The notes under the pieces: model-generated | Seen by the model: the letters and a program-made list of their open reading frames with translations, nothing else | Databases searched by the model: none | Told to the model about the DNA's origin: nothing | Position numbers and translations under genes: made by a program | Shown here: positions 1 to 64,000 of the stretch, piece after piece | How the letters are laid out: every line of letters begins with the position of its first letter | Numbering within the stretch: the stretch's first letter is position 1 | Sequence record: PQ843332.1 | Source of the DNA: Escherichia phage P-GXEC-L2P5 | Length of the DNA: 64,000 bases | Reading direction: 5' to 3' (one strand)

Positions 1-66
1 TTTAAAGATATCAAGCTAATGGAGCGAATCGCGCTTGATGAAATGGCGCAACAAAACCCCGCATAA
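1..66 (+). CDS. tail assembly chaperone, C-terminal end of the frameshifted gpT-like extension (partial; 5' end outside window)
   Basis: Frame 1 reads FKDIKLMERIALDEMAQQNPA-stop; the same peptide ends the T-frame extension after the G-like chaperone at 49363-49432. Confidence 0.5.
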   Translation, partial: FKDIKLMERIALDEMAQQNPA

Positions 67-604
67 TGAAGCGGGACAAGCGGGACGTCCCGTTTTGTCC
101 CGCCCCTCAAAAACTGCATACTTATTTACTATTATTGCATAAACTAAAAGCGGGACAAGCGGGACGTCCCGATCTGGCACCCCTCTGAAAAGCGCATACC
201 TATTCAGTTTTACTGCATAAACCAAACGGGACAAAAAGCGGGACAAACAAGGGGCGGGACAAAGCGGGACAGCACCCCCGCCCCGCCAGTGCTGCCGCGG
301 GGTTTAGCCGATCGGGACAGGCGGGACAAAGCCCAGTCTTTCAGACTAGACGGGGGTCAATGGCCCCCCTCGCGCGGTTTTTAGCCGATCGGGACAGGCG
401 GGACAAAGCCCAGTCTTTCAGACTAGACGGGGGTCAATGGCCCCCCTCGTCTGAGACTGAATAAGGTTTGTTTTAAATTCGCTGATACAATGTTTCAGAC
501 TAGACGGGGGTCAATGGCCCCCCTCGTCTGAGACTGAATAAGGTTTGTTTTAAATTCGCTGATACAATGTCAACCGGCAACTGCATAAAAAAGGGGGCTG
601 CATA
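67..604. repeat. non-coding repeat module R1: GCGGGACA(A) arrays in direct and inverted orientation, GC-rich tract, repeated strong hairpin, TGCATAAA boxes
   Basis: At least 10 GCGGGACA-type 8-mers; near-palindrome GCGGGACAAGCGGGAC/GTCCCGTTTTGTCCCGC at 70-102; no plausible ORF; paralogous modules at 31353-31610 and 49433-49893. Confidence 0.7.
411..459 (+). terminator. strong stem-loop (cagtctttcagactagacggggg...cccccctcgtctgagactg), terminator-like; also at about 334-371 and 487-535 through tandem duplication
   Basis: Long GC-rich inverted repeat seen directly; no clean U-tract, so terminator function is inferred only. Confidence 0.35.
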
Positions 605-3401
605 ATGGCAGATCAAGCAGCAGGCATCACGCTAAAGGCGGATGTCGCACAAATCAGAACGGCGAATACTGTGCTTGATTCATTCGCACAGAAATCCGAG
701 AACACAGAAAACAAGGTTAAGAAATTAAACGACACACTCGGCAAATCCAAAAAGGTTACGAGTGACGCCGCGGGTGGAATGGAGAAGCTGGCGACTGAAT
801 CGCAGCGCGCCGCAGATGGCATGACGAAACAGGAGCGACTTGCCAACAGGTTAGGCATGTCGACCAAAAACCTGGGCTTTGCCTCGCGTAACGCCGCATT
901 CCAGTTACAGGATATCGCAGTTACGCTTGAGATGGGGATGCCAGTTCACCGCGTCATGCTTCAGCAGTTACCACAGCTTACCGGGGCGTTCGGTGGATTG
1001 GGTAACACGCTGCGTTATGTTGCGGGCTTCCTCGGTCCGGTAGGGATCGGCATTGCAGCACTAACGGCAACGTTAGGCGTAGGAGTGGCGGTTACGTCCC
1101 GTGCCGAAAACCAGGTCGCAGCGCTTAACAAGACGCTGGCGCTGTCGGGTAACATTTCCGGACTCACTGCAAACCAGATCCTGGTGCTATCCGAGAACGC
1201 CGAGCGCATGGGCGGGTCGTTCCGCAAGACGCGTGACACAATCCAGGCGCTGGCGGCGGCGGGTGTGAAAGCGGGTGGTGACTTCGGCGCACTGGCGACC
1301 GCAAGACGCGTGACACAATCCAGGCGCTGGCGGCGGCGGGTGTGAAAGCGGGTGGTGACTTCGGCGCACTGGGGAAGGTAGTGAATGACTTCGCGAAGGT
1401 GTCCAGCCAGCCGATCGAGGATGTGGTCGCGGCGGTGGCGAAGCTGTCAACCGACCCGGTAGGCGGCTTACGGGCATTGGCGGATAAGTATCACGTCGTA
1501 AACGAAGCGCAGATCCAGCAGGTGCAGTCACTAGTGACGGCTGGTCGCGAAACCGAAGCGGTGGCGCTGGCTAACAAAACAGCCGCGGCGTCGTTTACCA
1601 CTATGACCAACGATATTAAGTCCAACATGGGTACGCTTGAGCGGTCGATGAACGTCGTTACATCGGCAGCTAAATCTATGTGGGACGCCATCCTGGATGT
1701 GGGCCGCGCGCAGTCCTCGAATGAGTCAGAGATGAAAGCGCGTGAATCATTGCAGCGACTGACCACGGCTTACTATGCCGAGATGAAAGCGGTCAACGCT
1801 GCCGGTGGGGTGATGACCGAAGCGCAGAAAGCACGTATTAACATGCTTTATAGCGAAATGGTCGCCCAGGAGAAAGTAGTCGCGTCGCTCACCCTGCGCA
1901 ACCGTGCAGAGCGTGACAACGCCAACGCCGCGGAACAATCAGCAAAGGCGAACGAGGAGGCAAACCGCACTGCCCGCGACCGCGCCGCGTTTGAGAAGGA
2001 GTACGCAACCAACGCTAAGCGGCGCGCCGACGAGATCGCCCGCCTCAATTTGCTTAATAAGCGCGGCGTGATTGACGAGAAAGAGCTTGCCGAGGCGGTG
2101 AAGCAGGTAAACGAGCGTTACAAAGACCCCGCCCCGAAGAAGGCCGCCGCTGTTCGAGTCGATGCCGGGCTGAAAATGCTGGAAGTCGCGCGAAGCGAAC
2201 TGGCACAGCTTCGTGAGTCTGGAAAGCAGATCGAAGCCAACTCCTCGACGCAGACCCGAACGCAACGCGCTCAAGCGGCCCTAAACAAGCTGATCGCGGA
2301 TAATGAGCAGTTAATCGCAGCAAGCAAAGAAAGAGCACTAACGGCAGCAGAAAAGCAGCAGATGGTCGAATTCGGACGCGTGAAGGAAGTACGCGAGCAG
2401 ATCGTCGAAGAAGCCAAATTGCTGGACGCGAAAGAGAAGCAGGTCAAGGCGCACGCGCAGATCGACTCCTTCGTTAAGAACCAGAACGCCGAGCTAAAAG
2501 CCACCGCGGCGGGCTATGCGCTTTCCACTCGCGAAGCGGCTAACCTGCGCGAAGAATTGCAGCTAATTGACCGCCTTAAGCGGGTGGGCGCTAGTGATAC
2601 CGATATTGATCTGGCGGTGTCTAAACTGCGCGAAGTGCAGGAAGCACAGACCGGTGCTAACGCCTCACTATGGGATGGATTCAGCCGTGGGCTTAAGGAT
2701 AGCGTGGATGAAATGGGTAACGGCTATACGCAGATGACGTCACTCACAAAATTCACGTTCGGCGCTATGCAGGACACGATGAACGAGTTTTTCGAGACTG
2801 GCAAGCTGAACGCAAAGGATATGGTTAAGTCCATCCTGAGCGAATTAATCAAGCTGGCTACCTCGCAGGCGTTCAAGTCCATCGTTAGCGCTTTCGGTGG
2901 CGACGGCGGCAAAAACGGATTGTTCGGCGCTATCTTCTCGGGCCTCACCAAGAATGCGGACGGCGGAGCGTACGTGGCGACGGCGGCAAAAACGGATTGT
3001 TCGGCGCTATCTTCTCGGGCCTCACTAAGAATGCGGACGGCGGAGCTTACGCAGGGGGCAATCTCGCGGCCTATTCTGGGAAAGTGGTAAGCCAGCCTAC
3101 CTTTTTCAGTTATGGCGTCCAGGCGTTCGCTAAGGGCGCAGGATTGATGGGCGAGGCTGGTCCCGAGGCCATCATGCCGCTGAAGCGCGGGCCGGACGGG
3201 AAACTGGGCGTTGCCGCGTCTGGCGCAGGCGGTGGTATGGTCGTGACGACTAACGTTTACACGGGGACCGGTAAAACGGATACCAGTGTCAGCGGGCCGG
3301 ATCCCCGTACCGCGCAGGCGTTCGGCAAGCAAATCACCGAGGCGGTGAAGGCCGAGATCGTGAAGGCGACGAAACCGGGTGGTGTACTTTACAAACGATG
3401 A
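605..3401 (+). CDS. tail length tape measure protein (frame broken by tandem duplications near 1218-1372 and 2894-3051)
   Basis: ORFs 605-1345, 1342-3090 and 2997-3401 are contiguous; long coiled-coil Ala/Lys/Glu-rich middle; Gly-rich C-terminus; sits upstream of gpM/L/K/I/J-like genes. Confidence 0.75.
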
Positions 3402-3435
3402 TAAAATGGCCCTCACTACAACGTGGGGGCTTTTT

Positions 3436-4112
3436 ATGTCACAAGGTACAATCACACTAACGAAAGGAAGTAAGACCGTCACGGGCGCGGGAACGGCGTT
3501 CCTTAGCGAGATCGGGAAGGTACTCGTATTCGCCCGCATCGACGGCAACGACTACACCGGCAAAATTGCGGCATTCAACTCGAACACGGTCATTACTCTG
3601 AAAGATAACTGGGCCGGTCCGACGAAATCCGGTGCGGCATATGAGCTAATCGAAGCACACGACCCGCGATCAAACGAATGGCCCTATTACTGGCACCGAC
3701 GAAATCCGGTGCGGCATATGAGCTAATCGAAGCACACGACCCACGGTCAAACGAATGGCCCTATTACTGGCACATGCAATTGCAGGGCGGCGGCGACGTG
3801 CAGTTAGCTTTCCGGTCGGAGGAATTGCAATTCGGTAATGGCTACGGACAGAACATCGCGGACGGACCGAACGCAGAAACGAAACAGTTCCCCGTGCAAT
3901 TCGTCGGACTGACTACTGATAAGTGGTGCGACCCTAAACTGGTTTATAACTTTCTGCGCGGTCACTTCGTCAAGCCGTTTGTTGTCACCGCTCCAGATGG
4001 CGAAACAGGTTTATTCGTGGTCGAGCGTTCGAGCTTGTCGTACACTGACAACGGGCACTACACGGCAACTGTGTCCGCCACCCTTAAGACAGCTATTGGA
4101 TTCGTAAGATGA
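3436..4112 (+). CDS. minor tail protein, lambda gpM-like C-terminal domain (frame broken by duplication 3619-3772)
   Basis: ORFs 3379-3726 and 3678-4112; GGAGG-like RBS before ATG 3436; position between tape measure and gpL-like gene. Confidence 0.55.
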
Positions 4113-4897
4113 ATAAACTATATCGCGAGGCGACGCGCTTTGACCCATCGGGACGCGTTCGCCTGATTCACATTGACGCGCAGGACGTGGAGCCTGGCGA
4201 CGGCGCGATCGGCGCGGGCCATCACTATTTTCACTACTGCTTTATTCCGCACACTGCCGAGGATATTGCTGCCGCGGGCGGAGACGAGGACAAGCTAAAG
4301 CCCAAATCTATCTTCTTCGGCGGGCAGGAATTCGAATTCTGGCCCTTCGATTTGTCCGGCCTTAACTTCTCCACATCAACGGCAGCAGAACCGCAGCTAA
4401 CCATCGTTGATATTGGCGGCATAATCACCCGGCTGTCGCTGAATCACGACCAGCTACTGGGCGCGAAGGTTGAAATAATCGACACGTTTGCGAAGTTCCT
4501 GGATAACGGGTCGGATCCAGACCCGACGCAAAAACGTGTCCAGGAGTATTACATCGACTCACAGGTTGGGCGCAATCCAGGCAAGCAGATCACCTTCGCA
4601 TTATCCTCACCCGCGGATATGGAGGGGCAAGTAGTTCCCCGCCGCCAGATCATGAACATGTGCGAATGGGCGCTCAATGGGAAGTACGCCAGCGGGGACG
4701 GCTGCACGTGGAACCTTGCGAAGCCTGGCATCAAGTATTACGACGAGCGAGGTAATGAAGTCATCGCGATGAACATGGACCGATGCGGCGGCTGTTTGTC
4801 CGACTGTTATCTTCGATTTGGGCAAGGGCTTGCGGACCCTAAAGCGGCGGTGCTGGACTTCGGCGGCTTTCCGGGGTCCAGATTAATTAAGGGGTAG
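4109..4897 (+). CDS. minor tail protein, lambda gpL-like
   Basis: Intact 262 aa ORF; C-terminal Cys cluster CGGCLSDC; conserved position; ATGA overlap with upstream gene. Confidence 0.75.
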   Translation: MNKLYREATRFDPSGRVRLIHIDAQDVEPGDGAIGAGHHYFHYCFIPHTAEDIAAAGGDEDKLKPKSIFFGGQEFEFWPFDLSGLNFSTSTAAEPQLTIVDIGGIITRLSLNHDQLLGAKVEIIDTFAKFLDNGSDPDPTQKRVQEYYIDSQVGRNPGKQITFALSSPADMEGQVVPRRQIMNMCEWALNGKYASGDGCTWNLAKPGIKYYDERGNEVIAMNMDRCGGCLSDCYLRFGQGLADPKAAVLDFGGFPGSRLIKG

Positions 4898-4899
4898 TC

Positions 4900-5640
4900 A
4901 TGTTAACGAAGAAGGTTAAAAGCGATATCGCCGCACACGTCGCGGCATGTCTGCCGGAAGAAGCCTGCGGCCTGGTTGTCATGGTGGGCCGCAAACAAGT
5001 TTTTATCCCGTGCGTTAACGTATTCGAAGATCCTACCGGTGCGCGCTCGCGTAAGGACGCGTTTACAATCAGTGATACGGCCTGGATGGATGCTGAGGAT
5101 ATGGGCGATGTCGTTCGCGTAGTCCACTCACACCCAGGTCAGCGCGAGTTAACCCCGTCATTGGGTGACGTCAACGGCTGCAACGGCAGCGGCGTCGTCT
5201 GGACAATTACCAATGAGTATGGCGACTTTATCGAGATCGACCCGGAAGACCCGCCACTGGTGGGTCGCCGATTTGTTCTCGGAATTACGGATTGTTATGG
5301 CCTCGTTATGGACTGGCATAAAAAGCATGGCGTAAACCTGCCAGACTTCCGCGTACCGTACAACTGGTGGGAGACAGGCGAAAACCTGTATATGGACAAT
5401 TGGTATGGAGCGGGCTTCCGGGAGTGTGCGGAGAATACGCCAGGGGCGATGGTCATCATGCAGATTAGCGCGCCAGTGCCTAACCACGCCGGAATCTACC
5501 TTCCGGGCAACCAACTACTACACCATATCTACGGCAGCCTGTCGAGCGTGATCCCCTTCCGGGCAGGATTTTTCCGCGACAATGTGGTTAAATGGGTACG
5601 TCATAAAGACTTACCGTGGGATATCACAGAATGGCAATGA
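4900..5640 (+). CDS. tail assembly protein, lambda gpK-like (JAB/MPN + NlpC/P60 domains)
   Basis: Intact 246 aa ORF; HSHPGQRELTPSLGD (JAMM-like His motif) followed by Cys/His peptidase-like region; position after gpL-like gene. Confidence 0.8.
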   Translation: MLTKKVKSDIAAHVAACLPEEACGLVVMVGRKQVFIPCVNVFEDPTGARSRKDAFTISDTAWMDAEDMGDVVRVVHSHPGQRELTPSLGDVNGCNGSGVVWTITNEYGDFIEIDPEDPPLVGRRFVLGITDCYGLVMDWHKKHGVNLPDFRVPYNWWETGENLYMDNWYGAGFRECAENTPGAMVIMQISAPVPNHAGIYLPGNQLLHHIYGSLSSVIPFRAGFFRDNVVKWVRHKDLPWDITEWQ

Positions 5641-6248
5641 CCACATTTAAATTATACGGCGTCTTAGGGCGTCGTTTTGGTAAAGTGCACAAGCTGGATT
5701 GCTTCACCCCGGGCGAAGGTATCACAGGCCTATGCGTGAAGCTGCCTGGCTTACAGGACTTTCTAATGTCGGCCCACCTGGAAAATATTATGTTCAAGGT
5801 GCGCAAAGGCAATCACACAATGACCGGATACGACGAGTTAGGAGAGTTCCACGGCGACCGCGTAGTTACCATCGCACCGGTTATGACCGGCGCAAAACGC
5901 GGACTAGGCCAATTACTGGCGGGCGTAGCCATCGTGGTGGCGTCGTTCTACACCGGCGGGCTTGCTACTGCCGCTTTCGGAGCTTCCGCCGCGACCGCTG
6001 CCGCTATCGGTACGGCAACGTTTTCGTTCGGGATGTCGATGGCGCTGGGTGGCGTTATGCAATTGCTGTCACCGCAACCGAAAGGATTGCAGACACGGCA
6101 GGACGTGGATAACAAGGCGTCTTATGCGTTCGGCGGACCGGTAAACACGACCGCGCAAGGTACGGCACTTGGTGTATTATGGGGCGAGCGTGAGATCGGC
6201 GGCGCTATTATTTCCGCCGGAATCGTAACCGAGGACTTGAACGAATGA
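5631..6248 (+). CDS. tail assembly protein, lambda gpI-like
   Basis: ORF 5616-6248; N-terminal TFKLYGVLGRRFGK ubiquitin-like region, Gly/Ala-rich hydrophobic C-terminal half; overlaps gpK-like stop. Confidence 0.65.
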   Translation: MAMTTFKLYGVLGRRFGKVHKLDCFTPGEGITGLCVKLPGLQDFLMSAHLENIMFKVRKGNHTMTGYDELGEFHGDRVVTIAPVMTGAKRGLGQLLAGVAIVVASFYTGGLATAAFGASAATAAAIGTATFSFGMSMALGGVMQLLSPQPKGLQTRQDVDNKASYAFGGPVNTTAQGTALGVLWGEREIGGAIISAGIVTEDLNE

Positions 6249-6321
6249 CGATTATCTACGACGTCACAGGCCATAAAGGCGGCGGCGGCAAAGCCGGAAT
6301 CGTAACCGAGGACTTGAACGA

Positions 6322-9300
6322 ATGACGATTATCTACGACGTCACAGGCCATAAAGGCGGCGGCGGCAAACAGCACACCCCACAGGAGACGCCGGACAGCC
6401 TGCATTCGCTGGCTAAAATCCGCATCTTGCTCGCACTGGGCGAAGGTGAGTTCGAAGGCATTACCGACCCTAACGAATTACGGCAGCGCGTATACCTGGA
6501 CGGAACACCGATCCAGAACGCCGACCTGTCAGAAAACTTCCCCGGCGCGCGCGTGGAGTTCCGCCCAGGCACACAGCACCAGGACGTGATCCACGGATTT
6601 TCAGCGGTGGAAAGTGAGCAATCCGTAGGCGTAAAACTGGAAAACGGCACGCCGTGGGTGCGCCAGATTAACGACACCAGTCTTGACGCCGTGCGCATTC
6701 GAATCGGCATTCCGGCCCTGTACACCAACGAAGACAACGGCGACCTGGTGGGCGGGCGCATCGACTACAAAATCGTTGTGTATACGGACAACGCTGATCC
6801 GCGTGAGTTTACCTTCGCTGCCGTTGGTAAAACAATGTCGCTGTACGAGCGCGACCACCGCATCGAGTTACCGCCGAACGTGAATACCGGCTGGCGCGTG
6901 GAAGTTCACCGCACAACGGCAGATTCCACATCGGCGAAAGTGGTGAACGATATTCAGGTACAGTCCATCACTGAGATTATTGACGCCCGCCTGCGTTACC
7001 CGCTAACCGCGCTGTTGTTTGTGGAGTTCGACGCCAAAGCGTTCCAGAACATCCCGCGCGTGTCCATTAAGTGCAAAGGTCGCAAAGTTCTAATACCGAA
7101 CAACTACGACCCGATCAATCATACCTATGCCGGGTACTGGGACGGCACGTTTAAACGCGCATGGACGGATAACCCTGCGTGGCACTGGTACGATATTTGT
7201 ATTACTGAGCGCTTCGGCCTCGGTCGGTTAAACGCGCATGGACGGATAACCCTGCGTGGCACTGGTATGATATTTGTATTACTGAGCGCTTCGGCCTCGG
7301 TCGCCGGATCAAGCCGCAAATGCTAAACAGATATGCGCTCTACCAGATTGCGAAGCGCTGCGATCAACTGGTCAGCGACGGCAACGGCGGGCAGGAAATC
7401 CGATTTAAGAATGATATGTACATCCAGTCGCAGACCGACGCCTGGACCGTGCTTAAGGATTTAGCCGCCATCTTTGCCGGTATGACCTGGTGGGGCAACC
7501 AGATGTTGAATATTGTAAGCGATCAGCCGGTCGCAGCGGTATCGCACACTATCACCAACGCCTCGGTCATTGATGGTCGATTCGACTACGCGTCAGGGAG
7601 CCAGAAAACTCGGTATTCCACGTTCGCTGTAGCATACGGCAACCCGAAGAACCACTATGAAGATGCCATTGCTACGGGACAGCGTGTCGAACTGGTACGC
7701 CGCCATAAGATTAACCGTCTGGATATAACGGCGATCGGCTGTACGCGTGAGTCAGAAGCGCAACGCCGCGGGCACTGGGCGCTAATCTCCAACCAGCTTG
7801 ACCAGCAAGTTAGCTTTAAGGTTGGCATGGAGGGACTTTTCTTTATTCCGGGTAGTGTAGTCGCGATCGCCGATACAAACATTTCTGGCGGCTTCGAGAC
7901 ACGCGGCGGTCGCCTGTTGTCAGATCCTGGCACGCGGACTGTGCTGAACACAGACAGCGAAATCACGTTCCGCCCTGGGGATAAATTCCTGGTACGCACC
8001 GATAGCGGTAATGTGGAGACTCGCGAGATTGCCAGCGTCAACGGCAACAAGGTTACGCTAAAAACCGCACTGGACGCCGACCCGATTCCTGATCAGCCGT
8101 TTTGCGTCGATGGCAACGATATCCAGTTGCAGAAGTTCCGCATCACCGACCTGGAATATGACGACTCTACCAGCACTTTTTCAGTGCGCGGGATCGAATA
8201 CAACGATAGCAAATATGATGCCGTTGATAATGGCGCTCGCCTTGACCCAGGCATCTTTACGCAAGTTCCTGACGGCGTAATGAAGGGGCCGGAGTCCGTG
8301 ACCATTACCCCGTCGCAGATTTCATCGCAAGGCCAGCTAATCACCAACGTGGATATTGTGTTCCCGCCGGTGAAGGATGCCGTTGTTTATGAGATCCAGT
8401 GGCGACGTACCAGCTTGCAGAATATGGCGGTACAGTGGGGAAACGACTGGGTAAACATCCCCCGCACGGCATCGAACGGCGCGCACATCCCTAACGTGTT
8501 CTCCGGTAACTACCAAGCGCGCGTCCGCGCGATCGGTATGGGCGAGATTTCATCCCCGTGGGTGTCGTCCGCTATCACGCCGGTGGAAGGTCGTCTCGGC
8601 GGTCTTAACGCGCCTATCATCACCAACGCGATTTCGGGCCTTCACCAAATTTTGTGGAAGTGGAACCACAACAACGCCGCGACGGATATTTCGTACACCG
8701 AGCTTGAAGTTCGCAAGACGGGTGAAACGGAATGGAAATTCCTAACCAACGTCCCATACCCGGGGTCGGAGTATGCGCAAACGTCGCTGGAGTTCGGCAT
8801 CTATCAGCAGTTGCGCGCCCGTGTAGCGGATAAAATCGGCAACCTGTCGGACTGGTCGGCCCCGTTTGAAGGGCAGGTGAGCAGCAGTTGCGCGCCCGTG
8901 TCGCGGATAAAATCGGCAACCTGTCGGACTGGTCGGCCCCGTTTGAAGGGCAGGTGAGTGACAATGTTGACGAGTACATGAAGGGGCTGGACGACGAGTT
9001 CTTGACTTCTGAGGACGGTAAACGCTTCCAGGAAGCGATCGACACCATGCCGCAAGGCATTTATGAGGCTATGCTCACCGACGCACAGCAATTGTTTAAC
9101 GCCCGCGCCGAGTACAAGGGGATTTATGCAGAAATCTCGGTCGCGTATAACGTGGCGGCAGATGCCCACCAGGCGGTAGCGCAACTGGAAACGTTGATCG
9201 GTACTCGCCTTGACGATGCGGAAGCGGCAATCCACACGTTGCAGACCGCGCAAAGCACGCACGAGCAAGCGTTCGCCCAGTACCAACAAACTGTTGCCGC

Positions 9301-9826
9301 TAAGTTCGGTCAGCAGTCCGCCGCGATCGAGCAGAAGATGACGTCCTCGTTTAACCACTCCGGTGGTAGCGCCACATACAGCCTTAAGGCGGGTGTGACG
9401 TATAACGGTACTTACTATGATGCGGGTATGCAGCTTTCCGTTGTAACGTCGGGCAGCGCGGTTAAATCTCGTATCGCGTTCAAAGCCGACCAGTTCTACA
9501 TCATGCACCCATCTAATGGGTCGCTTTCGTCCGCGTTCATCGTCGACGGAGGACAGGTGTACATCGACACGGCACGAATCAAGAACGCGTCCATTAACTT
9601 CGCACAGATCACGGACACGCTGCGGTCTAATAACTTCGTTGCGGGGTCGTCAGGGTGGAACCTGCCTAAATCGGGTAACGCGGAATTGAACAACGTAACG
9701 GTCCGCGGCAACCTGTACGCCACATCGGGTAACTTCGGGTTTTCTGGTGGGACCGTGACGATCGACAAGACAGGCGTAAACGTGCCGTTACCTGGCGGGG
9801 GGAGGGTGAAAGTCGGGACGTGGTAA
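6322..9826 (+). CDS. host specificity / tail tip protein, lambda gpJ-like (frame broken by duplications near 7151-7304 and 8806-8959; start codon duplicated at 6245 and 6322)
   Basis: ORFs 6322-7326, 7320-8957 and 8888-9826 are contiguous, about 1,100 aa after removing duplicates; conserved gpJ-like N-terminus MTIIYDVTGHKGGGGKQHTP; position after gpI-like gene. Confidence 0.8.
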
Positions 9827-9831
9827 ATGCG

Positions 9832-9853
9832 AAGGGGCCATCCGGCCCCTTTT
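9832..9853 (+). terminator. rho-independent terminator (aaggggccatccggcccctttt), usable on both strands
   Basis: GC stem, short loop, T-run; sits between convergent genes. Confidence 0.6.
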
Positions 9854-10818
9854 CAATACATATTCGGGATGACGAGTAGCGGGGTGGGTACGGCAATATT
9901 TTTACCTGGCATCTGGAATTGCTGCCGTGAGTAGTTGCCGATGACGCGGTTTTTAGCGACGCGCACATTATTACCCGCCATGCGTATTCCGTTCATGCGG
10001 ACGTGGTTATAGCCCCCGTTGTTCTGAATCAGCGCGCCGGTGTATGAAAGCTGGATCAGGCTGTTTCCTATATTCTGGTCGCCCGTGCCGATGTTAATCG
10101 TGCGGTCATATACGAACGGCTTGTTCACCGTCGAGAACGTGACCTGATTCTGGTTATTTGTCATAGTGATCCCGGCCCCTGGCGTGGGTGGTGTATTGTT
10201 GAATATGACAAGGTCCATGTCCACCGAAGCCGCCACATCGTCGATGCCACCATAGGCCGCGTTGCGGACGATAATACTGCCACCATCGAAGCCTACTGAT
10301 ACGTTGCCGTCATCCCAGCGGGCGAACGGGACACCGCTAACGGGCAAGGCCATACTACCGTTGACGCGTACTCGCTGTGCGTATCGGCAGGTCATTAGCT
10401 TAGACACGTTGGATATGGCGGTGAAGTCCGTCGAGTTCTCCACCAGTAAGCCCGCGTTGCGTGAACCAACCGGCAGCACTTCCATTATGACGCCAGCCCA
10501 TTGTGGTAAGCCAGAGTACGCGCCATACGCATCCTCCCCGCGCAGGGTGATACCACTATTCCCGTTGCGGGTAACAGACGTAACGTAAAACGGGTCGGGA
10601 ATTACCAGGGTCTGGTCGAATACCTCAATCACTTCTACCGGGCGAGTGAGCGCGACGACGACCTGCGACCCCTCCGTAAGCGGGGTGTTAATGGTTAGCG
10701 TCTTGTTGGACTGTGCCCGCTGGTTAAAGCTGGTGCAGTATGCTGGCGCGCGAAGCCCTGCGGTGATCTCCATGCGCGGTCTTCCGTCGTTGTAGTCGAT
10801 AAGTATTCCAGCACCCAT
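9853..10818 (-). CDS. hypothetical protein, Asn/Gly-rich with beta-helix-like repeats; co-transcribed with upstream lipoprotein
   Basis: Intact 324 aa ORF; start overlaps lipoprotein stop; repeated N-x-x-(V/I)-x-N segments; absent from second genome copy. Confidence 0.45.
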   Translation of the reverse strand: MGAGILIDYNDGRPRMEITAGLRAPAYCTSFNQRAQSNKTLTINTPLTEGSQVVVALTRPVEVIEVFDQTLVIPDPFYVTSVTRNGNSGITLRGEDAYGAYSGLPQWAGVIMEVLPVGSRNAGLLVENSTDFTAISNVSKLMTCRYAQRVRVNGSMALPVSGVPFARWDDGNVSVGFDGGSIIVRNAAYGGIDDVAASVDMDLVIFNNTPPTPGAGITMTNNQNQVTFSTVNKPFVYDRTINIGTGDQNIGNSLIQLSYTGALIQNNGGYNHVRMNGIRMAGNNVRVAKNRVIGNYSRQQFQMPGKNIAVPTPLLVIPNMY

Positions 10819-10820
10819 TA

Positions 10821-11042
10821 TTACCACTCCCGTGATTTAACTGATACTGTGCCTGAGAAATTGCCGTCGCTATCTGAAGACAGCCCAGTGAATCGCATGT
10901 CCACATCTCCTGCCGGGACTTTTTGCCCATCAACGTAGCGCAACATGCAGCTACCGTACGCAACCGTAATGCACTCGCCGTTGTTGCGTTCTACGGCGCA
11001 ACCGGATAAAAGAACCGCACAAATCATAATTAAAGTTTTCAT
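10821..11042 (-). CDS. small lipoprotein, candidate Llp/Cor-like superinfection exclusion protein
   Basis: Signal peptide MKTLIMICAVLLSGC with lipobox LSGC; AGGGGA RBS; lies between gpJ-like gene and tail fibre; mature part differs completely from paralogue at 61449-61667. Confidence 0.5.
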   Translation of the reverse strand: MKTLIMICAVLLSGCAVERNNGECITVAYGSCMLRYVDGQKVPAGDVDMRFTGLSSDSDGNFSGTVSVKSREW

Positions 11043-11122
11043 GGTATCATCCCCTATATTTGGTTGAGTTTTAGTATTACACCGCTCAACCAGGATTGCA
11101 ACCAATTTAAGAGGATTTAGCT

Positions 11123-12901
11123 ATGGCAGCGGGTACGCTATCCGTAACGAACAATAGCAAGGCTGTAGTAGGGGTCGGCACAACGTTTACCGCGTTTAAA
11201 GCGGGCGACTTCTTAACGCTGGTGGTAGGACAAGTCCCATACACCGTGGCAATCGCGTCCATTGAAAGCGCAACCGCGCTCACGCTGGTACTGCCGTTCG
11301 ACGGCCCAACGGCAACCGGCCTTGCGTGGGATGGCGTTAAGCGCGATACCATGTCGCTGGCAACGATGGGCGTTACCGTACAGGCCCAAAAAGCATTGCG
11401 CTTGATGATTGCAGATGAAAACAACTGGCGTGCAATCTTCGGCGATGCTGAAGAAATCACAGTCACGCTCCCGAACGGGCAAGTTATGCAGGGTATGTCG
11501 TGGGGCTACCTGTCGTCTTTGCTGAAGGAAGTAGACCCCGTTGAGATGCGCAACCTGCAACAACAAGCCGCCGCATCGGAAGCAGCCGCGCAAGGATTCC
11601 GTAACGAGGCGGAAGGCTTCAAGAACGACGCCAACACCATCAAGACGCAGACCAGCCAACTTAAGGCAGATACGCAGGCTATCAAGGACCAAACGAATCA
11701 GATCAAGACTGACACTGGCGTTATTCGTGATGAAGCCAATACCGCGAAGGAGGACGCGCAATCTGCCCGCACTGCCGCGCAAGGATTTCGCAATGAGGCT
11801 GAACAATTCGCTAATAGTGTTAACCCGGAAAACCTACTTGCGAAGGCCAACAACTTAAGTGATGTTGCGGATGTGGCTGTGGCGCGCGAAAACATTGGCG
11901 TAGACCGCCTAACGCAAAACATAACCAGCGGCGAAACACAAATCAGGACTGCGGCGAAGAATAAATGGATCTTCGTTAAGGAAAATGGCGACTGGGGCGG
12001 GTGGGATAATGCCAACAATAAAGCCATGCCGCTGCCGATTGCATTCGGTGGTACGGGGCGCGGCGATAACGTCGCCGAGTTCCGCCAATTCAAATCAAAC
12101 GGCGACACCCAAGATGGGTTAATCATTACGCAGAACGGGTCTGGATTTGGTGGTGTATGCTGGGGGGATTCCGCCAATAAAGTACGCTGGCGCATGGGGA
12201 TTAACGACGCCGCGGGTAATTTTAAGTTGCACTCATATGACGCGTCGGGCGCGTACCGCGATACCTTTATGGAGATCTCTGGATCGGGGATAAGCGGCAT
12301 GGTGTGTCATCGAGATATCATGGTCCGCCCAACAGAGACAGTTCCAGTGTTGTCTTTCGTCCTAAACAACGGAAAAGCTACCGTCCCGGCTGGTAACGTC
12401 CGCACGATGTGGGATACGGTTAACATCAATAGTAATATAATCTATAAATATTTTGAGAAGGGAGACGGCACTGGCTTCACAGTCAACTGGCCCTCATCTG
12501 GTGGTGTTATTGCCCTCCAGGGTACATCAGGAAGGGACTTTAAGAAAGATATTACCGACGCGGACGTTACAGAAGCGGTTGCACGCATTGAACAAATGCG
12601 CATGGTGCGCTACGTGTATAAGGACGATGTGCAGGAGCGCGTCCGCTTCGGCATCATTGCCGAGGAAGCAGAAGAGATTGCGCCTCAATACATCAAACAC
12701 CGTGAGGAGACGTACGATGTGGAGGTGGACCCCGAGACTAACGCCATCGTCGGGGGTAAGACGCGCGACCGTCCGTCGGTAGACGTTAACCCTATCGTGA
12801 TGGACTTGATGGGGTGCGCACAATATGCGATCGCTGAGTGTAAACGCCTGGCGGCGGAAGTGGAGGATTTGAAAGCCGAGATCGCGGCGTTGAAGAAATA
12901 A
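11123..12901 (+). CDS. tail fibre protein with C-terminal intramolecular chaperone (peptidase S74-like) domain
   Basis: Intact 592 aa ORF; coiled repeat region; C-terminal ...RFGIIAEEAEEIAPQYIK...DLKAEIAALKK resembles the auto-cleaving chaperone domain of endosialidase and L-shaped tail fibres. Confidence 0.7.
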   Translation: MAAGTLSVTNNSKAVVGVGTTFTAFKAGDFLTLVVGQVPYTVAIASIESATALTLVLPFDGPTATGLAWDGVKRDTMSLATMGVTVQAQKALRLMIADENNWRAIFGDAEEITVTLPNGQVMQGMSWGYLSSLLKEVDPVEMRNLQQQAAASEAAAQGFRNEAEGFKNDANTIKTQTSQLKADTQAIKDQTNQIKTDTGVIRDEANTAKEDAQSARTAAQGFRNEAEQFANSVNPENLLAKANNLSDVADVAVARENIGVDRLTQNITSGETQIRTAAKNKWIFVKENGDWGGWDNANNKAMPLPIAFGGTGRGDNVAEFRQFKSNGDTQDGLIITQNGSGFGGVCWGDSANKVRWRMGINDAAGNFKLHSYDASGAYRDTFMEISGSGISGMVCHRDIMVRPTETVPVLSFVLNNGKATVPAGNVRTMWDTVNINSNIIYKYFEKGDGTGFTVNWPSSGGVIALQGTSGRDFKKDITDADVTEAVARIEQMRMVRYVYKDDVQERVRFGIIAEEAEEIAPQYIKHREETYDVEVDPETNAIVGGKTRDRPSVDVNPIVMDLMGCAQYAIAECKRLAAEVEDLKAEIAALKK

Positions 12902-12905
12902 ATAG

Positions 12906-12930
12906 AAGGGGCCATGCGGCCCCTTTTTTA
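12906..12930 (+). terminator. rho-independent terminator (aaggggccatgcggcccctttttta), bidirectional
   Basis: Perfect GC stem plus T-run between convergent genes. Confidence 0.65.
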
Positions 12931-13580
12931 GTTTGAGTTTTCCCAGTCCATTTTGCGCCGCACCAGATGGCTTTCGTAATATTCCTTGCCCTCAACTTCC
13001 ACTAAGGGCCAATCGTTAACAATCACGTACGGTTCCGCAATATCCTCAATCACGCCGTGCGCGCTTTGCGGCCCTAACGACACGCCCACCAGGATAACAC
13101 CGGCAACACGACGGGCAAGATACTCACGAGCGCAGCGCGCCTCTACCAGTCCGCGACGGATGCCGCTGGTGGCCTTAACTTCGTAGGTCCATACGGCATC
13201 GATCACATGCTCGCGGAAGTCGGGACCGGACTTCACCTTGCGCTTGCCGACCATGATGATATCGCCGCGACGGCATCGATCACATGCTCGCGGAAGTCGG
13301 GACCGGACTTCACCTTGCGCTTGCCGACCATGATGATATCGCCGCGGTCAATGGTATTGGCGCTAAACAGGCCGGTACGCATGAGCAAGCCTTGAGGAAT
13401 ACAACTGCGCCCTCCTGCCTGCCCTTCAAGATACATGCCTGCAAACATCTCGCCCAGCACACCGACCAGTCGGCTTTGCTTGCACGCGTCAGACTTTAAG
13501 CGCCACTGGTCAAACTCGATGCTTGCTATCATTGCCGCCAGGTGGAATTGTTTACCGGATATTTCATATTCGCCGTACAT
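12928..13580 (-). CDS. hypothetical protein, possible PD-(D/E)xK-type nuclease fold (frame broken by duplication near 13195-13345)
   Basis: ORFs 13233-13580 and 12928-13254 are contiguous; GDII...YEVK resembles D...(E)xK; homologue at 63627-64000. Confidence 0.3.
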
Positions 13581-13622
13581 CGTGTGGTCCTCATTGATGC
13601 GGGCCGAAGCCCTCGATTAGAA

Positions 13623-14297
13623 TTATTTCAGTGCGCCAGTCACCAGTGTTTTTTCCATGTTGCGGAAATCTTCCGGCGTCATGAGGATTTTCGATCCGTC
13701 CTCGCCAGTGAGCACGACCATAGGCTGGACGTCCTGATCTGCGATGCCAAAATTAGCGGCTTTAACAGTCTTGCCCACAGATGAAGAAGGATGCCGCGTC
13801 CCGGCGGAGGCGATGGGCCGGCCTTTGAGGCTGTCGAATTGTGCTGCCGTTGTATCGATCTGAATCTCGTCATGTACGGTCATGTAAGACTCGCCCAGCA
13901 GGGCGGCATACCGAATTGTGCTGCCGTTGTATCGATCTGAATCTCGTCATGTACGGTCATGTAAGACTCGCCCAGCAGGGCGGCATACGCCACCAGATCC
14001 ACGATGTTATCTTCCTGGTGCTTACGGTGCTGGCGCACCAGCTTCAGGCAGATCAGGAAGGTCCAGGCTTCTTGCTCTGTAAGTTATCTTCCTGGTGCTT
14101 ACGGTGCTGGCGCACCAGCTTCAGGCAGATCAGGAAGGTCCAGGCTTCTTGCTCGGACAGGTCGCGACCGGTAATCGCGTTAAACACGGCCGCGATTTGT
14201 TTAGCGCTGCGTTCTTCTTTCGCGTTGTCATAGCCGTTTTCTTTCCCGCGCTGTTCCATAGTGGTGGCGGCGTTTTTGCAGTATTCGTATGCTTTCA
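13623..14297 (-). CDS. hypothetical protein (frame broken by duplications near 13835-13985 and 14005-14158)
   Basis: Removing the duplicated units joins ORFs 14053-14340 and 13623-13883 into one ~175 aa frame; GTG start with AAGGG RBS near 14297. Confidence 0.35.
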
Positions 14298-14348
14298 CAG
14301 TATTACCCTTTTTAGTGAAGGGGCGGTATTGCCCCGACACGTTTACTA

Positions 14349-14370
14349 TAGTGCAACCAACCTATTGGTT
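14349..14370. promoter_or_regulatory. perfect palindrome TGCAACCAA-TAGG-TTGGTTGCA (operator or intercistronic hairpin)
   Basis: 9-bp perfect inverted repeat seen directly; overlaps the stop codon of the HAD-like gene; same TTGGTTGCA core recurs in other intergenic regions. Confidence 0.5.
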
Positions 14371-14909
14371 GCAAGTGAATTTTGCAACGTTTATTGCGTA
14401 AATTTTCGGGACCAAATCACCACACGCCCGACGAATTGCCGCGATGTTCTTCTCGCAATCTTCAATGATGACCAGTTCAGACACGTCCGCGTAGCAGACC
14501 ATTTTGAACACGGCGCACGCTTTAAACTCAGGCGGCGTTCAATGATGACCAGTTCAGACACGTCCGCGTAGCAGACCATTTTGAACACGGCGCACGCCTT
14601 AAACTCTGGCGGCGGGGTGTCGTCCAGCATGTGGCGCATAAACAACCGGCCTACGGGGAAGACCTCCAATTGCTCGGCGGTGGTGTCCCAGCATTCTCGC
14701 TGCCGGTTGGTCAGATATGCGATCTCGAAGCCTTGCTCTTTATACATGCGCAGTAGCGGCAGCATATCCATGTTCAGGTCTTCGCGGACGTGCGCCTTGT
14801 GCCACTTCGCCCAAAAGGTGGATTTAGTTTTTATCCCCGGCACCAGGTCGGCGCGCGCATCGCTTGATCCATTAATAACGCCATCCAGGTCACAAATCAG
14901 TAATTTCAT
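14356..14909 (-). CDS. HAD-superfamily phosphatase (polynucleotide 3'-phosphatase / nucleotidase-like); frame broken by duplication near 14460-14615, start duplicated near 14853-15005
   Basis: N-terminal MKLLICDLDGVI (HAD motif I DxDG), downstream YLTNR and Lys motifs; GAGGAA RBS. Confidence 0.55.
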
Positions 14910-14999
14910 TTCAATTCCTCAATCAAATTTGCACGAACAATTGATCCATTAATAACGCCATCCAGATCACAAATCAGTAATTTCATTTCAATTCCTCAA

Positions 15000-15182
15000 T
15001 CAAATTTGCACGAACACTACGGGCGGAAAACGTGTCACACACACAAGATGACAGCGGGCAGTCATTACAAGCCAGCCAGTAAGGTCCATGCCCAGGATGT
15101 GTTCCGGACGTGACACACGACGCACTTTGTTCTCCCTCGGGTTTATTTGGTAGCGTTTAACAATTTCGTCCACGACGCGCAT
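15000..15182 (-). CDS. hypothetical small protein (60 aa)
   Basis: ATG at 15182 follows the Dam-like stop; ends TGA at 15000; contains a Cys/His cluster. Confidence 0.3.
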   Translation of the reverse strand: MRVVDEIVKRYQINPRENKVRRVSRPEHILGMDLTGWLVMTARCHLVCVTRFPPVVFVQI

Positions 15183-15189
15183 ACTGCGA

Positions 15190-15752
15190 TCAACGACTAA
15201 GATATTCAAGGAGTTCTCCTTCGCTCATTATTTCAATTTGTGCGCTGCCGGTGGGCGGCGCTTCGTCAAAGATTATCAATTGCTGGCACTTGTTATTGCT
15301 CGGCCCGTTTCAATTTGTGCGCTGCCGGTGGGCGGCGCTTCGTCAAAGATTATCAATTGCTGGCACTTGTTATTGCTCGGCCCGACTTCGCCGGTTACAG
15401 CATGTATGAATCGGATCCGCCAGTCCAGAAGAATTATCAGGTTTGCAGTCTTCCGGGCCAGCTTCGCCCACTTCGTCGACGTGTCCTGATTCAGTAGCAT
15501 GACGGTCCGGCGTCCGTGCGCCGCGCACTCGACCCACGGCAGCGGATCGGAATACGGCGGGTTGCACCACTTCCACCCTTTCAACTCTGACCAGTCCGCA
15601 TCGAGCGCGCTGTGCTCTGCCGTGAAGTAACGCGGTAGCAGGTGGTTGGCATCGCTCGCCGCCATGTCATAACGGAATCTGTACTTCCGGCGCAGCGGTT
15701 TAAATAAAGCTGGCGGCGTGCGCCAGCTATCTTTTTGCTCACTCTTCTGCAT
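15190..15752 (-). CDS. DNA N6-adenine methyltransferase, phage Dam-like (frame broken by duplication near 15231-15382; start duplicated 15752/15829)
   Basis: WRTPPALF N-terminus and NPPY catalytic motif typical of phage Dam family. Confidence 0.65.
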
Positions 15753-15815
15753 GATCGGTACTTCCGGCGCAGCGGTTTAAATAAAGCTGGCGGAGTGCGC
15801 CAGCTATCTTTTTGC

Positions 15816-16280
15816 TCACTCTTCTGCATGGTCTGTGTCTATCGCATAAAGTGGAGTCTTACCACCTTTATTGATGACGCGCTGCACGCGCTTTGCTTCT
15901 TCGACACTAAGCGGGCGCGCGTTATGGTAGATGCTGCCGTTTGTAGGGTTGCGCCACGCCATGAGCACAAGGTCTTTACGGTCGATCTTCGTTGTGCGAC
16001 CTTTTGGGCGCACGTACTCCTCGGCACGTTTGCAATGCTCGCGCAAACCTTCGGCAGTGATGCGGTTTAGTGCAACGCTGGTTGTGTATCCGGTGCGCTG
16101 CATAATCCCCATCAATTCGAAAAGCAGTTCGAAACGCTCCTCTAGCTCCTGGCGCACTTTCTTCTCTCCTTCATATAGCGCCTGGTTGGTGTCAGCCACC
16201 GCGTTCGCACGTTCGGCCTGTTCGCGGGCTTCGAGGCATTGCGCGGCCCAGTAATTTTTCTCTTCTTGTAAAATTTTCAT
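15816..16280 (-). CDS. hypothetical protein with N-terminal coiled coil
   Basis: 154 aa ORF; stop overlaps Dam-like start; terminator immediately upstream. Confidence 0.4.
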   Translation of the reverse strand: MKILQEEKNYWAAQCLEAREQAERANAVADTNQALYEGEKKVRQELEERFELLFELMGIMQRTGYTTSVALNRITAEGLREHCKRAEEYVRPKGRTTKIDRKDLVLMAWRNPTNGSIYHNARPLSVEEAKRVQRVINKGGKTPLYAIDTDHAEE

Positions 16281-16297
16281 CGTGTCGTCTCCGGGTA

Positions 16298-16326
16298 TTA
16301 AAAAGGGCGTCCAAACCGGACACCCT
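16298..16326 (-). terminator. rho-independent terminator on minus strand (gggtgtccggtttggacgccc + ttttta)
   Basis: Stem-loop followed by T-run when read on the minus strand. Confidence 0.5.
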
Positions 16327-16328
16327 CA

Positions 16329-16361
16329 ATATAATGCAACCAATCTAATTATGCAACCAAT
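16329..16361 (-). promoter_or_regulatory. two direct copies of ATTGGTTGCA (minus-strand orientation) upstream of gene 15816-16280
   Basis: TGCAACCAAT at 16335-16344 and 16352-16361 on plus strand; same motif in at least five other intergenic sites. Confidence 0.45.
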
Positions 16362-16685
16362 TTACGAATAAAAATTTGGGTCGCGTGCAACGTCTACCAG
16401 ATACAGATTGCTGATTCGGTTGCCGTAGTGGCCTGGTGTTCGCTGGCGGCACACAACGGCGTAGCCTGGAGGAATTGTATTGCCGGTCGCGATAATCCAC
16501 GCCACGCGTGCGCCAGACAGCGTCTTTCCGTTGCATTCGATACGTGTTCCGCCGTCGGCAGTATTGATGTTGCCAATCTTGCAGCCGGTGGACTTCAGAC
16601 GAATGACGCCGGTTTTGCTGTCGTAGGAGAATAACTGGTTAGTCATTGCGACCGAAAAGTCGATGGCTTCGAATGTCGTATTCAT
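16362..16685 (-). CDS. HNH-like homing endonuclease-related protein (possibly degenerate)
   Basis: 107 aa; DGGTRIECNGKT...ARVAWIIATGNTIPPGY...GNRISNLYLV resembles NUMOD4/HNH_3 layout but lacks a clear catalytic His. Confidence 0.4.
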   Translation of the reverse strand: MNTTFEAIDFSVAMTNQLFSYDSKTGVIRLKSTGCKIGNINTADGGTRIECNGKTLSGARVAWIIATGNTIPPGYAVVCRQRTPGHYGNRISNLYLVDVARDPNFYS

Positions 16686-17531
16686 TTTAAATTTTCCTCG
16701 TTAACCGCTATCGCGAAGCCGCGCGGAGTGAGCGACCGGATTAATTTTGTGCGGGCTGATTTGCCTCCGAGGCGACTATACTGCTTCGAGTACCCTTTTT
16801 CAACGAAAACAGGTTTCTTCTCTGGCATACGGAAGCCGTTGCCGGTCCATAAGCAGGTCAGCTTCGGATATGAATCGCGGGCGTTGATGTATTCTTCTCT
16901 GGCATACGGAAGCCGTTGCCGGTCCATAAGCAGGTCAGCTTCGGATATGAATCGCGGGCGTTGATGTATTCCGGGAAGAGCGGGTGTACGTCATCATCCG
17001 GCAGATATCCCCCATACTCCCACGGGTCGAATGAGTGATCCGGTTTGCGCCACTGTGTGGAAAGCACACTGCGCGGATTCTCAATCATATACGGCACTTC
17101 GAAGAAGTCACCCAGGTAAGCGGCGATCTTCGCGGTGCGCACCGCCTTAAGCTGAAAGGCTGGGTCTTTTGCACGCCGAAGAAGTCACCCAGGTAAGCGG
17201 CGATCTTCGCGGTGCGCACCGCCTTAAGCTGAAAGGCTGGGTCTTTTGCACGCTTGCGCGGGAAAGCTGGCGCACCGCTCACTGCCAGATCCGTGCACGG
17301 AGGAAACGCATAGATGATATCTGGCGTACCGAAATCGCCATTCATCGCACGGTCTACAAAGTCCAGATCGATAAACTCATTGCGATAGCGGATTCCGCGA
17401 CCATAAATCCGGTAGTCAAGGTACGACCCGTGATCGGCTTCGGAGTAGTTGAAGCAATAACACTTATGCCCCATCTCGGCAGCACGCTCAATCATCAAGC
17501 CGCTGCCGTCAAACAATGACCAGATTATCAT
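16682..17531 (-). CDS. DNA (cytosine-5)-methyltransferase-like protein (frame broken by duplications near 16816-16971 and 17098-17253; start duplicated near 17456-17608)
   Basis: Motif I LFDGSG, motif IV PPCTD (Pro-Cys), ENP motif; ORFs 17085-17531, 16858-17142 and 16682-16927 are contiguous. Confidence 0.55.
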
Positions 17532-17604
17532 TTATAACACTTATGCCCCATCTCGGCAGCACGCTCAATCATCAAGCCGCTGCCGTCAAACAATGACCAG
17601 ATTA

Positions 17605-19329
17605 TCATTTGCGCGCCTTTTTAGCTTTCATGTATTCCATCAAGTCGTCCTGTATATCTCGCTTACTGTCGCGACGCTCGGCGACCAGTTCGTCTAGTGT
17701 TCCGCGCGCCTGGATAATGTAGACGAATACCGGTCGAGGGTGTCCGGCCTGCATCTGGCGAACCGGCCCGATACGTTCAACGATCTGCGAAAAGTGCTCA
17801 AAGTTCCAGGTATCGGAGAAGATTGCCAGGTGATGACCGCCGTCCTGCAAGTTAAGGCCGTGGCCCGCCGATGCCGGGTGTGCAAACATGATGGGGATCT
17901 CGCCCCTGTTCCACGCTTCCATATCCTTATTGCCCTGCTTACCCTTACCCAACGCGACGCCGTGCGGAAATTTCTTCTTAAGACGTGCCAGGTCATGCTT
18001 ATACTGATACGCAACGAGCAACGGCGCGCCGTTCAACTCCTCCACGATACTTTCCAGTGCGTCCAGCTTCGCGTCGTGAATCTTCACCCACTCGTCGGTC
18101 CGTTCGCCGTCTTCGTCCACCTTATACACAGCGCCGGAAGCAAGCTGAAGGCACTTAATTGTCTTCGATGCCGCGTTCGCCGCTTCCACTGTTCCGCTTT
18201 CCAGTTCGGCAAATAGCTCGCTTTCAAACTGGTCGTAAATCTTGCGGGCTTTCTTCGGCAGGTCCACAACAACCGGCGTATAGATTGGCTTGTCGCACCC
18301 GAAGTATTCAGCCGCGTCAACGGTGAGGGATACATCTGACAGACGTTGTTGTATCTCTTTCTCGGAGTTCTTTAGCGGAGCGTGCTGCATAGTGAAGCTG
18401 CCAGGCTTAACAGGCTTGCTAATGAACCAGCGGTCGGTGAATGCCTTATAGCTACTACCGAGGCGTTCACCACCGTCGACGAACCACGTCTGACCCCATA
18501 AGTCTTTCAAGCCGTTTGGTGCGGGTGTGCCGGTCAAGTTAATCCAGCGCTTGACGTGCTTATGTGCAATCGCCGCCAGTGCGCGTGCGCGCTTACTGCC
18601 CTGCTTGCTTCGATAGCCTTTCAGCTTAGTCGATTCATCGGCAACAACGACCGTAAAGGGCCACGCATCGCCGTAATAGTCGACCAGCCACTCAACCACA
18701 TCGTAGTTAACACAAACCACGTTAGCGTCGCTCTCAAGCGCCGCAATACGGTCCTTCTCCGGCCCGGTGCCGTCTACAACCAGCAGGGATGAGAACCGCC
18801 ATTTCTCCTGCTCCGGGGGCCATGTACCTGACGCAACACGCAGCGGGGCCAGCACCAGTACGCGGTCCTCATGATGGGACAGGACGCCAGTCTGGAACAT
18901 TTTATTCAGCGCCCACATTGTCGCGCCGGTTTTACCCGATCCCATTGTCGCCCAGATATTACATCGCTTATGCTTGAGGATGAACGCGGTTATCAACTTC
19001 TGATATTCGCGGCGTCGGAATCGTGCCATATCTTTATTCCGCCTTTTTCCAGACTTCGGTTTCACTGTTCCAGTTCCTTTTTGTAGCGTCGTAGTTGGTG
19101 GCGTGTCCGATGTGGACGCCTTTTTCCAGACTTCGGTTTCACTGTTCCAGTTCCTTTTTGTGGCGTCGTAGTTGGTGGCGTGTCCGATGTGGACACCAGT
19201 AGCCCGGAAGCTCTTAAATTTTTGCCAGCACACCGTCAACGGCAGCGGGTCATTCATGCCAGCAATAAACCACACGCGATCGCCCGGTTTGCATTCGCCC
19301 AGCTTGGTGAGTCGGTAATGTTCTTTCAT
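17605..19329 (-). CDS. superfamily 2 DNA helicase (DEAD/DEAH-like N domain + helicase C domain); N-terminal region carries duplication near 19070-19160
   Basis: Walker A ATMGSGKTGA, DEST box (VVADESTKL), helicase C motifs (HPASAGHGLNLQ); start choice from GGGAGA RBS. Confidence 0.75.
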   Translation of the reverse strand: MKEHYRLTKLGECKPGDRVWFIAGMNDPLPLTVCWQKFKSFRATGVHIGHATNYDATKRNWNSETEVWKKASTSDTPPTTTLQKGTGTVKPKSGKRRNKDMARFRRREYQKLITAFILKHKRCNIWATMGSGKTGATMWALNKMFQTGVLSHHEDRVLVLAPLRVASGTWPPEQEKWRFSSLLVVDGTGPEKDRIAALESDANVVCVNYDVVEWLVDYYGDAWPFTVVVADESTKLKGYRSKQGSKRARALAAIAHKHVKRWINLTGTPAPNGLKDLWGQTWFVDGGERLGSSYKAFTDRWFISKPVKPGSFTMQHAPLKNSEKEIQQRLSDVSLTVDAAEYFGCDKPIYTPVVVDLPKKARKIYDQFESELFAELESGTVEAANAASKTIKCLQLASGAVYKVDEDGERTDEWVKIHDAKLDALESIVEELNGAPLLVAYQYKHDLARLKKKFPHGVALGKGKQGNKDMEAWNRGEIPIMFAHPASAGHGLNLQDGGHHLAIFSDTWNFEHFSQIVERIGPVRQMQAGHPRPVFVYIIQARGTLDELVAERRDSKRDIQDDLMEYMKAKKARK

Positions 19330-19355
19330 CGTCATGTCTCCCAAAAATGGCGGGA

Positions 19356-19372
19356 CAAGCCCGCCGTATTAA
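19356..19372 (-). terminator. hairpin ggcgggacaagcccgcc followed by T-run on minus strand (duplicated at 19425-19441)
   Basis: Perfect 6-bp GC stem; lies just upstream of helicase RBS. Confidence 0.35.
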
Positions 19373-19449
19373 TTATTTTTGCTCTGCGCCGGTAATGTTC
19401 TTTCATCGTCATGTCTCCCAAAAATGGCGGGACAAGCCCGCCGTATTAA

Positions 19450-19623
19450 TTATTTTTGTTCTGCACGGTAGCGGCGCTGCCGTTCGCGCTCTTTCTTATT
19501 GCGGCACGATTTGCACTCTGCCCGATACCCGTCTGGACTGCGCGCAGTCTTACCGGTGTATTTGTGGAACTGGGATAGCGGCTTTACACAGCCGCAATTA
19601 CTACAACGTTTTTCTTCAATCAT
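19450..19623 (-). CDS. small zinc-ribbon protein (CxxC...CxxC), hypothetical
   Basis: MIEEKRCSNCG...ECKSCRNKKERERQRR; GAGGA RBS before ATG 19623. Confidence 0.4.
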   Translation of the reverse strand: MIEEKRCSNCGCVKPLSQFHKYTGKTARSPDGYRAECKSCRNKKERERQRRYRAEQK

Positions 19624-19663
19624 CTCTAAAATCCTCGATATGGCTAACCGGCACACTATACCG

Positions 19664-19942
19664 CTATGCGACCAATTCAGCAACCAATAAATCGCAGTCG
19701 GATATGTTGTCGATAACGCGAACGTCAGCACCGCGGCGGGCCATTCGCTCATGTTCACGTACCTGGTGCGGCTTCGGTTTTCCTCCGGGGCGCTTCACTT
19801 CGACGAACACTATTTTGCCGTTGATGATAATAATCAGGTCGGGCGCACCCGCGCGCCCCTCCCATGCCAGTTTTCGGCAGAAGCCGCCAACCTCTTTCAC
19901 CCGTCGCATCAGGTGGCTTTGAATCTTGCCTTCTGGTGTCAT
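19664..19942 (-). CDS. VRR-NUC domain nuclease
   Basis: GAPDLIIIINGKIVFVEVKRPGGKPKPHQ matches VRR-NUC signature (PD...E-V-K). Confidence 0.6.
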   Translation of the reverse strand: MTPEGKIQSHLMRRVKEVGGFCRKLAWEGRAGAPDLIIIINGKIVFVEVKRPGGKPKPHQVREHERMARRGADVRVIDNISDCDLLVAELVA

Positions 19943-20541
19943 TGTCGGCTTTTCCTTACGGCCGCGATGGCCGGTCCGATAAACTTCTTCATTTCGTCCG
20001 GGGTAAACCGGTCCCCGCGGGCTATGTTGCACTCTACGCAGCACGGCACGCAGTTATCTTTCGTATGGCCTACTGCGTTGTCGAGTCGGTCCGCGCCATT
20101 GTCGCCGGTGAATCCGCAGTATGCGCATGGTTGAGAAGTAAGGCGTAGCACGTCCTCGGTGGTTAGGTCGGTGGTTAGCCCCTTCCTTTCGTCCGCCTTA
20201 CGGTACTGAAAGAGCTTATAGTAAGCTCGGATCTCTGGTGTCCGGTGGTTGTACTCACGGCGGGACTTATTAGAGCACGACCTGCATTCTTTACGAATGT
20301 GTGACTGGCTTGCCCGGTTTCCGGGCCGGAAGTTTTCCGGCGTAAGCGGCTTGCGTTCCCCGCACTGACGGCACGTTACGATCTCCCCGGTATACTCTCG
20401 CCATACTTCGCGCGGCGGCGCTCCTCTTTCCTTATCACGTCTCTCTTTCTTATACGCCGCCATGCATTTGGCACACCACGACTGACCCTTGTTGAAAGCG
20501 GACTCATCTTTATCCGTATTACAACGCCCACAATGTTTCAT
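19939..20541 (-). CDS. HNH endonuclease with N-terminal zinc-ribbon repeats
   Basis: Repeated CxxC pairs; C-terminal CAYCG...DRLDN...H...CCVECN resembles HNH core; ATGA overlap with VRR-NUC gene. Confidence 0.5.
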   Translation of the reverse strand: MKHCGRCNTDKDESAFNKGQSWCAKCMAAYKKERRDKERGAPPREVWREYTGEIVTCRQCGERKPLTPENFRPGNRASQSHIRKECRSCSNKSRREYNHRTPEIRAYYKLFQYRKADERKGLTTDLTTEDVLRLTSQPCAYCGFTGDNGADRLDNAVGHTKDNCVPCCVECNIARGDRFTPDEMKKFIGPAIAAVRKSRQ

Positions 20542-20607
20542 ATACCCCCCGAAAAAGAAAACGCCAGACAATATTGCCTGACGTTTCCGCTAAAAGCAAC
20601 ATTTCCG

Positions 20608-23600
20608 CTACTTGCGGTATCGATACATACAATCGCCCTCTGCGGCAAGTGGGAAGCCTTTCGCCCAAATCGGCAGGTCGCACATCAGCGCGCAAAGTTC
20701 CTCGGTCGTGTAGTCGTCAGTGTCCGGCACTTCGGTGATCAATTCATCGTGCACTGACAGGACGATTTCATAGCCCGCAGCTTCAACGCCAGGCATGGAC
20801 CACGCGAGAATATCGCGACACAACGCTTGCACGATGTTCTCCGTAAGTTTGCCGCCGTAGGTGTACTGGAATCCCCACTGGCGCGTCGTCTGATTCTCGC
20901 CCTGATATTTGATGCGGGTACTGGTGCGCTTCTTGCCGGTGTCTTCGTCGATCTCGGTCGTGACAGACAGTGCGATGCCGGGGTAGCTCATGATGCGCCC
21001 CGACGGCAACTCAATTTTTAACCACCACCCCGCGGCGTTCGGGTCGTCGCGCTCCTCGTCAAAGGTTGGGTCGTGCTTCGCCTTCGTACGGACAATCTTG
21101 AGCGCTTTTCTACCGTCCGGGCGAACGTTCGCACCAGCCCAGTATGCTTTGCCCGGATTGCGGATTGCACACAACACCGCGTCCTCAAGCTCGGCCCAAA
21201 AGGCTACCGTCTTCGGGTGAGCCTCACGCCACATACGTTTGATCGCGTCACAAGTAAGCCATACGTTTTTCGGCAGTATGTAAGTCGGGCGCTCGTCCTT
21301 CTTGCCCGGCTTCGGTGGGCGTTTCGCTTCGTTAATGCGGGCGTACTCATAACCGCGCTTCGCCGCCGCCCAAATGTGATCCGGGAACGTGCCTTTCATC
21401 ACGTCCGCCATAGTGTAAAGGTCGAGTCCCAGGTTTTTAGCGAACTGCAAGAACGCCGCGACGCCGCCACCATAGCCCAGGCCAAGCTCGCAGTTATGCG
21501 CCACCAGAAAACCAGACTTAGACGCAATAAGGAACCGGTTTCCGTCTTCCACATCAATCAGGTCGTAAACCGGCTCGCAATAGGTTAACTTCCCGTTCCA
21601 GTTCAGCAATGCGGGTAAGGGCTTCATCGTACTTTCTCTGAAGCTCGGGCACGCTGCGCCGGTTACGGCAGTTTTCCGAACGGCTGACAAACCGAAGGTT
21701 TCCAGGCTCATAGTTGCCGTCTGTATCGATCCGGTCCATTTCGAAGTCGGGATTATCCCAGCCGTCCAGCGTTTGAACGTAGAGAAGAAACGACCTTTTA
21801 TCTCTCTTCCATTCGTCACATACGGCAATCCCACGACTGCCGTAGTTTTTATACCCTTTGGCGCGGGGGTTTGTCGTTCGTGATATTGCCGCTGACAGCC
21901 GGTTGAGCAGCCGCGTTCTGTGCGCATCGTCTGGCATTGCGTCATCGTAGCAAAAATACTGTTTACGATACCGCTTTGTCGCTTCAATTGCGCAGAGGTT
22001 GCATTGGGATGTTTTACCCCTTCGGACGTTGTCATACCCGACGCGTCCTGGCATCGCTCCGCAATCACATTGGGCCAGCAGTTGTCTGTGCCCCTGTCGT
22101 TTTGGTAATTCGCGCAGGATAACCAGGCGTCCATACCTCTCGCCAGGGCGCGGGCCATCGTGCACCTGTCTGAAACGAGTTGCCTTGCCTCCTTCCATGA
22201 ATGCGTCAAGATTTTGTGGTCTTCTGTCATCAAGACCCCGTCCACGTCTATCACTGGTTTCCACCCCATAAGGTGCGCGCCTTGTGTACTCACCCATTTT
22301 TCGCCGTTCCATACTTTATCCGTTGATGTTACGGCCATAATATCCTTGAACCCGCCATTGGTCAATACTTGGGTATGGCGGTGCAAGCAAGCCTTACCGA
22401 TCTGGCGTAAGTCCTTGCGGTTAGCTTTAATGTAATCCGGGTCCAGGCCGAACATTTTACCGGCAGTCTCGCAATAAATATCGCGACCGGCCTTAAACAC
22501 CATTAACGCGGTTTTCTCGCCAGCGACCCAGGCAAGGCCGCGCCCTTCCACGTTGGAGTAGTCCGCGACGACAAACTTCTTGCCCTTAGCCGGAATGATG
22601 CACCCGCGAACGGTCGAGGCGGTTAGCTTCGATATGTCATACGCCCAGTGCGCTGTCCCGCGTAACAGGGAGTTGATGCCGTTGGTGAGCATGTGCGACC
22701 GAACCCAAAACGAGACGTCGCTTTCACCCTCGCGGCGTTTAATCTTCCCTTCGTGGTCGTCGCTGTACTCGCCACGCGCCAGGTTTTGAGGTTGAAAGCC
22801 TTTACCGGCCCAGCGTAGCGTGCGCTTTGCCCCACCATACTGAAGACACCCACGGCGGCGACCATCTGCGGATAAGCCGTTAACTAGCGGATTGTACTTA
22901 GTCGATGCCGTTGATGACGCTCCGAGGCGCATTTCTATAAGCGCTTTGCCTTCGTCGGGGAAGTCCGGGTCTTCAAGCAGGTCGTTAAGTGTGGATTTCT
23001 GCGCGTTGTGGATTGTGAACGCCGGGGCGATATCACGCAGGATTGGCAGGAAGTCATTGCCTGTCAGTTTACCACCAAATCGCTCCCAGGCTTCTTCCTT
23101 CAATTCTTCCTTATGCGCCTGCACCGCTTTGATCGCGGCGTTCGCCAGGTCAACGTCGACGTAGAAGCCGCGGTCGTTAATCAACTGGTCGATGAGCAGG
23201 ATTTCATCTTCCTTAGGCGAGTTTCCCCAGTCCGGTATGCGCCAGTAGACTTCACGCATTGCGATAATATCCAGCGCGGCATAGCGCAGAAATTTGGCCC
23301 ATTCTTCCGGGTGAGTCTCGCGAGTGTAGCGGCGGATTTTGTAGGTCTTAGGGGTAGGCTTACAGAATCGGTTAATCAGCGCCTTGCCTGCCTTATCCTT
23401 CGCGTGCTCTGCGTCAACGCCCAGAACCTGGCACTGCATATCGAGGCTACCGGGCAGCGCGTGGCGAAAGGCCATAATCATAGTGTCTTCGATCTGGCTT
23501 ACCGGCAGGTCAATACCCCACTTCTCGCGGATAACCAGGCGGTCAAACAGGAGGCCGTTAGCCATCACTATTTTAGCCTTCTTGCGGGATACCCGGCGGA

Positions 23601-23796
23601 GCGCCTTGCGCAGTTCACGCGGCATTGTGGGGGATTCAGTGGCATCCCATGTCTGCACGCGGCCCTCGTCTATGGCGTAGGTGCAAATCATAATCTCTGT
23701 GGTTGGGTGCTCCGCGTAGGCGTACGCCCCAACTTTCTTCAGGTCCACCCCGCTAAATGTCTCGGTGTCGAGAAACAGGCGTTCGAAGTCTTTCAT
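20608..23796 (-). CDS. family A DNA polymerase with 3'-5' exonuclease domain, interrupted by an in-frame intein
   Basis: Intact 1062 aa ORF; exo motif FLDTETFSG; motif A VVADYSNVEGRG; motif B split as RQIGKA/intein/CELGLGYGG; motif C VHDEL. Confidence 0.85.
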   Translation of the reverse strand: MKDFERLFLDTETFSGVDLKKVGAYAYAEHPTTEIMICTYAIDEGRVQTWDATESPTMPRELRKALRRVSRKKAKIVMANGLLFDRLVIREKWGIDLPVSQIEDTMIMAFRHALPGSLDMQCQVLGVDAEHAKDKAGKALINRFCKPTPKTYKIRRYTRETHPEEWAKFLRYAALDIIAMREVYWRIPDWGNSPKEDEILLIDQLINDRGFYVDVDLANAAIKAVQAHKEELKEEAWERFGGKLTGNDFLPILRDIAPAFTIHNAQKSTLNDLLEDPDFPDEGKALIEMRLGASSTASTKYNPLVNGLSADGRRRGCLQYGGAKRTLRWAGKGFQPQNLARGEYSDDHEGKIKRREGESDVSFWVRSHMLTNGINSLLRGTAHWAYDISKLTASTVRGCIIPAKGKKFVVADYSNVEGRGLAWVAGEKTALMVFKAGRDIYCETAGKMFGLDPDYIKANRKDLRQIGKACLHRHTQVLTNGGFKDIMAVTSTDKVWNGEKWVSTQGAHLMGWKPVIDVDGVLMTEDHKILTHSWKEARQLVSDRCTMARALARGMDAWLSCANYQNDRGTDNCWPNVIAERCQDASGMTTSEGVKHPNATSAQLKRQSGIVNSIFATMTQCQTMRTERGCSTGCQRQYHERQTPAPKGIKTTAVVGLPYVTNGREIKGRFFSTFKRWTAGIIPTSKWTGSIQTATMSLETFGLSAVRKTAVTGAACPSFRESTMKPLPALLNWNGKLTYCEPVYDLIDVEDGNRFLIASKSGFLVAHNCELGLGYGGGVAAFLQFAKNLGLDLYTMADVMKGTFPDHIWAAAKRGYEYARINEAKRPPKPGKKDERPTYILPKNVWLTCDAIKRMWREAHPKTVAFWAELEDAVLCAIRNPGKAYWAGANVRPDGRKALKIVRTKAKHDPTFDEERDDPNAAGWWLKIELPSGRIMSYPGIALSVTTEIDEDTGKKRTSTRIKYQGENQTTRQWGFQYTYGGKLTENIVQALCRDILAWSMPGVEAAGYEIVLSVHDELITEVPDTDDYTTEELCALMCDLPIWAKGFPLAAEGDCMYRYRK
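21493..22389 (-). mobile_element. intein (299 codons) inserted in polymerase motif B
   Basis: Block A CLHRHTQVLTNGG, block B DGVLMTEDHKILT, block F/G VYDLIDVEDGNRFLIASKSGFLVAHN followed by +1 Cys; removal restores RQIGKACELGLGYGG. Confidence 0.7.
21554..22198 (-). CDS. HNH homing endonuclease encoded in an alternate frame inside the intein
   Basis: ORF 21554-22312 in a different frame from the polymerase; GERYGRLVIL...QCDCG...GKTSQCNLC and GYKNYGSRGIAVCDEW...DRIDTDGNYEPGNLRFVSRSENCRNRR match the common phage HNH family; ATG at 22198. Confidence 0.6.
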   Translation of the reverse strand: MEGGKATRFRQVHDGPRPGERYGRLVILRELPKRQGHRQLLAQCDCGAMPGRVGYDNVRRGKTSQCNLCAIEATKRYRKQYFCYDDAMPDDAHRTRLLNRLSAAISRTTNPRAKGYKNYGSRGIAVCDEWKRDKRSFLLYVQTLDGWDNPDFEMDRIDTDGNYEPGNLRFVSRSENCRNRRSVPELQRKYDEALTRIAELEREVNLLRAGLRPD

Positions 23797-23963
23797 TGCT
23801 TTATCCTCACTACGGCGTCAGCGCTGCCGATCATGGAGAAGATGCCGTCGGACAGGGCGATCTCTTCGCCGTTGTTGCGAATCTCGGCAACTGTGAAATA
23901 TTCCCCCAGTAGCTTGGACCATACTTGCATTCCGACTTTTACTTCGCTGGCTTTAATACGCAT
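23793..23963 (-). CDS. hypothetical small protein (56 aa)
   Basis: ORF MRIKASEVKVGMQVW...; stop overlaps polymerase start (ATGA). Confidence 0.3.
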   Translation of the reverse strand: MRIKASEVKVGMQVWSKLLGEYFTVAEIRNNGEEIALSDGIFSMIGSADAVVRIKQ

Positions 23964-23978
23964 TTTTCATTGTCCTGT

Positions 23979-24002
23979 TAAAAAGCCCGCATTAAGCGGG
24001 CT
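23979..24002 (-). terminator. rho-independent terminator on minus strand (aagcccgc-ttaat-gcgggctt + ttttta); the unit is triplicated to about 24215
   Basis: Perfect 8-bp stem seen directly; T-run on minus strand. Confidence 0.55.
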
Positions 24003-24175
24003 TGAATAGTGGGCTTTGCCCTTAACGGCGGCGACGGTTACGTGGTGCTTCGTCTTAAAAAGCCCGCATTAAGCGGGCTTGAATAGTGGGCTTTGCCCTT
24101 AACGGCGGCGACGTTTACGTGGTGCTTCGTCTTCGTCGTCGTCCATTAAGCGGGCTTGAATAGTGGGCTTTGCCC

Positions 24176-24850
24176 TTAACGGCGGCGACGTTTACGTGGC
24201 GCTTCGTCTTCGTCGTCGTCTTCGTCATCGTCATCACGACGTTTTGACTTTTTGGACTTACGCGGGCTTTCATCTTCGTCATCGTCGCCCAGGTCTTCGT
24301 CGGAACATGAAGACCCGCCACCGCCGAAGGCTTCGCCGTCATCACGGAAGCGCATACCCAGCAGACCACAGCCTAAGCCTTTGCCGTTGGTATTGTTCCA
24401 GGCCCAAATATCTAAGGAAACGTTGCAATAGCAACCGGAATAGATTTCCTTCCCTTCGATTTCGTCGCCGTCGATGGTCAGACCCTGCTCCGTCTGCTTC
24501 TCGCCTTCGGAAGTCTGGATGATCGGCTGTTTGAACGATTTGGCGTTGATGTACAACATGCCTTCGAATTCTTCGGTTACTTCGTCGCGCTCGTCACCGT
24601 CGCGAACTGCGCATTCCTTAGAATCCTGGGCGTAGTGGCGGTCCATCCACTTATCGGCATTCTTCTCGGATTTCAGCTTGTCGGTGAGCACTGCGCGCGC
24701 TGCCGCTTCCACTTTGTCCACCTGCGGATCTTCTTTATCAAGAAGAATCACGGCGCGGTATGCCGGTTTTTGTCCATCCTGTTTAGGGGTATCACGTTCC
24801 CAAATTTTAAGGAAACATACACGCACATTTTTCAGGTTGACTTTAGCCAT
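24176..24850 (-). CDS. single-stranded DNA-binding protein candidate, DUF2815-like with acidic C-terminal tail
   Basis: MAKVNLKNVRVCFLKIWE...IYSGCYCNVSLDIWAWN...GKGLGCGLLGMRFRDDGEAFGG followed by D/E-rich tail; GAGGAA RBS; C-terminus affected by the triplicated unit. Confidence 0.5.
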   Translation of the reverse strand: MAKVNLKNVRVCFLKIWERDTPKQDGQKPAYRAVILLDKEDPQVDKVEAAARAVLTDKLKSEKNADKWMDRHYAQDSKECAVRDGDERDEVTEEFEGMLYINAKSFKQPIIQTSEGEKQTEQGLTIDGDEIEGKEIYSGCYCNVSLDIWAWNNTNGKGLGCGLLGMRFRDDGEAFGGGGSSCSDEDLGDDDEDESPRKSKKSKRRDDDDEDDDEDEAPRKRRRR

Positions 24851-25017
24851 TTTCCAATTCCTCATTTTCACATGTATCGGGGTTATTGGAAGCCACCCCG
24901 TTCGGCTTGGTTGCTAATTTACTCCATTTTCCAATTCCTCATTTTCACATGTATCGGGGTTATTGGAAGCCACCCCGTTCGGCTTGGTTGCTAATTTACT
25001 TGGTTGCGCCTGAGCGG

Positions 25018-25260
25018 TCAAGCATTTTCATTAAAAAGATTTCGGGTAACGTAGTTGGTCGCGTTCTCGATCCAGCTTAACGGCGGGCGGTTGATGTTCT
25101 TCTCCACCCAATCGACGGCAGCTTCGCTATAGCCGTCATCCAGCCAGCGGGTCGGATGTCTAATCATCCATGCCACCATTAACACGCCTTGCACACAATG
25201 CAGGATAAAGCCCAGCGCGCCGATAACAAACATCAATAAGATTGCGAATACTTTATTCAT
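25018..25260 (-). CDS. small membrane protein, hypothetical
   Basis: 80 aa with one clear transmembrane helix (AILLMFVIGALGFIL). Confidence 0.4.
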   Translation of the reverse strand: MNKVFAILLMFVIGALGFILHCVQGVLMVAWMIRHPTRWLDDGYSEAAVDWVEKNINRPPLSWIENATNYVTRNLFNENA

Positions 25261-26760
25261 TGCTTAAGTCCTCGTCAGTAGCTACAGACCACGCAGGGCG
25301 CGGGTCGTCGATGGGTGCTAATACCGGTTTAGCTGGTGCGCGCGTGATTTTATCACACAGCTTCGCCCATACTTTCGGCTTCTCGTCCTTCAATACCTTC
25401 TCGGCATCAGTAGGGCTGAGTAATGTTTCTTTGTACATCACATCGCGCTTGATCCGGGCCTTCGTGAAGATTTCAATCACTTCGCTTTCGTCCGCCCACT
25501 TGCGAATCCCTTCCTTACCTGCAACCATCTTGAGGCCCAGCGATTCGCCGTCGCCCGCCATCACAGCCTTGAATACCGCGGACTCGATAGCCTTGATGTG
25601 CTGGCGCATTGCGTCCAGGCCTTCATAAGCCTTGCGCAGTTCCGCGGCGGTCATAGCGCCGGGGGCCGCTTCTTTCTTGCCACGCTTCGCACGTCGTGCC
25701 GCTTTGCGGGCTTCGCGGGCCATATTGCGGTCGTGATTGGCGCATTCTTCCTCTGTCGCAATACTCACGTCGTCGCCCAGGTCTTCGTCTGTTGCCGTTG
25801 GTGGGGTCATCGTGCCGATTGCAGCCTTAGCGCGGGCGCTACACTGATCCGCAAATCTGCACCACTGACACGCATCAACGCTCGGTCGGAAGTCGGCGCG
25901 GGTGAGTCCCTTTTTTCCGCGGGAGTACGCTTCCAGGGCGGCGATAGCACGCTTGGACGCAAACTTAGCGAATATCTCCAGGGCTTCTACCGAAATATCC
26001 CACTCCGACGCCCCGCCGCAATACGGCTGGAAGATAACAAGGCGCACGGTTGTAATGTCGTACATAGTTTTCAGCTTGCGCAGCAAGCCCAGCGCATACA
26101 ACATAAGCTGTTTGTTTTCTTTCGCCTCGACCTTATGCCGCCCCGTCTTCAGGTCGCCAACAATCAGCATGTACGTGCCGTCGGTCTTCTTCATGACCAT
26201 GACCATATCGGCAGTACCGAACGTCTTAACCCGGTTGCCGTCGATCTCGAAGCCTGAGTGAAGGACGCGGGTCAGATCGGCGCGCATCTCAAGCTGAACA
26301 AACTCCGCCACTTCGAGGAGCGGTCGCCAGTGGTCGATGTACGCGTCGCACTGTTTCACCATGTCGTCGTTGACCAATACGCCGCCTTTCGGTGCTTTAG
26401 GGTGTGCCTTTCGATGTACGCGTCGCACTGTTTCACCATGTCGTCGTTGACCAGTACGCCGCCTTTCGGTGCTTTCGGGTGGGCCTTTACCGGCCCCTTA
26501 CCTTCGTTCTCTACGTAGCACCCTTTGTACGTCTTAGCGGTTATCAGCTTCTCCCCGGCAATGATGCGGTTTAGCACCACTTCAGATACGGTGTGCATAC
26601 TCGTACCGTTAATCGCCGCTTGCCCGGATTCGTTCGGGATATCTTTTTCCACCACCAGGGCGGCGGGACACCCCATCCATTTTTTAGCACCGGATGGGCC
26701 AAGTAATGAGTGTTCTGTATTGCTACCGGATTGCGTTTTACGTTTTGGTTTAATCGCCAT
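25253..26760 (-). CDS. PD-(D/E)xK exonuclease, DUF2800/Cas4-like (frame broken by duplication near 26340-26480)
   Basis: N-terminal HSLLGPSGAKKWMGCPAAL; Cys cluster C-x-W-C-R-F...C; ORFs 26356-26760 and 25253-26428 are contiguous. Confidence 0.6.
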
Positions 26761-26845
26761 TATTCCACCCGTGTAAACTGGACAATTACATATTTCACAT
26801 TACCGGATTGCGTTTTACGTTTTGGTTTAATCGCCATTATTCCAC

Positions 26846-27022
26846 CCGTGTAAACTGGACAATTACATATTTCACATTCGCCAAGCCCGCTTTTTCGACA
26901 CGGCTGCGCACTTCATGCTGCGCATCGGTCCAGCACATCGAGGCGTCCTTGTTAACAACAAGAAAAGAGAAATGGTCGTTTAATTCGTGGCAAGTTGCCA
27001 GCACGAAAAATTTCATTATTTT
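26846..27022 (-). CDS. hypothetical small protein
   Basis: 58 aa ORF; stop overlaps the DUF2800-like start. Confidence 0.3.
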
Positions 27023-27267
27023 GTCTCCCAGCGGTCAATTGTTTTTGCTTCGGATGCAACGGCGAAGCGAACATATTCCAGATTGGAGTCAGCCCAAATA
27101 TAAAAATCGGGGTTAGTAAAGGTGGTGCGCTTAATTTGCGCGGGGGTGTTGCGGCGTTTATCTATTACGGCAACGCGGGATTGAAAGCTGCCGATGCGTT
27201 CGAATAGCCAATAGTACGGGCGCTGGTCGCGGGAATCCACCGCCTCGATTAGCGTGAATCGTGCCAT
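27016..27267 (-). CDS. hypothetical protein
   Basis: 83 aa ORF in operon context; no recognised motif. Confidence 0.35.
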   Translation of the reverse strand: MARFTLIEAVDSRDQRPYYWLFERIGSFQSRVAVIDKRRNTPAQIKRTTFTNPDFYIWADSNLEYVRFAVASEAKTIDRWETK

Positions 27268-27276
27268 TGTCTCGTC

Positions 27277-27306
27277 CTCTAAAAAGAGGCCCGCTAATAT
27301 GCGGGC
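27277..27306 (-). terminator. hairpin ggcccgc-atatta-gcgggcc followed by T-rich run on minus strand
   Basis: Perfect 7-bp stem seen directly. Confidence 0.45.
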
Positions 27307-27445
27307 CGGATAATATTAATCTTCACCGCCGAGTTGTTTATAAACCTCGTCCGGGTCGTCGCCTCTTTCTTCGCAGAAGGCGGTGAATGCCGCCCAATTT
27401 TCTGCTATGAAATCGAGCATGATTCTCATTTCATAGTCCATGATA

Positions 27446-28040
27446 TTAATCTTCCAGTTCGAAATAAGTTTCGACGATTTCTTTTAGCTCTTTGTGGAAG
27501 TCTTCGACGTCGTCATCTTCCAGCTTAGCGATTGATTTGATCTCGAACGATTCCAGAAGGTCGTCGAATTCGTCGTTCGCATCGTCGTCATCGCCACCGG
27601 CGATAATCGCGGCATACTGTTTGATTTCGTCGCGCATCTCCGCCAGCGGATCGGCATCTTTCTTACCTTTGCCTTTCGCCGGTGCTTTCTTAGACTTAGC
27701 CGGTTTTTCGTCTTCGGCATCGGCATCGTCGTCGTCATCTTCTACGACTTCTTTTTTGGCCTTACCTTTCGCCGGTGCTTTTTTGGTTTTCGCCGGTGCT
27801 TCGTCTTCAGCGTCGTCATCTTCTACGACTTCTTTTTTTTACCTTTCGCCGGTGCTTTTTTGGTTTTCGCCGGGGCTTCGTCTTCAGCGTCGTCATCTTC
27901 TACGACTTCTTTTTTGGCCTTAGACGGCTTCTTGTCTTCCTGTTTACCAACGGCAGCGCCAACGGTTTCATAATGCTTAGCGATGATTTCCAGTGCTACT
28001 ACGCCGCGAGTGATCAGGTTTACGATTTGCTCAAACATGG
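27446..28040 (-). CDS. highly acidic protein with Lys-rich repeats (frame broken by duplication near 27740-27880)
   Basis: MFEQIVNLITRGVVALEIIAKHYE... then repeated AKKEVVEDDD / PAKTKKAPAKGKK blocks and a D/E-rich C-terminus; GGAGA RBS; first gene of the minus-strand operon. Confidence 0.45.
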
Positions 28041-28065
28041 TATATCTCCGATTGGTTAAGTTTAG

Positions 28066-28516
28066 GTGTCGACCATTAACTTCGTCGGTGGCCTTAACAT
28101 AGTGCCAGGTTACGCGTTCTCCCTTTCGGGTAGTGGACCTGGTTATATAATCACGGTTGGGAATCCTGACACTTCGATCCGGCCCCTGCGTTGCCCCTCT
28201 CCAGTTTGCGTCCTGCATCCTGTCGACGAGGTGAATATTAGATTGGTTGCAGAAGGGAGTCAACAACTAATTTCAAAAAAAAAGCGCCGAAGCAAAATGC
28301 GACGGCGCTAACCAATAAGAGACAATGAGACGGGAGTATTATTACACGCGTGCGCGCCCGTTTCAATATTCCAAAGGAGTTGACACCACCAATAAGAGAC
28401 AATGAGACGGGAGTATTATTACACGCGTGCGCGCCCGTTTCAATATCCCAAAGGAGTTGACACCCTGCGGTTTTAGGTGTAGTTTCATTGGTCATTAACC
28501 AACCGGAGACAGAATA
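28066..28516. promoter_or_regulatory. divergent intergenic control region between minus-strand replication operon and plus-strand regulator/primase operon
   Basis: About 450 bp without a convincing ORF; TTGACA (28453-28458), 17-bp spacer, TAGTTT upstream of ATG 28517; AGATTGGTTGCA at 28240-28251; minus-strand hairpin plus T9 at about 28272-28305; internal 77-bp duplication. Confidence 0.5.
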
Positions 28517-28846
28517 ATGAATATCAACGACGCAATCGAAATGCTAACGAAGACTGTCTGCAGTGAGACTAGCCGGTCCTGGGCGTATACCGATGCCGTG
28601 GGGGCGGTGCTATTTGAAATCGAACGTCTGCGACTTACCGAAAAAGAATTGCGCGCCAGGCTGGAATTACTCAACGGTACGGCAGCCAGCAAGCTGCAAA
28701 AGCACAATGAAGAAATGGAAGAATACAAAAAACAGGTTATCCGTCTACGTGAGGAAGGTAAATCCTGGGCTATGATCGCCGAGCTAACCGGAATCAACCA
28801 GAGCACCGTGCGCTCCTGGGTACGCAATAATAAAACTTCGAAGTAA
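28517..28846 (+). CDS. HTH DNA-binding protein, putative transcriptional regulator
   Basis: 109 aa; C-terminal GKSWAMIAELTGINQSTVRSWVRNN helix-turn-helix; coiled-coil middle. Confidence 0.5.
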   Translation: MNINDAIEMLTKTVCSETSRSWAYTDAVGAVLFEIERLRLTEKELRARLELLNGTAASKLQKHNEEMEEYKKQVIRLREEGKSWAMIAELTGINQSTVRSWVRNNKTSK

Positions 28847-28856
28847 GGCAACGGCA

Positions 28857-31352
28857 ATGAGCTTAATTAAATTCGCTGTAACACGACCCGCTAAAAAAGG
28901 CGAAAAAGCCAGGGCGGAAAACTTCCAGATGACCACCGATGAATTTTTCGAATTTATCAATGATGCGAAAGAAATCGCGAAAAAGCCAGGGCGGAAAACT
29001 TCCAGATGACCACCGATGAATTTTTCGAATTTATCAATGACGCGAAAGAAATATCATCGGTGCATATCAACAAGACCGAGGATAAAGCGGAGTATGCGCG
29101 CCGCAAGCGTAAGGCCGATGGCATCGTAGCGTATACCAGTGACGGCTTACGCCGCAAGACCAGCGCGGTGGACCGCTCGATCCTGTTCTTTGATATTGAC
29201 CGCACCGACACTCGCACCTTACGCCGCTGCCGTAAGGCGTTCATTGACGCGGGTCTGGAACACGTATTCCACACAACCACCGGCGACCGCCACCCGCTTA
29301 AAGGCGGCACGCGTTGCGCTCGCTTCCTGGTACTCACTGATAAGCCGGTCCCGGCTGAAGACCTGGGCCGTGTCCAGTATGCGCTATTACATCAACTTGG
29401 TCTGTCGGATGTGGACTTCGACGATTGCACGAAAGACACAAACCGCCTGATGTACCTGCCGCACCAGCAATCGGTTATTAAGTGCCACTACGGCAAACGT
29501 GCCCGCGTCCGTCGTCTGCTTCGCCTGGCGGATACGCTTGGCGTGGAGAAGGAAGAAGTACGCCGCGAGCTTACCCAGGGCGACGACGCAGTGGCGGACG
29601 GGATTCTGGACTGGTGCTTCCAGGCAGGATTCGAGGAGTTATCTTCCGGTCGCGGTTATGAAGTGCCGTGCCCGAACGAACATCTGCACAGCGGCGAAGG
29701 GTCGACGGCTATCATGGTCAAGGATGGCGAGATCCGTTTCAAGTGTATGCACACCGGCAACGAGTGTTGCTCTGAGCTGAACAGACACCAGCACCTGGCG
29801 CTACGTCTTATCGGGATACCGGACCACCTGAACGTCGAGCCGCACAACATGTCACGTAAGCAAATCGCCGCCATCCTCCCAGGGCTGGACGACGAGGAAG
29901 TCGAATCCTTATATGAACATATTGTTGATGCGGTTGGCGACGGCGAAGAATACGGCGTGTGCACCGATGCGGATCTGGATAACGAGCCGGTCGCACTGTT
30001 GTTGATGCAGTTGGCGACGGCGAAGAATACGGCGTGTGCACCGATGCGGATCTGGATAACGAGCCGGTCGCACTATTCAGTAAGCACGACCCGATCATCG
30101 AAGGCCTGGTCAACTTCAAATCGACCTGGTACATGGCTGGCGAGTCGAACATCGGTAAATCGTTCTACGTGCTGGGCCAAATGGGCGCGGTTGCCGCGGG
30201 GATTCCGTTCGGCGGTGCGAAGGTCGTCCAGTCTCATTGCTTCTATTTCGACGCGGAAGGTGGCGAAGCCTCCAACCAGCGTAAGGAAGCATTGCAGATC
30301 AAATATGAGCACGACCTGGACAAGCTGCACATTATTGACCTGCAATCACGCGGCTGGGATATCACCAGCAAATCAGGCTTGCGTGAAGTTATCAGCTTCA
30401 TCAACCGCACCGCTAACGGCGAGCCGGTTGGCCTGGTGGCGTTCGACTCACTCAACCAGACTGTTGCGCTGCGGTCCGCCGATGCAAAACCGTTCGACGA
30501 GAACAACGCCAGCGATATGGGCGAAGTGGTCAAAGCGCTGAAGGCCATTGCGGAAAATACAGGCGGCAGTGCGGGCGTCATCCACCACCCGGCGAAAGGT
30601 GCAAACGGCCGCAGATCTCCCCGTGGGTCCGGCGCGCTGCATGGTGCTGTCGATTCTGCGTTCTTCCTGGAGCAACCGGACGACAACCAGCCAGGTCAAT
30701 TGAACCTGTATCACGAAAAGGCACGTAACGGCATCAAGCAAGCGCCGCGCGGCTTCGTCCTGCTCAAGTGCAAGGTTAAGGTGGATCTCCGCAAGTCCGA
30801 AGCGTTCGAAGCCCACCAGTCCACCAGCACCGGGCCAGACTTCGGCGATGTGGTTGCCGGTTGGGACGTCAAACCAATTGCGTCCACCCCGCGCGACGAG
30901 ACTCTATACCTCGTACCGGTAGCCCTGGCACCGTTCGCGATAGAACAGGCGAAGGCGGCGGGCAAAGCCGCAGTTAAGGAAGAGAACACCGCCGGTCCGC
31001 GCAACGAAAAAGAGAAAGTGCTTTATGCGGCCCTGGAAAAACTGATGGCAGATAACCCTGACCATACTGGATTCAGTAAATCGGCAATTGTACGCCAGGC
31101 GGGACTCGCTAAGGGTGGCACTTCGACGAAGGCAATAGACGATATGGTCGAGCGCGGCGTGATTGGTTTCTATACAGATCCGCACACCGGGGCCATATAT
31201 GGGTCGTCGAATTTAGTCATCAAATCTGATATCCCCTGATTGGTTTCTATACAGACCCGCACACCGGGGCCATATATGGGTCGTCGAATTTAGTCATCAA
31301 ATCGGAGATCCCCATAACGCTTTCGGCGACCGATGACGACCTGAAAGACTAA
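28857..31352 (+). CDS. primase-helicase: primase-polymerase-like N domain, zinc-binding region, RecA-like C domain (frame broken by duplications near 28910-29050, 29940-30070 and 31170-31290)
   Basis: ILFFDIDR and VFHTTTGDRH primase-like motifs; Cys/His cluster; Walker A GESNIGKS and Walker B VAFDSLN. Confidence 0.7.
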
Positions 31353-31610
31353 ATCCTATTTTGAGTGTTTTTAGCTGGTCGCATTGGTTGCCGTGCAGTA
31401 TAAATATAGTGAATAGTTATGCAATAAAACTGCATAAAGTAAGCGGGACAAAAAGCGGGACAAACTTGGGGCGGGACAAAGCGGGACAGCACCCCCGTCC
31501 CGCCCCGGATGACGCGGCCTGGAGAGGAGCGGGACAGGCGGGACAACTCCCAGTCTTTCAGACTAGACGGGGGTCAGCGGCCCCCCTCGTCTGAGACTGC
31601 ATAAAATCCG
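31353..31610. repeat. non-coding repeat module R2, paralogue of R1
   Basis: aagcgggacaaaaagcgggacaaacttggggcgggacaaagcgggacagcacccccgtcccgcc is nearly identical to R1 226-290; same hairpin at about 31553-31607. Confidence 0.7.
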
Positions 31611-31753
31611 GGATTGCAAAATACACGGCAGCACATTGGAAATCGCGGTCGTCGATGAACTGGGCAACCAATGCGAGTTGCAGAATGTGGTGTGAAAAAT
31701 GCAGTTTGCAGTCACAGCTGATAGCGATCAACTTTTTCATGCGCATGATTAAT

Positions 31754-31794
31754 ATTGGTTGCATTCATGCCAGCACCCTGCTAGATTGGTTGCA
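31754..31794 (+). promoter_or_regulatory. two copies of ATTGGTTGCA upstream of gene 31816
   Basis: ATTGGTTGCA at 31754-31763 and AGATTGGTTGCACACCAACA at 31783-31802; identical extended 17-mer upstream of minus-strand gene start 43131. Confidence 0.45.
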
Positions 31795-31815
31795 CACCAA
31801 CATGAGGGCTGAACA

Positions 31816-32142
31816 ATGAAAGCGATTATCTGGAATTACGCAATGGCTATGGCGAAGGCACAAGAAGCGGCGGAGTTCGCCGGGGAGGGGGCGGAAGCAG
31901 TAGAGAGACTATCGGCAGCGTGGTCCGTTGTTCGCGTCACGCAGCAGGCCATCGCCTGTATGCTTGAGCGCCGCTTCGACACGATGGCGGAGATCCAGCC
32001 GTTGGCGAACGCTATCCAGGACTACGCGCTTGCATTTGCCCGTGAACGCCTGGCGTATCGCTTCGGGATCGGAGAGACGGCAGTGACAAACGTTGCCCGG
32101 ATTAAAGCCCAGCGTGAGCTATTCGCCCAGCTTGCGAAATAA
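31816..32142 (+). CDS. hypothetical protein (early region)
   Basis: 108 aa intact ORF directly downstream of motif pair. Confidence 0.4.
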   Translation: MKAIIWNYAMAMAKAQEAAEFAGEGAEAVERLSAAWSVVRVTQQAIACMLERRFDTMAEIQPLANAIQDYALAFARERLAYRFGIGETAVTNVARIKAQRELFAQLAK

Positions 32143-32151
32143 GAGGCCAAA

Positions 32152-32421
32152 ATGACCCGTAGACGCGCAAAACAGCTTTCGTGGCATATCCCCCTGCATT
32201 GCATACGAATATGGGCTAAGAATGCGAATGCGGGGGACTCTGTGTACTGGTGCTATCGCGACGACGTTAAGCCGTTGACGCAGACTCGCTACTTGCACCA
32301 GTTCGCCGCGCAACATGATTTCTATGTGCGGACCTCCTTGCAACCAATGGGGATCCGTATTACATTACGCCGGAAGCCCGCAGTCGAGCGGGTAGGCAAA
32401 CACTGGAGACTGAGCAAATGA
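32152..32421 (+). CDS. hypothetical protein
   Basis: 89 aa intact ORF, tightly spaced. Confidence 0.35.
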   Translation: MTRRRAKQLSWHIPLHCIRIWAKNANAGDSVYWCYRDDVKPLTQTRYLHQFAAQHDFYVRTSLQPMGIRITLRRKPAVERVGKHWRLSK

Positions 32422-32960
32422 AATTACTATTCCGCCGAAAATCAGATGGCCGCATTCTTAAGCCAATACAGACCCTTGACACCCATGTGCGACTTCACCA
32501 CGCCGCAAGCGATCGTGTCTGGTGGGCGAATAAGGCAAAGCTGCCGGAGAAATACGAAATCCTCACGCATGATATTGAGCGCGGCGATGTGCTGCGTGAT
32601 ATTCGCGACGGGCAATTGTGGGTCGTTGAGCACACCAGCCAGCACGGCTTGCGTATGCAAACCCGCAAGGGCGGAGTAGTGGGTAACATACAGAGGGTTA
32701 TGACGTACTTCGGGCTAATCCACTACGAGCGCGTGGGGCGCAAATACTGCCTGCGCAACCGCCAGCCTCATGAGCGCGCAACCTACGACTCCCACCAGGT
32801 GCAAGCGAAGATGGGCCGCGCCGTACACCAAATCGTCAATCGCTTTGATGCCGTGACGAACGCACAACGCCATGCGCAGGAATACGGTGTTGGATTCATC
32901 CAGGTGGAACGAGACGGCAGCATGAAAGCCATCGACCCGCGCTCGGTGATTCTGAAATGA
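32418..32960 (+). CDS. hypothetical protein
   Basis: 180 aa intact ORF; ATGA overlap with upstream gene. Confidence 0.4.
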   Translation: MKLLFRRKSDGRILKPIQTLDTHVRLHHAASDRVWWANKAKLPEKYEILTHDIERGDVLRDIRDGQLWVVEHTSQHGLRMQTRKGGVVGNIQRVMTYFGLIHYERVGRKYCLRNRQPHERATYDSHQVQAKMGRAVHQIVNRFDAVTNAQRHAQEYGVGFIQVERDGSMKAIDPRSVILK

Positions 32961-33167
32961 GTGCGACGATCCGTGATATGCTTCAGCACAACCGCTTTGA
33001 GATAGGCGGTCGGGTGTTTCGCAATTACTTCGTGGCGCGTGCATGGGCGCGCCATATTGGCAAACCGGAAGGGGCAATTCGATGCTATACGTCTTCGCGG
33101 TAGTATGTGGCGGTAGTCTGGCGGCCCTGGTGCTGTTGGCGTCGGTTATTAGTCTGGTTAAATACCT

Positions 33168-33467
33168 ATGGGGCAGATTATGATTCATGATGTGATTTAT
33201 TGGTTTGGTATGGCCAGCATGTTATGCCTGGTTACGGGAGTGCTGGGCGCAATATGGGTATTCCTGGTATGGCCTGCGGTGGAAGCTGCCAGCATTACCC
33301 GGATGACATTCGAGATCTACAAGCGCCGTGGAATAACGGAGCACCCGACCAGGCTTCGGATGTGGTGGCTGTGGTATCGGGATATGATAGGCGGTCGAAC
33401 ATTCGAAGCCGTCCGCTCATCCGGGTGGGAGTGGAAAGGCGTCGGCAAGTTGTCCGTTTTCGATTAA
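33168..33467 (+). CDS. membrane protein, hypothetical (C-terminal region duplicated near 33420-33560)
   Basis: Hydrophobic N-terminal segment MASMLCLVTGVLGAIWVFLVW. Confidence 0.35.
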   Translation: MGQIMIHDVIYWFGMASMLCLVTGVLGAIWVFLVWPAVEAASITRMTFEIYKRRGITEHPTRLRMWWLWYRDMIGGRTFEAVRSSGWEWKGVGKLSVFD

Positions 33468-33566
33468 TTATGCAAGCGTGATATAGTCCCAGTGAGCTCG
33501 GGTGGGAGTGGAAAGGCGTCGGCAAGTGGTCCGTTTTCGATTAATTATGCAAGCGTGATATAGTCC

Positions 33567-33597
33567 CAGTGAGCTAAAACTTACTGGGACTTTTTTA
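33567..33597 (+). terminator. rho-independent terminator (agtcccagt...actgggact + tttttt)
   Basis: 9-bp perfect stem plus T-run immediately before the holin-like start. Confidence 0.6.
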
Positions 33598-33887
33598 TGG
33601 ATAAGCTAAACGAGTGGCTATTCGCCCTGGCATGTCTGGCGGGTGGCTTCGTAGGCGCACGCATTCATGGTGAGGCTACGAAGGGGCCGCTAAACTTCGT
33701 TTTGTATGTTGTAGTTGGCTTCCTGTGTGCCATATTTGGCGCACCGGCTATTGCCGAGTGGGCTGGTTTGTCGGGTGAGCGCACTGTCGCCGGTTTGGGC
33801 TTCGTAACTGCGATCTTCTGGATGCCAATCGCCGACCGGATCAGGGAGACTATTGCGTCGTTCCGACTTCCGGGGGGCGCAAAATGA
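33597..33887 (+). CDS. holin-like membrane protein
   Basis: 96 aa with three hydrophobic segments; immediately upstream of second membrane protein and lysozyme. Confidence 0.5.
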   Translation: MDKLNEWLFALACLAGGFVGARIHGEATKGPLNFVLYVVVGFLCAIFGAPAIAEWAGLSGERTVAGLGFVTAIFWMPIADRIRETIASFRLPGGAK

Positions 33888-34129
33888 TTATCTCCGTCCT
33901 GTTGTTTGTTATCATCGGGGCTTCGTCCCTGTTTAACGTGTATGCGCCGTCCGTCCGGGATGGCATTTTCGGTCGGGTGCTGTATCTGTTAACGGCAATG
34001 GTCTGTATTATCGGATTGTTGCAAACAGGAGACGTATCGGATACCACCTGGACCGCGTTAATCTGGCTGTTTGCATTGCGCACCCTGCGTAATGCTGTTT
34101 TAAATGGGGTAAAACATGCGATTCAGTGA
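33884..34129 (+). CDS. membrane protein, holin/antiholin candidate
   Basis: 81 aa, 2-3 hydrophobic segments; stop overlaps endolysin start. Confidence 0.4.
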   Translation: MIISVLLFVIIGASSLFNVYAPSVRDGIFGRVLYLLTAMVCIIGLLQTGDVSDTTWTALIWLFALRTLRNAVLNGVKHAIQ

Positions 34130-34192
34130 TAACGGTCTTCTGGCTGTTTGCATTGCGCACCCTGCGTAATGCTGTTTTGAATGGGGTAAAAC

Positions 34193-34838
34193 ATGCGATT
34201 CAGTGATAACGGTCTACGATTTACGGCAGCCTGGGAGGCTTTCAGCCCGGTGCCGTATTTCGCGACCAAGAAAGAGCAGGCCCGCGGCCTGTACACCTGG
34301 GGCTATGGTCACAGGCTTTCAGCCCGGTGCCGTATTTCGCGACCAAGAAAGAGCAGGCCCGCGGCCTGTACACCTGGGGTTATGGTCATACCGGCACTAA
34401 TCCGCCTCGAAGCATTACCCGCGAGGAAGCGCTGGCACTGCTCAAGCGCGATGTGGCGTATGCTGAGGACTGGGTTAACAAATACGCACATCCGAGCATT
34501 AACCAGGCGCAATTCGACGCGCTGGTGGACCTGGTAATCAACGCCGGTCCGGGTCCGATCGTACCGGATGACGTCGCGAATGATTTCGATGATGCGGTGT
34601 GGTGGACCTGGTAATCAACGCCGGTCCTGGTCCGATCGTACCGGATGACGTCGCGAATGATTTCGATGATGCGGTACGGTTGGGCGACTGGGCGAAGGTC
34701 CGTGCTACGCTGCCGCAGTTCCGCAAGCAAGGCGGCGAAGTGCTTAAGGGTCTGGTACGCCGTGCAATCGGCAGACAGGCGTTGTTTGATGGTAAGCAGT
34801 GGGACGTTGCCGAACGAATCGGTCGTAACGCTGCATAA
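34193..34838 (+). CDS. endolysin, lysozyme-like (frame broken by duplications near 34270-34360 and 34540-34640; start duplicated at 34112 and 34193)
   Basis: WEAFSPVPYFATKKEQARGLYTWGYGHTG resembles the lysozyme E...Y...G-x-GHT signature. Confidence 0.65.
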
Positions 34839-34854
34839 TACGAGGTAACACAGT

Positions 34855-35022
34855 ATGTTAAAAAGTATTCTTGATCATAATGCGGACGCGCTTGCTGCAC
34901 TGGCTAAAACCGAAGATCCGGGCGCTCGCGCTATCATCGCGGACTCTATAAACCACGCTGGGGTCTTCGATGCGAAGCTGCCTAGCCCACCACCGCAGGA
35001 GGAATCTGGTCCTGCAGCGTAA
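34855..35022 (+). CDS. hypothetical small protein
   Basis: 55 aa ORF with GAGGT RBS, followed by a duplication and terminator. Confidence 0.3.
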   Translation: MLKSILDHNADALAALAKTEDPGARAIIADSINHAGVFDAKLPSPPPQEESGPAA

Positions 35023-35105
35023 ACAATCAAGCCCGGGGGGTCTTCGATGCGAAGCTGCCAAGCCCACCACCGCAGGAGGAATCTGGTCCTGCAGCGTAAA
35101 CAATC

Positions 35106-35133
35106 AAGCCCGGAATTAACCGGGCTTTTTATT
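35106..35133 (+). terminator. rho-independent terminator (aagcccgg-aattaa-ccgggctt + tttta)
   Basis: Perfect 8-bp stem plus T-run. Confidence 0.65.
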
Positions 35134-35136
35134 GCT

Positions 35137-35172
35137 TGACTTGCAACCAACATAGACTCTATACTGCGACCA
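35137..35172 (+). promoter_or_regulatory. sigma70-like promoter TTGACT - 18 bp - TATACT; spacer contains TGCAACCAA
   Basis: Hexamers read directly from sequence; located after terminator. Confidence 0.45.
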
Positions 35173-35336
35173 ATCAACGAGAGGAGTAATCAAGATGGCA
35201 CGTAAAGATATTTGGGTATTAGCGATCTGGACCACCACGGCTTTTATCGACATGGTTATTTGCGAATTGATATAGCCCGCCGCCATACGGACCGTGGTAT
35301 ATTGTCCGCGGTCCACTAATCAGGAATTAATTAAAT

Positions 35337-36556
35337 ATGCACCCGCAAACTAAAATTACCGATGAGCAATTGATCGCAGAAATTCAGGAAGGGACTACAG
35401 TTAAAGAGATTGCGAAGAAGTACGGCATCGCACTTCGAAATGTCTATATGCGCAAAGCCCGCCTGTCTAAAAAGGGGATTGGTCACGGCAATGATGCAGT
35501 GATCCGTAAGCGCGTTGCCGATGGTTTTGGTGTTAAGCGCGTATCGGCCCTGGTACGCGGCAATGGCGAAGAGGTCATGTCGTGGGTCATCACTGAGCAG
35601 GACAAAGAGCGCCAACTCGAAGCCATGCGCGCTGTTGCAATGGCGAAGAGGTCATGTCGTGGGTCATCACTGAGCAGGACAAGGAGCGCCAACTCGAAGC
35701 CATGCGCGCTGTTGTCGAGGGTATGAACAGCGAAATCACACCGGCAGCGCCCGTAAACGCCACGCCAGTCCCGATTCAGGCGCTCGACTTGCTCAACCTG
35801 TACACAGTGTCCGACTTCCACCTGGGTATGCTGGCGTGGGGCGAGGAGACTGGCGAAGACTGGGATATGGCGATTGCTGAAGACCTGTTCTACCGCTGGT
35901 TTGTCGAAGCCTTCGCCCGCGCACCGGACGCAGGAACTGCCGTTATCAATATCCTCGGGGATATGGCCCACTTTGATAGCCTTGATGCCGTCACACCGGC
36001 AAGCGGTCACGTACTGGACGCCGACACACGATACCAGAAGTTGGTCCGCTATATGATTCGCATGGTGCGCAACGTGGTTGACCTGGCGCTGCAAAAACAC
36101 CACAAAGTAAAACTGCTAATCGTCCAGGGTAATCATGACGAGTCGGGCATGATTTGGCTTGCTGAGATGTTCAATACCCTGTATGAGAACGAGCCGCGCG
36201 TCGATGTGGACACGTCCCCGGACGTCTACAAAATGGTGCAGCACGGTAAGACCACGCTATTTTTCCACCACGGGCACAAAGCGCGATTCGATGTTATCGA
36301 GCAGGTTATGATCGCTAAATTCAGACAGGCGTTCGGGGCGAGCGAATACAGCTACGCGCACGTAGGCCATTTGCACCACCAGAAGATTGTTGAATCCCGC
36401 AACATGATTGTCGAACAGCACAGGACGCTCGCAGCGAAAGACGCCTACGCCAGTCGTGGCGGCTGGATGAGCGGTCGCAGCGCAAACGTCATCACCTATA
36501 GCGCCAACTACGGAGAAGTAGCGCGCTTAACCATTAGCCCGGAAATGTTGAAGTAA
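35337..36556 (+). CDS. metallophosphoesterase (calcineurin-like) with N-terminal HTH domain (frame broken by duplication near 35560-35710)
   Basis: N-terminal TVKEIAKKYGIALRNVYMRKARL; phosphoesterase motifs ILGDMAHFDS, VQGNHDE, FFHHGHK, HVGHLHH. Confidence 0.55.
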
Positions 36557-36570
36557 CGGCGACCCGTAAC

Positions 36571-36603
36571 CAGCCCAGCCTGCCGATTTGGTGGGCTTTT
36601 TTG
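36571..36603 (+). terminator. rho-independent terminator (cagcccagc...gtgggct + tttttt)
   Basis: Stem-loop plus T6 after the phosphoesterase gene. Confidence 0.5.
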
Positions 36604-36605
36604 TG

Positions 36606-36620
36606 CCTGTTATAATCCCC
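36606..36620 (+). promoter_or_regulatory. extended -10 promoter element TGT-TATAAT upstream of the terminase operon (duplicated near 36690)
   Basis: Consensus TATAAT with upstream TG read directly; no good -35. Confidence 0.4.
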
Positions 36621-36763
36621 GTTAGATGGCAGGGCCGTCTCCTATGTTGCCGATGGCTGCCGATTTGGTGGGCTTTTTTGTGCCTGTTATAATCCCCCTT
36701 AGATGGCAGGGCCGTCTCCTATGTTGCCGATGGTCGGCGCATATGAACAAAAGGGCATATATC

Positions 36764-37315
36764 ATGGCAGAAATCAAAGTTAAGGGCCGACGCGCCAAAC
36801 TGGACGGACGAGTAGCAGTTACCCCGCGCCGTAAACCAGGCGAGCAAACCGAGCATACCAATCTCGGACCTGAAATCGAGTACGGAAAGCGCCGTAAAGG
36901 CGGCAAATGTGGACGCCCTACGGACTACCGATCCGTTTACTGCGACCAGCTTCGCCGCTATTTTGCCGACGCCGACGCCTGGCAGGTCAACTACTCCGAT
37001 AAAGGCGCTGCGCAAGTAATCCCCCGCAACAAAATGCCAACCTTTGGTCGATTTGCCGCGGAAATCGGTGTGGGCGTAGCTTGCCTGTATCGCTGGGCGC
37101 GCGCACATGAGGAGTTCGCCGAGGCGATGGCGGATGCTATGGAGTTGCAGAAAACTTTCCTGATGGAAGCTGGTGGCGTAACCATCGCGGCGGGCTTCGC
37201 TACGTTCCTGCTTAAAGCAAACCACGGCGTCCGCGACGATGTACCGCTGGACGACGACGAAGATGATAACGGCGACGTCGTTGTGGAACCTACCGGCAAA
37301 GGTCAGGGTGATTAA
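36764..37315 (+). CDS. terminase small subunit candidate
   Basis: 183 aa immediately upstream of and overlapping terminase large subunit; basic N-terminus, acidic C-terminus; AAGGG RBS. Confidence 0.5.
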   Translation: MAEIKVKGRRAKLDGRVAVTPRRKPGEQTEHTNLGPEIEYGKRRKGGKCGRPTDYRSVYCDQLRRYFADADAWQVNYSDKGAAQVIPRNKMPTFGRFAAEIGVGVACLYRWARAHEEFAEAMADAMELQKTFLMEAGGVTIAAGFATFLLKANHGVRDDVPLDDDEDDNGDVVVEPTGKGQGD

Positions 37316-38777
37316 TGCGTAACTATGCGGCAGAACACCGCGCACTGGAACGCGCGATCGCAAAGCGCAACCGACCACCACGCCCCACACGCGTTGCGCA
37401 GGCTGTGCGTCTTTACCAGCCAGATTGCCTTCCTCACCAGGTTGAACTACTGCGCGACACGAAGACTAAAATCCTCGGCCTGTGTTCCGGCTTCGGCGGT
37501 GGCAAGTCATGGGTTGCCGCACGTAAGGTCATCCAGCTTCTGACACTTAACCCTGGTTATGACGGCATCGTGACCGAACCGACTATTCCACTCCTGGTCA
37601 AAATCATGTACCCGGAACTGGAGAAGGCATTCGACGAGGCTGGCTTACGGTGGAAGTTCAATAAGCAGGACAAGATCTACAACGTGCTGGTGAAAGGCAA
37701 ATGGACTCGCGTTATCTGTGAGTCAATGGAGAACTATACCCGCCTGATCGGGGTCAACGCCGCGTGGATTGTTGCCGACGAGTTCGACACCACGAAACAA
37801 GACGTCGCAATGGCGGCATACCACAAATTGCTCGGTCGTCTGCGTGCGGGCTTCGTCCGCCAGTTTGTCATCGTGTCCACGCCGGAAGGCTACCGGGCGA
37901 TGTATCAAATATTCGAGGTGGAGAAGGGTAGCCAGAAGCGCCTGATCCGGGCGAAGACCACGGACAACCACCATTTACCGGCAGACTTTATCGACACGCT
38001 GCGCAGTCAGTACCCGGCTAACCTGATTGATGCGTACCTGAACGGCCTGTTTGTTAACCTTACGTCGGGCGCGGTGTACAAGATGTTCAACCGCGAGGAG
38101 AACGCCAGCACCGAAGAAGTGCAGCCGGACGACACGCTGATTATCGGTATGGACTTTAACGTCACGAAAATGGCGGCGGTTGTGTATGTCAGACGGCAGC
38201 GCATCACCGAGAACAAGGAGTTCCGCGACGAGATCCACGCAGTGGATGAATTTGTGGACCTGTTTGACACCCCGGCTATGATTGAGGCGATCGAGGAGCG
38301 CTACCCGGAACATTGTGCCGCCGGTAGGGTCGTCGTTTACCCGGATAGCAGCGGCAAATCCCGCAAGACGGTCAACGCGTCGTCGTCCGATATCGCACAA
38401 CTGGAAGACGCGGGCTTCGAGGTGGAGTATGACAGCGTTAACCCGCCTGTGAAAGACCGATTGATCGCGATGAATACGATGATGTGCAACTCGAAGGGCG
38501 TGCGCCAGTATTTGTTAACCCGCCTGTGAAAGACCGATTGATTGCGATGAATACGATGATGTGCAACTCGAAGGGCGTGCGCCAGTATTTTGTCAACCTG
38601 GATAAATGCCCTACACTAGCGAAATGTCTGGAACAGCAGGTTTACGACCTGAAGAAAGGCGAGCCGGATAAAACCGCCGGGGTGGACCACATGAACGATG
38701 CCGCGGGCTACCCTATTGCGCACTTGTTCCCTGTGATTCGTCCGATCGCCGTTGTTCCAACTGTAGACTTCTACTAA
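37315..38777 (+). CDS. terminase large subunit (frame broken by duplication near 38450-38570)
   Basis: Walker A GLCSGFGGGKS, Walker B-like IVADEFD; nuclease-like C-terminal half; ORFs 37315-38529 and 38484-38777 are contiguous. Confidence 0.75.
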
Positions 38778-38788
38778 GGAAACCGACC

Positions 38789-40691
38789 ATGACCGTTAAC
38801 GTTGACAACCAGCACCCGCTCTATGCGCGCATAGCGCCAGAGTGGAAAATGATCCGTGACTGCGTAGCAGGGGAGCGCGCCGTGAAGGCGTGCGGGCCAT
38901 TGTACCTGCCACACCCCGCAAGCGGGGACACCACCGACCCGAAATCACGGGCACGCTATAAGGCATATAAGCAACGCGCTGTCTTCCTGAACGCCACCGC
39001 CCGCACACTGAATGCGCTGTTAGGTGTCGCCTTCGCCAAACCGGTGAGTATGGACCTTTCCGGGGCAATGGCTGACCTGATTGATGACGTAGACGGCAGC
39101 GGGATGCCACTGGCGCAACTACTGCGCGGCGCTATGTCGGAAGTGCTGCAATCAGGCCGTGCCGGTTTTATGGTGGACTACGACCGCCAGGCGCATTTTG
39201 ACGAACTGGGTAACGTAGTGCCGCAGACCGCCGCTGAAATGGCGGCACACCGCCCGCTTATCCGCCTGTATACGGCTGAACAGATCATCAACTGGCGGCG
39301 CAGACCGCCGCTGAAATGGCAGCACACCGCCCGCTTATCCGCCTGTATACGGCTGAACAGATCATCAACTGGCGGCAGACCCACGGGGTAGACACGCTAA
39401 TCGTGCTGAAGGAGACGGACGAAATCAGCACCGAAGACCCGGACGACTTCGCAAACCACGAAGTTACGATCTGGACCGAGTGCTGAAGGAGACGGACGAA
39501 ATCAGCACCGAAGACCCGGACGACTTCGCAAACCACGAAGTAACGATCTGGACCGAGCTTCGCATGATTGCAGGTGCGGCACATGCCCGCCGCTGGTTTT
39601 ACAACGCGGACACGTCCGAGGTGCAAATGGACTTGCCGCGGGGATTCACCCGCACCGATCTTGTACCGCTGGTGGATGCCTCCGGTAATGCGCTTACTCA
39701 ACTGCCATTTTGCTGGTGTGGTGCGGTGGACAACAACGCGACACCGGACGCCGCACCGCTGGCGGATATTGCGTCCATCAACATTAAGCACTACAACGCC
39801 GAGTGGACAACAACGCGACGCCGGACGCCGCACCGCTGGCGGATATTGCGTCCATCAACATTAAGCACTACAACGCCGAAGCAGACGTCGCCGAGATTGC
39901 GCACATTGTGGGCCAACCTACACTCATTGCGACCGGTCTGACCCAATCATGGGCCGATAAAAACCTGAAGGGAGGCATCGCGCTCGGTGCAACTAAGGGC
40001 GTTATCTTGGGCCAGAACATGGACGCTAAACTGCTTCAAGCTGAGGAGAGAAACCTGTCAGTTGCGCTGTGTGAGCGACGCGAATTGCAAATGGCTAAAC
40101 TGGGCGCGGCCCTGGTCGAGAAGGGGGAAACCTGTCAGTTGCGCTGTGTGAGCGACGCGAGTTGCAAATGGCTAAACTGGGCGCGGCCCTGGTCGAGAAG
40201 GGGACCGCACCTAAGACGGCAACTGAAGCGGCCTACGATGCGCAGACTGATAACAGTATCCTGTCACTGATTGCCGGTAACGTTGAGAAGGCTTTCAACC
40301 GTGCGCTGCAGATCGTCAAGCTGTTCACGGGGGACACCGCAGATCAACGTGTAACGCTGAATAAGTTCTACACCGAGATCACGGTGGATGCACAGCTTAT
40401 GACCGCAATGATGGCGGGTGTGCAGACCGGTACGGTCCGTCTGGCGGACTTTATCAAGTGGATGATGCACAGCTTATGACCGCGATGATGGCGGGTGTGC
40501 AGACCGGTACGGTCCGTCTGGCGGACTTTATCAAGTGGATGATGGCCCAGGGCGTTATTGATGACTCGCAAACCGTCGAGCAGGTGGAAGACGAACTGCG
40601 AAATCAGAATCCATTGCCTCAAATGTCCCCGGATGCGGTAGAATCTACCGAAGAAGACCAGGACAAGGTAGCGGACAATGGCGAAGACAAT
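38789..40691 (+). CDS. portal protein (frame broken by five duplications between about 39260 and 40500)
   Basis: About 560 aa after removing duplicates; position directly after terminase large subunit; acidic C-terminus. Confidence 0.55.
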
Positions 40692-42012
40692 TAATCAATA
40701 TATGGCGGATCGAATGATCCGCCGTCACATCTTCACCCAGCGCCTTAGCAATGACCAGGCGCGAAGGGTGCTGTCCATGTGGGAGAAGTTCCGGCCCACA
40801 TTACTGGGAAAGCTGACCGAGTTGCTTGATGGCAAATCGTCAATGAATAACAGGGCACTTTCCACCCTGCTAACGCAAATCGACAAGACCGTTAAATCAG
40901 AATTGCGCACCGAGTTTAAGGCGTTGGCTGAAAGCCTTCAGGAGTTCGCCGACACGGAGGCTGATTATCTCACCGACACATTAACGGCAGCGATCCAGCC
41001 GGTGGTGAAAGCCTTCAGGAGTTTGCCGACACGGAGGCTGATTATCTCACCGACACATTAACGGCAGCGATCCAGCCGGTGGTCGCTGTACCTGCGGTCG
41101 AGGTGGTTGGCGTAGTGACCGGTGCGCAGATCGCAGCGACGGCAATGAAAAACCCGTTTCAGGGCAATACCCTGATGCAATGGCCCGATTCACTTTCAGA
41201 ATGGACCAGGACGCAGATCGGCAATCAGGTGCGCGCGGGATTCATCCAGGGTAAGCCGACTTTGGAAATTATAGCGGACGTGAGGCGCGCGCTCGGCGGT
41301 CGTAGTGCGCAAGCTCTCTCAAGCGTTGTTAAGTCCGCAGTCAACCACTATGCGGCGACCGCCCGCGAACTAATGGTAAAAGCAAATGACGATATTCTCG
41401 AAGGTCGCCAACAGCAGTCAACCACTATGCGGCGACCGCCCGCGAACTAATGGTAAAAGCAAATGACGATATTCTCGAAGGTCGCCAATGGTTATCTACA
41501 TTGGACACGCATACTTCTCCCATGTGCCAGCTACGCGATCGCCTGTTTTATCCGGTTGATGTTACTCCCGACACCAAAGGAAAGCGCGGCGGGAAAATGG
41601 TGGCTGGGTCACAATATGGCGCTGGTCCGGGCAAGTTGCATTATTGCTGCCGGTCTACGGAGACGTGGAAGGTTAAAGGCATGGAAGATTGGCCCAGTGG
41701 TAAGCGGGCAAGTTGCATTATTGTTGCCGGTCTACGGAGACGTGGAAGGTTAAAGGCATGGAAGATTGGCCCAGTGGTAAGCGTCCGGCACTGAAGGCTG
41801 ACGCTGGTCGATTGCTGAGTGAGCAGGTCGACGCGCAGACTGATTTCTTCTCATGGGTGCAGCGCCAGCCGCGCCATATCCTGGAAGAATTATACGGAGT
41901 GCAACGCGCCGACCAGATTATGCGCGGCGTGAAAGTGCCGAAGATGTTCACCGATTCAGGCGAACTAATGACTATCGCACAGCTTAAAAACCGGGGGTTA
42001 TGGCGTGATTAA
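40678..42012 (+). CDS. head morphogenesis protein, Mu F / SPP1 gp7-like (frame broken by duplications near 40960-41080, 41340-41460 and 41640-41760)
   Basis: WLSTLDTHTSPMCQLRDRLFY signature region; position after portal. Confidence 0.6.
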
Positions 42013-42334
42013 ATATGCAGCGATTGGACTGATTATCGGTCTGGCGGTAGGATTCTGGCTAGGTGACTCCTATCGCACTGGCGTAGTGGCGGAGGCGGCG
42101 CAAGAAGCGCAAGCCCAAGCCCAACGGCAGCAAACTAAAGTTGTTGAGCGCTCCGTGCAGGCCGAACAAGCCCGCGACGTAGAATACCGGACTATCACGA
42201 AAGAGGTTGTTAAATATGTTACGCGCCCTAACCGCCCTGATTGTAGTTTTGATGCTGAGCGCGTGCGGATCAAGCAACGCGCCGTTGATGCCGCTAACGG
42301 AGTCGGCACTGCGACCGCCGTGCAAGTTCGATAA
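42005..42334 (+). CDS. Rz-like inner-membrane spanin candidate
   Basis: N-terminal TM helix IKYAAIGLIIGLAVGFWLG then Gln/Ala-rich coiled coil; embedded lipoprotein ORF in +1 frame. Confidence 0.45.
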   Translation: MIKYAAIGLIIGLAVGFWLGDSYRTGVVAEAAQEAQAQAQRQQTKVVERSVQAEQARDVEYRTITKEVVKYVTRPNRPDCSFDAERVRIKQRAVDAANGVGTATAVQVR

Positions 42335-42440
42335 CCCGTCTGCGGACCCCGACGAAGATTTGATGATTGATGTTAAAAATATGGAATGCGGGGGCCGTGC
42401 AAGTTCGATAGCCCGTCTGCGGACCCCGACGAAGATTTGA
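42207..42440 (+). CDS. Rz1-like outer-membrane lipoprotein spanin candidate, embedded in and extending past Rz-like gene (C-terminus affected by duplication near 42300-42440)
   Basis: Signal peptide MLNMLRALTALIVVLMLSACGSS with lipobox LSAC; Pro-rich mature part. Confidence 0.45.
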   Translation: MLNMLRALTALIVVLMLSACGSSNAPLMPLTESALRPPCKFDNPSADPDEDLMIDVKNMECGGRASSIARLRTPTKI

Positions 42441-42475
42441 TGATTGATGTTAAAAATATGGAATGCGGGGCGAAG

Positions 42476-42700
42476 CTAAGGGCGCAGGTGCTGGAGTTGC
42501 AGCAAATAATTAAGGGGCCGTAATGGCCCCTTTTTCGTTAGCGCGGCGAATGTGCGAATGCCGTCCGGCATACAGTCCAGCGTGATTGCGTACGCCAGAT
42601 CGCGTGAGTCCATCATGATTTGTTTGGCTTCGGTTGCGATTTCGTGGTCGCGCAGGATGTTAGCCAGGATCTGATGTTTAATATCTTTCGTCAGTCTCAT
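42476..42700 (-). CDS. hypothetical small protein on minus strand within head module
   Basis: 74 aa ORF; 3' end runs into the terminator hairpin, so true stop is uncertain. Confidence 0.3.
   Translation of the reverse strand: MRLTKDIKHQILANILRDHEIATEAKQIMMDSRDLAYAITLDCMPDGIRTFAALTKKGPLRPLNYLLQLQHLRP
42512..42537 (+). terminator. bidirectional rho-independent terminator (aaggggccgtaatggcccc + ttttt)
   Basis: Perfect GC stem with A-run before and T-run after. Confidence 0.6.
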
Positions 42701-42771
42701 TTTTGTGTCCTCATTATTGGGGCTTTCGCCCCGATTGGTTTAGTTAAATTTGATGTTGCCGCTGGTTGAGG

Positions 42772-43131
42772 TTAAGCGAGCACATACAGCTTCAACGGCA
42801 TCGACGCACATGAAATCGTTAAAGGCTTCGACCAGCCACCGGTGGAAGTTAAGCGGGCACATACAGCTTCAACGGCATCGACGCACATGAAATCGTTAAA
42901 GGCTTCGACCAGGGCGTTTATGAAAGATGCCGGAACCAGGCCGCAAGCCGGATTATCGAATATCGCGGAGTTGATCGCCGCTTTTGCCGCTTCAGAAGCA
43001 TTCATGCTCTGGCACAGATTCAGCGCTTCCGCGTTACGCATTGCGTGAAAGGTAAAGGTATTCGCTACGGTAGCTTTATTGAAACGGGCCATTGCGGCGT
43101 CTACTGGAGTTGCTACGGTCATGTTAGTCAT
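42772..43131 (-). CDS. hypothetical protein on minus strand (frame affected by diverged duplication near 42768-42912)
   Basis: Start ATG 43131 with AGGAAG RBS; ATTGGTTGCACACCAACA about 28 nt upstream. Confidence 0.35.
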   Translation of the reverse strand: MTNMTVATPVDAAMARFNKATVANTFTFHAMRNAEALNLCQSMNASEAAKAAINSAIFDNPACGLVPASFINALVEAFNDFMCVDAVEAVCARLTSTGGWSKPLTISCASMPLKLYVLA

Positions 43132-43348
43132 TTTGTCTTCCTTCATATCTCTGTTGGTGTGCAACCAATTCCAGCAGCGCAAGCGAATTTTGCGATTATT
43201 TTTATCACTGATAATATTAAGGCGTGAAGTCAAGCGGGTGGCCCGCTTTGCCACAATCAGCGAATTTTGCGATTATTTTTATCGCTGATAATATTAAGGC
43301 GTGAAGTCAAGCGGGTGGCCCGCTTTGCCACAATCCCAGGGGGATAGC

Positions 43349-44050
43349 ATGAAACTTACTAAAGCAGAATATGACGCGTTGCCAGAAGGCATGAAGGCTT
43401 TATTTGTTGCCGATGGCGATGGGTATAAATCCACGTTCATGACCGCCGAAGAAGTACAGGCGGAGATCAAGGGTCTGAAAGACAACAACGCGAAGCTGGT
43501 TAGCGAGAAGAAAGCAGAAGCCGAACGTCGCGCCGAAGCCGAGCGCCTTGCGAAAGAGAAAGAGGAAGCCGCCGCGCGCAAAAATGGCGACCTCGAAGCG
43601 ATCGATAAGTCCTGGAAAGATAAGTTCGCAAAACATGAAGCGGACACATCGGGGAAGATCGAAGCCTACCGCAAGCAGATCCACGACCTAACCATCGGCA
43701 GCGCTGCCAAAGATTTGGCCTCGAAGCTGTTCGGTAAGAATGCCGGCATCATGCAACGCCACGTTATGGACCGCCTCACGCTGGAAGACGGCGAGGACGG
43801 CAGCTTGAAGGTGCGGGTACTGAAGGACGGCAAACCCTCCGCGCTGACTATGGAAGAGCTAGAAAAAGAGTTCCGTAGTAACGCCGATTTTGCATCCGTC
43901 CTGGCTGGCACGCCAGCCGGTGGTGCTCCGAGCAAACCGACGCAGGTCGTCGAAGATGTGAAGTCGAAAATCACTATGGGACACAGCTTCGGTATCACTG
44001 ACTTGACGAAACAGGCCGGGGATATCATTGCTAAAATGGGCGACGAGTAA
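43349..44050 (+). CDS. scaffolding-like protein (coiled coil, upstream of major capsid gene)
   Basis: MKLTKAEYDALPEGMKALF then Lys/Glu/Ala-rich helix; GGGGGA RBS; position before capsid gene. Confidence 0.45.
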   Translation: MKLTKAEYDALPEGMKALFVADGDGYKSTFMTAEEVQAEIKGLKDNNAKLVSEKKAEAERRAEAERLAKEKEEAAARKNGDLEAIDKSWKDKFAKHEADTSGKIEAYRKQIHDLTIGSAAKDLASKLFGKNAGIMQRHVMDRLTLEDGEDGSLKVRVLKDGKPSALTMEELEKEFRSNADFASVLAGTPAGGAPSKPTQVVEDVKSKITMGHSFGITDLTKQAGDIIAKMGDE

Positions 44051-44147
44051 GCAGGCCGCCCGCGAAAGCGGGCGATTTTGCGAGCGCGTAAATCTAAGGT
44101 AACATTAACGGCACTGGGCGAATGCTCACAACTCAAAGGATTCTAAT

Positions 44148-45325
44148 ATGTCTTTAACAGTGTTCCAGCGTAAACTCGTCACCGCGGTTACGCAAATGAT
44201 TCCCGATAACCTGAACGTGTTCAACGCTGCCGCTAACGGCGCTGTTGTTCTCGGTACGGGTGAAGTGCTTAAGGACGTTGTAGAAAAAATGTCCGTAGGC
44301 TTGATCGCCAACCTCGTTACCGACCGTAACGCCTATGCCCCTGTCGGTACACCGGCAACCGCAAAAGTGCTGGCGCGTATGCTGACCAACTCGGTTAACC
44401 TTTCCGCGAAAGTGGGTCCGGTTGCGATCACGAAGGCCATGATGGCTAAAATCGAAACCAACGTTAACAGCGTTGCGGCTGAGATTGCGGCACAGGCAAC
44501 TCAAGCGATTATGCTGCACTATCTGAAAGCTGGTATCGGCGCGGGTAAAGCGGCTATCGAAAGCAACACAGCGGCAAACTACACCCAACCGGCTCGCGTT
44601 GACGGCGTTGGCGGTCGTACATTCCCGACCCTGGCAGACTTCCCGCTGGCGGCTTCTAAGTTCGGCGATCAGGCGTCTTTGATTAAGTCCTGGTTTATGG
44701 ATGGCGTTACCTGGGCAAACTTCATCGCTTACCAGGCGCTTCCATCTGCCGAGCAGGTATTCGCGATCGGCGATCTGCAGGTAATGGGCGATGGTCTGGG
44801 CCGCCGTTTCATTATCTCCGATGCCGCTGCCGATGCAATGGGCGCGGGTAAAATGCTGGGTCTGGTCCCTGGCGCGGTTGCAGTTACCACCAACGGCCTT
44901 GATATGCTGGCGCAGGAGGCGCGGGTAAAATGCTGGGCCTGGTCCCTGGCGCGGTTGCAGTTACCACCAACGGCCTTGATATGCTGGCGCAGGAAAAAGG
45001 CGGTAACGAGAACATTGAGCGCTGGTGGCAGGGCGAGTTCGACTTCAACGTGGCTGTTAAAGGCTATCGTCTGAAGGCGTCCGCTCGTACTCCGATCGAA
45101 GGGGTACGCTCGTTCACGCTGTCCGATATCACCACTAAGGACAACTGGGAGCTGGATCAGGGCCAGGTAGACAACGCACCGGCAACCGTTCAGGACGTTG
45201 GTGCGGTGGGTGATGGCGATACTAAAGTCCGTCGTAAGACCCAGGCCGCACAGGCAGTGCCTACCCGTCACATCAAGGAAACGGCGGGCGTACTGGTTAC
45301 GCTGACTGCGACCACAGCGTCCTAA
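44148..45325 (+). CDS. major capsid protein candidate (frame broken by duplication near 44860-44995)
   Basis: About 365 aa after removing duplicate; position after scaffold, followed by strong terminator. Confidence 0.5.
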
Positions 45326-45339
45326 CAGGCGCACATCCC

Positions 45340-45370
45340 AAAGGGGCGGGCTTATGCCCGCCTTTTTTAT
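45340..45370 (+). terminator. rho-independent terminator (aaaggggcgggcttatgcccgcc + tttttt); duplicated copy near 45418-45448
   Basis: Stem-loop plus T-run after capsid gene. Confidence 0.6.
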
Positions 45371-45460
45371 AGGAGTGAATACAATGTATGGCGACCCGCA
45401 AACATTTGTCGATTACAAATGGGCGGGCTTATGCCCGCCTTTTTTATAGGAGTGAATGAA

Positions 45461-45961
45461 ATGTATGGCGACCCGCAAACATTTGTCGATTATGCCGCGG
45501 CGCGAGGCGTTGAAGTCACGCTGAGCGATGCAACGCGACACCTTACCGTAGTTAATGACTTCCTTAACGGCATCAACTGGATCGGAGAACCCGCAGACCA
45601 GACCGGAATCGACGCATGGCCTCGCATCAATTACCAATCGGACGGTAAGCCGGTGCGCGACACGCTCACTGACGTCGTGGCAGTAGTGCCCGCAGGGCAG
45701 ATCGTAGATTTTGCATCAATCCCCATTGCCGTCGAGCAAGCCGTTTACAGGTTGGCGATGTTGGTGGCGGACGAGGTCGATATTTCTCCTGTTGGCAGTG
45801 GTAAGGAGACTATCCGCGAAACTGTCGGCCCGATCACGATGGAATATGACCCTGCGACGATTGGTAGCGGTGTCTCGTTCCCGTGGTGGGATGGCTTGCT
45901 GGGCCACTGGATTGACTCAGACGGCAACGCAGCGGGTAATTTTGATGTATTCCGGGGGTAA
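45461..45961 (+). CDS. hypothetical head-tail joining region protein
   Basis: 166 aa ORF (MYGDPQTF...) between capsid and tail genes. Confidence 0.35.
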   Translation: MYGDPQTFVDYAAARGVEVTLSDATRHLTVVNDFLNGINWIGEPADQTGIDAWPRINYQSDGKPVRDTLTDVVAVVPAGQIVDFASIPIAVEQAVYRLAMLVADEVDISPVGSGKETIRETVGPITMEYDPATIGSGVSFPWWDGLLGHWIDSDGNAAGNFDVFRG

Positions 45962-46136
45962 TATGAATCCTGCATTACTGGCGGCTATTATCGCCGCAAA
46001 TACTAAACGCCAACCAGAACCGGGTATTCCGGGGGTGATATGAATCCTGCATTACTGGCGGCTATTATCGCCGCAAATACTAAACGCCAACCAGAACCGG
46101 AACCAGCGCCAGAACCGGAACCACCGGTACAGGAGG

Positions 46137-46496
46137 ATGATAATGGCGGGCTTTAATTACGCTGGGTTAAAGCGGAAAGTCAATCCGCTGATTAAAAAGT
46201 TCGGCATGACGGCTACGGTGACGCGTCCGGGGTCGGTTGACCGCGTAGACGGCGACGAAGTGATAATCCCGCCAACGTCGTTCGACGTCATCGGTCTTCG
46301 AGAGGAGTACAAGCCAAGCGAGATCGACGGGACGCGTATCGTTGCCGGTGATGTGAAGTTTTTGTGTCAGGCCGTCAAGCAGGTAAAGGTCGGGGATTTG
46401 GTTAGCCTGAACAATACAGACTACCGGGTTATCAATCCAAACCCCCTGCAACCGGCGGGCCAGACCATGCTGTTTCAACTACAGCTAAGGGGCTAA
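46137..46496 (+). CDS. hypothetical structural protein (head-tail connector region)
   Basis: 119 aa intact ORF in morphogenesis operon. Confidence 0.35.
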   Translation: MIMAGFNYAGLKRKVNPLIKKFGMTATVTRPGSVDRVDGDEVIIPPTSFDVIGLREEYKPSEIDGTRIVAGDVKFLCQAVKQVKVGDLVSLNNTDYRVINPNPLQPAGQTMLFQLQLRG

Positions 46497-46497
46497 C

Positions 46498-47243
46498 GTG
46501 GCTGAAGTCTACTCATTCGCCGCCACTATTGCTACATGGGTGGATAAGACGAAGGAGAACAACGATAAGATAACGTGGCTGAAGTCTACTCATTCGCCGC
46601 CACTATTGCTACGTGGGTGGATAAGACGAAGGAGAACAACGATAAGGCGGTGCGGGCGTACGGAATGCAAATACTCGGACGCCTTATTGAGATCTCCCCG
46701 GTGGGCGACCCTCGCCGGTGGAAAATTAACAAGGCTTATGCAATGGCCCGCCAGCACGCGAACAAGGTGAACGCCGCACAGCGCCGCAAGAATGGCGGCA
46801 AACTGAAGCGCGGGCAGAAGAAGCACGCCAGTGTGCTGGTATCATTCAAGACTAAAAACGGCAATGTGACATTCCGCCAGCGCGGCTGGGCCGCGAAGAA
46901 CTACACCGGGGGGCGCTTCCGGGGGAACTGGCAGGTGACATTTGATCGCCCGGCTGTCGGTGCTATTGACCGCGTTGACAAGGCCGGAACGGCAACATTA
47001 GCCGCGGGGCGTGAAGTGCTGGCGCATTACGATTCGAGTGAATACGGGTCGATCTGGTTTACTAACAACGTGCCATACGCGCAGCGACTTGAGTATGGCT
47101 GGAGTAAACAACCGGTGAATACGGGTCGATCTGGTTTACTAACAACGTGCCATACGCGCAGCGACTTGAGTATGGCTGGAGTAAACAAGCGCCCGCGGGG
47201 ATTGTTCGCGTCGTAGCGGCAGAAATTAATTCGAAGGTGAAAT
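46498..47243 (+). CDS. hypothetical neck / tail completion protein (frame broken by duplications near 46500-46640 and 47060-47180)
   Basis: GTG start at 46498 immediately after upstream stop; stop TAA 47241-47243 abuts next ATG. Confidence 0.35.
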
Positions 47244-47244
47244 A

Positions 47245-47744
47245 ATGAGCAATACCGCAATCCGCAAAGCGCTTAACAGCGTGGTAGAAGAGTTATCGGT
47301 AAGCCTGAGCACTAGCCAGCGCCCGATCCAGGTTAACTGGGAGAACGTGAGCGGCGACCACGCAAACGGCAGCGGTGTCTACCTGGAGCCGTACCTGCTA
47401 CCGGCAGGGTTAACTGGGAGAACGTGAGCGGCGACCACGCAAACGGCAGCGGTGTCTACCTGGAGCCGTACCTGCTACCGGCCCCGACCCAGTTTGTGGG
47501 CTTACAGCAGAAGGGCCGGATCTATGCTGGCGTATATCAGGTTGCCGTAGTGTTTCCCGCGGGCACTGGTACACAGTATGCGAGCGAACTGGCGGACGCC
47601 ATCGCGACGTCGGATAAATGGCAGGCCGTAAGGATTTCCGGAGCGGCCTTCCAGCTTCAGGACTCGCCTTATACCAGTTCGGTGGTCGAGGACGTTGATC
47701 GCGCCCGCATCGTGGTTACAGTCCCCTACACCTGTTGCGCCTGA
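47245..47744 (+). CDS. hypothetical tail terminator-like protein (frame broken by duplication near 47330-47460)
   Basis: ORF directly upstream of major tail protein gene. Confidence 0.35.
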
Positions 47745-47805
47745 TTTGGCGCAATTATGCGCGTGCTGTATCATTAAACCGTATATCTAAACAGGAGCGT
47801 TCATT

Positions 47806-48531
47806 ATGGGTTATCAACTTCCTAACGGGTCCAGCGTGCAGATCGGGTCCGTATTGGGTGCAGGCATCGCAGTTACGGCAGCGACCAACGCCGCGGCGTC
47901 AATCTCCGATCTTACGCAAGGCTGCGTTATCACCTGCGCGGAGTCGCATGGTCTTGCTGTGGGAGACGTGGTTATGTTCACTAAAACCCCGTGGGTACGT
48001 GCGCTTAACCGCGCGTTCATCGTGGGTAAAGTGGATGCTAACGACGTGACGCTGGCGCGCTTCGATACTCAAGACGTAACCAAATACCCGACCGGTGCTT
48101 TCGGCGTAGGCACACCGGGTGAGGTGGTGAAGGTGTCGAGCTTTATCGACTTCCCGTTTATCACTAACGTTGGTGTGTCGGGTGGCGACCAGCAGACCAC
48201 CACCTTCCAGCCGTTGCAGGTGAATACCGCGATCAGTCTGAACACCACGAAAAACCCGTTGGTCCAGACCTACACTTTCACCCACGACGAAGAAGACCCG
48301 ATCCGCCCGATTCTGGAAGACCTGGACGACACACAGAAAACCACTGTGATTAAGTTCACCAACCCGGCAGCGGCAAGCGGCAAAGGTGAGATCCGCATTT
48401 ACCCGGCTAAGGTGTCTTTCCAGAAGATTCCATCTGCTGAAGTAAACAACGTGGAGACGGTGGAGTCCACCCTCACTATGCAGTCCGATATGGTTATTTA
48501 CCGTAAGGACTTGGTCGAGGCGCTGTCGTAA
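47806..48531 (+). CDS. major tail protein candidate
   Basis: Intact 241 aa ORF; position directly upstream of G/GT chaperone genes; followed by terminator. Confidence 0.5.
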   Translation: MGYQLPNGSSVQIGSVLGAGIAVTAATNAAASISDLTQGCVITCAESHGLAVGDVVMFTKTPWVRALNRAFIVGKVDANDVTLARFDTQDVTKYPTGAFGVGTPGEVVKVSSFIDFPFITNVGVSGGDQQTTTFQPLQVNTAISLNTTKNPLVQTYTFTHDEEDPIRPILEDLDDTQKTTVIKFTNPAAASGKGEIRIYPAKVSFQKIPSAEVNNVETVESTLTMQSDMVIYRKDLVEALS

Positions 48532-48561
48532 TTTGGTCGCTTAAATAGCGGGTGTTAATAT

Positions 48562-48587
48562 GGGGCCAGTACGGCCCCTTTTTTATT
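48562..48587 (+). terminator. rho-independent terminator (ggggccagtacggcccc + tttttt)
   Basis: Perfect stem plus T-run. Confidence 0.6.
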
Positions 48588-48600
48588 GGAGAATTACATA

Positions 48601-48963
48601 ATGGCTAAATCACCACTCTTCACACTTGACCCTAAGCCGACCTTTAAGCTACCGATTGAGATCCCGCGCCCCGGAGAAAACGAACCTGGCAAAATGACGT
48701 TTACCGTGCGCCACCGTCCGATCGACGAGTTTTCGCAGACCATGCAGGATACTGAGCGCAAGTTGTCAGAATATGACGACAATGACCCGGACGGCTTTAA
48801 TGTTATGGTCGAGGCCATCATGCACGTCGCAGAAGGCTGGAATCTGCCGGACGAATTTAACGCGGAGAACGTCCGCCGCCTGGTGGTCAACTACCCGCGC
48901 GCGTTCGGCGTGTTCCATACGTCGTACTACCTCGAATTGATGGGGTTGCGTGAAAAAAACTAA
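48601..48963 (+). CDS. tail assembly chaperone, lambda gpG-like
   Basis: 120 aa ORF (MAKSPLFTLDPKPTF...) with GGAGA RBS; ends with slippery A-AAA-AAC then TAA. Confidence 0.6.
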   Translation: MAKSPLFTLDPKPTFKLPIEIPRPGENEPGKMTFTVRHRPIDEFSQTMQDTERKLSEYDDNDPDGFNVMVEAIMHVAEGWNLPDEFNAENVRRLVVNYPRAFGVFHTSYYLELMGLREKN

Positions 48964-49432
48964 TTGAGGCGGCGCGGCGCTTTTATGGCCCGCCCACTTC
49001 GTACTATCTCGAACTGATGGGATTGCGTGAAAAAAACTAATTGAGGCGGCGCGACGCTTTTATGGCCCGCCGCCACCCTCCGAAGATTTAGCCGCGAGTT
49101 TATGGGGCGCGGCCCCTGAAGATGTTTGCCCACCAGTTGCGCTATGGCCCGACAACGCGAAGGTAGTCGCCGTCTTCACGGATTGCTCCACGCAATGGCG
49201 CACCGGATTCGGCGGCGCATACGGCATCGACTACGGCGTACTGGAATGGCTTTTTAAGATGCACGGCATCGAAAACGCGCCGGATTCGGTGGCGCATACG
49301 GCATCGACTACGGCGTACTGGAATGGCTATTTAAGATGCACGGCATCGAAAACGCGCAACGTGCGTTTAAAGATATCAAGCTAATGGAACGCGTTGCGCT
49401 GGATGAAATGGCGCGGCAGAACCCCGCATAAC
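48954..49432 (+). CDS. gpT-like extension reached by -1 frameshift from the G-like gene (region contains duplications near 48937-49080 and 49180-49330)
   Basis: The -1 frame after AAAAAAC reads KKLIEAARRFYGPPPPSEDLAASLWGAAPEDV... and ends ...KLMERVALDEMARQNPA-stop at 49432. Confidence 0.5.
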
Positions 49433-49893
49433 GGAGCGGGACAGGCGGGACGTCCCGTTTTGTCCCGCCACCACTAAACCGCATATATACTCACTTTCAT
49501 TGCATAAATTAAAAGCGGGACAGGGGTGCTGTCCCGCTTTGTCCCGCCCCCAAAATGTGAATATCTATTCGATTTTCGTGCATAAAACAAACGGGACAAA
49601 AAGCGGGACAGAATTGGGCGGGACAAAGCGGGACAGCACCCCTGTCCCCGCCAGTGCTGCCGCGGGTTTTAGCCGATCGGGACAGGCGGGACAAAGCCCA
49701 GTCTTTCAGACTAGACGGGGGGTCTGTCACCCCCCTCGTCTGAGACTGAATAAGGTTTGTTTTAAATTCGCTGATACAATGACCGACGGCAACTGCATAA
49801 AAAGGGCCCCCCTCGTCTGAGACTGAATAAGGTTTGTTTTAAATTCGCTGATACAATGACCGACGGCAACTGCATAAAAAGGGGGACTGCATA
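49433..49893. repeat. non-coding repeat module R3, second-copy counterpart of R1
   Basis: Same GCGGGACA arrays, inverted pair GCGGGACAGGGGTGCTGTCCCGC, hairpin and TGCATAAA boxes; ORFs called here are spurious. Confidence 0.7.
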
Positions 49894-52800
49894 ATGGCAG
49901 ATCAGGCAGCGGGCATCACGCTCAAGGCGGACGTCGCGCAAATTAAAACGGCGAATACTGTGCTGGACACATTTGCGCAGAAATCCGAGAACACAGAACA
50001 GAAAGTCAAAAAATTAAACGACACCCTCGGCAAGTCGAAAAAGGTCACTGGCGACGCCGCGGGCGGAATGGAAAAGTTAGCGACTGAATCGCAGCGCGCC
50101 GCCGACGGCATGACGAAACAGGAGCGACTAGCCAGCCGATTAGGCATGTCGACCAAGAACCTGGGATTCGCATCGCCGCCGACGGCATGACGAAACAGGA
50201 GCGACTCGCCAGCCGATTAGGCATGTCGACCAAAAACCTGGGATTCGCATCGCGGAACGCCGCATTCCAGTTACAGGATATCGCGGTTACGCTTGAGATG
50301 GGTATGCCGGTGCACCGCGTCATGCTTCAGCAGCTACCGCAGCTTACTGGGGCGTTTGGCGGACTGGGAAACACGCTGCATTATGTCGTCGGCACACTCG
50401 GCCCGTTAGGGATTGGCATCGCTGCATTAACGGCAACGCTCGGCGTAGGGGTGGCAATTACGACCCGCGCAGAGAACCAGGTGGCGGCGCTTAATAAGAC
50501 GCTGGCGCTGTCCGGTAATATTTCAGGCCTGACAGCTAACCAGATCCTTGTGCTGTCCGAGAACGCCGAGCGCATGGGCGGGTCATTTCGCAAGACGCGT
50601 GACACAATCCAGGCGCTGGCGGCGGCGGGTGTGAAAGCGGGTGGTGACTTTGGCGCATTGGCTAAGGTAGTGAATGACTTTGCGAAGGTGTCCAGCCAGC
50701 CGATCGAGGATGTGGTGGCGGCGGTGGCGAAGCTGTCAAGAAGGTAGTGAATGACTTCGCGAAGGTGTCCAGCCAGCCGATCGAGGATGTGGTAGCGGCG
50801 GTGGCGAAGCTGTCAACCGACCCCGTTGGCGGACTGCGTGCGCTGGCGGATAAGTATCACGTCGTAAACGAAGCGCAGATCCAGCAGGTACAGTCGCTCG
50901 TTGATGCGGGTCGTGAGACAGACGCAGTTGCGTTGGCTAACAAAACAGCCGCTGCGTCGTTCACCAGCATGACCAATGAGATCAAGGCGAACATGGGTAC
51001 GCTTGAGCGATCTATGAACGTCGTCACATCGGCAGCCAAATCAATGTGGGACGCTATCCTGGATGTGGGTCGCGCGCAGTCCTCCAATGAGTCCGAGATG
51101 AAAGCGCGCGAATCACTCCAGCGCATGACCACGGCTTACTATGCCGAGATGAAAGCGGTAAACGCTGCCGGTGGGGTAATGACTGAAGCGCACTGCAGCG
51201 GCTGACCACGGCTTACTATGCCGAGATGAAAGCGGTAAACGCTGCCGGTGGGGTAATGACTGAAGCGCAGAAAGCACGTATTAACATGCTTTACAGCGAA
51301 CTGGTCGCCCAGGAAAAAGTGGTGGCGTCGCTCACCCTGCGTAACCGTGCGGAGCGAGACAACGCCCGCGCCGCAGATGAATCCGCAAAGGCGAACGAGG
51401 AGGCCAACCGCACCGCCCGCGACCGCGCCGCGTTTGAAAAGGAGTACGCAACTAACGCGAAGAAGCGCGCCGACGAGATCGCCCGCCTCAATTTGCTGAA
51501 TAAGCGCGGCGTTATTGATGAGAAAGAGCTTGCCGAGGCGGTTAAGCAGGTAAACGAGCGTTACAAAGACCCGGCCCCGAAGAAGGCCGCGGCTGTTCGC
51601 GTGGATGCCGGTATGAAAATGCTGGAAGTCGCACGGAGCGAACTGGCCCAGCTCCGAAAAAGGCCGCGGCTGTTCGCGTGGATGCCGGTATGAAAATGCT
51701 GGAAGTCGCACGGAGCGAACTGGCCCAGCTTCGAGAATCCGGCAAGCAGATCGAAGCCAACGCGTCTACGCAGACCCGCACGCAACGCGCGCAAGCGGCC
51801 TTAAACAAGCTGATCGCCGACAATGAGCAGTTAATCGCCGCAAGCAAAGAAAGAGCGCTAACGGCAGCCGAAAAGCAGCAATTAGTCGAGTTCGGGCGCG
51901 TGAAGGAAGTCCGCGAGCAGATCGTCGAAGAAGCCAAATTGCTGGACGCGAAAGAGAAGCAGGTTAAGGCGCACGCGCAGATCGATGCCTTCGTTAAGAA
52001 CCAGAACGCCGAACTATGCTGGATGCGAAAGAGCAGCAGGTTAAGGCGCACGCGCAGATCGATGCCTTCGTTAAGAACCAGAACGCCGAACTAAAAGCCA
52101 CCGCCGCGGGGTATGCGCTTTCCACTCGCGAAGCGGCAAACCTGCGCGAAGAATTGCAGCTAATCGACCGCCTGAAGCGTGTAGGCGCTAACGATACCGA
52201 TATTGACAAGGCGGTGTCTAAGCTGCGAGAATGCAGCTAATTGACCGCCTGAAGCGGGTTGGCGCTAACGATACCGATATTGATAAGGCGGTGTCTAAGC
52301 TGCGAGAAGTGCAGGAAGCACAGACCGGCGCTAACGCCTCGTTATGGGATGGATTCAGTCGCGGGCTTAAGGATAGCGTGGATGAAATGGGTAACGGATA
52401 TACGCAGATGGCGTCTCTCACGAAATTCACATTCAGCGCTATGCAGGACACGATGAACGAGTTTTTCGAGACTGGCAAGCTGAACGCAAAGGATATGGTT
52501 AAGTCCATCCTGAGCGAATTAATCAAGCTGGCTACCTCGCAGGCGTTCAAGTCCATCGTTAGCGCTTTCGGTGGCGACGGCGGCAAAAACGGATTGTTCG
52601 GCGCTATCTTCTCGGGCCTCACCAAGAATGCGGACGGCGGAGCGTACGTGGCGACGGCGGCAAAAACGGATTGTTCGGCGCTATCTTCTCGGGCCTCACT
52701 AAGAATGCGGACGGCGGAGCGTACACCGGAGGCAATCTCGCGGCCTATTCGGGGCAAGTGGTGAGCCAGCCTACCTTTTTCAGTTATGGCGTCCAGGCGT

Positions 52801-53152
52801 TCGCTAAGGGCGCTGGGTTGATGGGTGAGGCTGGACCCGAGGCCATCATGCCGCTGAAGCGCGGGCCGGACGGGAAACTGGGCGTTGCCGCGTCTGGCGC
52901 AGGCGGTGGTATGGTCGTGACGACTAACGTTTACACGGGGACCGGTAAAACGGATACCAGTGTGCCGCGTCTGGCGCAGGCGGTGGTATGGTCGTGACGA
53001 CTAACGTTTACACGGGGACCGGTAAGACGGATACCAGTGTCAGCGGGCCGGATCCCCGTACCGCGCAGGCGTTCGGCAAGCAAATCACCGAGGCGGTGAA
53101 GGCCGAGATCGTGAAGGCGACGAAACCGGGTGGTGTACTTTACAAACGATGA
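49894..53152 (+). CDS. tail length tape measure protein, second copy (fragmented by tandem duplications)
   Basis: ORFs 49894-50190 through 52671-52997 are collinear with 605-3401 at about 95% aa identity. Confidence 0.7.
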
Positions 53153-53186
53153 TAAAATGGCCCTCACTACAACGTGGGGGCTTTTT

Positions 53187-54017
53187 ATGTCACAAGGTAC
53201 AATCACACTAACGAAAGGAAGTAAGACCGTCACGGGCGCGGGAACGGCGTTCCTTAGCGAGATCGGGAAGGTACTCGTATTCGCCCGCATCGACGGCAAC
53301 GACTACACCGGCAAAATTGCGGCATTCAACTCGAACACGGTCATTACTCTGAAAGATAACTGGGCCGGGACGGCAACGACTACACCGGCAAAATTGCGGC
53401 ATTCAACTCGAACACGGTCATTACTCTGAAAGATAACTGGGCTGGGCCGACGAAATCCGGTGCGGCATATGAGCTAATCGAAGCACACGACCCGCGATCA
53501 AACGAATGGCCCTATTACTGGCACATGCAATTGCAAGGCGGCGGAGTGAGCTAATCGAAGCACACGACCCGCGATCAAACGAATGGCCATATTACTGGCA
53601 CATGCAATTGCAGGGCGGTGGCGACGTGCAGTTAGCTTTCCGGTCGGAGGAATTGCAATTCGGTAACGGTTACGGACAGAACATCGCGGACGGCCCGAAC
53701 GCCGAAACGAAACAGTTCCCCGTGCAATTCGTCGGGCTGACTACGGACAAATGGTGCGCATCGCGGACGGCCCGAACGCCGAAACGAAACAGTTCCCCGT
53801 GCAATTCGTCGGGCTGACTACGGACAAATGGTGCAATCCTAAACTGGTTTACAACTTCCTTCGCGGTCACTTCGTAAAACCGTTTGTCGTCACAGCACCA
53901 GATGGCGAAACAGGTTTATTCGTGGTCGAGCGTTCGAGCTTGTCGTACACGGACAACGGGCACTACACGGCAACGGTATCCGCCACCCTTAAGACTGCTA
54001 TTGGATTCGTAAGATGA
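53187..54017 (+). CDS. minor tail protein, gpM-like, second copy (frame broken by duplications near 53330-53430, 53470-53620 and 53690-53840)
   Basis: Collinear with 3436-4112. Confidence 0.5.
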
Positions 54018-54879
54018 ATAAACTTTATCGCGAGGCGACGCGCTTTGACCCATCGGGCCGCGTTCGCCTGATTCACATTGACGCGCAGGACGTGGAACCA
54101 GGCGACGGCGCGATCGGAGCGGGCCATCACTATTTTCATTACTGCTTCATTCCGCTGACGCGCAGGACGTGGAACCCGGAGACGGCGCGATCGGCGCGGG
54201 CCACCACTATTTTCATTACTGCTTTATCCCACACACTGCGGAGGATATCGCTGCCGCGGGTGGTGACGAGGATAAGCTAAAACCTAAATCAATCTTCTTC
54301 GGCGGGCAGGAGTTCGAATTTTGGCCCTTCGATTTGTCCGGCCTTAACTTTTCCACATCGACGGCAGCAGAACCGCAACTAACAATCGTCGATATTGGCG
54401 GCATAATAACCCGGCTGTCACTGAATCACGACCAGCTACTGGGCGCGAAGGTTGAAATAATCGACACATTCGCGAAGTTCCTGGATAACGGGTCGGACCC
54501 AGACCCGACGCAGAAACGAGTGCAGGAGTATTACATCGACTCGCAGGTCGGGCGCAATCCAGGCAAGCAAATCACCTTCGCACTATCCTCCCCCGCGGAT
54601 ATGGAAGGGCAGGTCGTTCCCCGTCGCCAGATCATGAACATGTGCGAATGGGCGCTCAACGGGAAGTACGCCAGCGGGGACGGTTGCACATGGAACCTTG
54701 CACAGCCTGGAATAAAGTATTACGACGAGCGAGGTAATGAAGTCATCGCAATGAATATGGACCGATGCGGCGGCTGTTTGTCCGACTGCTATCTTCGTTT
54801 TGGGCAAGGGCTTGCGGATCCTAAAGCTGCGGTGCTGGACTTCGGTGGTTTTCCTGGGTCCAAATTAATCAAGGGGTAG
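54014..54879 (+). CDS. minor tail protein, gpL-like, second copy (frame broken by duplication near 54090-54200)
   Basis: Collinear with 4109-4897. Confidence 0.7.
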
Positions 54880-54881
54880 CC

Positions 54882-55622
54882 ATGTTAACGAAAAAGGTTA
54901 AAAGCGATATCGCCGCGCACGTTGCGGCATGTCTGCCTGAAGAAGCCTGTGGCCTTGTTGTCATGGTGGGCCGCAAACAAGTATTTGTCCCGTGCATGAA
55001 CGTATTCGAAGACCCGACCGGCGTGCGCTCACGCAGAGACGCATTCACGATTAGTGATATGGCCTGGATGGATGCCGAGGATATGGGCGACGTCGTGCGA
55101 GTAGTCCACTCGCATCCAGGCCAGCGAGAGCTTACACCCTCACTTGGCGACGTTAACGGATGCAACGGCAGCGGCGTAGTCTGGACCATCACTAACGAAT
55201 ATGGCGACTTTATCGAGATCGACCCTGAAGACCCGCCGCTGGTAGGCCGCCGATTTGTTCTCGGAATTACAGATTGTTATGGCCTCGTCATGGACTGGCA
55301 CAAAAAGCAGGGTGTAAACCTGCCAGACTTCCGCGTGCCGTATAACTGGTGGGAGACAGGCGAAAATCTGTATATGGATAATTGGTACGGTGCTGGCTTC
55401 AGGGAATGCGAGGAGAATACGCCGGGGGCAATGGTCATCATGCAGATTAGCGCGCCTGTGCCTAACCACGCTGGGATATTCCTTCCGGGCAACCAACTAC
55501 TACACCATATCTACGGCAGCCTGTCGAGCGTGATTCCCTTCCGGTCAGGATTTTTCCGGGACAATGTGGTTAAATGGGTACGTCATAAAGACCTACCGGG
55601 GAATATAACAGAATGGCAATGA
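54882..55622 (+). CDS. tail assembly protein, gpK-like, second copy
   Basis: Intact 246 aa ORF; about 11 substitutions relative to 4900-5640. Confidence 0.8.
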   Translation: MLTKKVKSDIAAHVAACLPEEACGLVVMVGRKQVFVPCMNVFEDPTGVRSRRDAFTISDMAWMDAEDMGDVVRVVHSHPGQRELTPSLGDVNGCNGSGVVWTITNEYGDFIEIDPEDPPLVGRRFVLGITDCYGLVMDWHKKQGVNLPDFRVPYNWWETGENLYMDNWYGAGFRECEENTPGAMVIMQISAPVPNHAGIFLPGNQLLHHIYGSLSSVIPFRSGFFRDNVVKWVRHKDLPGNITEWQ

Positions 55623-56384
55623 CCACATTTAAATTATACGGCGTTTTAGGACGTCGATTCGGTAAAGTGCATAAGCTGGACTGCTTCACTCCGGGCGAGG
55701 GTATCACCGGCCTGTGCGTGAAGTTACCCGGCTTACAGGACTTTCTAATGTCGGCCCACCTGGACAATATGATGTTCAAGGTGCGCAAAGGCGACCACAC
55801 GATGACCGGCTATGATGAGCTGGGCGAGTTCCACGGCAACCGCGTATGATGTTCAAGGTGCGCAAAGGCGACCACACGATGACCGGCTATGATGAGCTGG
55901 GTGAGTTCCACGGCAACCGCGTCGTTACCATCGCGCCGGTTATGACGGGCGCAAAAAGAGGGTTGGGACAATTGCTGGCGGGTGTCGCGATCGTAGTGGC
56001 GTCGTTCTATACGGGCGGACTTGCTACTGCCGCTTTCGGGGCTTCGGCTGCAACCGCTGCCGCTATCGGGACGGCGACGTTTTCGTTCGGGATGTCGATG
56101 GCGCTGGGTGGCGTTATGCAATTGCTGTCGCCACAACCGAAAGGATTGCAGACAAGGCAGGACGTGGATAACAAAGCGTCGTACGCGTTCGGCGGGCCTT
56201 GCTGTCGCCACAACCGAAAGGATTGCAGACAAGGCAGGACGTGGATAACAAAGCGTCGTATGCGTTCGGAGGCCCAGTAAACACTACCGCGCAAGGCACG
56301 GCGCTTGGTGTATTATGGGGCGAGCGTGAGATCGGCGGCGCTATTATTTCAGCCGGAATCGTAACCGAGGACTTGAACGAATGA
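55613..56384 (+). CDS. tail assembly protein, gpI-like, second copy (frame broken by duplications near 55790-55880 and 56150-56260)
   Basis: Collinear with 5631-6248. Confidence 0.6.
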
Positions 56385-59300
56385 CGATTATCTACGACGT
56401 CACAGGGCATAAAGGCGGCGGCGGCAAACAGCACACCCCGCAGGAGACGCCCGATAGCCTGCATTCGCTGGCTAAAATCCGCATCTTGCTTGCGCTGGGG
56501 GAAGGGGAATTCGAAAGTATTACCAGCGCCAGCGAATTGCGGCAGCGTGTATATCTGGACGGAACACCGATCCAGAACGCGGACTTGTCCGAAAACTTCC
56601 CCGGCGCGCGTGTGGAGTTCCGCCCCGGAACACAGCACCAGGATGTGATCCACGGATTTTCAGCGGTGGAAAGTGAGCAATCTGTCGGCGTAAAACTGGA
56701 AAACGGCACGCCGTGGGTGCGCCAGATTAACGACACCAGCTTGGACGCCGTGCGCATTCGCATCGGCATTCCGGCACTGTACACAAACGAAGATAATGGC
56801 GACCTGGTGGGCGGGCGCATCGACTATAAGATCGTTGTGTATACGGATAACGCCGACCCGCGTGAGTTCAGATTCGCCGCCGTTGGTAAAACAATGTCGA
56901 CTATAAGATCGTTGTGTATACGGATAACGCCGACCCGCGTGAGTTCAGATTCGCCGCCGTTGGTAAAACAATGTCGCTGTATGAGCGCGACCACCGCATA
57001 GAATTACCTCCGAACGTTAACACCGGCTGGCGCGTGGAGGTGCACCGCATAACGGCAGACTCCACATCGGCGAAAGTGGTTAATGATATCCGGGTGCAGT
57101 CCATCACTGAGATTATTGACGCCCGCCTGCGTTACCCGCTAACCGCGCTGTTGTTTGTGGAGTTCGACGCCAAAGCGTTCCAGAACATCCCGCGCGTGCC
57201 CGCCTGCGTTACCCGCTAACCGCGCTGTTGTTTGTGGAGTTCGACGCCAAAGCGTTCCAGAACATCCCGCGCGTGTCCATCAAGTGCAAAGGCCGCAAAG
57301 TTCTAATACCGAACAACTACGACCCGATCAATCATACCTATGCCGGGTACTGGGACGGCACGTTTAAACGCGCATGGACGGATAACCCTGCGTGGCACTG
57401 GTACGATATTTGTATTACTGAGCGCTTCGGCCTCGGTCGGCGTATCAAACCGCAAATGCTAAACCGATACGCGCTCTGTACGATATTTGTATTACTGAGC
57501 GCTTCGGCCTCGGTCGGCGTATCAAACCGCAAATGTTAAACCGGTACGCGCTCTACCAGATTGCGCAGCGCTGCGATCAGTTGGTCAGCGACGGCAACGG
57601 TGGTCGAGAAATCCGCTTTAAGAATGATATGTACATTCAGTCACAGACGGATGCCTGGACCGTGCTTAAGGATTTAGCCGCCATCTTCGCTGGGATGACC
57701 TGGTGGGGAAACCAAATGTTGAATATCGTCAGTGACCAACCGGTCGCAGCAGTGTCGCACACTATCACCAACGCCTCGGTTATTGATGGCCGATTCGACT
57801 ACGCATCAGTGACCAACCGGTCGCAGCAGTGTCGCACACTATCACCAACGCCTCGGTTATTGATGGTCGATTCGACTACGCGTCCGGTAGCCAGAAAACT
57901 CGGTATTCCACATTCGCGGTAGCATACGGCAACCCGAAGAACCACTATGAAGATGCCATCGCAACGGGGCAACGTGTCGAACTGGTACGCCGCCATAAGA
58001 TTAACCGTCTTGATATAACGGCGATCGGCTGTACGCGTGAGTCAGAAGCGCAACGACGTGGGCACTGGGCGCTAATCTCCAACCAGCTTGACCAGCAAGT
58101 TAGCTTTAAGGTGGGCATGGAGGGACTTTTCTTTATTCCTGGTAGCGTAGTCGCGATCGCCGATACAAACATTTCTGGCGGCTTCGAGACACGCGGCGGT
58201 CGCCTGTTGTCGGACCCTGGCACGCGTACCGTGCTTAACACGGACAGCGAAATCACATTCCGCCCAGGTGATAAATTCCTGGTACGCACCGATAGTGGTA
58301 ATGTAGAGACTCGCGAGATCGCCAGCGTCAACGGCAACAAGGTTACGCTAAAAACCGCACTGGACGCCGACCCGATTCCTGATCAGCCGTTTTGCGTCGA
58401 TGGCAACGATATCCAGTTGCAGAAGTTCCGCATCACCGACCTGGAATATGACGACTCTACGAGCACTTTCTCGGTGCGCGGGATTGAATACAACGATAGC
58501 AAGTATGATGCCGTTGATAATGGCGCTCGCCTTGATCCTGGTATCTTCACGCAAGTGCCCGACGGGGTAATGAAGGGGCCGGAATCCGTGACCATCACCC
58601 CGTCGCAGATTTCATCGCAAGGACAGCTAATCACCAACGTGGATATTGTTTTCGGCCGGAATCCGTGACCATCACCCCGTCGCAGATTTCATCGCAAGGA
58701 CAGCTAATCACCAACGTGGATATTGTATTCCCTCCGGTGAAGGATGCCGTGGTGTATGAAATCCAGTGGAGGCGTACCAGCCTTCAGAATATGGAAATCC
58801 AGTGGGGTAACGACTGGGTGAATATCCCACGCACGGCGTCGAACGGCGCGCACATCCCTAACGTGTTCTCCGGTAACTACCAGGCACGCGTCCGCGCGAT
58901 CGGTATGGGCGAGATTTCATCTCCGTGGGTGTCGTCCGCCATCACGCCGGTGGAAGGTCGTCTCGGTGGGCTTAACGCACCAATCATCACCAACGCTATT
59001 TCGGGCCTTCACCAGATCTTGTGGAAGTGGAACCACAACAACGCCGCTACTGATATCTCGTACACCGAGCTTGAAGTGCGCAAGACCGGTGAGACTGAAT
59101 GGAAATTCCTTACCAACGTCCCATATCCGGGGGCGGAGTATGCGCAAACATCGCTGGAGTTCGGAATTTACCAGCAGTTGCGCGCCCGTGTAGCGGATAA
59201 AATCGGCAACCTGTCGGACTGGTCGGCCCCGTTTGAAGGGCAGGTGAGTGACAAAGTTGACGAGTACATGAAGGGGCTTGATGACGAGTTCTTGACTTCC

Positions 59301-60339
59301 GAGGATGGTAAACGCTTCCAGGAAGCAATCAAGTTGACGAGTACATGAAGGGGCTTGATGACGAGTTCTTGACTTCCGAGGATGGTAAACACTTCCAGGA
59401 AGCTATTAACACGATCCCGCAAGGCATTTATGAGTCAATGCTCACCGACGCCCAGCAGCTATTCAACGCCCGCGCCGAGTACAAAGGGATTTATGCGGAA
59501 ATCAAGGTCGCGTATAACGTGGCGGCGGACGCCCACAAGGCGGTCGCTCAACTGGAGACGTTGATCGGCACGCGACTTGATGACGCGGAAGCTGCGATCC
59601 ACACGTTGCAGACGGCGCAGACGCTCAACTGGAGACGTTGATCGGCACGCGACTTGATGACGCGGAAGCTGCGATCCGCACGTTGCAGACCGCGCAGAGC
59701 ACACAGGAACAAGCGTTCGCCCAGTACCAGCAAACTGTTGCCGCTAAGTTCGGGGAACAGGAAGCCGCCATCCAGCAGGTACAAACGGCAACCGCAGACG
59801 TGGCGGGAGCGCTGGCGGAATATAAGACCCAGGTCGCTACACAGTTCGGTCAGCAGTCCGCCGCTATCGAGCAGAAGATGACGTCCTCGTTTAACCACTC
59901 TGGTGGTAGCGCCACGTATAGCCTTAAGGCTGGCGTGACATATAACGGGACTTATTATGATGCGGGTATGCAGCTCTCCGTCGTGACGTCTGGCAACGCG
60001 GTTAAATCGCGTATTGCGTTCAAGGCGGACCAGTTCTACATCATGCATCCGTCCAATGGGACGCTGTCGTCTGCGTTTATTGTGGACGGTGGCGCGGTGT
60101 ATATCGACACGGCACGCATCAAGAACGCGTCCATCAACTTCGCGCAGATAACAGACACGCTGCAATCGAATAACTACGACGGCAGCACGCGCGGCTGGCG
60201 CTTAGGGAAAGATGGAACGTTTATCAACCTGGGCACCGGTAGCGGCGGCGGGATGAAACAGACGAACACAAGAATCAGCGTGAAGGACGGAAACGGCGTT
60301 CTCCGCGTGCAGATTGGTGAGCTTACTGGTAGCTGGTAG
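56381..60339 (+). CDS. host specificity protein, gpJ-like, second copy with divergent C-terminal domain (fragmented by at least seven duplications)
   Basis: N-terminal about 1,000 aa collinear with 6322-9826; extra repeat block and a different last ~60 aa. Confidence 0.75.
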
Positions 60340-60375
60340 TATAGGGGCTTCGGCCCCTTTTTAACGAGGTTATTT

Positions 60376-60678
60376 ATGGCATTCGGTATCGCAACGTGGG
60401 ACGCGCAAGGACGCCCAAACAACTACGGCATTAAACCGGTAAGCGTGATCGGAAGGATTCATCTTGCGGAAGGACAAAAATCAGGCGCATGGTCATTCCC
60501 TGTACCGGCGGGGATGAAGGTCGGATACGTGGTCGCACTGGATAAAGGCGCGGTCGGGCCAGGACGCAGAATATCTGCCAGCGGGAACACTATCACGGTT
60601 TCCGCGGCAAGTGCAGTAGGTGGCGGGGTTTACTCCGCATCTGAATGTGACGTTATTGTTTTTGTGGAGCGAGCATAA
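60376..60678 (+). CDS. hypothetical protein specific to second copy
   Basis: Intact 100 aa ORF replacing the minus-strand cassette found after gpJ in copy 1. Confidence 0.4.
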   Translation: MAFGIATWDAQGRPNNYGIKPVSVIGRIHLAEGQKSGAWSFPVPAGMKVGYVVALDKGAVGPGRRISASGNTITVSAASAVGGGVYSASECDVIVFVERA

Positions 60679-61429
60679 TGGCTAATTACGGCGCGTTGAT
60701 TGACTTACCAAACGGCAACCCGTTTATCACGCCAGAATCGACGCCGTTTTGTCTCTTCCGCCGTGTGGTTGTTGGGTCTTCGGCTAACGGCACTGCGCAG
60801 TCGGCGGCTGCCGATATTAATTTGGGTGGTGACTACCCTGCAATAGCGTTTGTTAAAACTACGCACACCGCCCAGCCGACCGTCGTAGGGTCTTCTCGCG
60901 TTGGTAATGTGGTGAAGGTGAGCGCCAGCAATCCATTCGGGCAGGGCTTCACGATGACGGCTTACATCTTTGCTATATTCCCACAGACCCTTCCGCGGTG
61001 GGGCTTCGCTATTTGGGATAAGACGGGGAAGCTAGTGCTTACTAATGAGAGTCGCGTACTAAGTCCCTTCCGCGGTGGGGCTTCGCTATTTGGGATAAGA
61101 CGGGGAAGCTAGTGCTTACTAATGAGAGTCGCGTACTGAGCGATTTAGTTACCGTCGGGTCGCCTGGCGCTAACGGGGGGATTAACATTGATCAGACGCT
61201 AAACGGCAGCTACGCCGTCGCACCGGGAATATTGGGGTCTACGCTGATCCGGTTTTTTGTGCAGGGCCAGCCGCAGGTAATATCGGTAACGGCGTACACG
61301 GGGGCCAGATTTGATGGGTCGCGAACTCGTATATCGGCAGCGTCGTCGGGGAACGCCACGGGGGATGTGGTGGGGTATACTAACAACGGCAACGCGATTA
61401 TGGCGATTAACACTGCCAATTATGATTGA
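60678..61429 (+). CDS. hypothetical protein specific to second copy (duplication near 61030-61130)
   Basis: ORFs 60678-61112 and 61112-61429; ATGA-type overlap with upstream gene. Confidence 0.4.
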
Positions 61430-61430
61430 A

Positions 61431-61456
61431 GAAAGCCCCGAAAGGGGCTTATTTGC
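61431..61456 (+). terminator. bidirectional rho-independent terminator (aaagccccgaaaggggctt)
   Basis: Perfect stem between convergent genes. Confidence 0.55.
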
Positions 61457-61667
61457 AGGTTGTGCTTTTGAAATGGTCTACAGACACGTACTGGAAGCTA
61501 AACGGATAACCCGCCCTTAGCATTTTATGCCCGGAGAAGTCCGCAACACCATACACAGGTACCGCATAATCCATGCCGCTATTCTGGTATGTGGCGTCGC
61601 AGACTTTAGCGGGCATGTTGGCACAACCGGACAAAAGAACCGCACAAATCATAATTAAAGTTTTCAT
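61449..61667 (-). CDS. small lipoprotein, second-copy variant with unrelated mature domain
   Basis: Same signal peptide MKTLIMICAVLLSGC as 10821-11042; mature part ANMPAKVCDATYQNSG... is unrelated. Confidence 0.5.
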   Translation of the reverse strand: MKTLIMICAVLLSGCANMPAKVCDATYQNSGMDYAVPVYGVADFSGHKMLRAGYPFSFQYVSVDHFKSTTCK

Positions 61668-61747
61668 GGTATCATCTCCTATATTTGGTCGAGTTTCAGT
61701 ATTACACCGCTCAACCAGGATTGCAACCAATTTATGAGGATTTAGCT

Positions 61748-63526
61748 ATGGCAGCGGGCACACTATCCGTAACGAATAACAGCAAGGCGGTTGTAGGGGT
61801 CGGCACAACGTTTACCTCGTTTAACGCTGGCGACTTCTTAACGCTGGTGGTAGGACAAGTCCCCTACACCGTAGCAATCGCGTCCATTGAAAGCGAAACC
61901 GCGCTTACGCTGGTGTTGCCGTTCGACGGCCCAACGGCAACCGGCCTCGCGTGGGATGGCGTTAAGCGCGATACCATGTCACTGGCGACGATGGGTGTAA
62001 CCGTACAGGCACAGAAAGCATTGCGCTTGATGATTGCAGATGAAAACAACTGGCGTGCAATCTTCGGCGACGCTGAAGAAATCACCGTGACGCTGCCTAA
62101 CGGGCAGGTAATGCAGGGTATGTCATGGGGCTACCTGTCGCAGTTGATGAAACAGATCGACCCCGTTGAGATGCTAAACCTGCAACAACAAGCCGCCGCA
62201 TCGGAAGCAGCCGCGCAAGGATACCGCGACCAGGCCGAAGGCATTAAAACCGAGACGGCAGGCATCCGCGACGACACCAGGTTGATTAATGCTGATACGC
62301 TGGCGATCCGCAACGACACCGATGCCATCAGGACGAATACCAACCAGATTAAATCAGATACGCAGGCCATTAAGGACCAGACGAACCAGATCAAGACGGA
62401 CACCGGCGTTATTCGCGACGAAGCCAATACCGCGAAGACGGACGCGCAATCCGCCCGCGATGCTGCGCTGGGATACCGGAACGAGGCCGAACAGTTCAAG
62501 AATGAGATCGACCCGTCGAAACTTCTGGCAAAGGCCAACAACCTTAGCGACGTTGCCGACCCCGCGGCAGCGCGCGACCACTTAGGCATCGGGCCTGACG
62601 ACACCCTTAACCTTGGTGGCCTGGTAACGTCCGGCAGTATCTCCGCGGGCCGCAACACATGGGATGGGTCTAACTGGGGGAGCCAGGGACTTCTCGCCTC
62701 ATTAGTGGTCCTATACCCGGACGGAAGCTCAGCCCCAGGCTTATACGTGCGAAAATCCAACGGCGACAGCGGATATGCGGCGGGATGGTTGTATAACGAG
62801 AACAGTATCAGTTGGGCTACTAACGCGCGTATTGCGGGCTTTCAGTTCCGGTCCCCTAAAGGCGCGATGGGGTATAACCAGCTATGGTCAGAGGCTGTGG
62901 TGCGTGCGGACGACTTCATGGCACAGAATGGCGCGGAAAACTATAAGTCGTTAATCGCGGGGGCCGCTACAACGCAAGGTCACGGATACTCGGGCGGTGT
63001 CTCGTTCGGGATAATGACAACTGGCATAAACAACTGGCCCCGGGCGCAGATCTCGATCGGCACAGCAGACCGTGACGCCGCTGGGAATATGGCTTCGCAG
63101 ATGCACTTCCGCTTTAATGAATATGGGCAGATTTCTTACACAGGGCCACTGGGGACGGGGTCGTTCCAGCAAGTACCTGCGTCGGATCGCAACCTGAAGC
63201 ATGACATTGCCGATGACGCAAGCAGCACCGCCTACGACAATATCAAGGCTTTGCGGTTCCGCACGTTCGTATTCAACAACGATGAACAGGAACGGCAGCG
63301 TCGCGGTATTATTGCGCAGGAAGCGGAAGAAATCGACCCGCTGTATGTGAAGCACCGCGTGTATAACAATCACGAATTAAATGGGCCTCTGGTGCACCAG
63401 CTTGAACTGGATACGACACCGCTGTTACTCGACACTATGCGAGCGTTGCAGGATACGATTAAGCAGGTGGAGGATTTGAAGGCGGAGATCGCAGCGATGA
63501 AGCAGGCGGAAGAGTTGAAGAAATAA
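61748..63526 (+). CDS. tail fibre protein, second copy, with different distal domain and same type of C-terminal chaperone
   Basis: N-terminal about 300 aa collinear with 11123-12901; distal domain non-homologous; C-terminal ...RRGIIAQEAEEIDPLYVK...DLKAEIAAMKQAEELKK. Confidence 0.7.
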   Translation: MAAGTLSVTNNSKAVVGVGTTFTSFNAGDFLTLVVGQVPYTVAIASIESETALTLVLPFDGPTATGLAWDGVKRDTMSLATMGVTVQAQKALRLMIADENNWRAIFGDAEEITVTLPNGQVMQGMSWGYLSQLMKQIDPVEMLNLQQQAAASEAAAQGYRDQAEGIKTETAGIRDDTRLINADTLAIRNDTDAIRTNTNQIKSDTQAIKDQTNQIKTDTGVIRDEANTAKTDAQSARDAALGYRNEAEQFKNEIDPSKLLAKANNLSDVADPAAARDHLGIGPDDTLNLGGLVTSGSISAGRNTWDGSNWGSQGLLASLVVLYPDGSSAPGLYVRKSNGDSGYAAGWLYNENSISWATNARIAGFQFRSPKGAMGYNQLWSEAVVRADDFMAQNGAENYKSLIAGAATTQGHGYSGGVSFGIMTTGINNWPRAQISIGTADRDAAGNMASQMHFRFNEYGQISYTGPLGTGSFQQVPASDRNLKHDIADDASSTAYDNIKALRFRTFVFNNDEQERQRRGIIAQEAEEIDPLYVKHRVYNNHELNGPLVHQLELDTTPLLLDTMRALQDTIKQVEDLKAEIAAMKQAEELKK

Positions 63527-63528
63527 GA

Positions 63529-63555
63529 GAGGGGCCATACAGCCCCTTTTTAGTT
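63529..63555 (+). terminator. rho-independent terminator (gagaggggccatacagcccc + ttttt)
   Basis: Stem-loop plus T-run after tail fibre gene. Confidence 0.55.
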
Positions 63556-63626
63556 TGAGTTTTCCCAGTCCATTTTGCGCCGCACCAGCGGGCTTTCGTA
63601 ATATTCCTTCCCCTCCACTTCCATTT

Positions 63627-64000
63627 TTAGTTTGAGTTTTCCCAGTCCATTTTGCGCCGCACCAGCGGGCTTTCGTAATATTCCTTTCCTTCCACTTCCA
63701 CCAAAGGCCAGTCGTTCACAATCACGTATGGCTCCGCGATATCCTCAATCACGCCGTGCGCGCTTTGCGGCCCTAACGACACACCAACCAGGATAACACC
63801 GGCAACGCGACGGGTCAGATATTCGCGAGCGCAACGTGCCTCAACCAGCCCACGACGGATGCCGCTGGTGGCCTTAACCTCGTAGGCCCATACGGCATCA
63901 ATCATGTGTTCTTTGTAGTCAGGGCCGGACTTAACCTTGCGCTTGCCGACCATGATAATATCGCCGCGGTCGATAGTGTTAGCGCTAAACAGGCCAGTAC
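63627..64000 (-). CDS. hypothetical protein, homologue of 12928-13580 (partial; 5' end beyond window; duplication near 63550-63680)
   Basis: ORF 63627-63953 closely matches 12928-13254. Confidence 0.3.
   Translation of the reverse strand, partial: TGLFSANTIDRGDIIMVGKRKVKSGPDYKEHMIDAVWAYEVKATSGIRRGLVEARCAREYLTRRVAGVILVGVSLGPQSAHGVIEDIAEPYVIVNDWPLVEVEGKEYYESPLVRRKMDWENSN

Follow-up and report, generated by a model that had tools for sequence, protein, structure and literature searches.

Three open reading frames resembling HNH endonucleases lie close together in the replication module of a phage genome (the window, meaning the whole 64,000-nt stretch from PQ843332.1, Escherichia phage P-GXEC-L2P5). 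The original prediction read this density as a sign of active intron- or intein-style mobility and regarded one of the three genes as apparently degenerate. The question raised by this locus is therefore what each of these genes is, and which of them, if any, behaves as mobile DNA.

Three HNH genes in one replication module

The window shares approximately 99% identity with the Dhillonvirus Sodalis phage SO-1 (99.2% over the region); judged by this identity, the HNH genes sit in the replication module of an SO-1-like Dhillonvirus. All three ORFs, referred to here as ORF A, ORF B and ORF C, are present where they had been predicted and lie on the minus strand (Table 1). Because the phage is known and the SO-1 annotation already covers all three HNH ORFs, the finding as first stated is ordinary; of the three genes only ORF C is unusual, and ORF A is fixed, truncated and probably inactive. 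The window is an artefactual assembly walk littered with 77-nt duplication artefacts. None of these touches ORF A, ORF B or ORF C, and the stretch from 19462 to 23968 is clean.

The proposed family assignment was borne out, and all three ORFs are members of the HNH (His-Me finger) superfamily. In profile searches, ORF A matched phrog_99 'HNH endonuclease' (E 1.5e-16), ORF B matched phrog_1035 'endonuclease VII' (3.8e-43) together with several HNH phrogs, and ORF C matched phrog_374 'HNH endonuclease' (2.7e-47) and, weakly, phrog_1035 (7.6e-5). No curated Pfam or NCBIfam model matched any of the HNH ORFs, or the Hint domain described below, above threshold, and ORF B and ORF C had no match of any kind in these collections, Pfam Endonuclease_7 included in the case of ORF C. 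The classification is therefore based on PHROGs, on profiles built here and on structure. Searches of solved structures with phmmer and with profiles returned only noise for both ORF A and ORF C. Taking the evidence together, we consider it probable that ORF A is a domesticated remnant, ORF B a free-standing homing cassette, and ORF C an HNH gene carried in the -1 frame of an intein.

Table 1. Positions of the genes and elements discussed, in window coordinates.
Feature	Position	Strand	Description
ORF A (SO-1 gp31)	16362..16685	-	107 aa; truncated I-HmuI/HNH_3-like domain; Dhillonvirus core gene
VRR-NUC nuclease gene (SO-1 gp36)	19664..19942	-	Pfam VRR_NUC 1.4e-5; SO-1 annotation
ORF B (SO-1 gp37)	19939..20541	-	200 aa; two N-terminal CxxC...CxxC zinc ribbons, then a zinc-flanked PacI-like nuclease motif
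ORF B cassette	19944..20608	-	665 nt, boundaries +/-1 nt; between the polymerase stop and the VRR-NUC start
Terminator-like hairpin in the ORF B cassette	20557..20588	-	14-bp stem, then a T-run; putative function
Family-A DNA polymerase precursor (SO-1 gp38)	20608..23796	-	1062 aa; Pfam DNA_pol_A 3e-13; phrog_17
Polymerase N-extein	23796-22390	-	
Polymerase intein	22389-21493	-	class 1; 299 codons in motif B: RQIGKA / C...HN / CELGLGYGGG (slashes mark the junctions)
Polymerase C-extein	21492-20611	-	
ORF C (SO-1 gp39)	21554..22297	-	247 aa from conserved ATG; PacI-like 'DRxD' HNH; -1 frame relative to intein and polymerase
Candidate internal promoter	22337..22365	-	sigma-70-like TTGACC-17-TATTAT; within the 5' end of the intein, a short way before the HNH starts

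The truncated HNH gene of the Dhillonvirus core

The fold of ORF A resembles those of I-HmuI and of phage HNH proteins, with an N-terminal sheet and a beta hairpin. Its match to Pfam HNH_3 scores 13.1 bits, below the cut-off of 24.8, and covers positions 5-21 of the 46 in the profile, leaving the catalytic half unmatched. The observation that ORF A has no clear catalytic His was confirmed: H86 is its single histidine, and its first beta strand ends in V-V-C79-R80, which is invariant in six homologues and lacks the Asp-His dyad (the strand was placed against the canonical motif by eye). In the structural model there is no helix past the second beta strand (residues 94-98); residue 107 is the last of the protein. 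Its structural neighbours are mostly 150-330 aa long; ORF A has no DNA-binding extension.

ORF A was found in 157 Dhillonvirus records, which represent essentially all Dhillonviruses, and it is also syntenic in Eiauvirus. Substitutions number 16-27 at third codon positions versus 1-3 at second positions, indicating purifying selection. Given this near-universal presence and this selection, ORF A is a fixed and domesticated gene that is not mobile. The description of ORF A as degenerate thus holds for its catalytic residues, which are lost, but not for the gene, which is conserved and domesticated rather than a decaying mobile one; as a core gene under purifying selection without its catalytic residues, it is silent on current mobility. 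ORF A is probably the domesticated remnant of a homing endonuclease of the I-HmuI/HNH_3 type that has kept the N-terminal sheet and beta hairpin; what would be missing are the general-base His and the metal-ligand Asp before it (Cys79-Arg80 now occupy these positions), as well as the alpha helix and any DNA-binding extension. Its most likely role in the replication module would be non-catalytic, either in DNA binding or as an accessory protein, although this function is a guess.

One may postulate instead that ORF A is still an active nuclease with a non-canonical, PacI-like site composed of Arg80, Tyr87 and/or His86, and Asn93; nicking of DNA during replication or when phages compete would be examples of its use. 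Residual activity is conceivable because Arg80 and Tyr87 are kept at the PacI spacing (Arg is followed by Tyr or His at a distance of seven residues in all three ORFs and in PacI); in addition, R80, H86, Y87, N93 and N104 are invariant, and the purifying selection on the gene is strong. Nevertheless, we consider an active ORF A unlikely. A Cys occupies the place of the Asp ligand, the C-terminus follows nine residues after the second beta strand with no predicted helix between them, and the DNA-binding extension is missing, unlike in the larger structural neighbours. Furthermore, an hhalign comparison with the ORF C (DRxD) family detected no relation, so that ORF A is not placed in the DRxD clade despite the common Arg-to-Tyr spacing. 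A non-catalytic remnant remains the interpretation that we favor for this gene.

Distribution of the intein unit and of the ORF B cassette

The insertion sites of the other two genes could be delimited through relatives without the endonucleases, as had been suggested. ORF C lies within an intein in the family-A DNA polymerase gene. The polymerase of JLBYU60 has no intein and is 763 aa long, which equals 1062 - 299; its gene is a precise 897-nt empty allele in which the blastn breakpoints abut, with the intein-less site reading ...GGTAAGGCG/TGCGAATTGGGG... (the slash marks the insertion point). The intein with ORF C occurs in only about eight Dhillonvirus records, compared to about 150 Jerseyvirus records, at approximately 80% nucleotide identity. 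Extein identity dips locally around the insertion site, as co-conversion would leave. Between Dhillonvirus and Jerseyvirus the intein is ~82% identical and its flanks ~73-75%; as the intein is only moderately more similar than the flanks, a recent horizontal transfer is at most a tentative reading.

This modest excess of intein over flank identity would also suit a scenario in which the unit is no longer mobile, its HNH gene being conserved by recent ancestry under vertical inheritance with sporadic loss. We give this scenario a minor share of the probability. In the HNH frame, synonymous changes between Dhillonvirus and Jerseyvirus greatly exceed non-synonymous ones, every family-invariant residue of ORF C is retained, and the rarity of the unit in Dhillonvirus, the exact empty site and the flanking dip all argue against immobility. 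The intein/ORF C unit and ORF B behave like mobile DNA, and judged by their distribution this mobility may be active. The predicted active mobility accordingly fits these two, but does not extend to ORF A.

The ORF B cassette is absent from EP23 and Pubbukkers, in which its flanks abut exactly at that point (blastn); JLBYU60 carries it. ORF B is present in about 27 of 160 Dhillonvirus records (at least 90% identity), and the carriers are 95-100% identical. The downstream flank of the cassette is the VRR-NUC gene, whose start shares the sequence ATGA with the stop codon of ORF B; ahead of the ORF B ATG at 20541 the cassette contains the hairpin and, after it, a GGGGGG Shine-Dalgarno-like run. 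The zinc-ribbon repeats and HNH core attributed to ORF B were both recovered: the protein contains three CxxC...CxxC pairs, the third of which flanks the nuclease motif C139xxC142...D151-R-L-D-N..G-H159..N163..C168xxC171-N. Within this motif D151, R152, D154 and N163 vary little or not at all, as does H159 (where homologues have His or Tyr), and all family-invariant residues are retained in the homologue alignment. The ORF B and ORF C families are related by hhalign with a probability of 86% (E 5e-6).

Patchy spread combined with high identity among carriers is typical of free-standing homing endonucleases such as the T4 seg and mob genes, and the pattern of ORF B is that of a free-standing homing endonuclease, with mobility suggested by its distribution. 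In the mechanism that we envisage, ORF B is carried by a cassette with its own hairpin and ribosome-binding site, placed exactly between the polymerase and VRR-NUC genes; the His-less PacI-type nuclease presumably cuts cassette-less genomes near the junction, and repair would then copy the cassette in. Alternatively, ORF B could be a useful accessory gene, for instance a resolvase or endonuclease VII, or a Lar-like anti-restriction factor, that is exchanged among phages as a moron. The PHROG labels 'endonuclease VII' and 'Lar-like restriction alleviation' point in this direction, as does the adjoining resolvase-like VRR-NUC gene. We find an accessory role rather improbable, however, given that the Lar-like match is confined to the zinc ribbons, that the nuclease motif is related to that of the homing-type ORF C family, that the gene sits in an exactly delimited intergenic cassette equipped with a hairpin and a ribosome-binding site, and that its distribution is patchy, with near-identity among the carriers.

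The polymerase intein and the nuclease in its -1 frame

GenBank carries a note on gp38/gp39 that labels the polymerase insertion a group I intron. Several lines of evidence identify it as an intein. The polymerase frame is continuous across the insertion in seven genomes and five metagenomic loci, and the marks of an intein, Cys1 (CLHRH...), the block B TEDH and the terminal VAHN/C, are invariant across six diverse inteins. A Hint profile matched solved inteins in the PDB (NEQ068 split intein, 4.9e-5; PI-MtuI, 1.3e-3; Spl DnaX, 0.018); single-sequence Pfam and NCBIfam scans of the intein stayed below threshold (intein_Cterm, 12.2 vs 15.6 bits). Hint-N occupies residues ~1-88 and Hint-C residues ~268-299, and the central ~190 codons form an open spacer without amino-acid constraint. 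On the basis of these motifs, the two intein halves would splice the polymerase back together.

The alternative implied by the GenBank label is that the insertion is a group I intron with an HNH ORF, across which the polymerase frame happens to stay open. Such introns have precedent: group I introns with HNH ORFs are reported in other phage polymerase genes (PMC3428280). Here this explanation is very improbable: a cmscan of window positions 15000-25000 against Rfam 15 found no intron family at E <= 1, the insertion is exactly 299 codons long with a first Cys, a last His-Asn and a Cys thereafter, both of its ends are under frame-0 purifying selection, and its Hint profile matches solved inteins. 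The frame is moreover open in all 12 independent sequences, with zero stops in the intein frame of the seven genomes, although synonymous resampling of the HNH codons put the chance probability of zero intein-frame stops at 0.0065 for each. The label is wrong and the insertion is an intein; no intron takes part, so the intron-style component of the predicted mobility finds no support.

ORF C was predicted to lie inside the intein, and it does lie inside the intein DNA, but in a different frame. The start at 22198 given in the original prediction is not conserved, being CTG in Jerseyviruses, and the strong AAGGAGG just past it is not followed by a start codon at a useful distance. In two Jerseyviruses a stop codon comes after ATG 22312, where GenBank begins the gene. 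It is ATG 22297 that is conserved as a start; it lies on or adjoining the invariant Trp32 codon of Hint-N, and is accompanied by only a weak Shine-Dalgarno sequence. The candidate internal promoter fits the consensus at 10 of 12 positions and is kept in Jerseyviruses, but its bases are also constrained by Hint-N coding, and promoter-like matches in the region are not above chance. Programmed -1 frameshifting into the HNH frame was also considered; no canonical X XXY YYZ site was seen by eye over residues ~25-70, and internal initiation is therefore preferred.

ORF C belongs to a family of 81,516 representative clusters, and its family-invariant residues D188, R189, Y196, G199 and N200 are all present; D188, R189, Y196 and N200 do not vary in 43 sequences. 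The protein starts with an SH3-like barrel and ends in a coiled-coil tail, with no CxxC pairs flanking the nuclease motif; the DNA for its first ~33 residues also encodes block B of the intein, and that for the coiled-coil tail the start of Hint-C. It is extremely improbable that a frameshift introduced in sequencing or assembly accounts for the out-of-frame layout and that the HNH is truly an in-frame intein domain: the window does abound in 77-nt artefacts and SS3e has single-base indels in the region, but the duplications spare the stretch containing the intein, the phase is identical and free of indels in seven independently sequenced genomes and the same in five unrelated metagenomic loci, and an in-frame HNH would need two compensating shifts.

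The two frames divide the selective constraint between them. Wobble falls in frame 0 at intein residues 1-63 and 279-299, and in the HNH frame at residues 64-250; over the latter, amino-acid identity is 54-64% in the intein frame versus 79-85% in the HNH frame. Pairwise identities of Hint and HNH correlate (r = 0.92). Nesting in the -1 frame with an open intein frame was seen in five of the five distant metagenomic polymerase loci examined, and the arrangement persists down to 43-49% HNH identity and at two insertion sites four codons apart. The recurrence of the same nesting in five distant polymerases argues that intein and nuclease have co-evolved as a unit.

According to the mechanism that we propose, ribosomes in the polymerase frame would read Hint-N, ~190 unconstrained spacer codons and then Hint-C, and initiation at the internal ATG would yield a separate 247-aa PacI-type HNH protein from the -1 frame. 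This endonuclease would cut intein-less polymerase alleles, leading to homing of the whole unit. Selection maintains an intein frame free of stops and the amino-acid sequence of the HNH frame; between very distant phage polymerases the two have diverged together as one element. We tentatively suggest that the PolA motif-B intein and its -1-frame HNH could constitute an ancient, obligately dual-coding mobile element that occupies two sites and has co-diverged down to ~35-45% identity, a proposal for which the case is at present nearly balanced. If true, this would be a widespread and previously unrecognised class of intein across phages of Gram-negative bacteria, and translation of a polymerase and of a selfish nuclease could be coupled on one mRNA.

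Significance and relation to known systems

Our analysis corrects a GenBank mis-annotation of the polymerase insertion and recasts a gene that had been flagged as degenerate. Overprinting of an intein endonuclease in the -1 frame had previously been reported only in a 2025 actinophage preprint, and a literature search of incomplete coverage returned no prior description of the Dhillonvirus/Jerseyvirus intein-HNH arrangement. The architecture is present in enterobacterial Dhillonviruses, Jerseyviruses and Kagunaviruses; its occurrence in three phage genera and in all five metagenomic polymerases suggests that it is old, stable and systematically missed by gene callers that consider one frame. 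These phages offer a tractable E. coli system for asking how a mini-intein and a free-standing endonuclease come to form a single mobile element, as in the 'splicing first' model of intein origin, and how overlapping frames are both preserved.

Each of the three genes has a recognisable counterpart from which it departs in some respect. Compared to I-HmuI and HNH_3 proteins (PF13392), ORF A has neither the DH dyad nor the NUMOD/AP2 modules, its model shows no helix, and it is fixed in its genus rather than sporadic. ORF B resembles the T4 seg and mob genes in being a small, patchily distributed intergenic cassette with its own translation signals; unlike them, it encodes a PacI-like zinc-ribbon HNH nuclease.

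Both ORF B and ORF C lack the canonical histidine of the DH motif and share an invariant D-R-x-D...G-[Y/H]...N, as in PacI, in which the catalytic histidine is absent and an omega-loop tyrosine takes its role (PMC5714182). PacI (3ldy/3m7k; His-Me finger group 20) likewise has D-R-x-D in place of D-H in its beta-beta-alpha-metal motif, and the Tyr of ORF C or the His of ORF B stands seven residues past the Arg and is followed by a structural Asn. PacI is the best structural nuclease match of ORF C, and phmmer aligned PacI (3ldy) over the ORF B motif weakly and without significance (E 4.9). Zinc-binding Cys pairs are shared with ORF B, whereas none flank the ORF C motif. PacI itself acts in restriction, as a dimeric type II enzyme, whereas the contexts of ORF B and ORF C are those of homing.

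For the arrangement of ORF C, three systems are instructive. In fractured genes, split inteins have a free-standing endonuclease between their halves (Dassa et al. 2009, PMC2677866); there, as here, an endonuclease gene of free-standing type is tied to a mini-intein without being fused to it in frame, but the polymerase gene described here is unsplit and the intein frame reads through the endonuclease gene. The ShiLan domain, a 'hidden' out-of-frame HNH in a mycobacteriophage methylase (Arsenault et al. 2025, PMC11855218), is similar to ORF C in that an HNH ORF is overprinted on a stop-free in-frame insertion, there too within a phage gene that is essential or conserved. No splicing domain accompanies the ShiLan insertion, which presumably remains in the protein as a loop, whereas clear Hint-N and Hint-C halves flank the overprinted part here. 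The closest parallel in layout is offered by actinobacteriophage inteins that carry a frame-3 endonuclease VII-like homing endonuclease (Gosselin et al., bioRxiv 10.1101/2025.01.02.630785). In these, as with ORF C, an endonuclease ORF on the same strand but in another frame sits where an in-frame domain would be expected, the intein frame is open, its central part has no recognisable fold, and the distribution is patchy. The two differ in their nucleases, which are endonuclease VII-like (IPR004211) in the actinophage inteins and PacI-like DRxD with an SH3-like barrel and a coiled-coil tail in ORF C, and in their hosts, the gene here being the family-A polymerase (motif B) of Gram-negative siphoviruses.

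Relatives and assembly state of the window

Around the three ORFs, a 9-kb stretch shares 99.2% identity with Sodalis phage SO-1 (NC_013600, genus Dhillonvirus) and 92-95% with ~150 further Dhillonvirus records. All three HNH-type ORFs are present where the original prediction placed them, and PHROG profiles put them in HNH or endonuclease VII families, and so not in unrelated ones, as predicted; Pfam and NCBIfam curated models remained below threshold for ORFs A, B and C. In the form first noted, the finding is ordinary and the three ORFs are annotated already in SO-1, whose record labels gp31 and gp37 (the equivalents of ORFs A and B) each as 'putative HNH endonuclease' and gp39 (ORF C) as 'HNH endonuclease', nested within the gp38 DNA polymerase.

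In the window, 81 tandem duplications were counted, each exactly 77 nt long and with copies 96-100% identical; untrimmed k=77 assembly-graph overlaps are almost certainly their origin. Every one shifts the frame, and real genes (Dam, Dcm, helicase, nucleotidase) are split. The last ~13 kb is a second copy of the first ~11 kb (85-95% identical), which, given a Dhillonvirus genome of ~45 kb, indicates that the 64-kb window is a walk through more than one strain and not a single molecule. No 77-nt duplication lies at 19462-23968 or inside ORF A, and the three ORFs and the polymerase are therefore intact. Between ORF A and the helicase lies a gene for a Dcm-like C5 methyltransferase, split by duplications; it is absent from EP23 and is a third presence/absence polymorphism of the replication module. 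Separately, MG065648 ('Campylobacter phage A144', 35 kb) carries a Campylobacter jejuni host label and shares 92.6% identity with the E. coli-type Dhillonvirus replication module, and further 'Campylobacter phage A1xx' records also match ORF B; the host label seems questionable, or contamination may account for the records.

Coordinates of the features discussed, with PHROG matches and frame-wise amino acid identities (Dhillonvirus vs Jerseyvirus)
Feature	Coordinates	Strand	Details
ORF A	16362-16685	-	107 aa; phrog_99, 1.5e-16
ORF B	19939-20541	-	200 aa; phrog_1035, 3.8e-43
ORF C	21554-22297	-	phrog_374, 2.7e-47
Family-A DNA polymerase precursor	20608-23796	-	1062-aa ORF
Polymerase insertion (predicted intein)	22389-21493	-	299 codons
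Outer intein parts	intein residues 1-63 and 279-299		wobble in polymerase frame; identity 91-97% (polymerase frame), 52-82% (HNH frame)
Central intein part	intein residues 64-250		wobble in HNH frame; identity 54-64% (polymerase frame), 79-85% (HNH frame)
TTGACC-17-TATTAT element	22365-22337		
ORF B cassette	19944-20608		665 nt
Dcm-like C5 methyltransferase gene	16682-17531		
77-nt duplications (examples)	13193-13346, 16815-16968, 17094-17247, 17457-17610, 19040-19193, 19308-19461, 23990-24220		
Second copy at window end	49661-62242		copy of 373-11617

The polymerase insertion and its second reading frame

The polymerase insertion starts with CLHRH, contains TEDH (block B) and ends in VAHN followed by Cys, and it sits in motif B, between RQIGKA and CELGLGYGGG. 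The original prediction proposed endonuclease-free relatives for defining insertion sites, and comparison with a relative lacking the intein was informative: the polymerase of JLBYU60 falls short of the window's by exactly 299 aa, and the two sides of the junction meet precisely in it. Single-sequence Pfam and NCBIfam scans missed the Hint domain (intein_Cterm 12.2 bits vs a 15.6 cut-off); a Hint profile derived from the end regions of six diverse intein copies matched the solved inteins Nanoarchaeum NEQ068 (4.9e-5), the PI-MtuI RecA mini-intein (1.3e-3) and the Spl DnaX mini-intein (0.018). The SO-1 record annotates gp38 as 'contains type I self-splicing intron', a label we reject given the intein termini, block B and Hint matches and an Rfam search that found no group I intron for the insertion. 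Judged by its sequence, the insertion (SO-1 gp38/gp39) is a class-1 intein on which an HNH gene is overprinted; of the intron or intein named in the original prediction, the intein is supported and the intron is not. We also observed that phrog_93 ('endonuclease') matches both the in-frame intein region (polymerase residues 487-860, E 1e-142) and the separate VRR-NUC protein, and appears to be a chimeric cluster.

ORF C does lie within the intein DNA, as predicted, but in the -1 (equivalently +2) frame of the polymerase strand and not in the frame of the intein. Across seven sequences (the window, SO-1, EP23, Pubbukkers, two Jerseyviruses and one Kagunavirus), the polymerase frame is stop-free throughout the insertion and the HNH frame is open and conserved, with 24-34 stops in the third frame. 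Salmonella phage SS3e (NC_006940, locus 490-3590), whose polymerase is annotated as three CDS, departs from these frames by two single-base insertions only; they are absent in seven related genomes and probably reflect sequencing errors in what is an old record. The conserved start is ATG 22297, giving a 247-aa product. The predicted start, ATG 22198, fails since this codon is CTG in Jerseyviruses; in two Jerseyviruses, a stop codon comes after the GenBank start, ATG 22312.

We then assessed selection per frame between Dhillonvirus and Jerseyvirus (~18% nucleotide divergence). The wobble position changes frame along the intein, and the polymerase frame of the central part is almost without synonymous changes. 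When HNH codons were resampled synonymously, 3.9 polymerase-frame stops were expected (P of none = 0.0065); together with the frame-wise identities, this indicates that selection keeps the intein frame merely open and conserves the HNH protein. The ORF C family comprises 81,516 representative clusters at E <= 1e-3, and its invariants D188, R189, Y196, G199 and N200 are all kept in the window. In an AlphaFold model (pLDDT 82.9), the N-terminus folds into an SH3/Tudor-like barrel and the C-terminus into a long helix; the model also contains a helical region and, at residues 185-212, a beta-beta-alpha unit.

Five ORF C homologues (43-49% identity) from unrelated metagenomic or genomic contigs all share one genomic context: the HNH gene occupies the -1 frame of a class-1 intein (C1...TPDH...HN, then C) in family-A polymerase motif B, with the intein frame open over the entire HNH gene and the third frame closed. 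Two insertion sites four codons apart are used, GK(A/L) before C(E/I/T)LGLGY and GKxxELA before CGFxG. The HNH products are 239-249 aa long (247-249 aa in the four loci not cut off by a contig end), their start ATG coincides with the codon for the invariant Trp32 of Hint-N or comes two codons after it, and their N-terminal 'DAGP/NAGS' motif results from reading block B (TxDH) one base earlier. Hint-part and HNH-core pairwise identities correlate (r = 0.92, 15 pairs, a small sample in which the closest pairs partly drive r), and this, with the shared nesting, argues that intein and nuclease co-diverged as one unit. By these comparisons, a -1-frame HNH gene within a PolA intein appears to be an old, general arrangement. 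Most ORF C homologues in the large protein collection come from contigs of only ~0.9-1.3 kb or from the ends of contigs; the element appears to be a point where assemblies break, consistent with intein-plus and intein-minus alleles mixed in samples.

Only ~8 Dhillonvirus records carry the intein with ORF C, against ~150 from Jerseyvirus and Kagunavirus (roughly 80% nucleotide identity); among the Salmonella-phage records that match the query, roughly half have it. Identity between the window and JLBYU60 polymerases, 0.93 overall, is 0.82-0.88 within ~200 nt either side of the insertion site and 0.97-0.98 farther away, and the 14 nt that open the C-extein match the Jerseyvirus intein-plus allele perfectly, with four synonymous differences from the empty allele. 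These patterns fit, circumstantially, either co-conversion or target-site divergence.

The ORF B cassette and the conserved ORF A

Relative to EP23 and Pubbukkers, where the flanks abut, ORF B lies in an exact 665-nt insertion that separates the stop codon of the polymerase gene from the start codon of VRR-NUC; the cassette opens with a 14-bp hairpin and a T-run, ahead of GGGGGG and the ORF B ATG. Homologues of at least 90% identity were found in 27 records, and distant ones (23-49%) are scattered in unrelated phages of Klebsiella, Streptomyces, Mycobacterium and others. The predicted zinc ribbons and HNH core were borne out as two N-terminal CxxC...CxxC ribbons followed by a zinc-flanked PacI-like motif, C139xxC142...D151-R-L-D-N..G-H159..N163..C168xxC171-N-x-x-R, with all these residues invariant across the family except position 159, where His and Tyr alternate. 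The segment aligns weakly to PacI, and the family is related to that of ORF C (profile-profile probability 86%, E 5e-6). As PacI lacks the catalytic histidine and uses an omega-loop tyrosine in its place (PMC5714182), we interpret ORF B as an intact putative homing endonuclease, free-standing and of the His-less PacI type.

ORF A was found by tblastn in 157 Dhillonvirus records (79-100% identity), essentially every genus member in the collection, and a syntenic homologue at 40% identity adjoins the helicase and methylase genes of Edwardsiella Eiauviruses; only six close clusters exist among 5.8 billion proteins. Across four genomes, third codon positions carry 16-27 substitutions vs 1-3 at second positions, and synonymous outnumber non-synonymous codon changes by roughly 3:1 to >5:1. 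Genus-wide presence and third-position bias indicate a functional, fixed gene and neither a decaying pseudogene nor a sporadic mobile gene. The predicted mobility is supported in part, for ORFs B and C, which are patchy with exact empty alleles, and not for ORF A.

The ORF A fold matched 38 BFVD models at E <= 1e-3, most of them 150-330 aa long, the named ones being mostly HNH nuclease, HNH endonuclease or AP2. Consistent with the predicted lack of a clear catalytic His, its sole histidine is H86, and C79-R80, at the end of the first beta strand, occupies what we take to be the usual Asp-His position of the HNH_3-like family. The Pfam HNH_3 match is limited to non-catalytic profile positions 5-21, and in the model no helix follows the second strand, the protein stopping nine residues further on. 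ORF A is probably a domesticated, truncated HNH_3-like domain, catalytically dead and acting through binding. Residues R80, H86, Y87, N93 and N104 are invariant, and the Arg-to-Tyr distance of 7 residues is that of PacI, ORF B and ORF C; despite this spacing, hhalign found no relation of ORF A to their clade, and we consider it unlikely that a residual, non-canonical nuclease activity is kept. The Eiauvirus homologue (Edwardsiella phage eiAU-183, locus 1360-1815) is 151 aa long, and its N-terminal extension weakly matches an I-HmuI NUMOD-like domain (E 0.0019), a hint at the loss of a DNA-binding module from the Dhillonvirus protein.

Proposed mechanism and known systems

Building on the architecture, reading frames, per-frame selection pattern, presence/absence alleles and family relationships observed here, we propose that ribosomes would read the polymerase through Hint-N, a ~190-residue unconstrained spacer and Hint-C, and that splicing out of the intein would restore motif B. 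The HNH protein would be produced separately through internal initiation, either on the polymerase mRNA or on a transcript from the TTGACC-17-TATTAT element, which is conserved but not above chance. During co-infection it may cut or nick polymerase alleles lacking the intein, and repair off the intein-plus genome would copy the entire unit. ORF B would work likewise at the pol/VRR-NUC junction, and ORF A would have given up its nuclease role.

Our literature search, incomplete in coverage, found no paper describing the Dhillonvirus/Jerseyvirus arrangement. The overprinted intein nuclease belongs to a recently described kind: actinophage inteins hold an out-of-frame (frame 3) endonuclease VII-like nuclease, called not previously reported in a 2025 preprint (10.1101/2025.01.02.630785), and a methylase insertion without splicing domains holds a hidden out-of-frame HNH (2025, PMC11855218). 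The architecture of the PolA intein and ORF C is of the same kind, and differs in its PacI-like DRxD HNH nuclease, its host gene site (PolA motif B) and its phage group; it adds evidence of long-term co-evolution between two overlapping frames.

Follow-up and report, generated by a model that had tools for sequence, protein, structure and literature searches.

Background

The stretch of Escherichia phage P-GXEC-L2P5 DNA analysed here (64,000 nucleotides of record PQ843332.1, hereafter the window) carries a family A DNA polymerase gene interrupted by an intein, and a second open reading frame of the same strand runs through the region where an intein endonuclease would be expected. The question raised by this locus is whether the same nucleotides genuinely code for two proteins, or whether an ordinary HNH-containing intein has been hit by two compensating frameshifts. 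A preliminary description of the sequence had left both possibilities standing. The two reading frames were found as it claimed, together with the ATG at 22198, the stop codon at 21554-21556 and every motif it quoted. Of its two readings, the dual-coding element is favoured here by recurrence and by selection on the alternate frame, but its statements that the gene lies exactly inside the endonuclease slot and that no example had been described did not hold.

The polymerase gene and its intein

The polymerase gene displayed 99.9% identity to that of Sodalis phage SO-1; its features are given in Table 1. A canonical free-standing HNH gene is located at 19939..20571, just downstream of it.

The inserted element is a class-1 intein of the Hint superfamily, with all sequence and fold hallmarks of splicing conserved. 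The 897-bp block is exactly what intein-less relatives are without. The Cys1 codon occupies 22387..22389, and residues C1, T55, H58, D276, H298 and N299 were invariant among 71 sequences, T55 and H58 belonging to the block B Thr-x-x-His motif (here TEDH). The C-terminal junction reads ...VAHN/CELG, the +1 residue being Cys in 67 and Ser in 3 of 70 distinct related loci. In the AlphaFold2 model of the intein, pLDDT values reached 92-97 at residues 1-100 and 270-299 and fell to about 30 in the spacer (residues 102-249), which was devoid of secondary structure. The top 33 Foldseek matches of this model against PDB were all intein or Hint-type domains (best probability about 1). The intein models of Pfam and NCBIfam did not match the window's intein, and its match to PHROG 93 ('endonuclease') carried little information. 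Since the catalytic residues are conserved and the polymerase is essential, we infer that the protein is spliced. The spacer, as read in the polymerase frame, is predicted to be disordered; its codons are kept free of stops and are otherwise unconstrained.

The alternate-frame ORF was not confined to the slot, as the preliminary description had it, but overlapped both splicing domains. It extends upstream of 22198 to ATGs at 22297 and 22312 and therefore overlaps the N-terminal splicing domain, the last 40 or so codons of which, read in the -1 frame, also supply the nuclease ORF's 5' part. In this overlapped part, third-position variability in the polymerase frame was 0.17, versus 0.43 upstream. 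At the other end, the stop codon of the ORF lies within the C-terminal splicing domain.

Table 1. Features of the polymerase gene, its intein and the alternate-frame ORF (window coordinates; variability is given for codon positions 1/2/3 of the polymerase frame).
Feature	Coordinates	Strand	Remarks
Family A DNA polymerase precursor gene	20608..23796	minus	1062 codons + stop; SO-1 gp38; Pfam DNA_pol_A E=3e-13
N-extein, polymerase aa 1-469, ending ...RQIGKA	22390..23796	minus	variability 0.31/0.23/0.84, normal polymerase-frame coding
Class-1 intein, Cys1 (CLHRHTQ...) to ...FLVAHN	21493..22389	minus	299 codons, 897 bp
N-terminal splicing domain of the intein, with blocks A and B (intein aa 1-72)	22174..22389	minus	pLDDT 95-97; variability 0.14/0.07/0.28
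Dual-coding core	21583..22173	minus	polymerase frame: spacer of ~197 residues, rich in Thr/Ser/Ala; -1 frame: main part of the nuclease-like protein
C-terminal splicing domain of the intein, with blocks F and G, ...VYDLIDVEDGNRF...VAHN	21493..21582	minus	pLDDT 92-97; variability 0.03/0/0.47
C-extein, from Cys+1 (CELGLGYGGG, polymerase motif B), stop codon included	20608..21492	minus	
Alternate-frame (-1) ORF	21554..22312	minus	SO-1 gp39; longest form 252 aa from ATG 22312; stop TGA 21554-21556
N-terminal beta-rich putative DNA-binding module	21980..22144	minus	CxC...CxxC zinc site (C44, C46, C66, C69); model strands 25-54
Predicted HNH-like beta-beta-alpha core, aa 150-181	21656..21751	minus	invariant D155, R156, Y163, N167, N176
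C-terminal long helix, aa 183-208, coiled-coil-like	21575..21652	minus	weak bZIP, DivIC and GCN4-type matches

Recurrence of the dual-frame layout

The same layout was present in about 150 independently sequenced Jerseyvirus and Dhillonvirus genomes. Both frames were open in SETP3, PIZ SAE-01E2 and Ent1, which are independent genomes at 80% nucleotide identity, and the layout was encountered again in Pseudomonas phage MR14 at 47% protein identity and in a Streptococcus prophage, where the nuclease occupies the +1 frame. For viral contigs, an alignment served as query in place of a single protein, the scan with which gave close relatives only. Both frames were open in all 78 usable metagenomic viral loci from IMG/VR (proteins 39-100% identical); in these main-lineage loci the nuclease was in the -1 frame and the polymerase ORF was continuous across the overlap, 78 times out of 78. 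Taken as a whole, the intein lineage displayed three insertion positions and two frame relationships.

Comparison with homologous polymerase genes, one of the checks put forward in the preliminary description, thus retrieved the same dual-frame layout. Natural in-frame versions were sought among the long proteins of the family, but these proved to be free-standing, to consist of multiple repeats and to have no Hint domain. P0045 (L094) and P0049 (L096), which had the look of fusions, were located on broken or truncated metagenomic contigs and seemed degenerate.

The family profile was matched by 119,556 cluster representatives. Free-standing homologues occurred as genes of Rhizobium, Acinetobacter and Burkholderia phages, and a homologue in Staphylococcus phage Lacachita lies in a group I intron of the endolysin gene. 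These free-standing or intron-borne homologues contained 5-17 stops in their +1 frame.

Selection on the two frames

Over the 214-codon overlap of the SO-1 record, no stop was found in either the polymerase or the alternate frame, as the preliminary description had stated, and 16 were found in the third frame. Permuting synonymous codons of the alternate-frame gene introduced about 4.4 polymerase-frame stops, and none of 500 trials left that frame open. Across the 78 usable IMG/VR loci, the third frame averaged 13.5 stops and synonymous shuffles kept the polymerase frame open in 2.5% of cases only. The polymerase frame is thus open against the codon-shuffle expectation, to an extent well beyond chance, and therefore bears a sign of selection.

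Substitution patterns pointed to the other frame. In the dual-coding core, variable sites were distributed over the polymerase codon positions as 0.09/0.43/0.22, versus 0.31/0.23/0.84 in the exteins (chi-square p=3e-14; the statistics over 70-78 loci ignore shared ancestry). The core values follow the 3>1>2 pattern of the -1 frame, and the family-wide codon-position pattern agrees. Changes that are synonymous in the alternate frame and non-synonymous in the polymerase frame occurred at 2.2-2.4 times the expected level, and those non-synonymous in the alternate frame at 0.26-0.78 times. Likewise, at 80% nucleotide identity, protein identity was 81-83% in the alternate frame versus 58-62% in the polymerase frame, and family-wide it was 0.52 versus 0.27. 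This codon-position comparison across relatives, also suggested in the preliminary description, fits purifying selection on the alternate frame only, with the polymerase frame just kept free of stops.

Mobility of the cassette

When the spliced junction was used as query, most of the 157 matching Dhillonvirus-type records gave one contiguous match; among the matches listed, only SO-1, EP23, PS2, AV129 and Pubbukkers had the junction split by an insert. Intein-less Dhillonvirus alleles displayed the identical junction RQIGKA/CELGLGYGGG, as did those of Jerseyvirus. UDS3lw provides an example of an intein-less allele, with GGTAAGGCG immediately before and TGCGAATTGGGA immediately after the insertion point; Teewinot and Opt212 are further Dhillonviruses without the intein. 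Alleles with and without the intein were also found among close Jerseyviruses. Between the window and Jerseyviruses, inteins were 80-88% identical and exteins 63-65%. Closely related genomes thus differ in having the cassette or not, and its divergence is far below that of the host gene; it therefore moves horizontally.

The alternate-frame protein

The family-conserved start of the alternate-frame ORF is ATG 22297, giving a protein of 247 aa. ATG 22198 occurs only in SO-1 and its close relatives; the 7 Jerseyvirus loci read have CTG instead. Profile searches on each frame, as advocated in the preliminary description, gave a divided answer: Pfam and NCBIfam yielded no HNH or intein match, but the alternate-frame protein matched PHROG 374 ('HNH endonuclease', E=2.7e-47) and, far less well, a PHROG 'endonuclease VII' family (E=7.6e-5). 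No Pfam HNH family was found in any of the 74 members and NCBIfam gave no match, so that among curated profiles only PHROG families named 'HNH endonuclease' recognize this protein.

The AlphaFold2 model of the alternate-frame protein had a pLDDT of 88.7. In its N-terminal module, the zinc-site cysteines C44, C46, C66 and C69 were invariant or nearly so among 74 relatives, and His93 was nearly invariant as well. The CapR homology domain PF21817 was detected in 15 of the 74 members (best E=7e-6); this domain is a DNA-binding zinc finger of phage homing endonucleases, and CapR itself is a domesticated homing-endonuclease DNA binder. The C-terminal helix is a possible dimerisation element.

The product had been announced as a well-formed HNH endonuclease. 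The zinc module and a predicted HNH-like core are indeed there, but the first catalytic His of HNH is absent and an Asp155-Arg156 motif (21731..21736) stands in its place. Arg156, which aligns with His75 of I-HmuI, did not vary among 74 sequences and was also present in the 4 free-standing homologues examined. D155, N167 and N176, also invariant, align with D74, N87 and N96 of I-HmuI. From the I-HmuI residue roles, we take D155 and N176 to be the metal-ligand equivalents, N167 the structural Asn and R156 the occupant of the general-base His position. PDB sequence searches, for which both the protein and the family profile served as queries, brought up nothing beyond coiled-coil noise and a zinc-ribbon similarity to cytochrome oxidase subunit 5B. 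Foldseek against PDB gave no significant match for the nuclease model either; the best structural match was PacI (PDB 3M7K), and the predicted core is beta-beta-alpha.

These features leave some room for a protein that is selected without being an active nuclease, namely a domesticated DNA binder (a CapR-like regulator or a targeting factor). In that case the spread of the intein would be due to ordinary recombination or to another nuclease, for instance the HNH gene downstream of the polymerase. The substitution of Arg for the catalytic His, seen throughout the 74 members and likewise in the 4 examined free-standing homologues, would suit a binder, as would the lack of any match to a curated nuclease profile of Pfam or NCBIfam, the homology of the N-terminal module to CapR and the existence of that canonical free-standing HNH gene. 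Yet D155, N176 and N167 are invariant although binding alone would not need them, homologues occur at classic homing-endonuclease positions (a group I intron included), and the cassette displays homing-type presence and absence, exact boundaries and low divergence. Moreover, PacI, also an HNH enzyme, lacks the usual His as well and reportedly uses a Tyr. We consider domestication improbable. The alternate-frame nuclease-like protein probably spreads the insert.

Candidate translation starts of the alternate frame

Two sites derived from conserved intein Trp codons could serve for initiation. At the first one, the preceding base gives ATG, GTG or TTG and never CTG (0/70, with a C background of 34%; shared ancestry ignored). 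At the second one, A is enriched before the conserved Trp codon and a Shine-Dalgarno-like duplex was found upstream in 96% of loci versus 9% in the background. In the window, a weak signal of this type precedes 22297 (-3.9 kcal/mol) and 22312 (-3.3 kcal/mol). Family-wide, both this signal and the start codons are partly a consequence of the conserved Trp-Asp-Gly codons of the intein.

Programmed ribosomal frameshifting could in principle replace internal initiation: a -1 slip would produce a fusion of N-extein, N-intein and nuclease, or a slip in and back would produce a conventional endonuclease-containing intein. The constant -1 position of the nuclease in the 78 main-lineage loci would agree with it, as would the fact that the window's start candidates are not preceded by a strong Shine-Dalgarno sequence. 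However, common descent alone predicts a constant frame, and the Streptococcus prophage version is in the +1 frame. Of the 78 loci, only 10 contained a canonical X_XXY_YYZ slippery heptamer, its location being scattered among them, and no conserved -1 site emerged. An open polymerase frame would be needless if ribosomes left it, and the enrichment of start codons at the Trp-derived sites suggests initiation. Frameshifting is thus considered very improbable.

Sequencing errors and group I introns

An ordinary in-frame HNH-containing intein obscured by two compensating frameshift errors, for which an indel in the overlap region of one old record (SS3e AY730274.2) might be invoked, has practically no probability left, because about 150 phage genomes and 78 metagenomic loci repeat the same layout with both frames devoid of stops and because the polymerase frame is kept open against the shuffle expectation. 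The nested gene was annotated only in SO-1 among those Jerseyvirus and Dhillonvirus records for which an annotation was read or listed; in SO-1, RefSeq names gp39 'HNH endonuclease' and notes the element as a group I intron (gp38 and gp39). Such an intron carrying a homing-endonuclease gene, a situation that does exist for the Lacachita homologue, can be dismissed with near certainty, as Rfam, even with a threshold of E<=1, detected no intron within 20600..23800, the polymerase frame runs on without a break, and the insert, which has Cys as its first residue and a terminal His-Asn just before a Cys, displays conserved Hint blocks and a Hint fold.

Proposed explanation and significance

We consider it likely that a homing-endonuclease gene of free-standing type resides in the endonuclease slot of a class-1 intein, on the same strand and in the -1 frame, and that the region is truly dual-coding. 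Ribosomes in the polymerase frame would cross about 197 stop-free codons and produce a disordered spacer between the splicing domains; the intein would then splice itself out and restore motif B of the polymerase. The nuclease would be produced at a low level by internal initiation, the likely start being an ATG made by a conserved intein Trp codon (22297, or 22312). During mixed infection it would cleave polymerase alleles that lack the intein, close to where motif B is encoded, and recombinational repair would copy intein and nuclease gene as one. Such an arrangement would most likely have originated from a free-standing homing endonuclease gene invading a mini-intein.

A broader proposal, which we favour with less assurance, is that these family A polymerase inteins form an old, large lineage that is still on the move, occurring in enterobacterial, Pseudomonas and streptococcal phages as well as in many uncultured ones. 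Its members would have no endonuclease domain of their own and would rely on a separate nuclease encoded in another frame of the spacer, started at a Trp-derived ATG and cutting with a His-to-Arg HNH site. Intein and nuclease would have moved as a pair among three adjacent motif B codons and at least once into an SNF2 helicase. If true, this would be a protein-level counterpart of the collaborative homing known as 'intron plus free-standing endonuclease', in phages for which crosses on E. coli are possible.

The locus offers a heavily replicated case of natural dual coding over some 200 codons, one frame being selected for the protein it encodes and the other for nothing but the absence of stops, and may be used as a benchmark for methods detecting overlapping genes. 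It supports the view that, in the origin of mobile inteins, the splicing element comes first and the endonuclease invades later. It also corrects the database annotation, the group I intron of the SO-1 record being an intein. As Dhillonviruses and Jerseyviruses with and without the intein grow on E. coli and Salmonella, out-of-frame translation, homing and cutting with Arg in place of His are directly testable.

Comparison with known systems

Contrary to the statement that no example had been described, inteins of actinophages with the endonuclease in a separate reading frame were reported in a preprint (Gosselin et al. 2025), besides the existing annotation of gp39 in the SO-1 RefSeq record. 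As in our case, these inteins are contiguous, their slot has no recognisable fold in the extein frame, and 'frame 3' of the same strand (equivalent to -1) encodes the endonuclease. The endonucleases are likewise kin to free-standing phage endonuclease genes, and the proposed origin is the same, a free-standing gene invading an intein, with signs of continuing transfer. The endonuclease families differ, those of Gosselin et al. 2025 being endonuclease VII-like, antisense LAGLIDADG or VSR-like. Theirs, a match to T4 endonuclease VII, carries the catalytic domain in residues 1-67, whereas the protein described here has an N-terminal zinc-finger module and a C-terminal HNH-like core with a His-to-Arg change, PacI being its best structural match. 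Host genes are also distinct: motif B of a family A DNA polymerase here, versus DNA polymerase (Pol III alpha in the survey list), minor capsid, terminase and thymidylate synthase genes in Gosselin et al. 2025. That study concerns actinophages and makes no mention of SETP3 or Salmonella, whereas the present hosts are enterobacteria, Pseudomonas, Streptococcus and those of many metagenomic phages. The out-of-frame architecture is thus extended beyond actinophages to a different endonuclease family, another host gene and a much wider host range. Further additions are the large size of the lineage, its three insertion positions and two frame relationships, and the quantification of selection for each frame.

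Fractured genes (Dassa et al. 2009, PMC2677866) resemble this locus in that, within replication genes, an intein and a homing endonuclease translated on its own are mobile as a single unit, and the model of an intein invaded by a free-standing endonuclease gene applies to both. There, however, the host gene is divided into two ORFs and the intein acts in trans, whereas here a single ORF of 1062 codons is overlapped by the endonuclease gene. The DNA methylase of phage ShiLan (Arsenault et al. 2025, PMC11855218) also harbours a gene of HNH type, placed out of frame, in an insertion that is stop-free in the host frame; yet it displays no splicing domains and the insertion is thought to be retained in the protein, in contrast to the complete flanking splicing domains found here.

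Conventional endonuclease-containing inteins (LAGLIDADG or in-frame HNH) use the same slot between blocks B and F and show the same homing-type presence and absence. Their endonuclease is a domain of the intein polypeptide, whereas here it would be a separate polypeptide and the intein has a predicted disordered spacer only. With the beta-beta-alpha-metal nucleases I-HmuI (PDB 1U3E) and PacI, the alternate-frame protein shares a predicted beta-beta-alpha core. It differs from I-HmuI by the Arg at the position of the general-base His75, and from both enzymes by its DNA-binding module.

A parallel is also offered by a group I intron with its homing endonuclease gene, where self-splicing offsets the damage of insertion and a separately translated endonuclease gives mobility. 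An intron ORF, however, is free of any shared-frame constraint. At this locus splicing would take place at the protein level, and the endonuclease gene must therefore share its nucleotides with an open host frame.

Organization of the polymerase gene and its intein

The locus combined a family A DNA polymerase ORF with a second ORF nested in its -1 frame (see table). The motifs quoted in the preliminary description, the ATG at 22198 and the stop at 21554-21556 were all present in the latter. Over the polymerase region, the window shared 99.9% identity with Sodalis phage SO-1 (genus Dhillonvirus), whose two ORFs RefSeq labels gp38 ('DNA polymerase') and gp39 ('HNH endonuclease'). According to the note on gp38/gp39 in the SO-1 record (NC_013600.1), the polymerase contains a 'type I self-splicing intron'. 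An intron could not be detected there, an Rfam search for group I introns across the whole polymerase gene being negative; the element is instead an intein. Among Jerseyvirus and Dhillonvirus records with annotation read or listed, the nested gene was annotated only in SO-1, and the Ent1 record describes its intein as 'encoding splicing domains' only.

Features of the polymerase locus in the window
Feature	Coordinates	Strand	Remarks
Family A DNA polymerase ORF, 1062 codons	20608..23796	-	Pfam
Nested alternate-frame ORF, 252 codons	21554..22312	-	-1 frame, one base upstream in phase, within polymerase ORF
Intein junctions	22389/22390 and 21492/21493		
Separate ORF, 210 aa	19939..20571	-	directly downstream of polymerase gene; SO-1 gp37

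In the polymerase frame, the 299-codon insert started with Cys (CLHRHTQ..., 22389), carried a TEDH block B and ended with ...FLVAHN (21493), followed by Cys; when 71 related inteins were aligned, residues C1, T55, H58, D276, H298 and N299 proved invariant. The AlphaFold2 model computed from this alignment displayed pLDDT values of 92-97 for residues 1-100 and 270-299, and of ~30, without secondary structure, for residues 102-249. Its best 33 Foldseek matches in the PDB were all inteins or Hint-type domains (gp41-1, DnaB, DnaE and RecA inteins; Vint, bacterial intein-like and Hedgehog domains). Since the insert escaped the intein models of Pfam and NCBIfam, its membership rests on motifs, fold and exact intein-less alleles (see below). 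Judged by motifs and predicted fold, this intein is contiguous and possesses all splicing hallmarks.

The separate downstream ORF ended in a canonical-looking HNH (CAYCG...H..N..CCVECN) and, by its motifs, is a second putative mobile endonuclease adjoining the intein; the same position was occupied by an HNH gene in SETP3 and by none in PIZ SAE-01E2. As for the window as a whole (64 kb; SO-1, 45,169 bp), five 60-mers from its first 18 kb occurred once each and region 36000-60000 matched Dhillonvirus structural genes at only ~95% identity and on the opposite strand, so that simple wrapping-around of the SO-1 record does not account for it.

Recurrence of the two-frame layout

Two options had been put forward initially: a genuine dual-coding element or an in-frame HNH intein hit by two compensating frameshifts. 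The layout, both frames being open, also occurred in Salmonella phages SETP3, PIZ SAE-01E2 and Ent1 (~80% nucleotide identity), in ~150 GenBank phage records (alternate-frame protein at least 80% identical), in Pseudomonas phage MR14 (47% protein identity) and in 78 of the 78 usable IMG/VR viral contigs retrieved with an alignment query (39-100% protein identity). Each time, an ORF of ~250 codons in the -1 frame was nested in a polymerase ORF of 600-1278 codons with intein motifs. Such recurrence in independent genomes bears out the dual-coding option and contradicts the frameshifted intein, two compensating errors being unable to explain it.

Some individual records departed from this layout. 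An indel in Salmonella phage SS3e (L018, AY730274.2, 2837-3643) exchanges the two frames, which would disrupt the polymerase; the record is old, and a sequencing error is the probable cause. In locus L084 (2872-3381), the nuclease frame stopped early (170 aa) with the polymerase frame still open, a possible case of endonuclease decay. Finally, in an ENA contig (L094, ERZ25039473, 2038-4165), the N-terminal polymerase part (N-extein) and intein N-domain were fused in frame to the nuclease, the remaining polymerase being in the +1 frame; as the polymerase was also broken upstream, this contig is poor evidence for a natural in-frame form and reflects either decay of the copy or misassembly.

Selection on the two frames

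Variable sites were scored by polymerase codon position in the window and ten Jerseyvirus/Dhillonvirus relatives.

Fraction of variable sites at polymerase codon positions 1, 2 and 3
Region	Position 1	Position 2	Position 3
N-extein	0.31	0.23	0.84
N-terminal splicing domain	0.14	0.07	0.28
Slot core between splicing domains, 197 codons	0.09	0.43	0.22
C-terminal splicing domain	0.03	0	0.47
C-extein	0.30	0.24	0.81

The slot core displayed the classic 3>1>2 pattern of the alternate frame (chi-square p=3e-14), which designates this frame as the selected one in the codon-position analysis proposed at the outset. Substitutions synonymous in the alternate frame and non-synonymous in the polymerase frame reached 2.2-2.4 times expectation; those non-synonymous in the alternate frame reached 0.26-0.78 times expectation, silent in the polymerase frame or not. 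At 80% nucleotide identity, the alternate-frame protein was 81-83% identical and the polymerase-frame peptide 58-62%, and 2926 pairs of the wider family gave 0.52 versus 0.27. Family-wide, nucleotide identity averaged 0.59, 0.66 and 0.38 at the first, second and third positions of alternate-frame codons. The polymerase frame nevertheless contained no stop over ~208 codons in any of 78 loci (third frame, mean 13.5). Permuting synonymous codons of the nuclease gene introduced on average 3.8 polymerase-frame stops and left that frame open in just 2.5% of trials; four free-standing homologues carried 5-17 stops in the equivalent frame.

Substitution patterns and stop avoidance together indicate that this stretch is asymmetrically dual-coding, one frame being selected for its protein and the other for readability only. 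The polymerase-frame product was a Thr/Ser/Ala-rich, predicted disordered peptide, and the slot in this frame is an unconstrained stop-free spacer.

The alternate-frame protein

The alternate-frame protein belonged to PHROGs families named 'HNH endonuclease' (PHROG 374, E=2.7e-47), and a 74-member profile matched 119,556 cluster representatives in a library of 1.8 billion proteins. Homologues in phage genomes were stand-alone genes, and in Staphylococcus phage Lacachita a group I intron of the endolysin gene carries the homologue as its ORF; such locations are typical of homing endonuclease genes. Fifteen of the 74 members matched the Pfam CapR homology domain, the zinc-finger module with which phage homing endonucleases bind DNA. 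These profile matches place a conserved gene of a homing endonuclease family in the other frame of the slot.

The AlphaFold2 model (pLDDT 88.7) predicted three parts. The N-terminal module consists of beta strands and carries a CxC...CxxC zinc site; in the middle part, helices lead to a beta-beta-alpha unit (153-156, 168-171, 173-178); the third part is a long C-terminal helix. Foldseek found nothing for it in the PDB, and Pfam and NCBIfam HNH models matched no family member. Comparison with I-HmuI by hhalign (sequence identical to PDB 1U3E) was weak (E=0.05). In this alignment, D155, N167 and N176 faced I-HmuI D74, N87 and N96, and the invariant Arg156 faced His75. In I-HmuI, His75 is the general base; PacI reportedly uses Tyr in place of the usual His. 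With Arg at the general-base position and no HNH model match, the HNH identification needs qualification. The main rival reading, that this Arg-for-His protein binds DNA without cleaving it, is considered unlikely, and catalytic competence appears plausible from the aligned residues.

Translation start

The ATG at 22198, present in the window, did not hold as a conserved start, being CTG in the 7 Jerseyvirus loci read. Upstream of it, two conserved Trp codons of the intein N-domain (VW.G and ..W[VI]) provide NTG codons in the -1 frame. Among 70 distinct loci, the first was preceded by A (43 loci), G (11) or T (16) and never by C (background C content at third positions, 34%); for the second, the counts of A, G, T and C were 42, 23, 4 and 1. 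A stop separated the two sites in the Jerseyvirus loci examined (SETP3, L012 and L015-L017), which makes the second one, 22297 in the window (MGEY...), the probable common start. An SD-like duplex lay 5' of this site in 96% of loci versus 9% of background; the duplex overlaps the Trp-Asp-Gly codons, and that of the window is weak. In the part of the splicing domain shared with the nuclease ORF, 7/42 polymerase third positions were variable, versus 13/30 upstream (p=0.017). No conserved slippery heptamer exists among the loci compared. These start-site statistics, which ignore shared ancestry, are suggestive of initiation at Trp-derived codons, and the nuclease ORF probably starts at the second.

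Mobility and insertion sites

When the spliced junction (400 nt each side) was used as query, most of the 157 matching Dhillonvirus-type records displayed a contiguous match (93-95% identity); among the matches listed, an 897-bp insert interrupted the junction only in SO-1, EP23, PS2, AV129 and Pubbukkers, every other one being contiguous. With the equivalent SETP3 junction as query, intein-containing and intein-less alleles both turned up among close relatives in Jerseyvirus and Kagunavirus. The intein-less allele of Escherichia phage vB_EcoS-UDS3lw (L095, ~position 500) reads RQIGKA/CELGLGYGGG, an identical protein sequence. In the 15 nt immediately 3' of the insertion point (window 21478..21492), its DNA differed silently at 5 positions, a higher density than in the flanks, which may be a signature of co-conversion or of the target site. 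Between the window and Jerseyviruses, nucleotide identity was 63-65% for exteins and 80-88% for the intein; being far less diverged, the cassette (intein plus nested ORF) must have crossed between genera after their divergence. These comparisons show horizontal mobility of intein and nuclease as a unit.

In the wider family (loci L010-L089), the cassette occupied three adjacent positions of polymerase motif B: the +1 Cys was at K+2 in 20 distinct loci (the window among them), at K+3 in 2 and at K+6 in 48, which suggests site drift of one mobile unit. The K+6 site was also used in Streptococcus prophage Javan255 (L005, 1377-4259), of a Gram-positive host, where the same cassette carried its nuclease ORF (2884-3657, ~33% identical) in the +1 frame; this version is an independent origin or a re-phasing. 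In a short JGI contig (L096, 3300006999, 720-2321), the N-terminal part of an SNF2 helicase was in frame with a nuclease homologue, and the +1 frame encoded a very similar intein C-terminal domain (VYDIANAGPRNRFTVLTNKGPVIAHN followed by C), then helicase sequence; the intein N-domain was absent. The cassette thus seems to have also entered a helicase gene, in a probably degenerate copy.

Proposed mechanism and comparison with known systems

We propose as most likely that the polymerase precursor splices and that inefficient internal initiation would supply the nuclease, which would cut intein-less alleles near motif B, repair then copying the whole cassette. The element most likely derives from a mini-intein invaded by a free-standing endonuclease gene, host-frame stop codons being subsequently purged because the polymerase is essential.

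Full-text literature searches found no description of the alternate-frame gene of the Jerseyvirus/Dhillonvirus polymerase intein. Related arrangements are the split-intein 'fractured genes' (Dassa et al. 2009, PMC2677866) and a 'hidden HNH' in a methylase, without splicing domains (Arsenault et al. 2025, PMC11855218). The initial view that no example had been described no longer stands, since Gosselin, Arsenault and Gogarten (bioRxiv 2025) reported endonucleases encoded out of frame or on another strand within actinophage inteins. One type, previously unreported according to these authors, is an endonuclease VII-like gene in 'frame 3'. The window element belongs to this recently described kind, out-of-frame intein endonucleases, and the phages bearing it are experimentally convenient. 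The origin proposed by Gosselin et al. is the same as here, and the present phages are not mentioned there; compared with their cases, the endonuclease family and the host gene are different and the distribution is much wider.

Follow-up and report, generated by a model that had tools for sequence, protein, structure and literature searches.

The family A DNA polymerase gene of Escherichia phage P-GXEC-L2P5 probably contains a composite mobile element, in which a class 1 intein is accompanied by a homing nuclease encoded as a separate gene, overprinted on the intein in the +2 frame of the same strand. The window analysed here is a stretch of 64,000 nucleotides from record PQ843332.1. In the scheme that we favour, ribosomes reading the polymerase frame would synthesize a precursor of 1062 aa, whose two Hint halves would fold around a probably disordered linker of ~175 residues; the intein would be excised and RQIGKA would be ligated to CELGLGYGG, giving an active polymerase of 763 aa. 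Other ribosomes would initiate internally at ATG 22297 and produce a 247-aa HNH nuclease of the free-standing type. In a mixed infection this nuclease would cut or nick empty polymerase alleles near the junction of GCG and TGCGAATTGGGA, and repair off the occupied allele would copy the whole element together with a few flanking bases. Occupied alleles would be spared, it is proposed, because their site is split and bears synonymous changes. The features on which this scheme is built are as follows.

20608..23796, minus strand: family A DNA polymerase precursor gene, 1062 codons and a stop, 3189 nt (N-extein 469 aa, intein 299 aa, C-extein 294 aa)
22390..23796, minus strand: N-extein, whose C-terminal end ...RQIGKA is the first half of motif B; collinear with 2292-nt intein-free genes
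21493..22389, minus strand: predicted class 1 intein, 299 codons, 897 nt, with Cys1 ... His298-Asn299 and then Cys+1
22120..22389, minus strand: N-terminal splicing region, blocks A and B; C1, T6, W27, G29, T55, H58 and W65 invariant
21595..22119, minus strand: centre of the intein frame; a 'linker', open but without conservation, in which the +2-frame nuclease gene sets the sequence
21493..21594, minus strand: C-terminal splicing region, blocks F and G, VYDLIDVEDGNRFLI...GFLVAHN; D276, G293, H298 and N299 invariant
21554..22297, minus strand: nested nuclease gene in the +2 frame, 247 codons and TGA, MGEYTRR...LRPD, of an HNH-annotated family
22295..22317, minus strand: proposed translation-initiation region, with ATG 22297-22295 after a TGG-AAC-GGC (W-N-G) tract
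21481..21492, minus strand: C-extein side of the putative homing site, TGCGAGCTTGGC in occupied alleles and TG(C/T)GA(A/G)TTGGG(A/G) in empty ones, all differences being synonymous

The intein and its empty-site relatives

The precursor matches Pfam DNA_pol_A (E=3e-13) and the DNA polymerase family PHROG 17 (E=6e-123), and over the whole of its length its gene shares 98.7% identity with gp38 of Sodalis phage SO-1. Translation of the minus strand from 21493 to 22389 gives CLHRHTQVLTNGG...DGVLMTEDHKILT...VYDLIDVEDGNRFLIASKSGFLVAHN, lying between ...RQIGKA and CELGLGYGG..., which reproduces exactly the peptide and the boundaries proposed in the initial annotation. The location in motif B of a family A polymerase is likewise borne out, as is the form of the motif reconstructed by joining the exteins. 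The insert, which splits motif B, is a multiple of three in length and is in frame with the polymerase; its boundary is settled except for a 3-nt TGC repeat (Cys1 or Cys+1). All the catalytic residues that had been named are present in the window, namely C1, T55-x-x-H58, H298-N299 and C+1. The host gene is a single 1062-codon ORF rather than two ORFs each bearing half an intein, as a fractured gene would be. It may reasonably be supposed that polymerase activity requires the predicted splicing.

Empty versions of the same site are available for comparison. A megablast search of phage genomes found the full 3189-nt gene in eight records, representing six distinct phages including that of the window; of the 311 further records that matched, most align in two pieces over ~72% of the query, as if they were without the 897 nt. 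Seven empty-site records were inspected and in each of them exactly 897 nt are absent, the sequence over the junction being QIGKACELGLGYGGG. These seven alleles, reading QIGKACELGLGYGG, are the uninterrupted orthologues by which an intein is recognized. Intein-free family A polymerases thus exist at this locus, and the insert does not appear in them as ordinary protein sequence. Occupancy is sporadic: six Dhillon-type phages have the insert as against ~150 records at 90-95% identity, for most of which, among those listed, only 72% of the gene is covered.

There is good evidence that the ends of the insert are those of an intein. Cys1, the TxxH of block B and the terminal His-Asn occur in all 69 distinct family members, and the +1 residue is Cys in 66 of them and Ser in three; conservation of the splicing residues across the 69 members is far beyond chance. 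When the family profile was compared with PDB sequences all matches were to inteins, the best being PI-MtuI (E=2.4e-4). Using hhalign, with three mini-intein sequences as references, columns 1-91 of the N-domain gave a probability of 94.5% (E=8e-8) and an end-to-end alignment, with the centre removed, gave 96.2%; blocks F and G align with the known mini-inteins once the centre is taken out. Weak matches to TIGR01445 (20/41) and to the Vint Hint domain (9/41) were seen among 41 members. The window intein alone matches no Hint model in Pfam (E<=0.1) and nothing in NCBIfam, and a single-sequence AlphaFold model of it (pLDDT 34) is uninformative on the Hint fold. The Hint similarity predicted for the insert is therefore found at the level of the family profile, whereas the window sequence by itself passes no curated model. 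In the intein frame this similarity is confined to the first ~90 and the last ~35 residues. We infer that the insert undergoes autocatalytic protein splicing, because its catalytic residues are intact, it lies in an essential motif and its carriers are viable lytic isolates.

A predicted nuclease gene in the second frame

The initial annotation described the intein as canonical, and this description has to be given up: there is no homing-endonuclease domain in frame, the centre belongs to no detectable family, and the nuclease homology is in the +2 frame. The central ~175 codons of the intein frame gave no Pfam match, no match to a PHROG of assigned function and no profile match. The +2-frame ORF takes up 744 of the 897 nt of the insert, starting at intein nt 93 and stopping 61 nt short of the intein end; this second gene was overlooked in the initial annotation. 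Its matches to PHROGs 374 (E=2.7e-47), 3377 (E=1e-22) and 2081 (E=4e-22) are all to families labelled 'HNH endonuclease', and there is a weak one (7.6e-5) to PHROG 1035, 'endonuclease VII'; a Pfam scan of the +2-frame protein returned no HNH model at E<=0.1. Homologs number 460, covering up to 98% of the ORF, and many phages carry distant relatives annotated as HNH endonucleases. The family alignment has 40 invariant columns, at every one of which the window carries the invariant residue; the position of the canonical HNH histidine is occupied by Arg. Over its core (residues ~52-215) the protein can be aligned with free-standing genes annotated as HNH in other phages, and its N- and C-terminal extensions are found only in the intein-embedded form. 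A structure model is confident over residues 56-250, and the first ~50 residues are of low conservation and predicted disorder. The ORF is intact in all six close copies and in ~150 Jersey-like phages (80-83% identity), and the family extends to at least 279 viral contigs and ~150 cultured Salmonella phages. On the strength of these similarities the nested ORF is a predicted HNH-type homing nuclease gene. A search for homologs of the intein-frame protein gave only five matches, likely because gene callers take the nuclease frame and shorten the polymerase, as at three of the loci collected (L009, L010 and L012).

The two frames divide the constraint between them. In the N-terminal splicing region pairwise identity is ~0.5 in the intein frame as against ~0.3 in the overlapping nuclease frame; in the centre it is 0.15-0.38 in the intein frame and mostly 0.42-0.73 in the nuclease frame; and in the C-terminal splicing region it returns to 0.56-0.61 in the intein frame. 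Constraint thus shifts from the intein frame at the ends to the nuclease frame in the centre. This family-wide conservation profile was used in place of a codon-position analysis of the 19 substitutions that separate the six close copies, which affect both frames about equally and are too few to name the frame under selection. Neither frame is interrupted in any of the six close relatives, where the third frame has 24 stops. For the window, the probability that the host frame would be open given the nuclease protein is 0.004, and the +2 frame was open in none of 20,000 shuffles that preserved the intein protein. More widely, the host frame is open over the nuclease match at 84 of 86 loci and the third frame at none of the 86; the two exceptions are a locus at a contig end and a free-standing control (L015). 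Among 59 non-redundant elements of 45-65% GC, no host-frame stops were observed, compared with 5.95 expected per element. At two loci (L070 and L072) the nuclease frame is apparently broken and the host frame is intact. The nuclease lies in the +2 frame in each of the 69 distinct elements and in the +1 frame in three related inteins. A Hint domain and a nuclease of the free-standing type overlap in the DNA, and they are fused in none of the elements examined.

The ATG of the nuclease is formed from the third base of Lys31 and the TG of intein Trp32. A start codon at intein nt 93 is shared by 66 of the 69 elements (ATG in 53, GTG in 13), and the remaining three have an ATG two codons further downstream. 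Where the third base at the nuclease start is 4-fold degenerate, A is found 14 times and G once, but C and T not at all. Pairing with the anti-SD sequence near the start has a family median of -6.9 kcal/mol, which is the 5% quantile of background; in the window it is weak (-3.9 kcal/mol). Relatives do not retain the alternative in-frame ATG that lies 15 nt upstream, at 22312; they have a nuclease-frame stop 1-7 codons upstream of the start.

It is possible, though we would put it a little below an even chance, that the element is large, old and stably kept, and that the out-of-frame state is itself selected rather than being a rare transient step towards a fused intein. Part of the same tentative reading is that the invariant W-D/N-G-x-x-W-V residues of the intein might double as the ribosome-binding site and start codon of the nuclease. 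If this were true, selection might be for a nuclease dosage uncoupled from that of the polymerase, or against a fusion that impairs splicing; it would contrast with current models, in which the out-of-frame state is an accident preceding fusion.

Mobility and alternative explanations

The insert differs by 0.1-1.2% between phages and the polymerase flanks by up to 9.6%, so that the insert is ~10 times less diverged than its surroundings. The synonymous differences at the junction are fixed, in six of six occupied and seven of seven empty alleles, and at the final N-extein codon (22390-22392) occupied alleles have GCT where empty ones have GCG. Taken together, the fixed synonymous changes and the low divergence of the insert indicate that homing is probably active, as judged from the alleles compared.

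An unlikely alternative is that the nested nuclease is an inactive relic, the element being a mini-intein with a junk linker that is inherited vertically or moved by ordinary recombination. This would be in keeping with the weak ribosome-binding signal in the window, with the Arg at the canonical HNH histidine position and with the even spread of substitutions over both frames in the six copies, and the apparently broken nuclease frames at L070 and L072 indicate that decay does occur. Set against it are the persistence of the ORF in the six close copies and the ~150 Jersey-like phages, with all of the family-invariant residues present, and the pattern of low insert divergence and junction changes, which is difficult to account for unless homing has been recent. 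Another way to obtain the nuclease, and a very improbable one, would be programmed ribosomal frameshifting (-1, equivalent to +2), yielding a fusion of N-extein, N-terminal intein and nuclease. The nuclease frame is indeed -1 relative to the host frame, the first ~50 nuclease residues are poorly conserved and predicted to be disordered, and positions 22190-22239 give a very weak match to an Rfam frameshift element (13 bits against a 70-bit threshold). Such a mechanism does not account for the start codon, which 66 of 69 elements have at one position, with its biased synonymous base and SD-like tract, or for the stops that relatives have shortly before the start; in addition, a conserved slippery heptamer was not seen in the upstream sequences of family elements, and related inteins have a homologous nuclease in the +1 frame.

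The remaining alternatives concern the insert itself, and that which departs least from the initial annotation, a large canonical intein with an in-frame endonuclease domain and a +2 ORF open by chance, has a negligible probability. The frame is continuous and 299 aa is a typical size for endonuclease-containing inteins, but the in-frame centre is without a family and poorly conserved, whereas it is the +2 frame that has the strong PHROG match, the 460 homologs and the 40 invariant columns, and its openness was reproduced in none of the 20,000 shuffles. In RefSeq both gp38 and gp39 of SO-1 bear the remark 'type I self-splicing intron', and group I introns with HNH ORFs are known in phage polymerase genes (for example PMC3428280). 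An intron would have no need of a length divisible by three or of a host frame free of stops in 59 of 59 elements where ~6 each are expected, nor of intein catalytic residues that are invariant, in register with the exteins and accompanied by profile similarity to solved inteins. The Rfam group I intron model (Intron_gpI) had no match at E<=10 in window positions 21000-23000 on either strand, and on this and the reading-frame evidence the group I intron, which we regard as scarcely credible, was rejected. Just as doubtful is the view that the insert does not splice and that the polymerase tolerates it, in the manner of the ShiLan domain, which is described as also being open in frame with an out-of-frame HNH gene whose stop lies in the last bases, TAAC (PMC11855218). 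In several members of the present family the nuclease ORF stops 1 nt before the intein end, and the last codons of the window intein are CAT AAC. Yet here, unlike in ShiLan, there is a full set of Hint splicing blocks with conserved catalytic residues, and 299 extra residues in the nucleotide-binding motif B would be unlikely to be tolerated. The composite of an intein and an overprinted nuclease gene is thus the reading we retain.

Relation to known systems

The polymerase intein of Jersey-like Salmonella phages is the same 897-nt element at the same insertion point, between GKA and CELGLGY; its identity to the window is 83-86% over the N-terminal splicing region and 80-83% over the nested nuclease. 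In vB_SenS-Ent1 gp37 the homologous 897 nt are annotated as a mat_peptide, 'intein, encoding splicing domains', and 4FS1, S528 and S532 are annotated with an 'intein-containing DNA polymerase precursor'; Pubbukkers is the Dhillonvirus example. Those of these records that were inspected annotate the intein only, and none marks the +2-frame nuclease gene. SO-1 gp39 is 100% identical to the +2-frame ORF of the window from its upstream ATG, and its depositors took the arrangement for a group I intron, which is contradicted by the RNA-family scan and the frame evidence presented here. There is accordingly a systematic annotation problem: callers either take the nuclease frame, cutting the polymerase short, or mark the intein and miss the nuclease, and in SO-1 an intron is recorded.

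A 2026 preprint (bioRxiv 10.64898/2026.09.14.751524) is said to describe a cyanobacterial dnaX intein with an out-of-frame homing endonuclease, the same general idea to go by its title. In earlier literature on the Synechocystis dnaX case, the LAGLIDADG gene is described as antisense, so that it involves the other strand and another nuclease family. Out-of-frame endonucleases in inteins were first reported in preprints of 2025-26, on actinobacteriophages and cyanobacteria, and have been described as extremely rare. The elements of Gosselin et al. 2025, as described there, resemble that of the window in having a splicing domain in the extein frame, a nuclease in frame 3 (+2) of the same strand, an in-frame centre without a fold and signs of ongoing horizontal transfer. 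They differ in belonging to phages of Actinobacteria and to other exteins among those listed there. Their nuclease matches endonuclease VII (IPR004211) at residues 1-67, whereas the conserved motif of the window nuclease is C-terminal, a difference in domain order drawn from the published description. Their second ORF is typically outside the splicing domain, in contrast to that of the window, whose start lies within the N-terminal splicing region, 92 nt from its beginning, and many relatives of the window element have, unlike them, a nuclease ORF that stops 1 nt before the intein end. Where those cases are described as extremely rare, the present family occupies at least 279 viral contigs.

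The ShiLan domain (Arsenault et al., Genes 2025, PMC11855218), as reported, is a hidden HNH gene in an in-frame-open insertion in a mycobacteriophage methylase, similar in its start a few codons in, its stop at the very end and its homing-like distribution. It is reported there to lack a detectable splicing domain and thought to be retained, whereas the window nuclease is flanked by complete Hint blocks. In the fractured genes of Dassa et al. (NAR 2009, PMC2677866), a nuclease gene of the free-standing type occupies the place in an intein where an endonuclease would be inserted, as in the window, but the host gene there is in two ORFs joined by trans-splicing and here the host frame is continuous. 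A related family A polymerase intein, that of APSE, has a Hint domain 44% identical over 70 residues; its homologous nuclease ORF is also out of frame, but in +1, and its insertion site reads YGGKS, then C...HN, then CEN. The nested gene of the APSE intein receives no mention in the published passages on inteins and on APSE that were consulted.

What is new here is a large, experimentally tractable family of inteins with an out-of-frame endonuclease, the intein itself having already been annotated in relatives. The family bears on the central questions about such inteins, namely by what route the hidden nuclease is translated, whether homing is driven by it and whether an intein can splice around a near-arbitrary linker of ~175 residues. 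The carriers are easily grown phages infecting E. coli, Shigella and Salmonella, among which occupied and empty alleles occur naturally at 94-95% identity, and because of this crosses, initiation-site profiling and cleavage assays should be straightforward. Compared with the rare cases reported so far, this family indicates that the out-of-frame arrangement can be abundant and evolutionarily durable, and it offers a clean natural case of overlapping genes under spatially partitioned constraint.

The polymerase gene and its insert

The window comes from a Dhillonvirus-type phage, in which three overlapping features on the minus strand concern us.

20608-23796, minus strand: family A DNA polymerase gene (ORF list), 1062 codons
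21493-22389, minus strand: 897-nt in-frame insert in the polymerase gene
21554-22312, minus strand, +2 frame: second ORF (ORF list), encoding a nuclease

The initial annotation had placed at 21493-22389 an insert that splits the polymerase, and this is confirmed: translation of the minus strand reproduces the quoted 299-residue peptide together with its flanks, ...RQIGKA and CELGLGYGG.... In a megablast comparison with phage genomes, the polymerase gene of Sodalis phage SO-1 is 98.7% identical over its full length. The 3189-nt form of the gene occurs, among the matches, in six distinct phages only (the window, SO-1, EP23, Pubbukkers, AV129 and PS2); most of the other records, some 300 in number, give about 72% query coverage in two pieces, as expected without the 897 nt. 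All seven of the empty alleles inspected (polymerases without the insert) lack exactly these 897 nt, with a junction that reads QIGKACELGLGYGGG, so that these relatives do not carry the insert as ordinary protein sequence.

It should be noted that some 80 near-exact 77-nt tandem duplications (two copies each; for example 296-449, 19040-19194, 19313-19464, 23978-24210 and 24847-25000) occur every few hundred bases over the whole window, both in genes and between them. They look like overlaps (k=77) left untrimmed when the assembly was stitched and, because 77 is not a multiple of three, many ORFs of the window are broken by them. The window ends share exact 40-mers (about 1-14300 with about 49700-64000, at offsets of about 49.7-50.3 kb) and the closest relative has a 45.2-kb circular genome; the window probably wraps around a phage genome of about 45 kb that is inflated by the duplications. 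None of these lies inside the polymerase gene, the nearest being those at 19313-19464 and 23978-24210, and the gene is gap-free against SO-1; the findings on the intein and the nuclease are therefore unaffected.

An intein and a nuclease in two reading frames

The insert had been described as a canonical intein. It is a real intein, and one known before at annotation level, as judged from family-profile matches, catalytic residues and existing annotation; it is not canonical, in that the nuclease lies in the +2 frame instead. Searched alone, the window intein has no match in Pfam (E<=0.1) or in NCBIfam, and the expected Hint-domain similarity emerges at the level of the family profile. Amongst 41 diverse members aligned from related loci, 20 match TIGR01445 (intein N-terminal region) and nine match a Hint-domain model, in both cases weakly. 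The PDB sequences matched by the family profile are inteins only, and include Mtu RecA PI-MtuI (E=2.4e-4), the Nanoarchaeum split-polymerase intein NEQ068 and a DnaX mini-intein. In profile-profile comparison with three classical mini-inteins, the region from Cys1 through block B aligns with 94.5% probability (E=8e-8). After in-silico removal of the central columns, the 133 that are left align with the mini-inteins over their entire length, including VYDL and the terminal HN (96.2% probability, E=2.7e-9). The central 166 columns alone matched nothing in this comparison. Every one of the 69 distinct family members has Cys1, TxxH and the terminal His-Asn; the +1 residue is Cys in 66 and Ser in three. 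In Salmonella phage vB_SenS-Ent1, an existing intein mat_peptide annotation covers the homologous 897 nt, and several other records carry the annotation ‘intein-containing DNA polymerase precursor’. A single-sequence structure model of the window intein (pLDDT 34) was too low in confidence for use. We infer that the intein undergoes protein splicing.

The second ORF was missed in the initial annotation. Its product matches PHROG 374, ‘HNH endonuclease’ (E=2.7e-47), and several more HNH-annotated PHROGs, and SO-1 gp39 is 100% identical to it. The 460 homologs are mostly 236-250 aa in length, with coverage of up to 98% and identity of 45-50%, and the family alignment has 40 invariant columns. 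The alignment with distant relatives (annotated as HNH endonuclease or hypothetical; Staphylococcus, Enterococcus, Bacillus and other phages) is confined to nuclease residues ~52-215, and for this reason the N- and C-terminal extensions are specific to the intein-embedded form. A distant free-standing homolog (29% identity) is present in Klebsiella phage Soft (positions 2513-3043 of the fetched locus), where it directly follows a DNA polymerase I gene that is uninterrupted; a neighbour-targeting gene of this type could be the kind of source from which the intein-embedded form arose. In the window itself, a separate 210-aa ORF directly downstream of the polymerase (19939-20571, minus strand) corresponds to SO-1 gp37, a ‘putative HNH endonuclease’. 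The ORF is present in SO-1 and mckay and absent from EP23, Pubbukkers and PS2, and is probably a second, free-standing mobile nuclease gene.

In six close copies of the element, the polymerase frame has no stop in 299 codons, the +2 frame is open over a stretch of 253 codons, and the remaining frame has 24-25 stops. When synonymous codons of the window were redrawn with the nuclease protein fixed, the polymerase frame was open in 0.4% of trials (mean 4.4 stops); with the intein protein fixed, the nuclease frame was open in 0/20,000. The family census covered 80 viral-contig loci with nuclease relatives (279 exist) together with loci from metagenomes and isolates. Across the whole match, the frame shifted 1 nt downstream from that of the nuclease is open at 84 of 86 loci and the third frame at none; the two exceptions are a locus cut by a contig end (L091) and the Klebsiella phage Soft locus (L015), a deliberately distant free-standing control. 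In 59 non-redundant elements (GC 45-65%), no host-frame stops were observed against 5.95 expected per element, the third frame having a mean of ~17. At nearly all of the 84 loci, the host frame (that of polymerase and intein) encodes an intein C-terminus (...HN followed by C or S) and then polymerase motif B, the exceptions being L022, L070 and L072. The latter two are IMG/VR contigs in which the nuclease frame appears broken ~23 codons past the match start and the host frame is open over 965 codons; they may be decaying nuclease copies en route to mini-inteins.

The depositors of SO-1 described the insert as a ‘type I self-splicing intron’. An Rfam scan (E<=10) found no group I intron in 21000-23000, and the frame evidence is incompatible with that description. 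Gene callers and older annotations have called the nuclease frame and cut the polymerase in pieces at several loci (L009, L010/L011, L012, L016 and L029, the last being SS3e); the small yield of a protein search with the intein frame, five database entries only, probably has this cause. In SS3e there is a break in the polymerase frame itself, which might stem from a sequencing error in the old record.

Start, stop and shared DNA

Each of the 69 distinct elements has the nuclease in the +2 frame. In 66, a start codon begins at intein nt 93 (53 ATG, 13 GTG); the remaining three have an ATG two codons further downstream. The nt-93 start joins the last base of one codon to the TG of the next, which encodes an invariant Trp. 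Where the codon before this Trp is four-fold degenerate, its third base is A (14) or G (1) and never C or T; the nuclease start thus restricts the choice of base at a synonymous position of the intein. An SD-like tract provided by W-D/N-G codons (TGGGAYGG) precedes the start; anti-SD pairing has a family median of -6.9 kcal/mol, ranking at the 5% quantile among positions of the same genes, and is weak in the window (-3.9 kcal/mol, quantile 0.27). Because a stop in close relatives cuts off the window's upstream ATG (22312) from the nt-93 start, the conserved start is predicted to be window 22297, giving 247 codons that end at 21554.

Pairwise identities show a partition of conservation along the element. 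At intein nt 1-225 they are 0.35-0.51 in the intein frame and about 0.3 in the nuclease frame, at nt 271-765 they are 0.15-0.38 and 0.28-0.73 (most bins 0.42-0.73), respectively, and at nt 811-897 about 0.6 and 0.22. The AlphaFold model of the nuclease agrees with this partition, being of low confidence for residues 1-50, which overlap the N-terminal splicing region, and confident for ~56-250. Depending on lineage, the nuclease stop lies 61, 70, 46, 43, 31, 25, 22 or 1 nt from the intein end. In the 1-nt cases (e.g. L034, L044, L050 and L054), it overlaps the terminal His-Asn codons of the intein; if these were CAT AAC, as are the last two codons in the window, the stop would be TAA and the insert would end in TAAC.

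Signs of mobility, relatives and known systems

Amongst the six copies, the insert diverges pairwise by 0.1-1.2%, against 2.1-8.8% for the N-extein and 0-9.6% for the C-extein, with 19 variable sites in 897 nt of insert and 319 in 2292 nt of extein. Across the insertion boundary, GCT is followed by TGCGAGCTTGG(C/T) in 6/6 occupied alleles and GCG by TG(C/T)GA(A/G)TTGGG(A/G) in 7/7 empty ones, the differences all being synonymous; over the first 100 nt downstream, between-group divergence (7.5%) exceeds that within either group (about 4%). This pattern of divergence and junctions is what one would expect if homing was recent and its co-conversion tract short, if the target is immune to cleavage, or if both apply.

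In distinct elements of the census loci L017-L096, the intein/nuclease pair occupies three motif-B registers, with Cys1 one (n=23), two (n=1) or five (n=45) residues after the motif-B Lys, which suggests insertion-point shifts inside one target region. Three other phages carry more distantly related Hint inteins (36-44% identity). In APSE-2 (P45, 2501-3418 of L103) and Caulobacter phage RLK (L104), the site differs from that of the window (YGGK(S/L) before the first C, HN before CEN); in Streptococcus phage PhiSdyV1524 (2501-3427 of L105), GKIAELA precedes C. All three have a homologous out-of-frame nuclease, but its frame is +1 instead of +2; the BLASTP matches to the window nuclease have E=2e-13, 6e-18 and 3e-20. 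The APSE ORF also has a C-terminal helix-turn-helix signal. No in-frame nuclease fusion was found among the 80 of 279 viral contigs examined.

We consider it likely that the element is a class 1 intein onto which an HNH-type homing nuclease, translated separately, is overprinted in the +2 frame. It is a new example of the recently recognised out-of-frame-endonuclease inteins. Gosselin et al. 2025, writing on such inteins in Actinobacteria phages, propose that a free-standing nuclease gene invades an intein, and call such events extremely rare; the title of a September 2026 preprint refers to an out-of-frame endonuclease in a cyanobacterial dnaX intein; and Dassa et al. 2009 (PMC2677866) describe split inteins whose halves are separated by a free-standing nuclease gene. 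The ShiLan element is described by Arsenault et al. (PMC11855218) as an out-of-frame HNH insertion without splicing domains. Its reported ending, TAAC, is the one that the 1-nt-stop members of the present family would have if their last codons are CAT AAC, and elements of the ShiLan type might be relatives in which the splicing blocks are no longer recognisable. For the Dhillon, Jersey and APSE polymerase inteins, we found no literature description of a nested nuclease. Compared with the known out-of-frame-endonuclease inteins, the nuclease here appears to be of a different family, the overlap extends far into the splicing regions, conserved intein residues share their sequence with the start signal, and the clade is large and durable, in phages that can be cultivated.

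Follow-up and report, generated by a model that had tools for sequence, protein, structure and literature searches.

The locus considered here occupies the minus strand at positions 27446–28040 of the window, by which we mean the whole stretch of DNA that was analysed (64,000 bp). It holds a copy of the gene known as EP23p44 in Shigella phage EP23 (p44 in the following), in which the reading frame is broken, so that a continuous open reading frame is absent from 27446–28040 in the window. The individual features of this copy are:

27446–28038, minus strand: EP23 p44 ortholog (phrog_3127), frame-broken, 593 nt; the true gene has 516 nt and encodes 171 aa
28046–28049, minus strand: Shine-Dalgarno sequence GGAG with a 7-nt spacer to the ATG, favouring the short 171-aa start
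28038–28036, minus strand: start codon ATG
27967–28038, minus strand: codons 1–24, conserved N-terminal amphipathic helix (MFEQIVNLITRGVVALEIIAKHYE)
27662–27966, minus strand: charged disordered linker including an artefactual extra unit; naturally aa 25–100
27762–27915: artefactual 77-nt tandem duplication (copies 27762–27838 and 27839–27915)
27833–27840, minus strand: A8 run, G GTA AAA AAA AGA, with A_AAA_AAG in the zero frame; the frame is lost here
27823–27825, minus strand: TAG stop that, owing to the duplication, ends the frame-0 product early (71 aa)
27446–27661, minus strand: conserved acidic C-terminal domain, aa 101–171 plus stop, net charge −20
27448–27446, minus strand: stop codon TAA

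Translated from the ATG, frame 0 begins MFEQIVNLITRG and ends after 71 aa as ...APAKGKKKKS* (TAG at 27825–27823); the remaining 129 codons (KEVVEDDD … YFELED*) sit in the −1 frame and run to the TAA at 27448–27446. The A8 run falls exactly at the junction of the two 77-nt copies, which are 76/77 identical (1 mismatch in the best register), and TRF gives a matching period-77 array at 27762–27915. Aligned with EP23 and WFI, the window carries a 77-nt insertion at the A8 point, and the duplication is absent from both of these phages. Removing either 77-nt copy yields a 516-nt ORF with a product 100% identical to EP23p44 (171 aa). Once the 77 nt are removed, the locus thus matches EP23 gp44 (YP_004957480.1, ‘hypothetical protein’) in product, position and transcription signals; what the window adds to it, i.e. 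the 77 nt, the A8 run and the premature stop, are assembly errors and not variation. The natural contigs that we examined all encode intact proteins of 142–179 aa. We therefore regard it as nearly certain that the locus is EP23p44 with an untrimmed 77-nt overlap. This overlap adds a spurious third repeat unit, forms the A8 run and breaks the p44 frame. Accordingly, the protein of ~160 aa described in the first-pass annotation does not exist as such, the ORF of the window being broken and the real protein measuring 171 aa, and the string PAKTKKAPAKGKK quoted there was read across the artificial junction, where the natural sequence is PAKTKKAPAKGKAKKEVVEDDD. The assembly-induced frameshift at A8 had passed unnoticed in that annotation.

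The duplication within p44 is one of many in the window. A 1.8-kb query around the locus matched 174 phage records, nearly all of them from Escherichia/Shigella Dhillonvirus, the nearest being EP23 with 99.4% identity. When the entire window (64,000 bp, compared to 44,077 bp for the EP23 genome) was aligned with EP23 by BLAST, its collinear blocks were found to circle the EP23 genome ~1.45 times, and at 68 block junctions the EP23 coordinate steps back by ~77 nt (exactly 77 nt at 55 of the 68 junctions; 74–79 nt at the remainder). At least 48 of the back-step junctions lie wholly within coding sequences, and the genes hit include those for the portal (five junctions), major head, terminase, tape measure, DNA primase-helicase and endolysin. 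Comparison of the window with itself gave 76 tandem duplications with a period of exactly 77 (each with 74–77 matches out of 77) and not a single one with another period in the range 30–199. The identity of the blocks to EP23 varies from 86% to 100% along the window, and the tail genes, which are crossed twice, are only ~91% alike in the two passes. A k of 77 is a common top k-mer size of SPAdes for short reads, and the exact 77-nt periodicity of all duplications is the signature of untrimmed overlaps at k = 77. A phage with this genome would moreover not be viable, since dozens of its essential genes would contain 77-nt insertions, each causing a frame shift of 2. We infer that the window is a path through the de Bruijn graph of a strain-mixed assembly (mixed Dhillonvirus, HK578-like coliphages), in which overlaps were joined untrimmed. 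The frame break, the third repeat and a duplicated upstream promoter in the window are assembly artefacts. The main value of the analysis lies in this warning: frameshifts, tandem repeats, duplicated promoters and split genes spaced by 77 nt are all spurious throughout the window, because it is an untrimmed, chimeric assembly-graph path.

Taken by itself, the break could be read as a programmed −1 ribosomal frameshift of the dnaX type (A_AAA_AAG) or as transcriptional slippage, giving rise to products of 71 and 197 aa. Indeed, the slippery heptamer is present in the zero frame at 27833–27840, a 0-frame stop follows two codons past it, and the repeat pattern carries on exactly in the −1 frame after the A8 run. 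However, the heptamer is found only at the junction of the 77-nt duplication, which is one of 76 such duplications, including those in the portal, capsid and terminase genes, and its length equals the k-mer size at which SPAdes usually tops out with short reads. Also, EP23, WFI and all other relatives examined read GGTAAGGCCAAAAAAGAAG at this point and do so without a frameshift, i.e. the site is not conserved. We consider the chance of programmed recoding to be practically nil: the A8 run is a duplication-junction artefact and not a natural slippery site, and frameshifting or slippage at this position is ruled out.

The real gene is embedded in a compact transcription unit, for which the following elements were located in the window:

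28235–28263, minus strand: sigma70-type promoter TTGACT-17-TAATAT, driving p44; nearly invariant in 9 Dhillonviruses
28039–28230, minus strand: 5′ leader of ~190 nt, open in frame by chance
27316–27441, minus strand: EP23p43, small acidic ORF of 41 aa (phrog_15754), co-transcribed with p44; accessory
27288–27307, minus strand: intrinsic terminator GGCCCGC-loop-GCGGGCC with T-tract, closing the p44-p43 transcription unit

The first-pass annotation had called the gene the promoter-proximal first gene of a minus-strand block, and this is confirmed by the ATG with its Shine-Dalgarno sequence and by TTGACT-17-TAATAT at 28263–28235. In EP23, where the region is undisturbed, the divergent intergenic region upstream of p44 has a length of 402 nt. 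Moving toward p44, a strong promoter (TTGAAA-17(TG)-AATAAT) comes first, followed by ~60 nt closing in a GC-rich hairpin with T11 (fold z = −3.3), and then by the second promoter TTGACT-17-TAATAT, the ~190-nt leader, the Shine-Dalgarno sequence and the ATG. Promoters, hairpin and Shine-Dalgarno sequence are almost invariant across nine Dhillonviruses; ~140 nt of the leader are absent in two of the nine, and p43 is missing from several relatives. In some GenBank records a form of 231–239 aa is annotated, which reads through the in-frame leader from MQDANW... (EE09, Opt212, PEC9). We rejected this long start: it has no Shine-Dalgarno sequence, distant homologues begin at the N-terminal helix, and the two relatives without the ~140 nt of leader indicate that the in-frame upstream extension is non-coding. 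As an RNA, the leader gave no Rfam match and no sign of unusual folding (fold z = 0.05).

The natural gene is already known, as EP23p44 and hundreds of orthologs are catalogued in GenBank and in an uncharacterised PHROG family. The 171-aa protein matches the profile of phrog_3127 (‘unknown function’) with E = 6.3e-53 over residues 1–171 (profile positions 1–178 of 178), and distant family members match this profile, too. Searches of Pfam, NCBIfam, PADLOC and PDB sequences returned compositional noise only (e.g. BUD22, TonB, FlhF; in Pfam none above noise at E ≤ 1), in line with the first-pass statement that evidence for a specific family is lacking at the sequence level; the protein belongs to no functionally characterised family. 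A sequence search with the p44 protein collected 152 clusters of 115–239 aa, a search with the C-domain profile against 1.84 billion proteins 41 clusters at 50% identity, and a search with the full-length profile 813 clusters at 90% identity. The names carried by family members are automatic ones only, e.g. "TonB" or "hypothetical".

Three parts can be distinguished in the protein. The N-terminal helix has the consensus MLxKFLxLLERFVVAHELIAA, and L8, R11, V13, A15, E17, I19 and A20 are invariant in 41 aligned relatives with identities down to 42%. It had been described as a short hydrophobic helix; a helix is indeed predicted, but it is amphipathic with a mean hydrophobicity of 0.3. For the same reason a TonB/TolA-like membrane anchor was discarded, as the helix conserves R11, E17 and H/K and the protein has no signal sequence or transmembrane segment. 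The linker that follows is 27–99 aa long and ~50% charged, with K+R ≈ D+E (medians 16 and 16; 146 members), and a basic K/A/P patch adjoining the C-domain is kept even in the members with the shortest linkers. The C-domain of ~70 aa is characterized by the motif LRDEI…G D.D…D.FDDLLE.F.[IV]K.[IV].KL.D.DV..FH..LK.IV..Y[FY], and its net charge has a median of −19 with a family range of −3 to −21. In EP23p44 itself 51 acidic and 29 basic residues add up to a net charge of −22 (linker −1, C-domain −20), so the alternating basic and acidic blocks and the D/E-rich C-terminus noted from the window sequence are real. This does not hold for the weight that had been put on the Lys-rich repeats as the key feature of the protein, as they are its least conserved part, some natural members having linkers of no more than 27–34 aa, and one of the three units in the window is artificial. 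The 171-aa protein contains two natural units, KAKKEVVEDDD...PAK.KKAPAKGK, starting at aa 40 and 67, and a 122-aa form (on contigs of ~44.8 kb) as well as a 115-aa form do without the acidic/basic repeat units altogether. Given these natural short forms, the Lys-rich repeats are an adjustable spacer and not the functional core.

The first-pass annotation had proposed structure prediction as a check, and the outcome was divided. For the full-length 171-aa form the AF2 model was poor (pLDDT 46). With a short-linker member and a more diverse alignment, the C-domain was predicted as a three-helix bundle with pLDDT values of 81–89; the N-terminal helix was predicted in the same model, but placed without confidence (pTM 0.54). 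A Foldseek search against viral models (BFVD) retrieved family members, an entry of Salmonella phage MB78 called "13.88 kDa late protein" (E = 6e-4) and, more weakly, uncharacterised phage proteins. Neither profiles nor folds matched Ocr, ArdA, Gam or other mimics, the fold matches obtained being generic only.

With respect to its genomic surroundings, p44 is the first gene of a block encoding a DUF2800 nuclease, an Enc34/Gp2.5-type SSB, PolA and an SNF2 helicase, and it is divergent from the genes for an HTH protein and an AAA_25 primase-helicase. This gene order is kept in EP23, WFI and EE09, in relatives at 35–59% identity, in metagenomic contigs and in Guernseyvirinae (e.g. Salmonella phage vB_SenTO17), and 14 of 14 divergent loci (35–75% identity) show it. 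The divergence rate of p44 is comparable to that of the replication enzymes of the block. By tblastn we found p44 in 385 phage records, comprising phages of Escherichia, Salmonella, Klebsiella, Serratia and Edwardsiella; when species-representative bacterial genomes were scanned for close relatives, no bacterial or prophage copies turned up, which is a weak negative. The anti-Tmn protein of Dhillonvirus is a separate gene (ORF35) with an alpha/beta fold (PMC11846954).

Evidence at the protein level is available from the Dhillonvirus vB_EcoS-EE09 (EE09), where only four phage proteins could be detected at 25 min in infected cells, one of which was CDS56, while the 24 proteins of cell-free lysates do not include it (PMC10673088). 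We verified that CDS56, which is annotated with the long start, is the p44 ortholog. As it is seen in infected cells and missing from the lysate list, the p44 protein is non-structural and abundant in infected cells. A role in the virion, named in the first-pass annotation as the finding that would overturn its proposal, did thus not emerge from these proteomic data (PMC10673088). Expression early in infection is inferred from the sigma70-type, i.e. host-type, promoter alone.

Taken together, the explanation that we favour overall is that of an artefact-broken EP23p44, the natural product of which would be an accessory of the replication-recombination module, and we assign it a probability of about 0.5. 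How such an accessory might work can be put forward more tentatively. The p44 protein would serve the DUF2800/Gp2.5-SSB/PolA module as a stoichiometric accessory or adaptor whose C-domain docks on a conserved partner (the nuclease, SSB or polymerase of the module, or a host enzyme that processes DNA ends), whose N-terminal helix self-associates, and whose flexible, charged polyampholyte linker would provide reach and a weak, electrostatically switchable contact to DNA. In the acidic tails of T7 gp2.5 and E. coli SSB and in hubs of the PopZ type an acidic module hangs on a disordered linker, which connects it with an element for oligomerisation or DNA contact. The p44 protein would follow the same electrostatic adaptor logic; unlike in these proteins, its acidic part is a predicted three-helix domain and not a tail. 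The core status of the gene across phage genera with different hosts is more easily reconciled with an accessory of the module than with anti-restriction directed at a particular host.

Among the other functions that were weighed, an inhibitor resembling Gam or gp5.9 comes closest, although we think it unlikely. Here the acidic, helical C-domain would mimic DNA or obstruct the DNA channel of a host exonuclease such as RecBCD, and would thereby protect the linear replication and recombination intermediates that the neighbouring DUF2800 nuclease and the Gp2.5-type annealase produce. Such a function would bear out part of the DNA-mimic idea of the first-pass annotation. Inhibitors of the Gam/gp5.9 type also sit just upstream of a recombination nuclease, and the position of p44 upstream of a recombination nuclease and an annealase indeed parallels gam-bet-exo of lambda and 5.9-6 of T7. 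Lambda Gam, T7 gp5.9 and Mu-Gam-like proteins are also small, helical and non-structural, gp5.9 shares with the p44 C-domain a very acidic character, and the net charge of −20 and the all-helical model predicted for this domain as well as the non-virion, intracellular occurrence of the protein would suit an inhibitor. Mu-Gam-like, sipho_gp157, DUF2483 and DUF1351 genes are found at the equivalent upstream position of other annealase modules, e.g. those with erf or sak4, and analogous functions have been suggested for such upstream genes (PMC8093625), which is a further parallel. Adjacency to a recombination nuclease or annealase holds for Gam and gp5.9 and for non-inhibitor accessory genes alike. 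However, p44 has no sequence, profile or fold similarity to Gam or gp5.9, searches of Pfam and of PDB sequences linked it to no mimic, it is tripartite with a long disordered linker, the acidity of its C-domain is variable (−3 to −21 in the family and ~−2 in a Streptococcus analogue), and a protein titrating a low-copy enzyme would not need to be highly abundant.

The first-pass annotation had pointed to a resemblance to early anti-restriction or host-takeover proteins; such a protein might act either on the nucleoid via histone-H1-like Lys/Ala/Pro repeats or as an anti-restriction DNA mimic of the Ocr/ArdA type. The promoter, the gene position and the intracellular, non-virion nature of the product agree with that comparison; the lack of a mimic match, the core status of the gene and the variable repeats do not. 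K/A/P-rich blocks similar to the tails of H1, Hc2 and HupB are present, 4 of 146 members contain AT-hook-like RGRP motifs, the protein is very acidic overall, and p44, like the genes of Ocr and ArdA, which are acidic as well, comes first behind a strong host-type promoter. However, a conserved net-basic K/A/P tract, as in histone-H1-like or AT-hook proteins, was not found, the linker having a net charge of −1 and a length that varies between 27 and 99 aa. Since the repeats are net-neutral and can be dispensed with (see the 122- and 115-aa forms), and since p44 is no accessory gene, an action through the repeats is less likely. Ocr and ArdA are compact, rigid mimics without basic repeats, no family or fold match links p44 to known mimics, and p44 is core to a replication module and syntenic in phages of E. 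coli, Salmonella, Klebsiella, Serratia and Edwardsiella, unlike typical anti-defence genes. DNA mimicry by the acidic C-domain is possible; early host takeover or anti-restriction we find improbable as explanations of p44. Even less credit, hardly any in fact, can be given to a structural or assembly function in the virion: the neighbour named ‘13.88 kDa late protein’ from Salmonella phage MB78 in BFVD would speak for it, but the ortholog is absent from the 24 EE09 lysate proteins in spite of its detection in infected cells, and the gene is part of the replication block, a long way from the genes for morphogenesis.

Returning to the favoured reading as a module accessory, we asked what stands next to the nuclease in other phages. 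The Cas4-like DUF2800 nuclease was found in 1126 phage records from many phyla, and a duf2800-gp2.5-polA module has been noted before (PMC8093625). Several proteins encoded upstream of DUF2800 resemble p44 in gene position and in the order of their parts, i.e. N-terminal helix, charged or Pro-rich linker and helical domain of ~60 aa (PBC1 gp27; the Firmicute ‘rrp5’/phrog_408 proteins; APSE-1 P53), and the pattern R..[LI]...G...[LV]L..[FY]...KL..[VL]D...[FY] is common to p44 and these analogues. Gp27 of Bacillus phage PBC1 (phrog_36047), directly upstream of DUF2800, has an N-terminal helix, a charged linker and two like-patterned helical domains; it matches the family profile in hhalign with E = 4.9e-5 (probability 68%) as well as phrog_18562 and phrog_22695, both of which are also matched by members of phrog_3127. 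In the Streptococcus phage Javan630 a protein of the 105-aa Firmicute family with the same three-part design is found upstream of DUF2800 and is linked to phrog_408, 3709, 18562 and 22695, so that the PHROG cross-links form the chain 3127-18562-22695-3709-408. The C-terminus of APSE-1 P53 matches phrog_3127 with E = 1.8e-3. The proteins upstream of DUF2800 in Bacteroides, Acidovorax, Rhodobacter and Caulobacter phages look similar in architecture, with no significant matches, and the direct profile-profile comparison of our family with the Firmicute 105-aa family by hhalign was not significant (probability 3.8%). For this last reason, a wider superfamily, resting on position, architecture and weak transitive HMM matches, is suggested, not established. 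The analogues, some of which have two C-domains, also differ from p44 in not being markedly acidic: by hand count the C-domain of the Streptococcus analogue has a charge of ~−2, and the remote analogues as a group have not kept the strong acidity.

If the similarities hold, the p44 C-domain might represent one lineage of an unrecognised cross-phyla family and thereby a ‘fourth component’ of the duf2800-gp2.5-polA module in phages of Gram-negative and Gram-positive hosts, either as a Gam-like protector or as an adaptor between nuclease, annealase and polymerase; at present we see this as speculative and somewhat doubtful. The remaining interest of the locus lies in the possibility that p44 is an overlooked, conserved part of a very widespread phage replication-recombination module. 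Already within the enterobacterial siphophages (Dhillonvirus, Guernseyvirinae) it is a core, highly expressed, non-structural gene of the module in hundreds of phages, and possibly far beyond. A role for p44, be it as module adaptor or as Gam-like inhibitor, would fill a gap in the understanding of the duf2800-gp2.5-polA module and could matter for recombineering tools and therapeutic phage engineering. Finally, the label ‘DNA recombination nuclease inhibitor gamma’ given in some records is attached to the neighbouring HTH gene (p45 ortholog) and not to p44, and it looks like a mis-annotation.

The window is an untrimmed, chimeric assembly-graph path. It spans ~1.45 genome lengths and contains 76 exact 77-nt tandem duplications (e.g. 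at 295, 410, 1219 ... 63544); the two passes over the same part of the genome share ~91% identity, and strain switches coincide with duplication junctions. Any repeat or frameshift with a 77-nt spacing that is reported from the window is therefore suspect. The features discussed here are:

19939-20571, minus strand, HNH-type endonuclease ORF, 210 aa (…CAYCGF…HTKDNCVPCCVECN…)
20608-23796, minus strand, DNA polymerase A, 1062 aa
25253-26760 and 29006-31239, DUF2800 exonuclease and primase-helicase ORFs, split or overlapping
27316-27441, minus strand, p43, a strongly acidic 41-aa ORF co-transcribed with the gene
28039-28230, leader of the gene, ~190 nt, open in frame with it
28275-28464, second promoter-terminator unit upstream of the gene's own promoter (4392-4490 in the EP23 locus, L001)
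28517-28846, plus strand, 109-aa gene divergent from the gene under study

The split or overlapping state of the exonuclease and primase-helicase ORFs, with their repeated peptides (KAHPKAPKGGVLVNDDMVKQCDAYI and CTDADLDNEPVAL), results from the 77-nt artefact at ~26334, 28895, 29919 and 31160. Likewise, the window holds two copies of the second promoter solely because of a 77-nt artefact (28311-28464). The promoter itself, TTGAAA-17-TG-AATAAT, is nearly invariant and lies 5' of the gene's own promoter. About 60 nt further on, a hairpin (28309-28283) followed by T9 forms a strong intrinsic terminator, with a fold z of -3.3. The unit, in the divergent intergenic region, is a candidate for a small RNA, or for an origin or regulatory transcript.

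Because the gene's reading frame continues upstream through the leader without a stop, several GenBank phages carry over-long annotations of 231-239 aa, among them EE09 CDS56, Opt212 gp20 and PEC9_54; ~140 nt of the leader form an indel that is missing in two relatives. The divergent 109-aa gene has been annotated variously as 'transposase', 'resolvase' and 'DNA recombination nuclease inhibitor gamma'. Its product is an HTH_23/sigma70-region-4-type DNA-binding protein with an N-terminal coiled-coil, and is more likely a regulator or origin-binding partner of the adjoining primase-helicase. Some Dhillonviruses carry p43 and others, nearly identical apart from this, lack it. In size and charge, p43 resembles small inhibitor proteins.

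The C-terminal helical domain occurs in two tandem copies in some members of the EP23 p44 family (P0122, P0123 and P0131) and in an analogue, Bacillus phage PBC1 gp27 (L040, 3282-3971), which indicates that this domain is the functional unit that is mobile in evolution. Among the viral structure models of BFVD, Q9T1Z8 of Salmonella phage MB78 is both a structural and a sequence neighbour (31% identity, E = 6e-4). Its name there is '13.88 kDa late protein', which, should it have an experimental basis, is at odds with an 'early' label.

DNA polymerase A appears to contain an intein, with the edges ...GKA/CLHRHTQVLT... (N-terminal) and ...FLVAHN/C (C-terminal); the EP23 polymerase is of equal length. 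Just upstream of the polymerase gene, the HNH ORF fills a ~665-nt segment that is not present in EP23 and is probably a homing endonuclease insertion.
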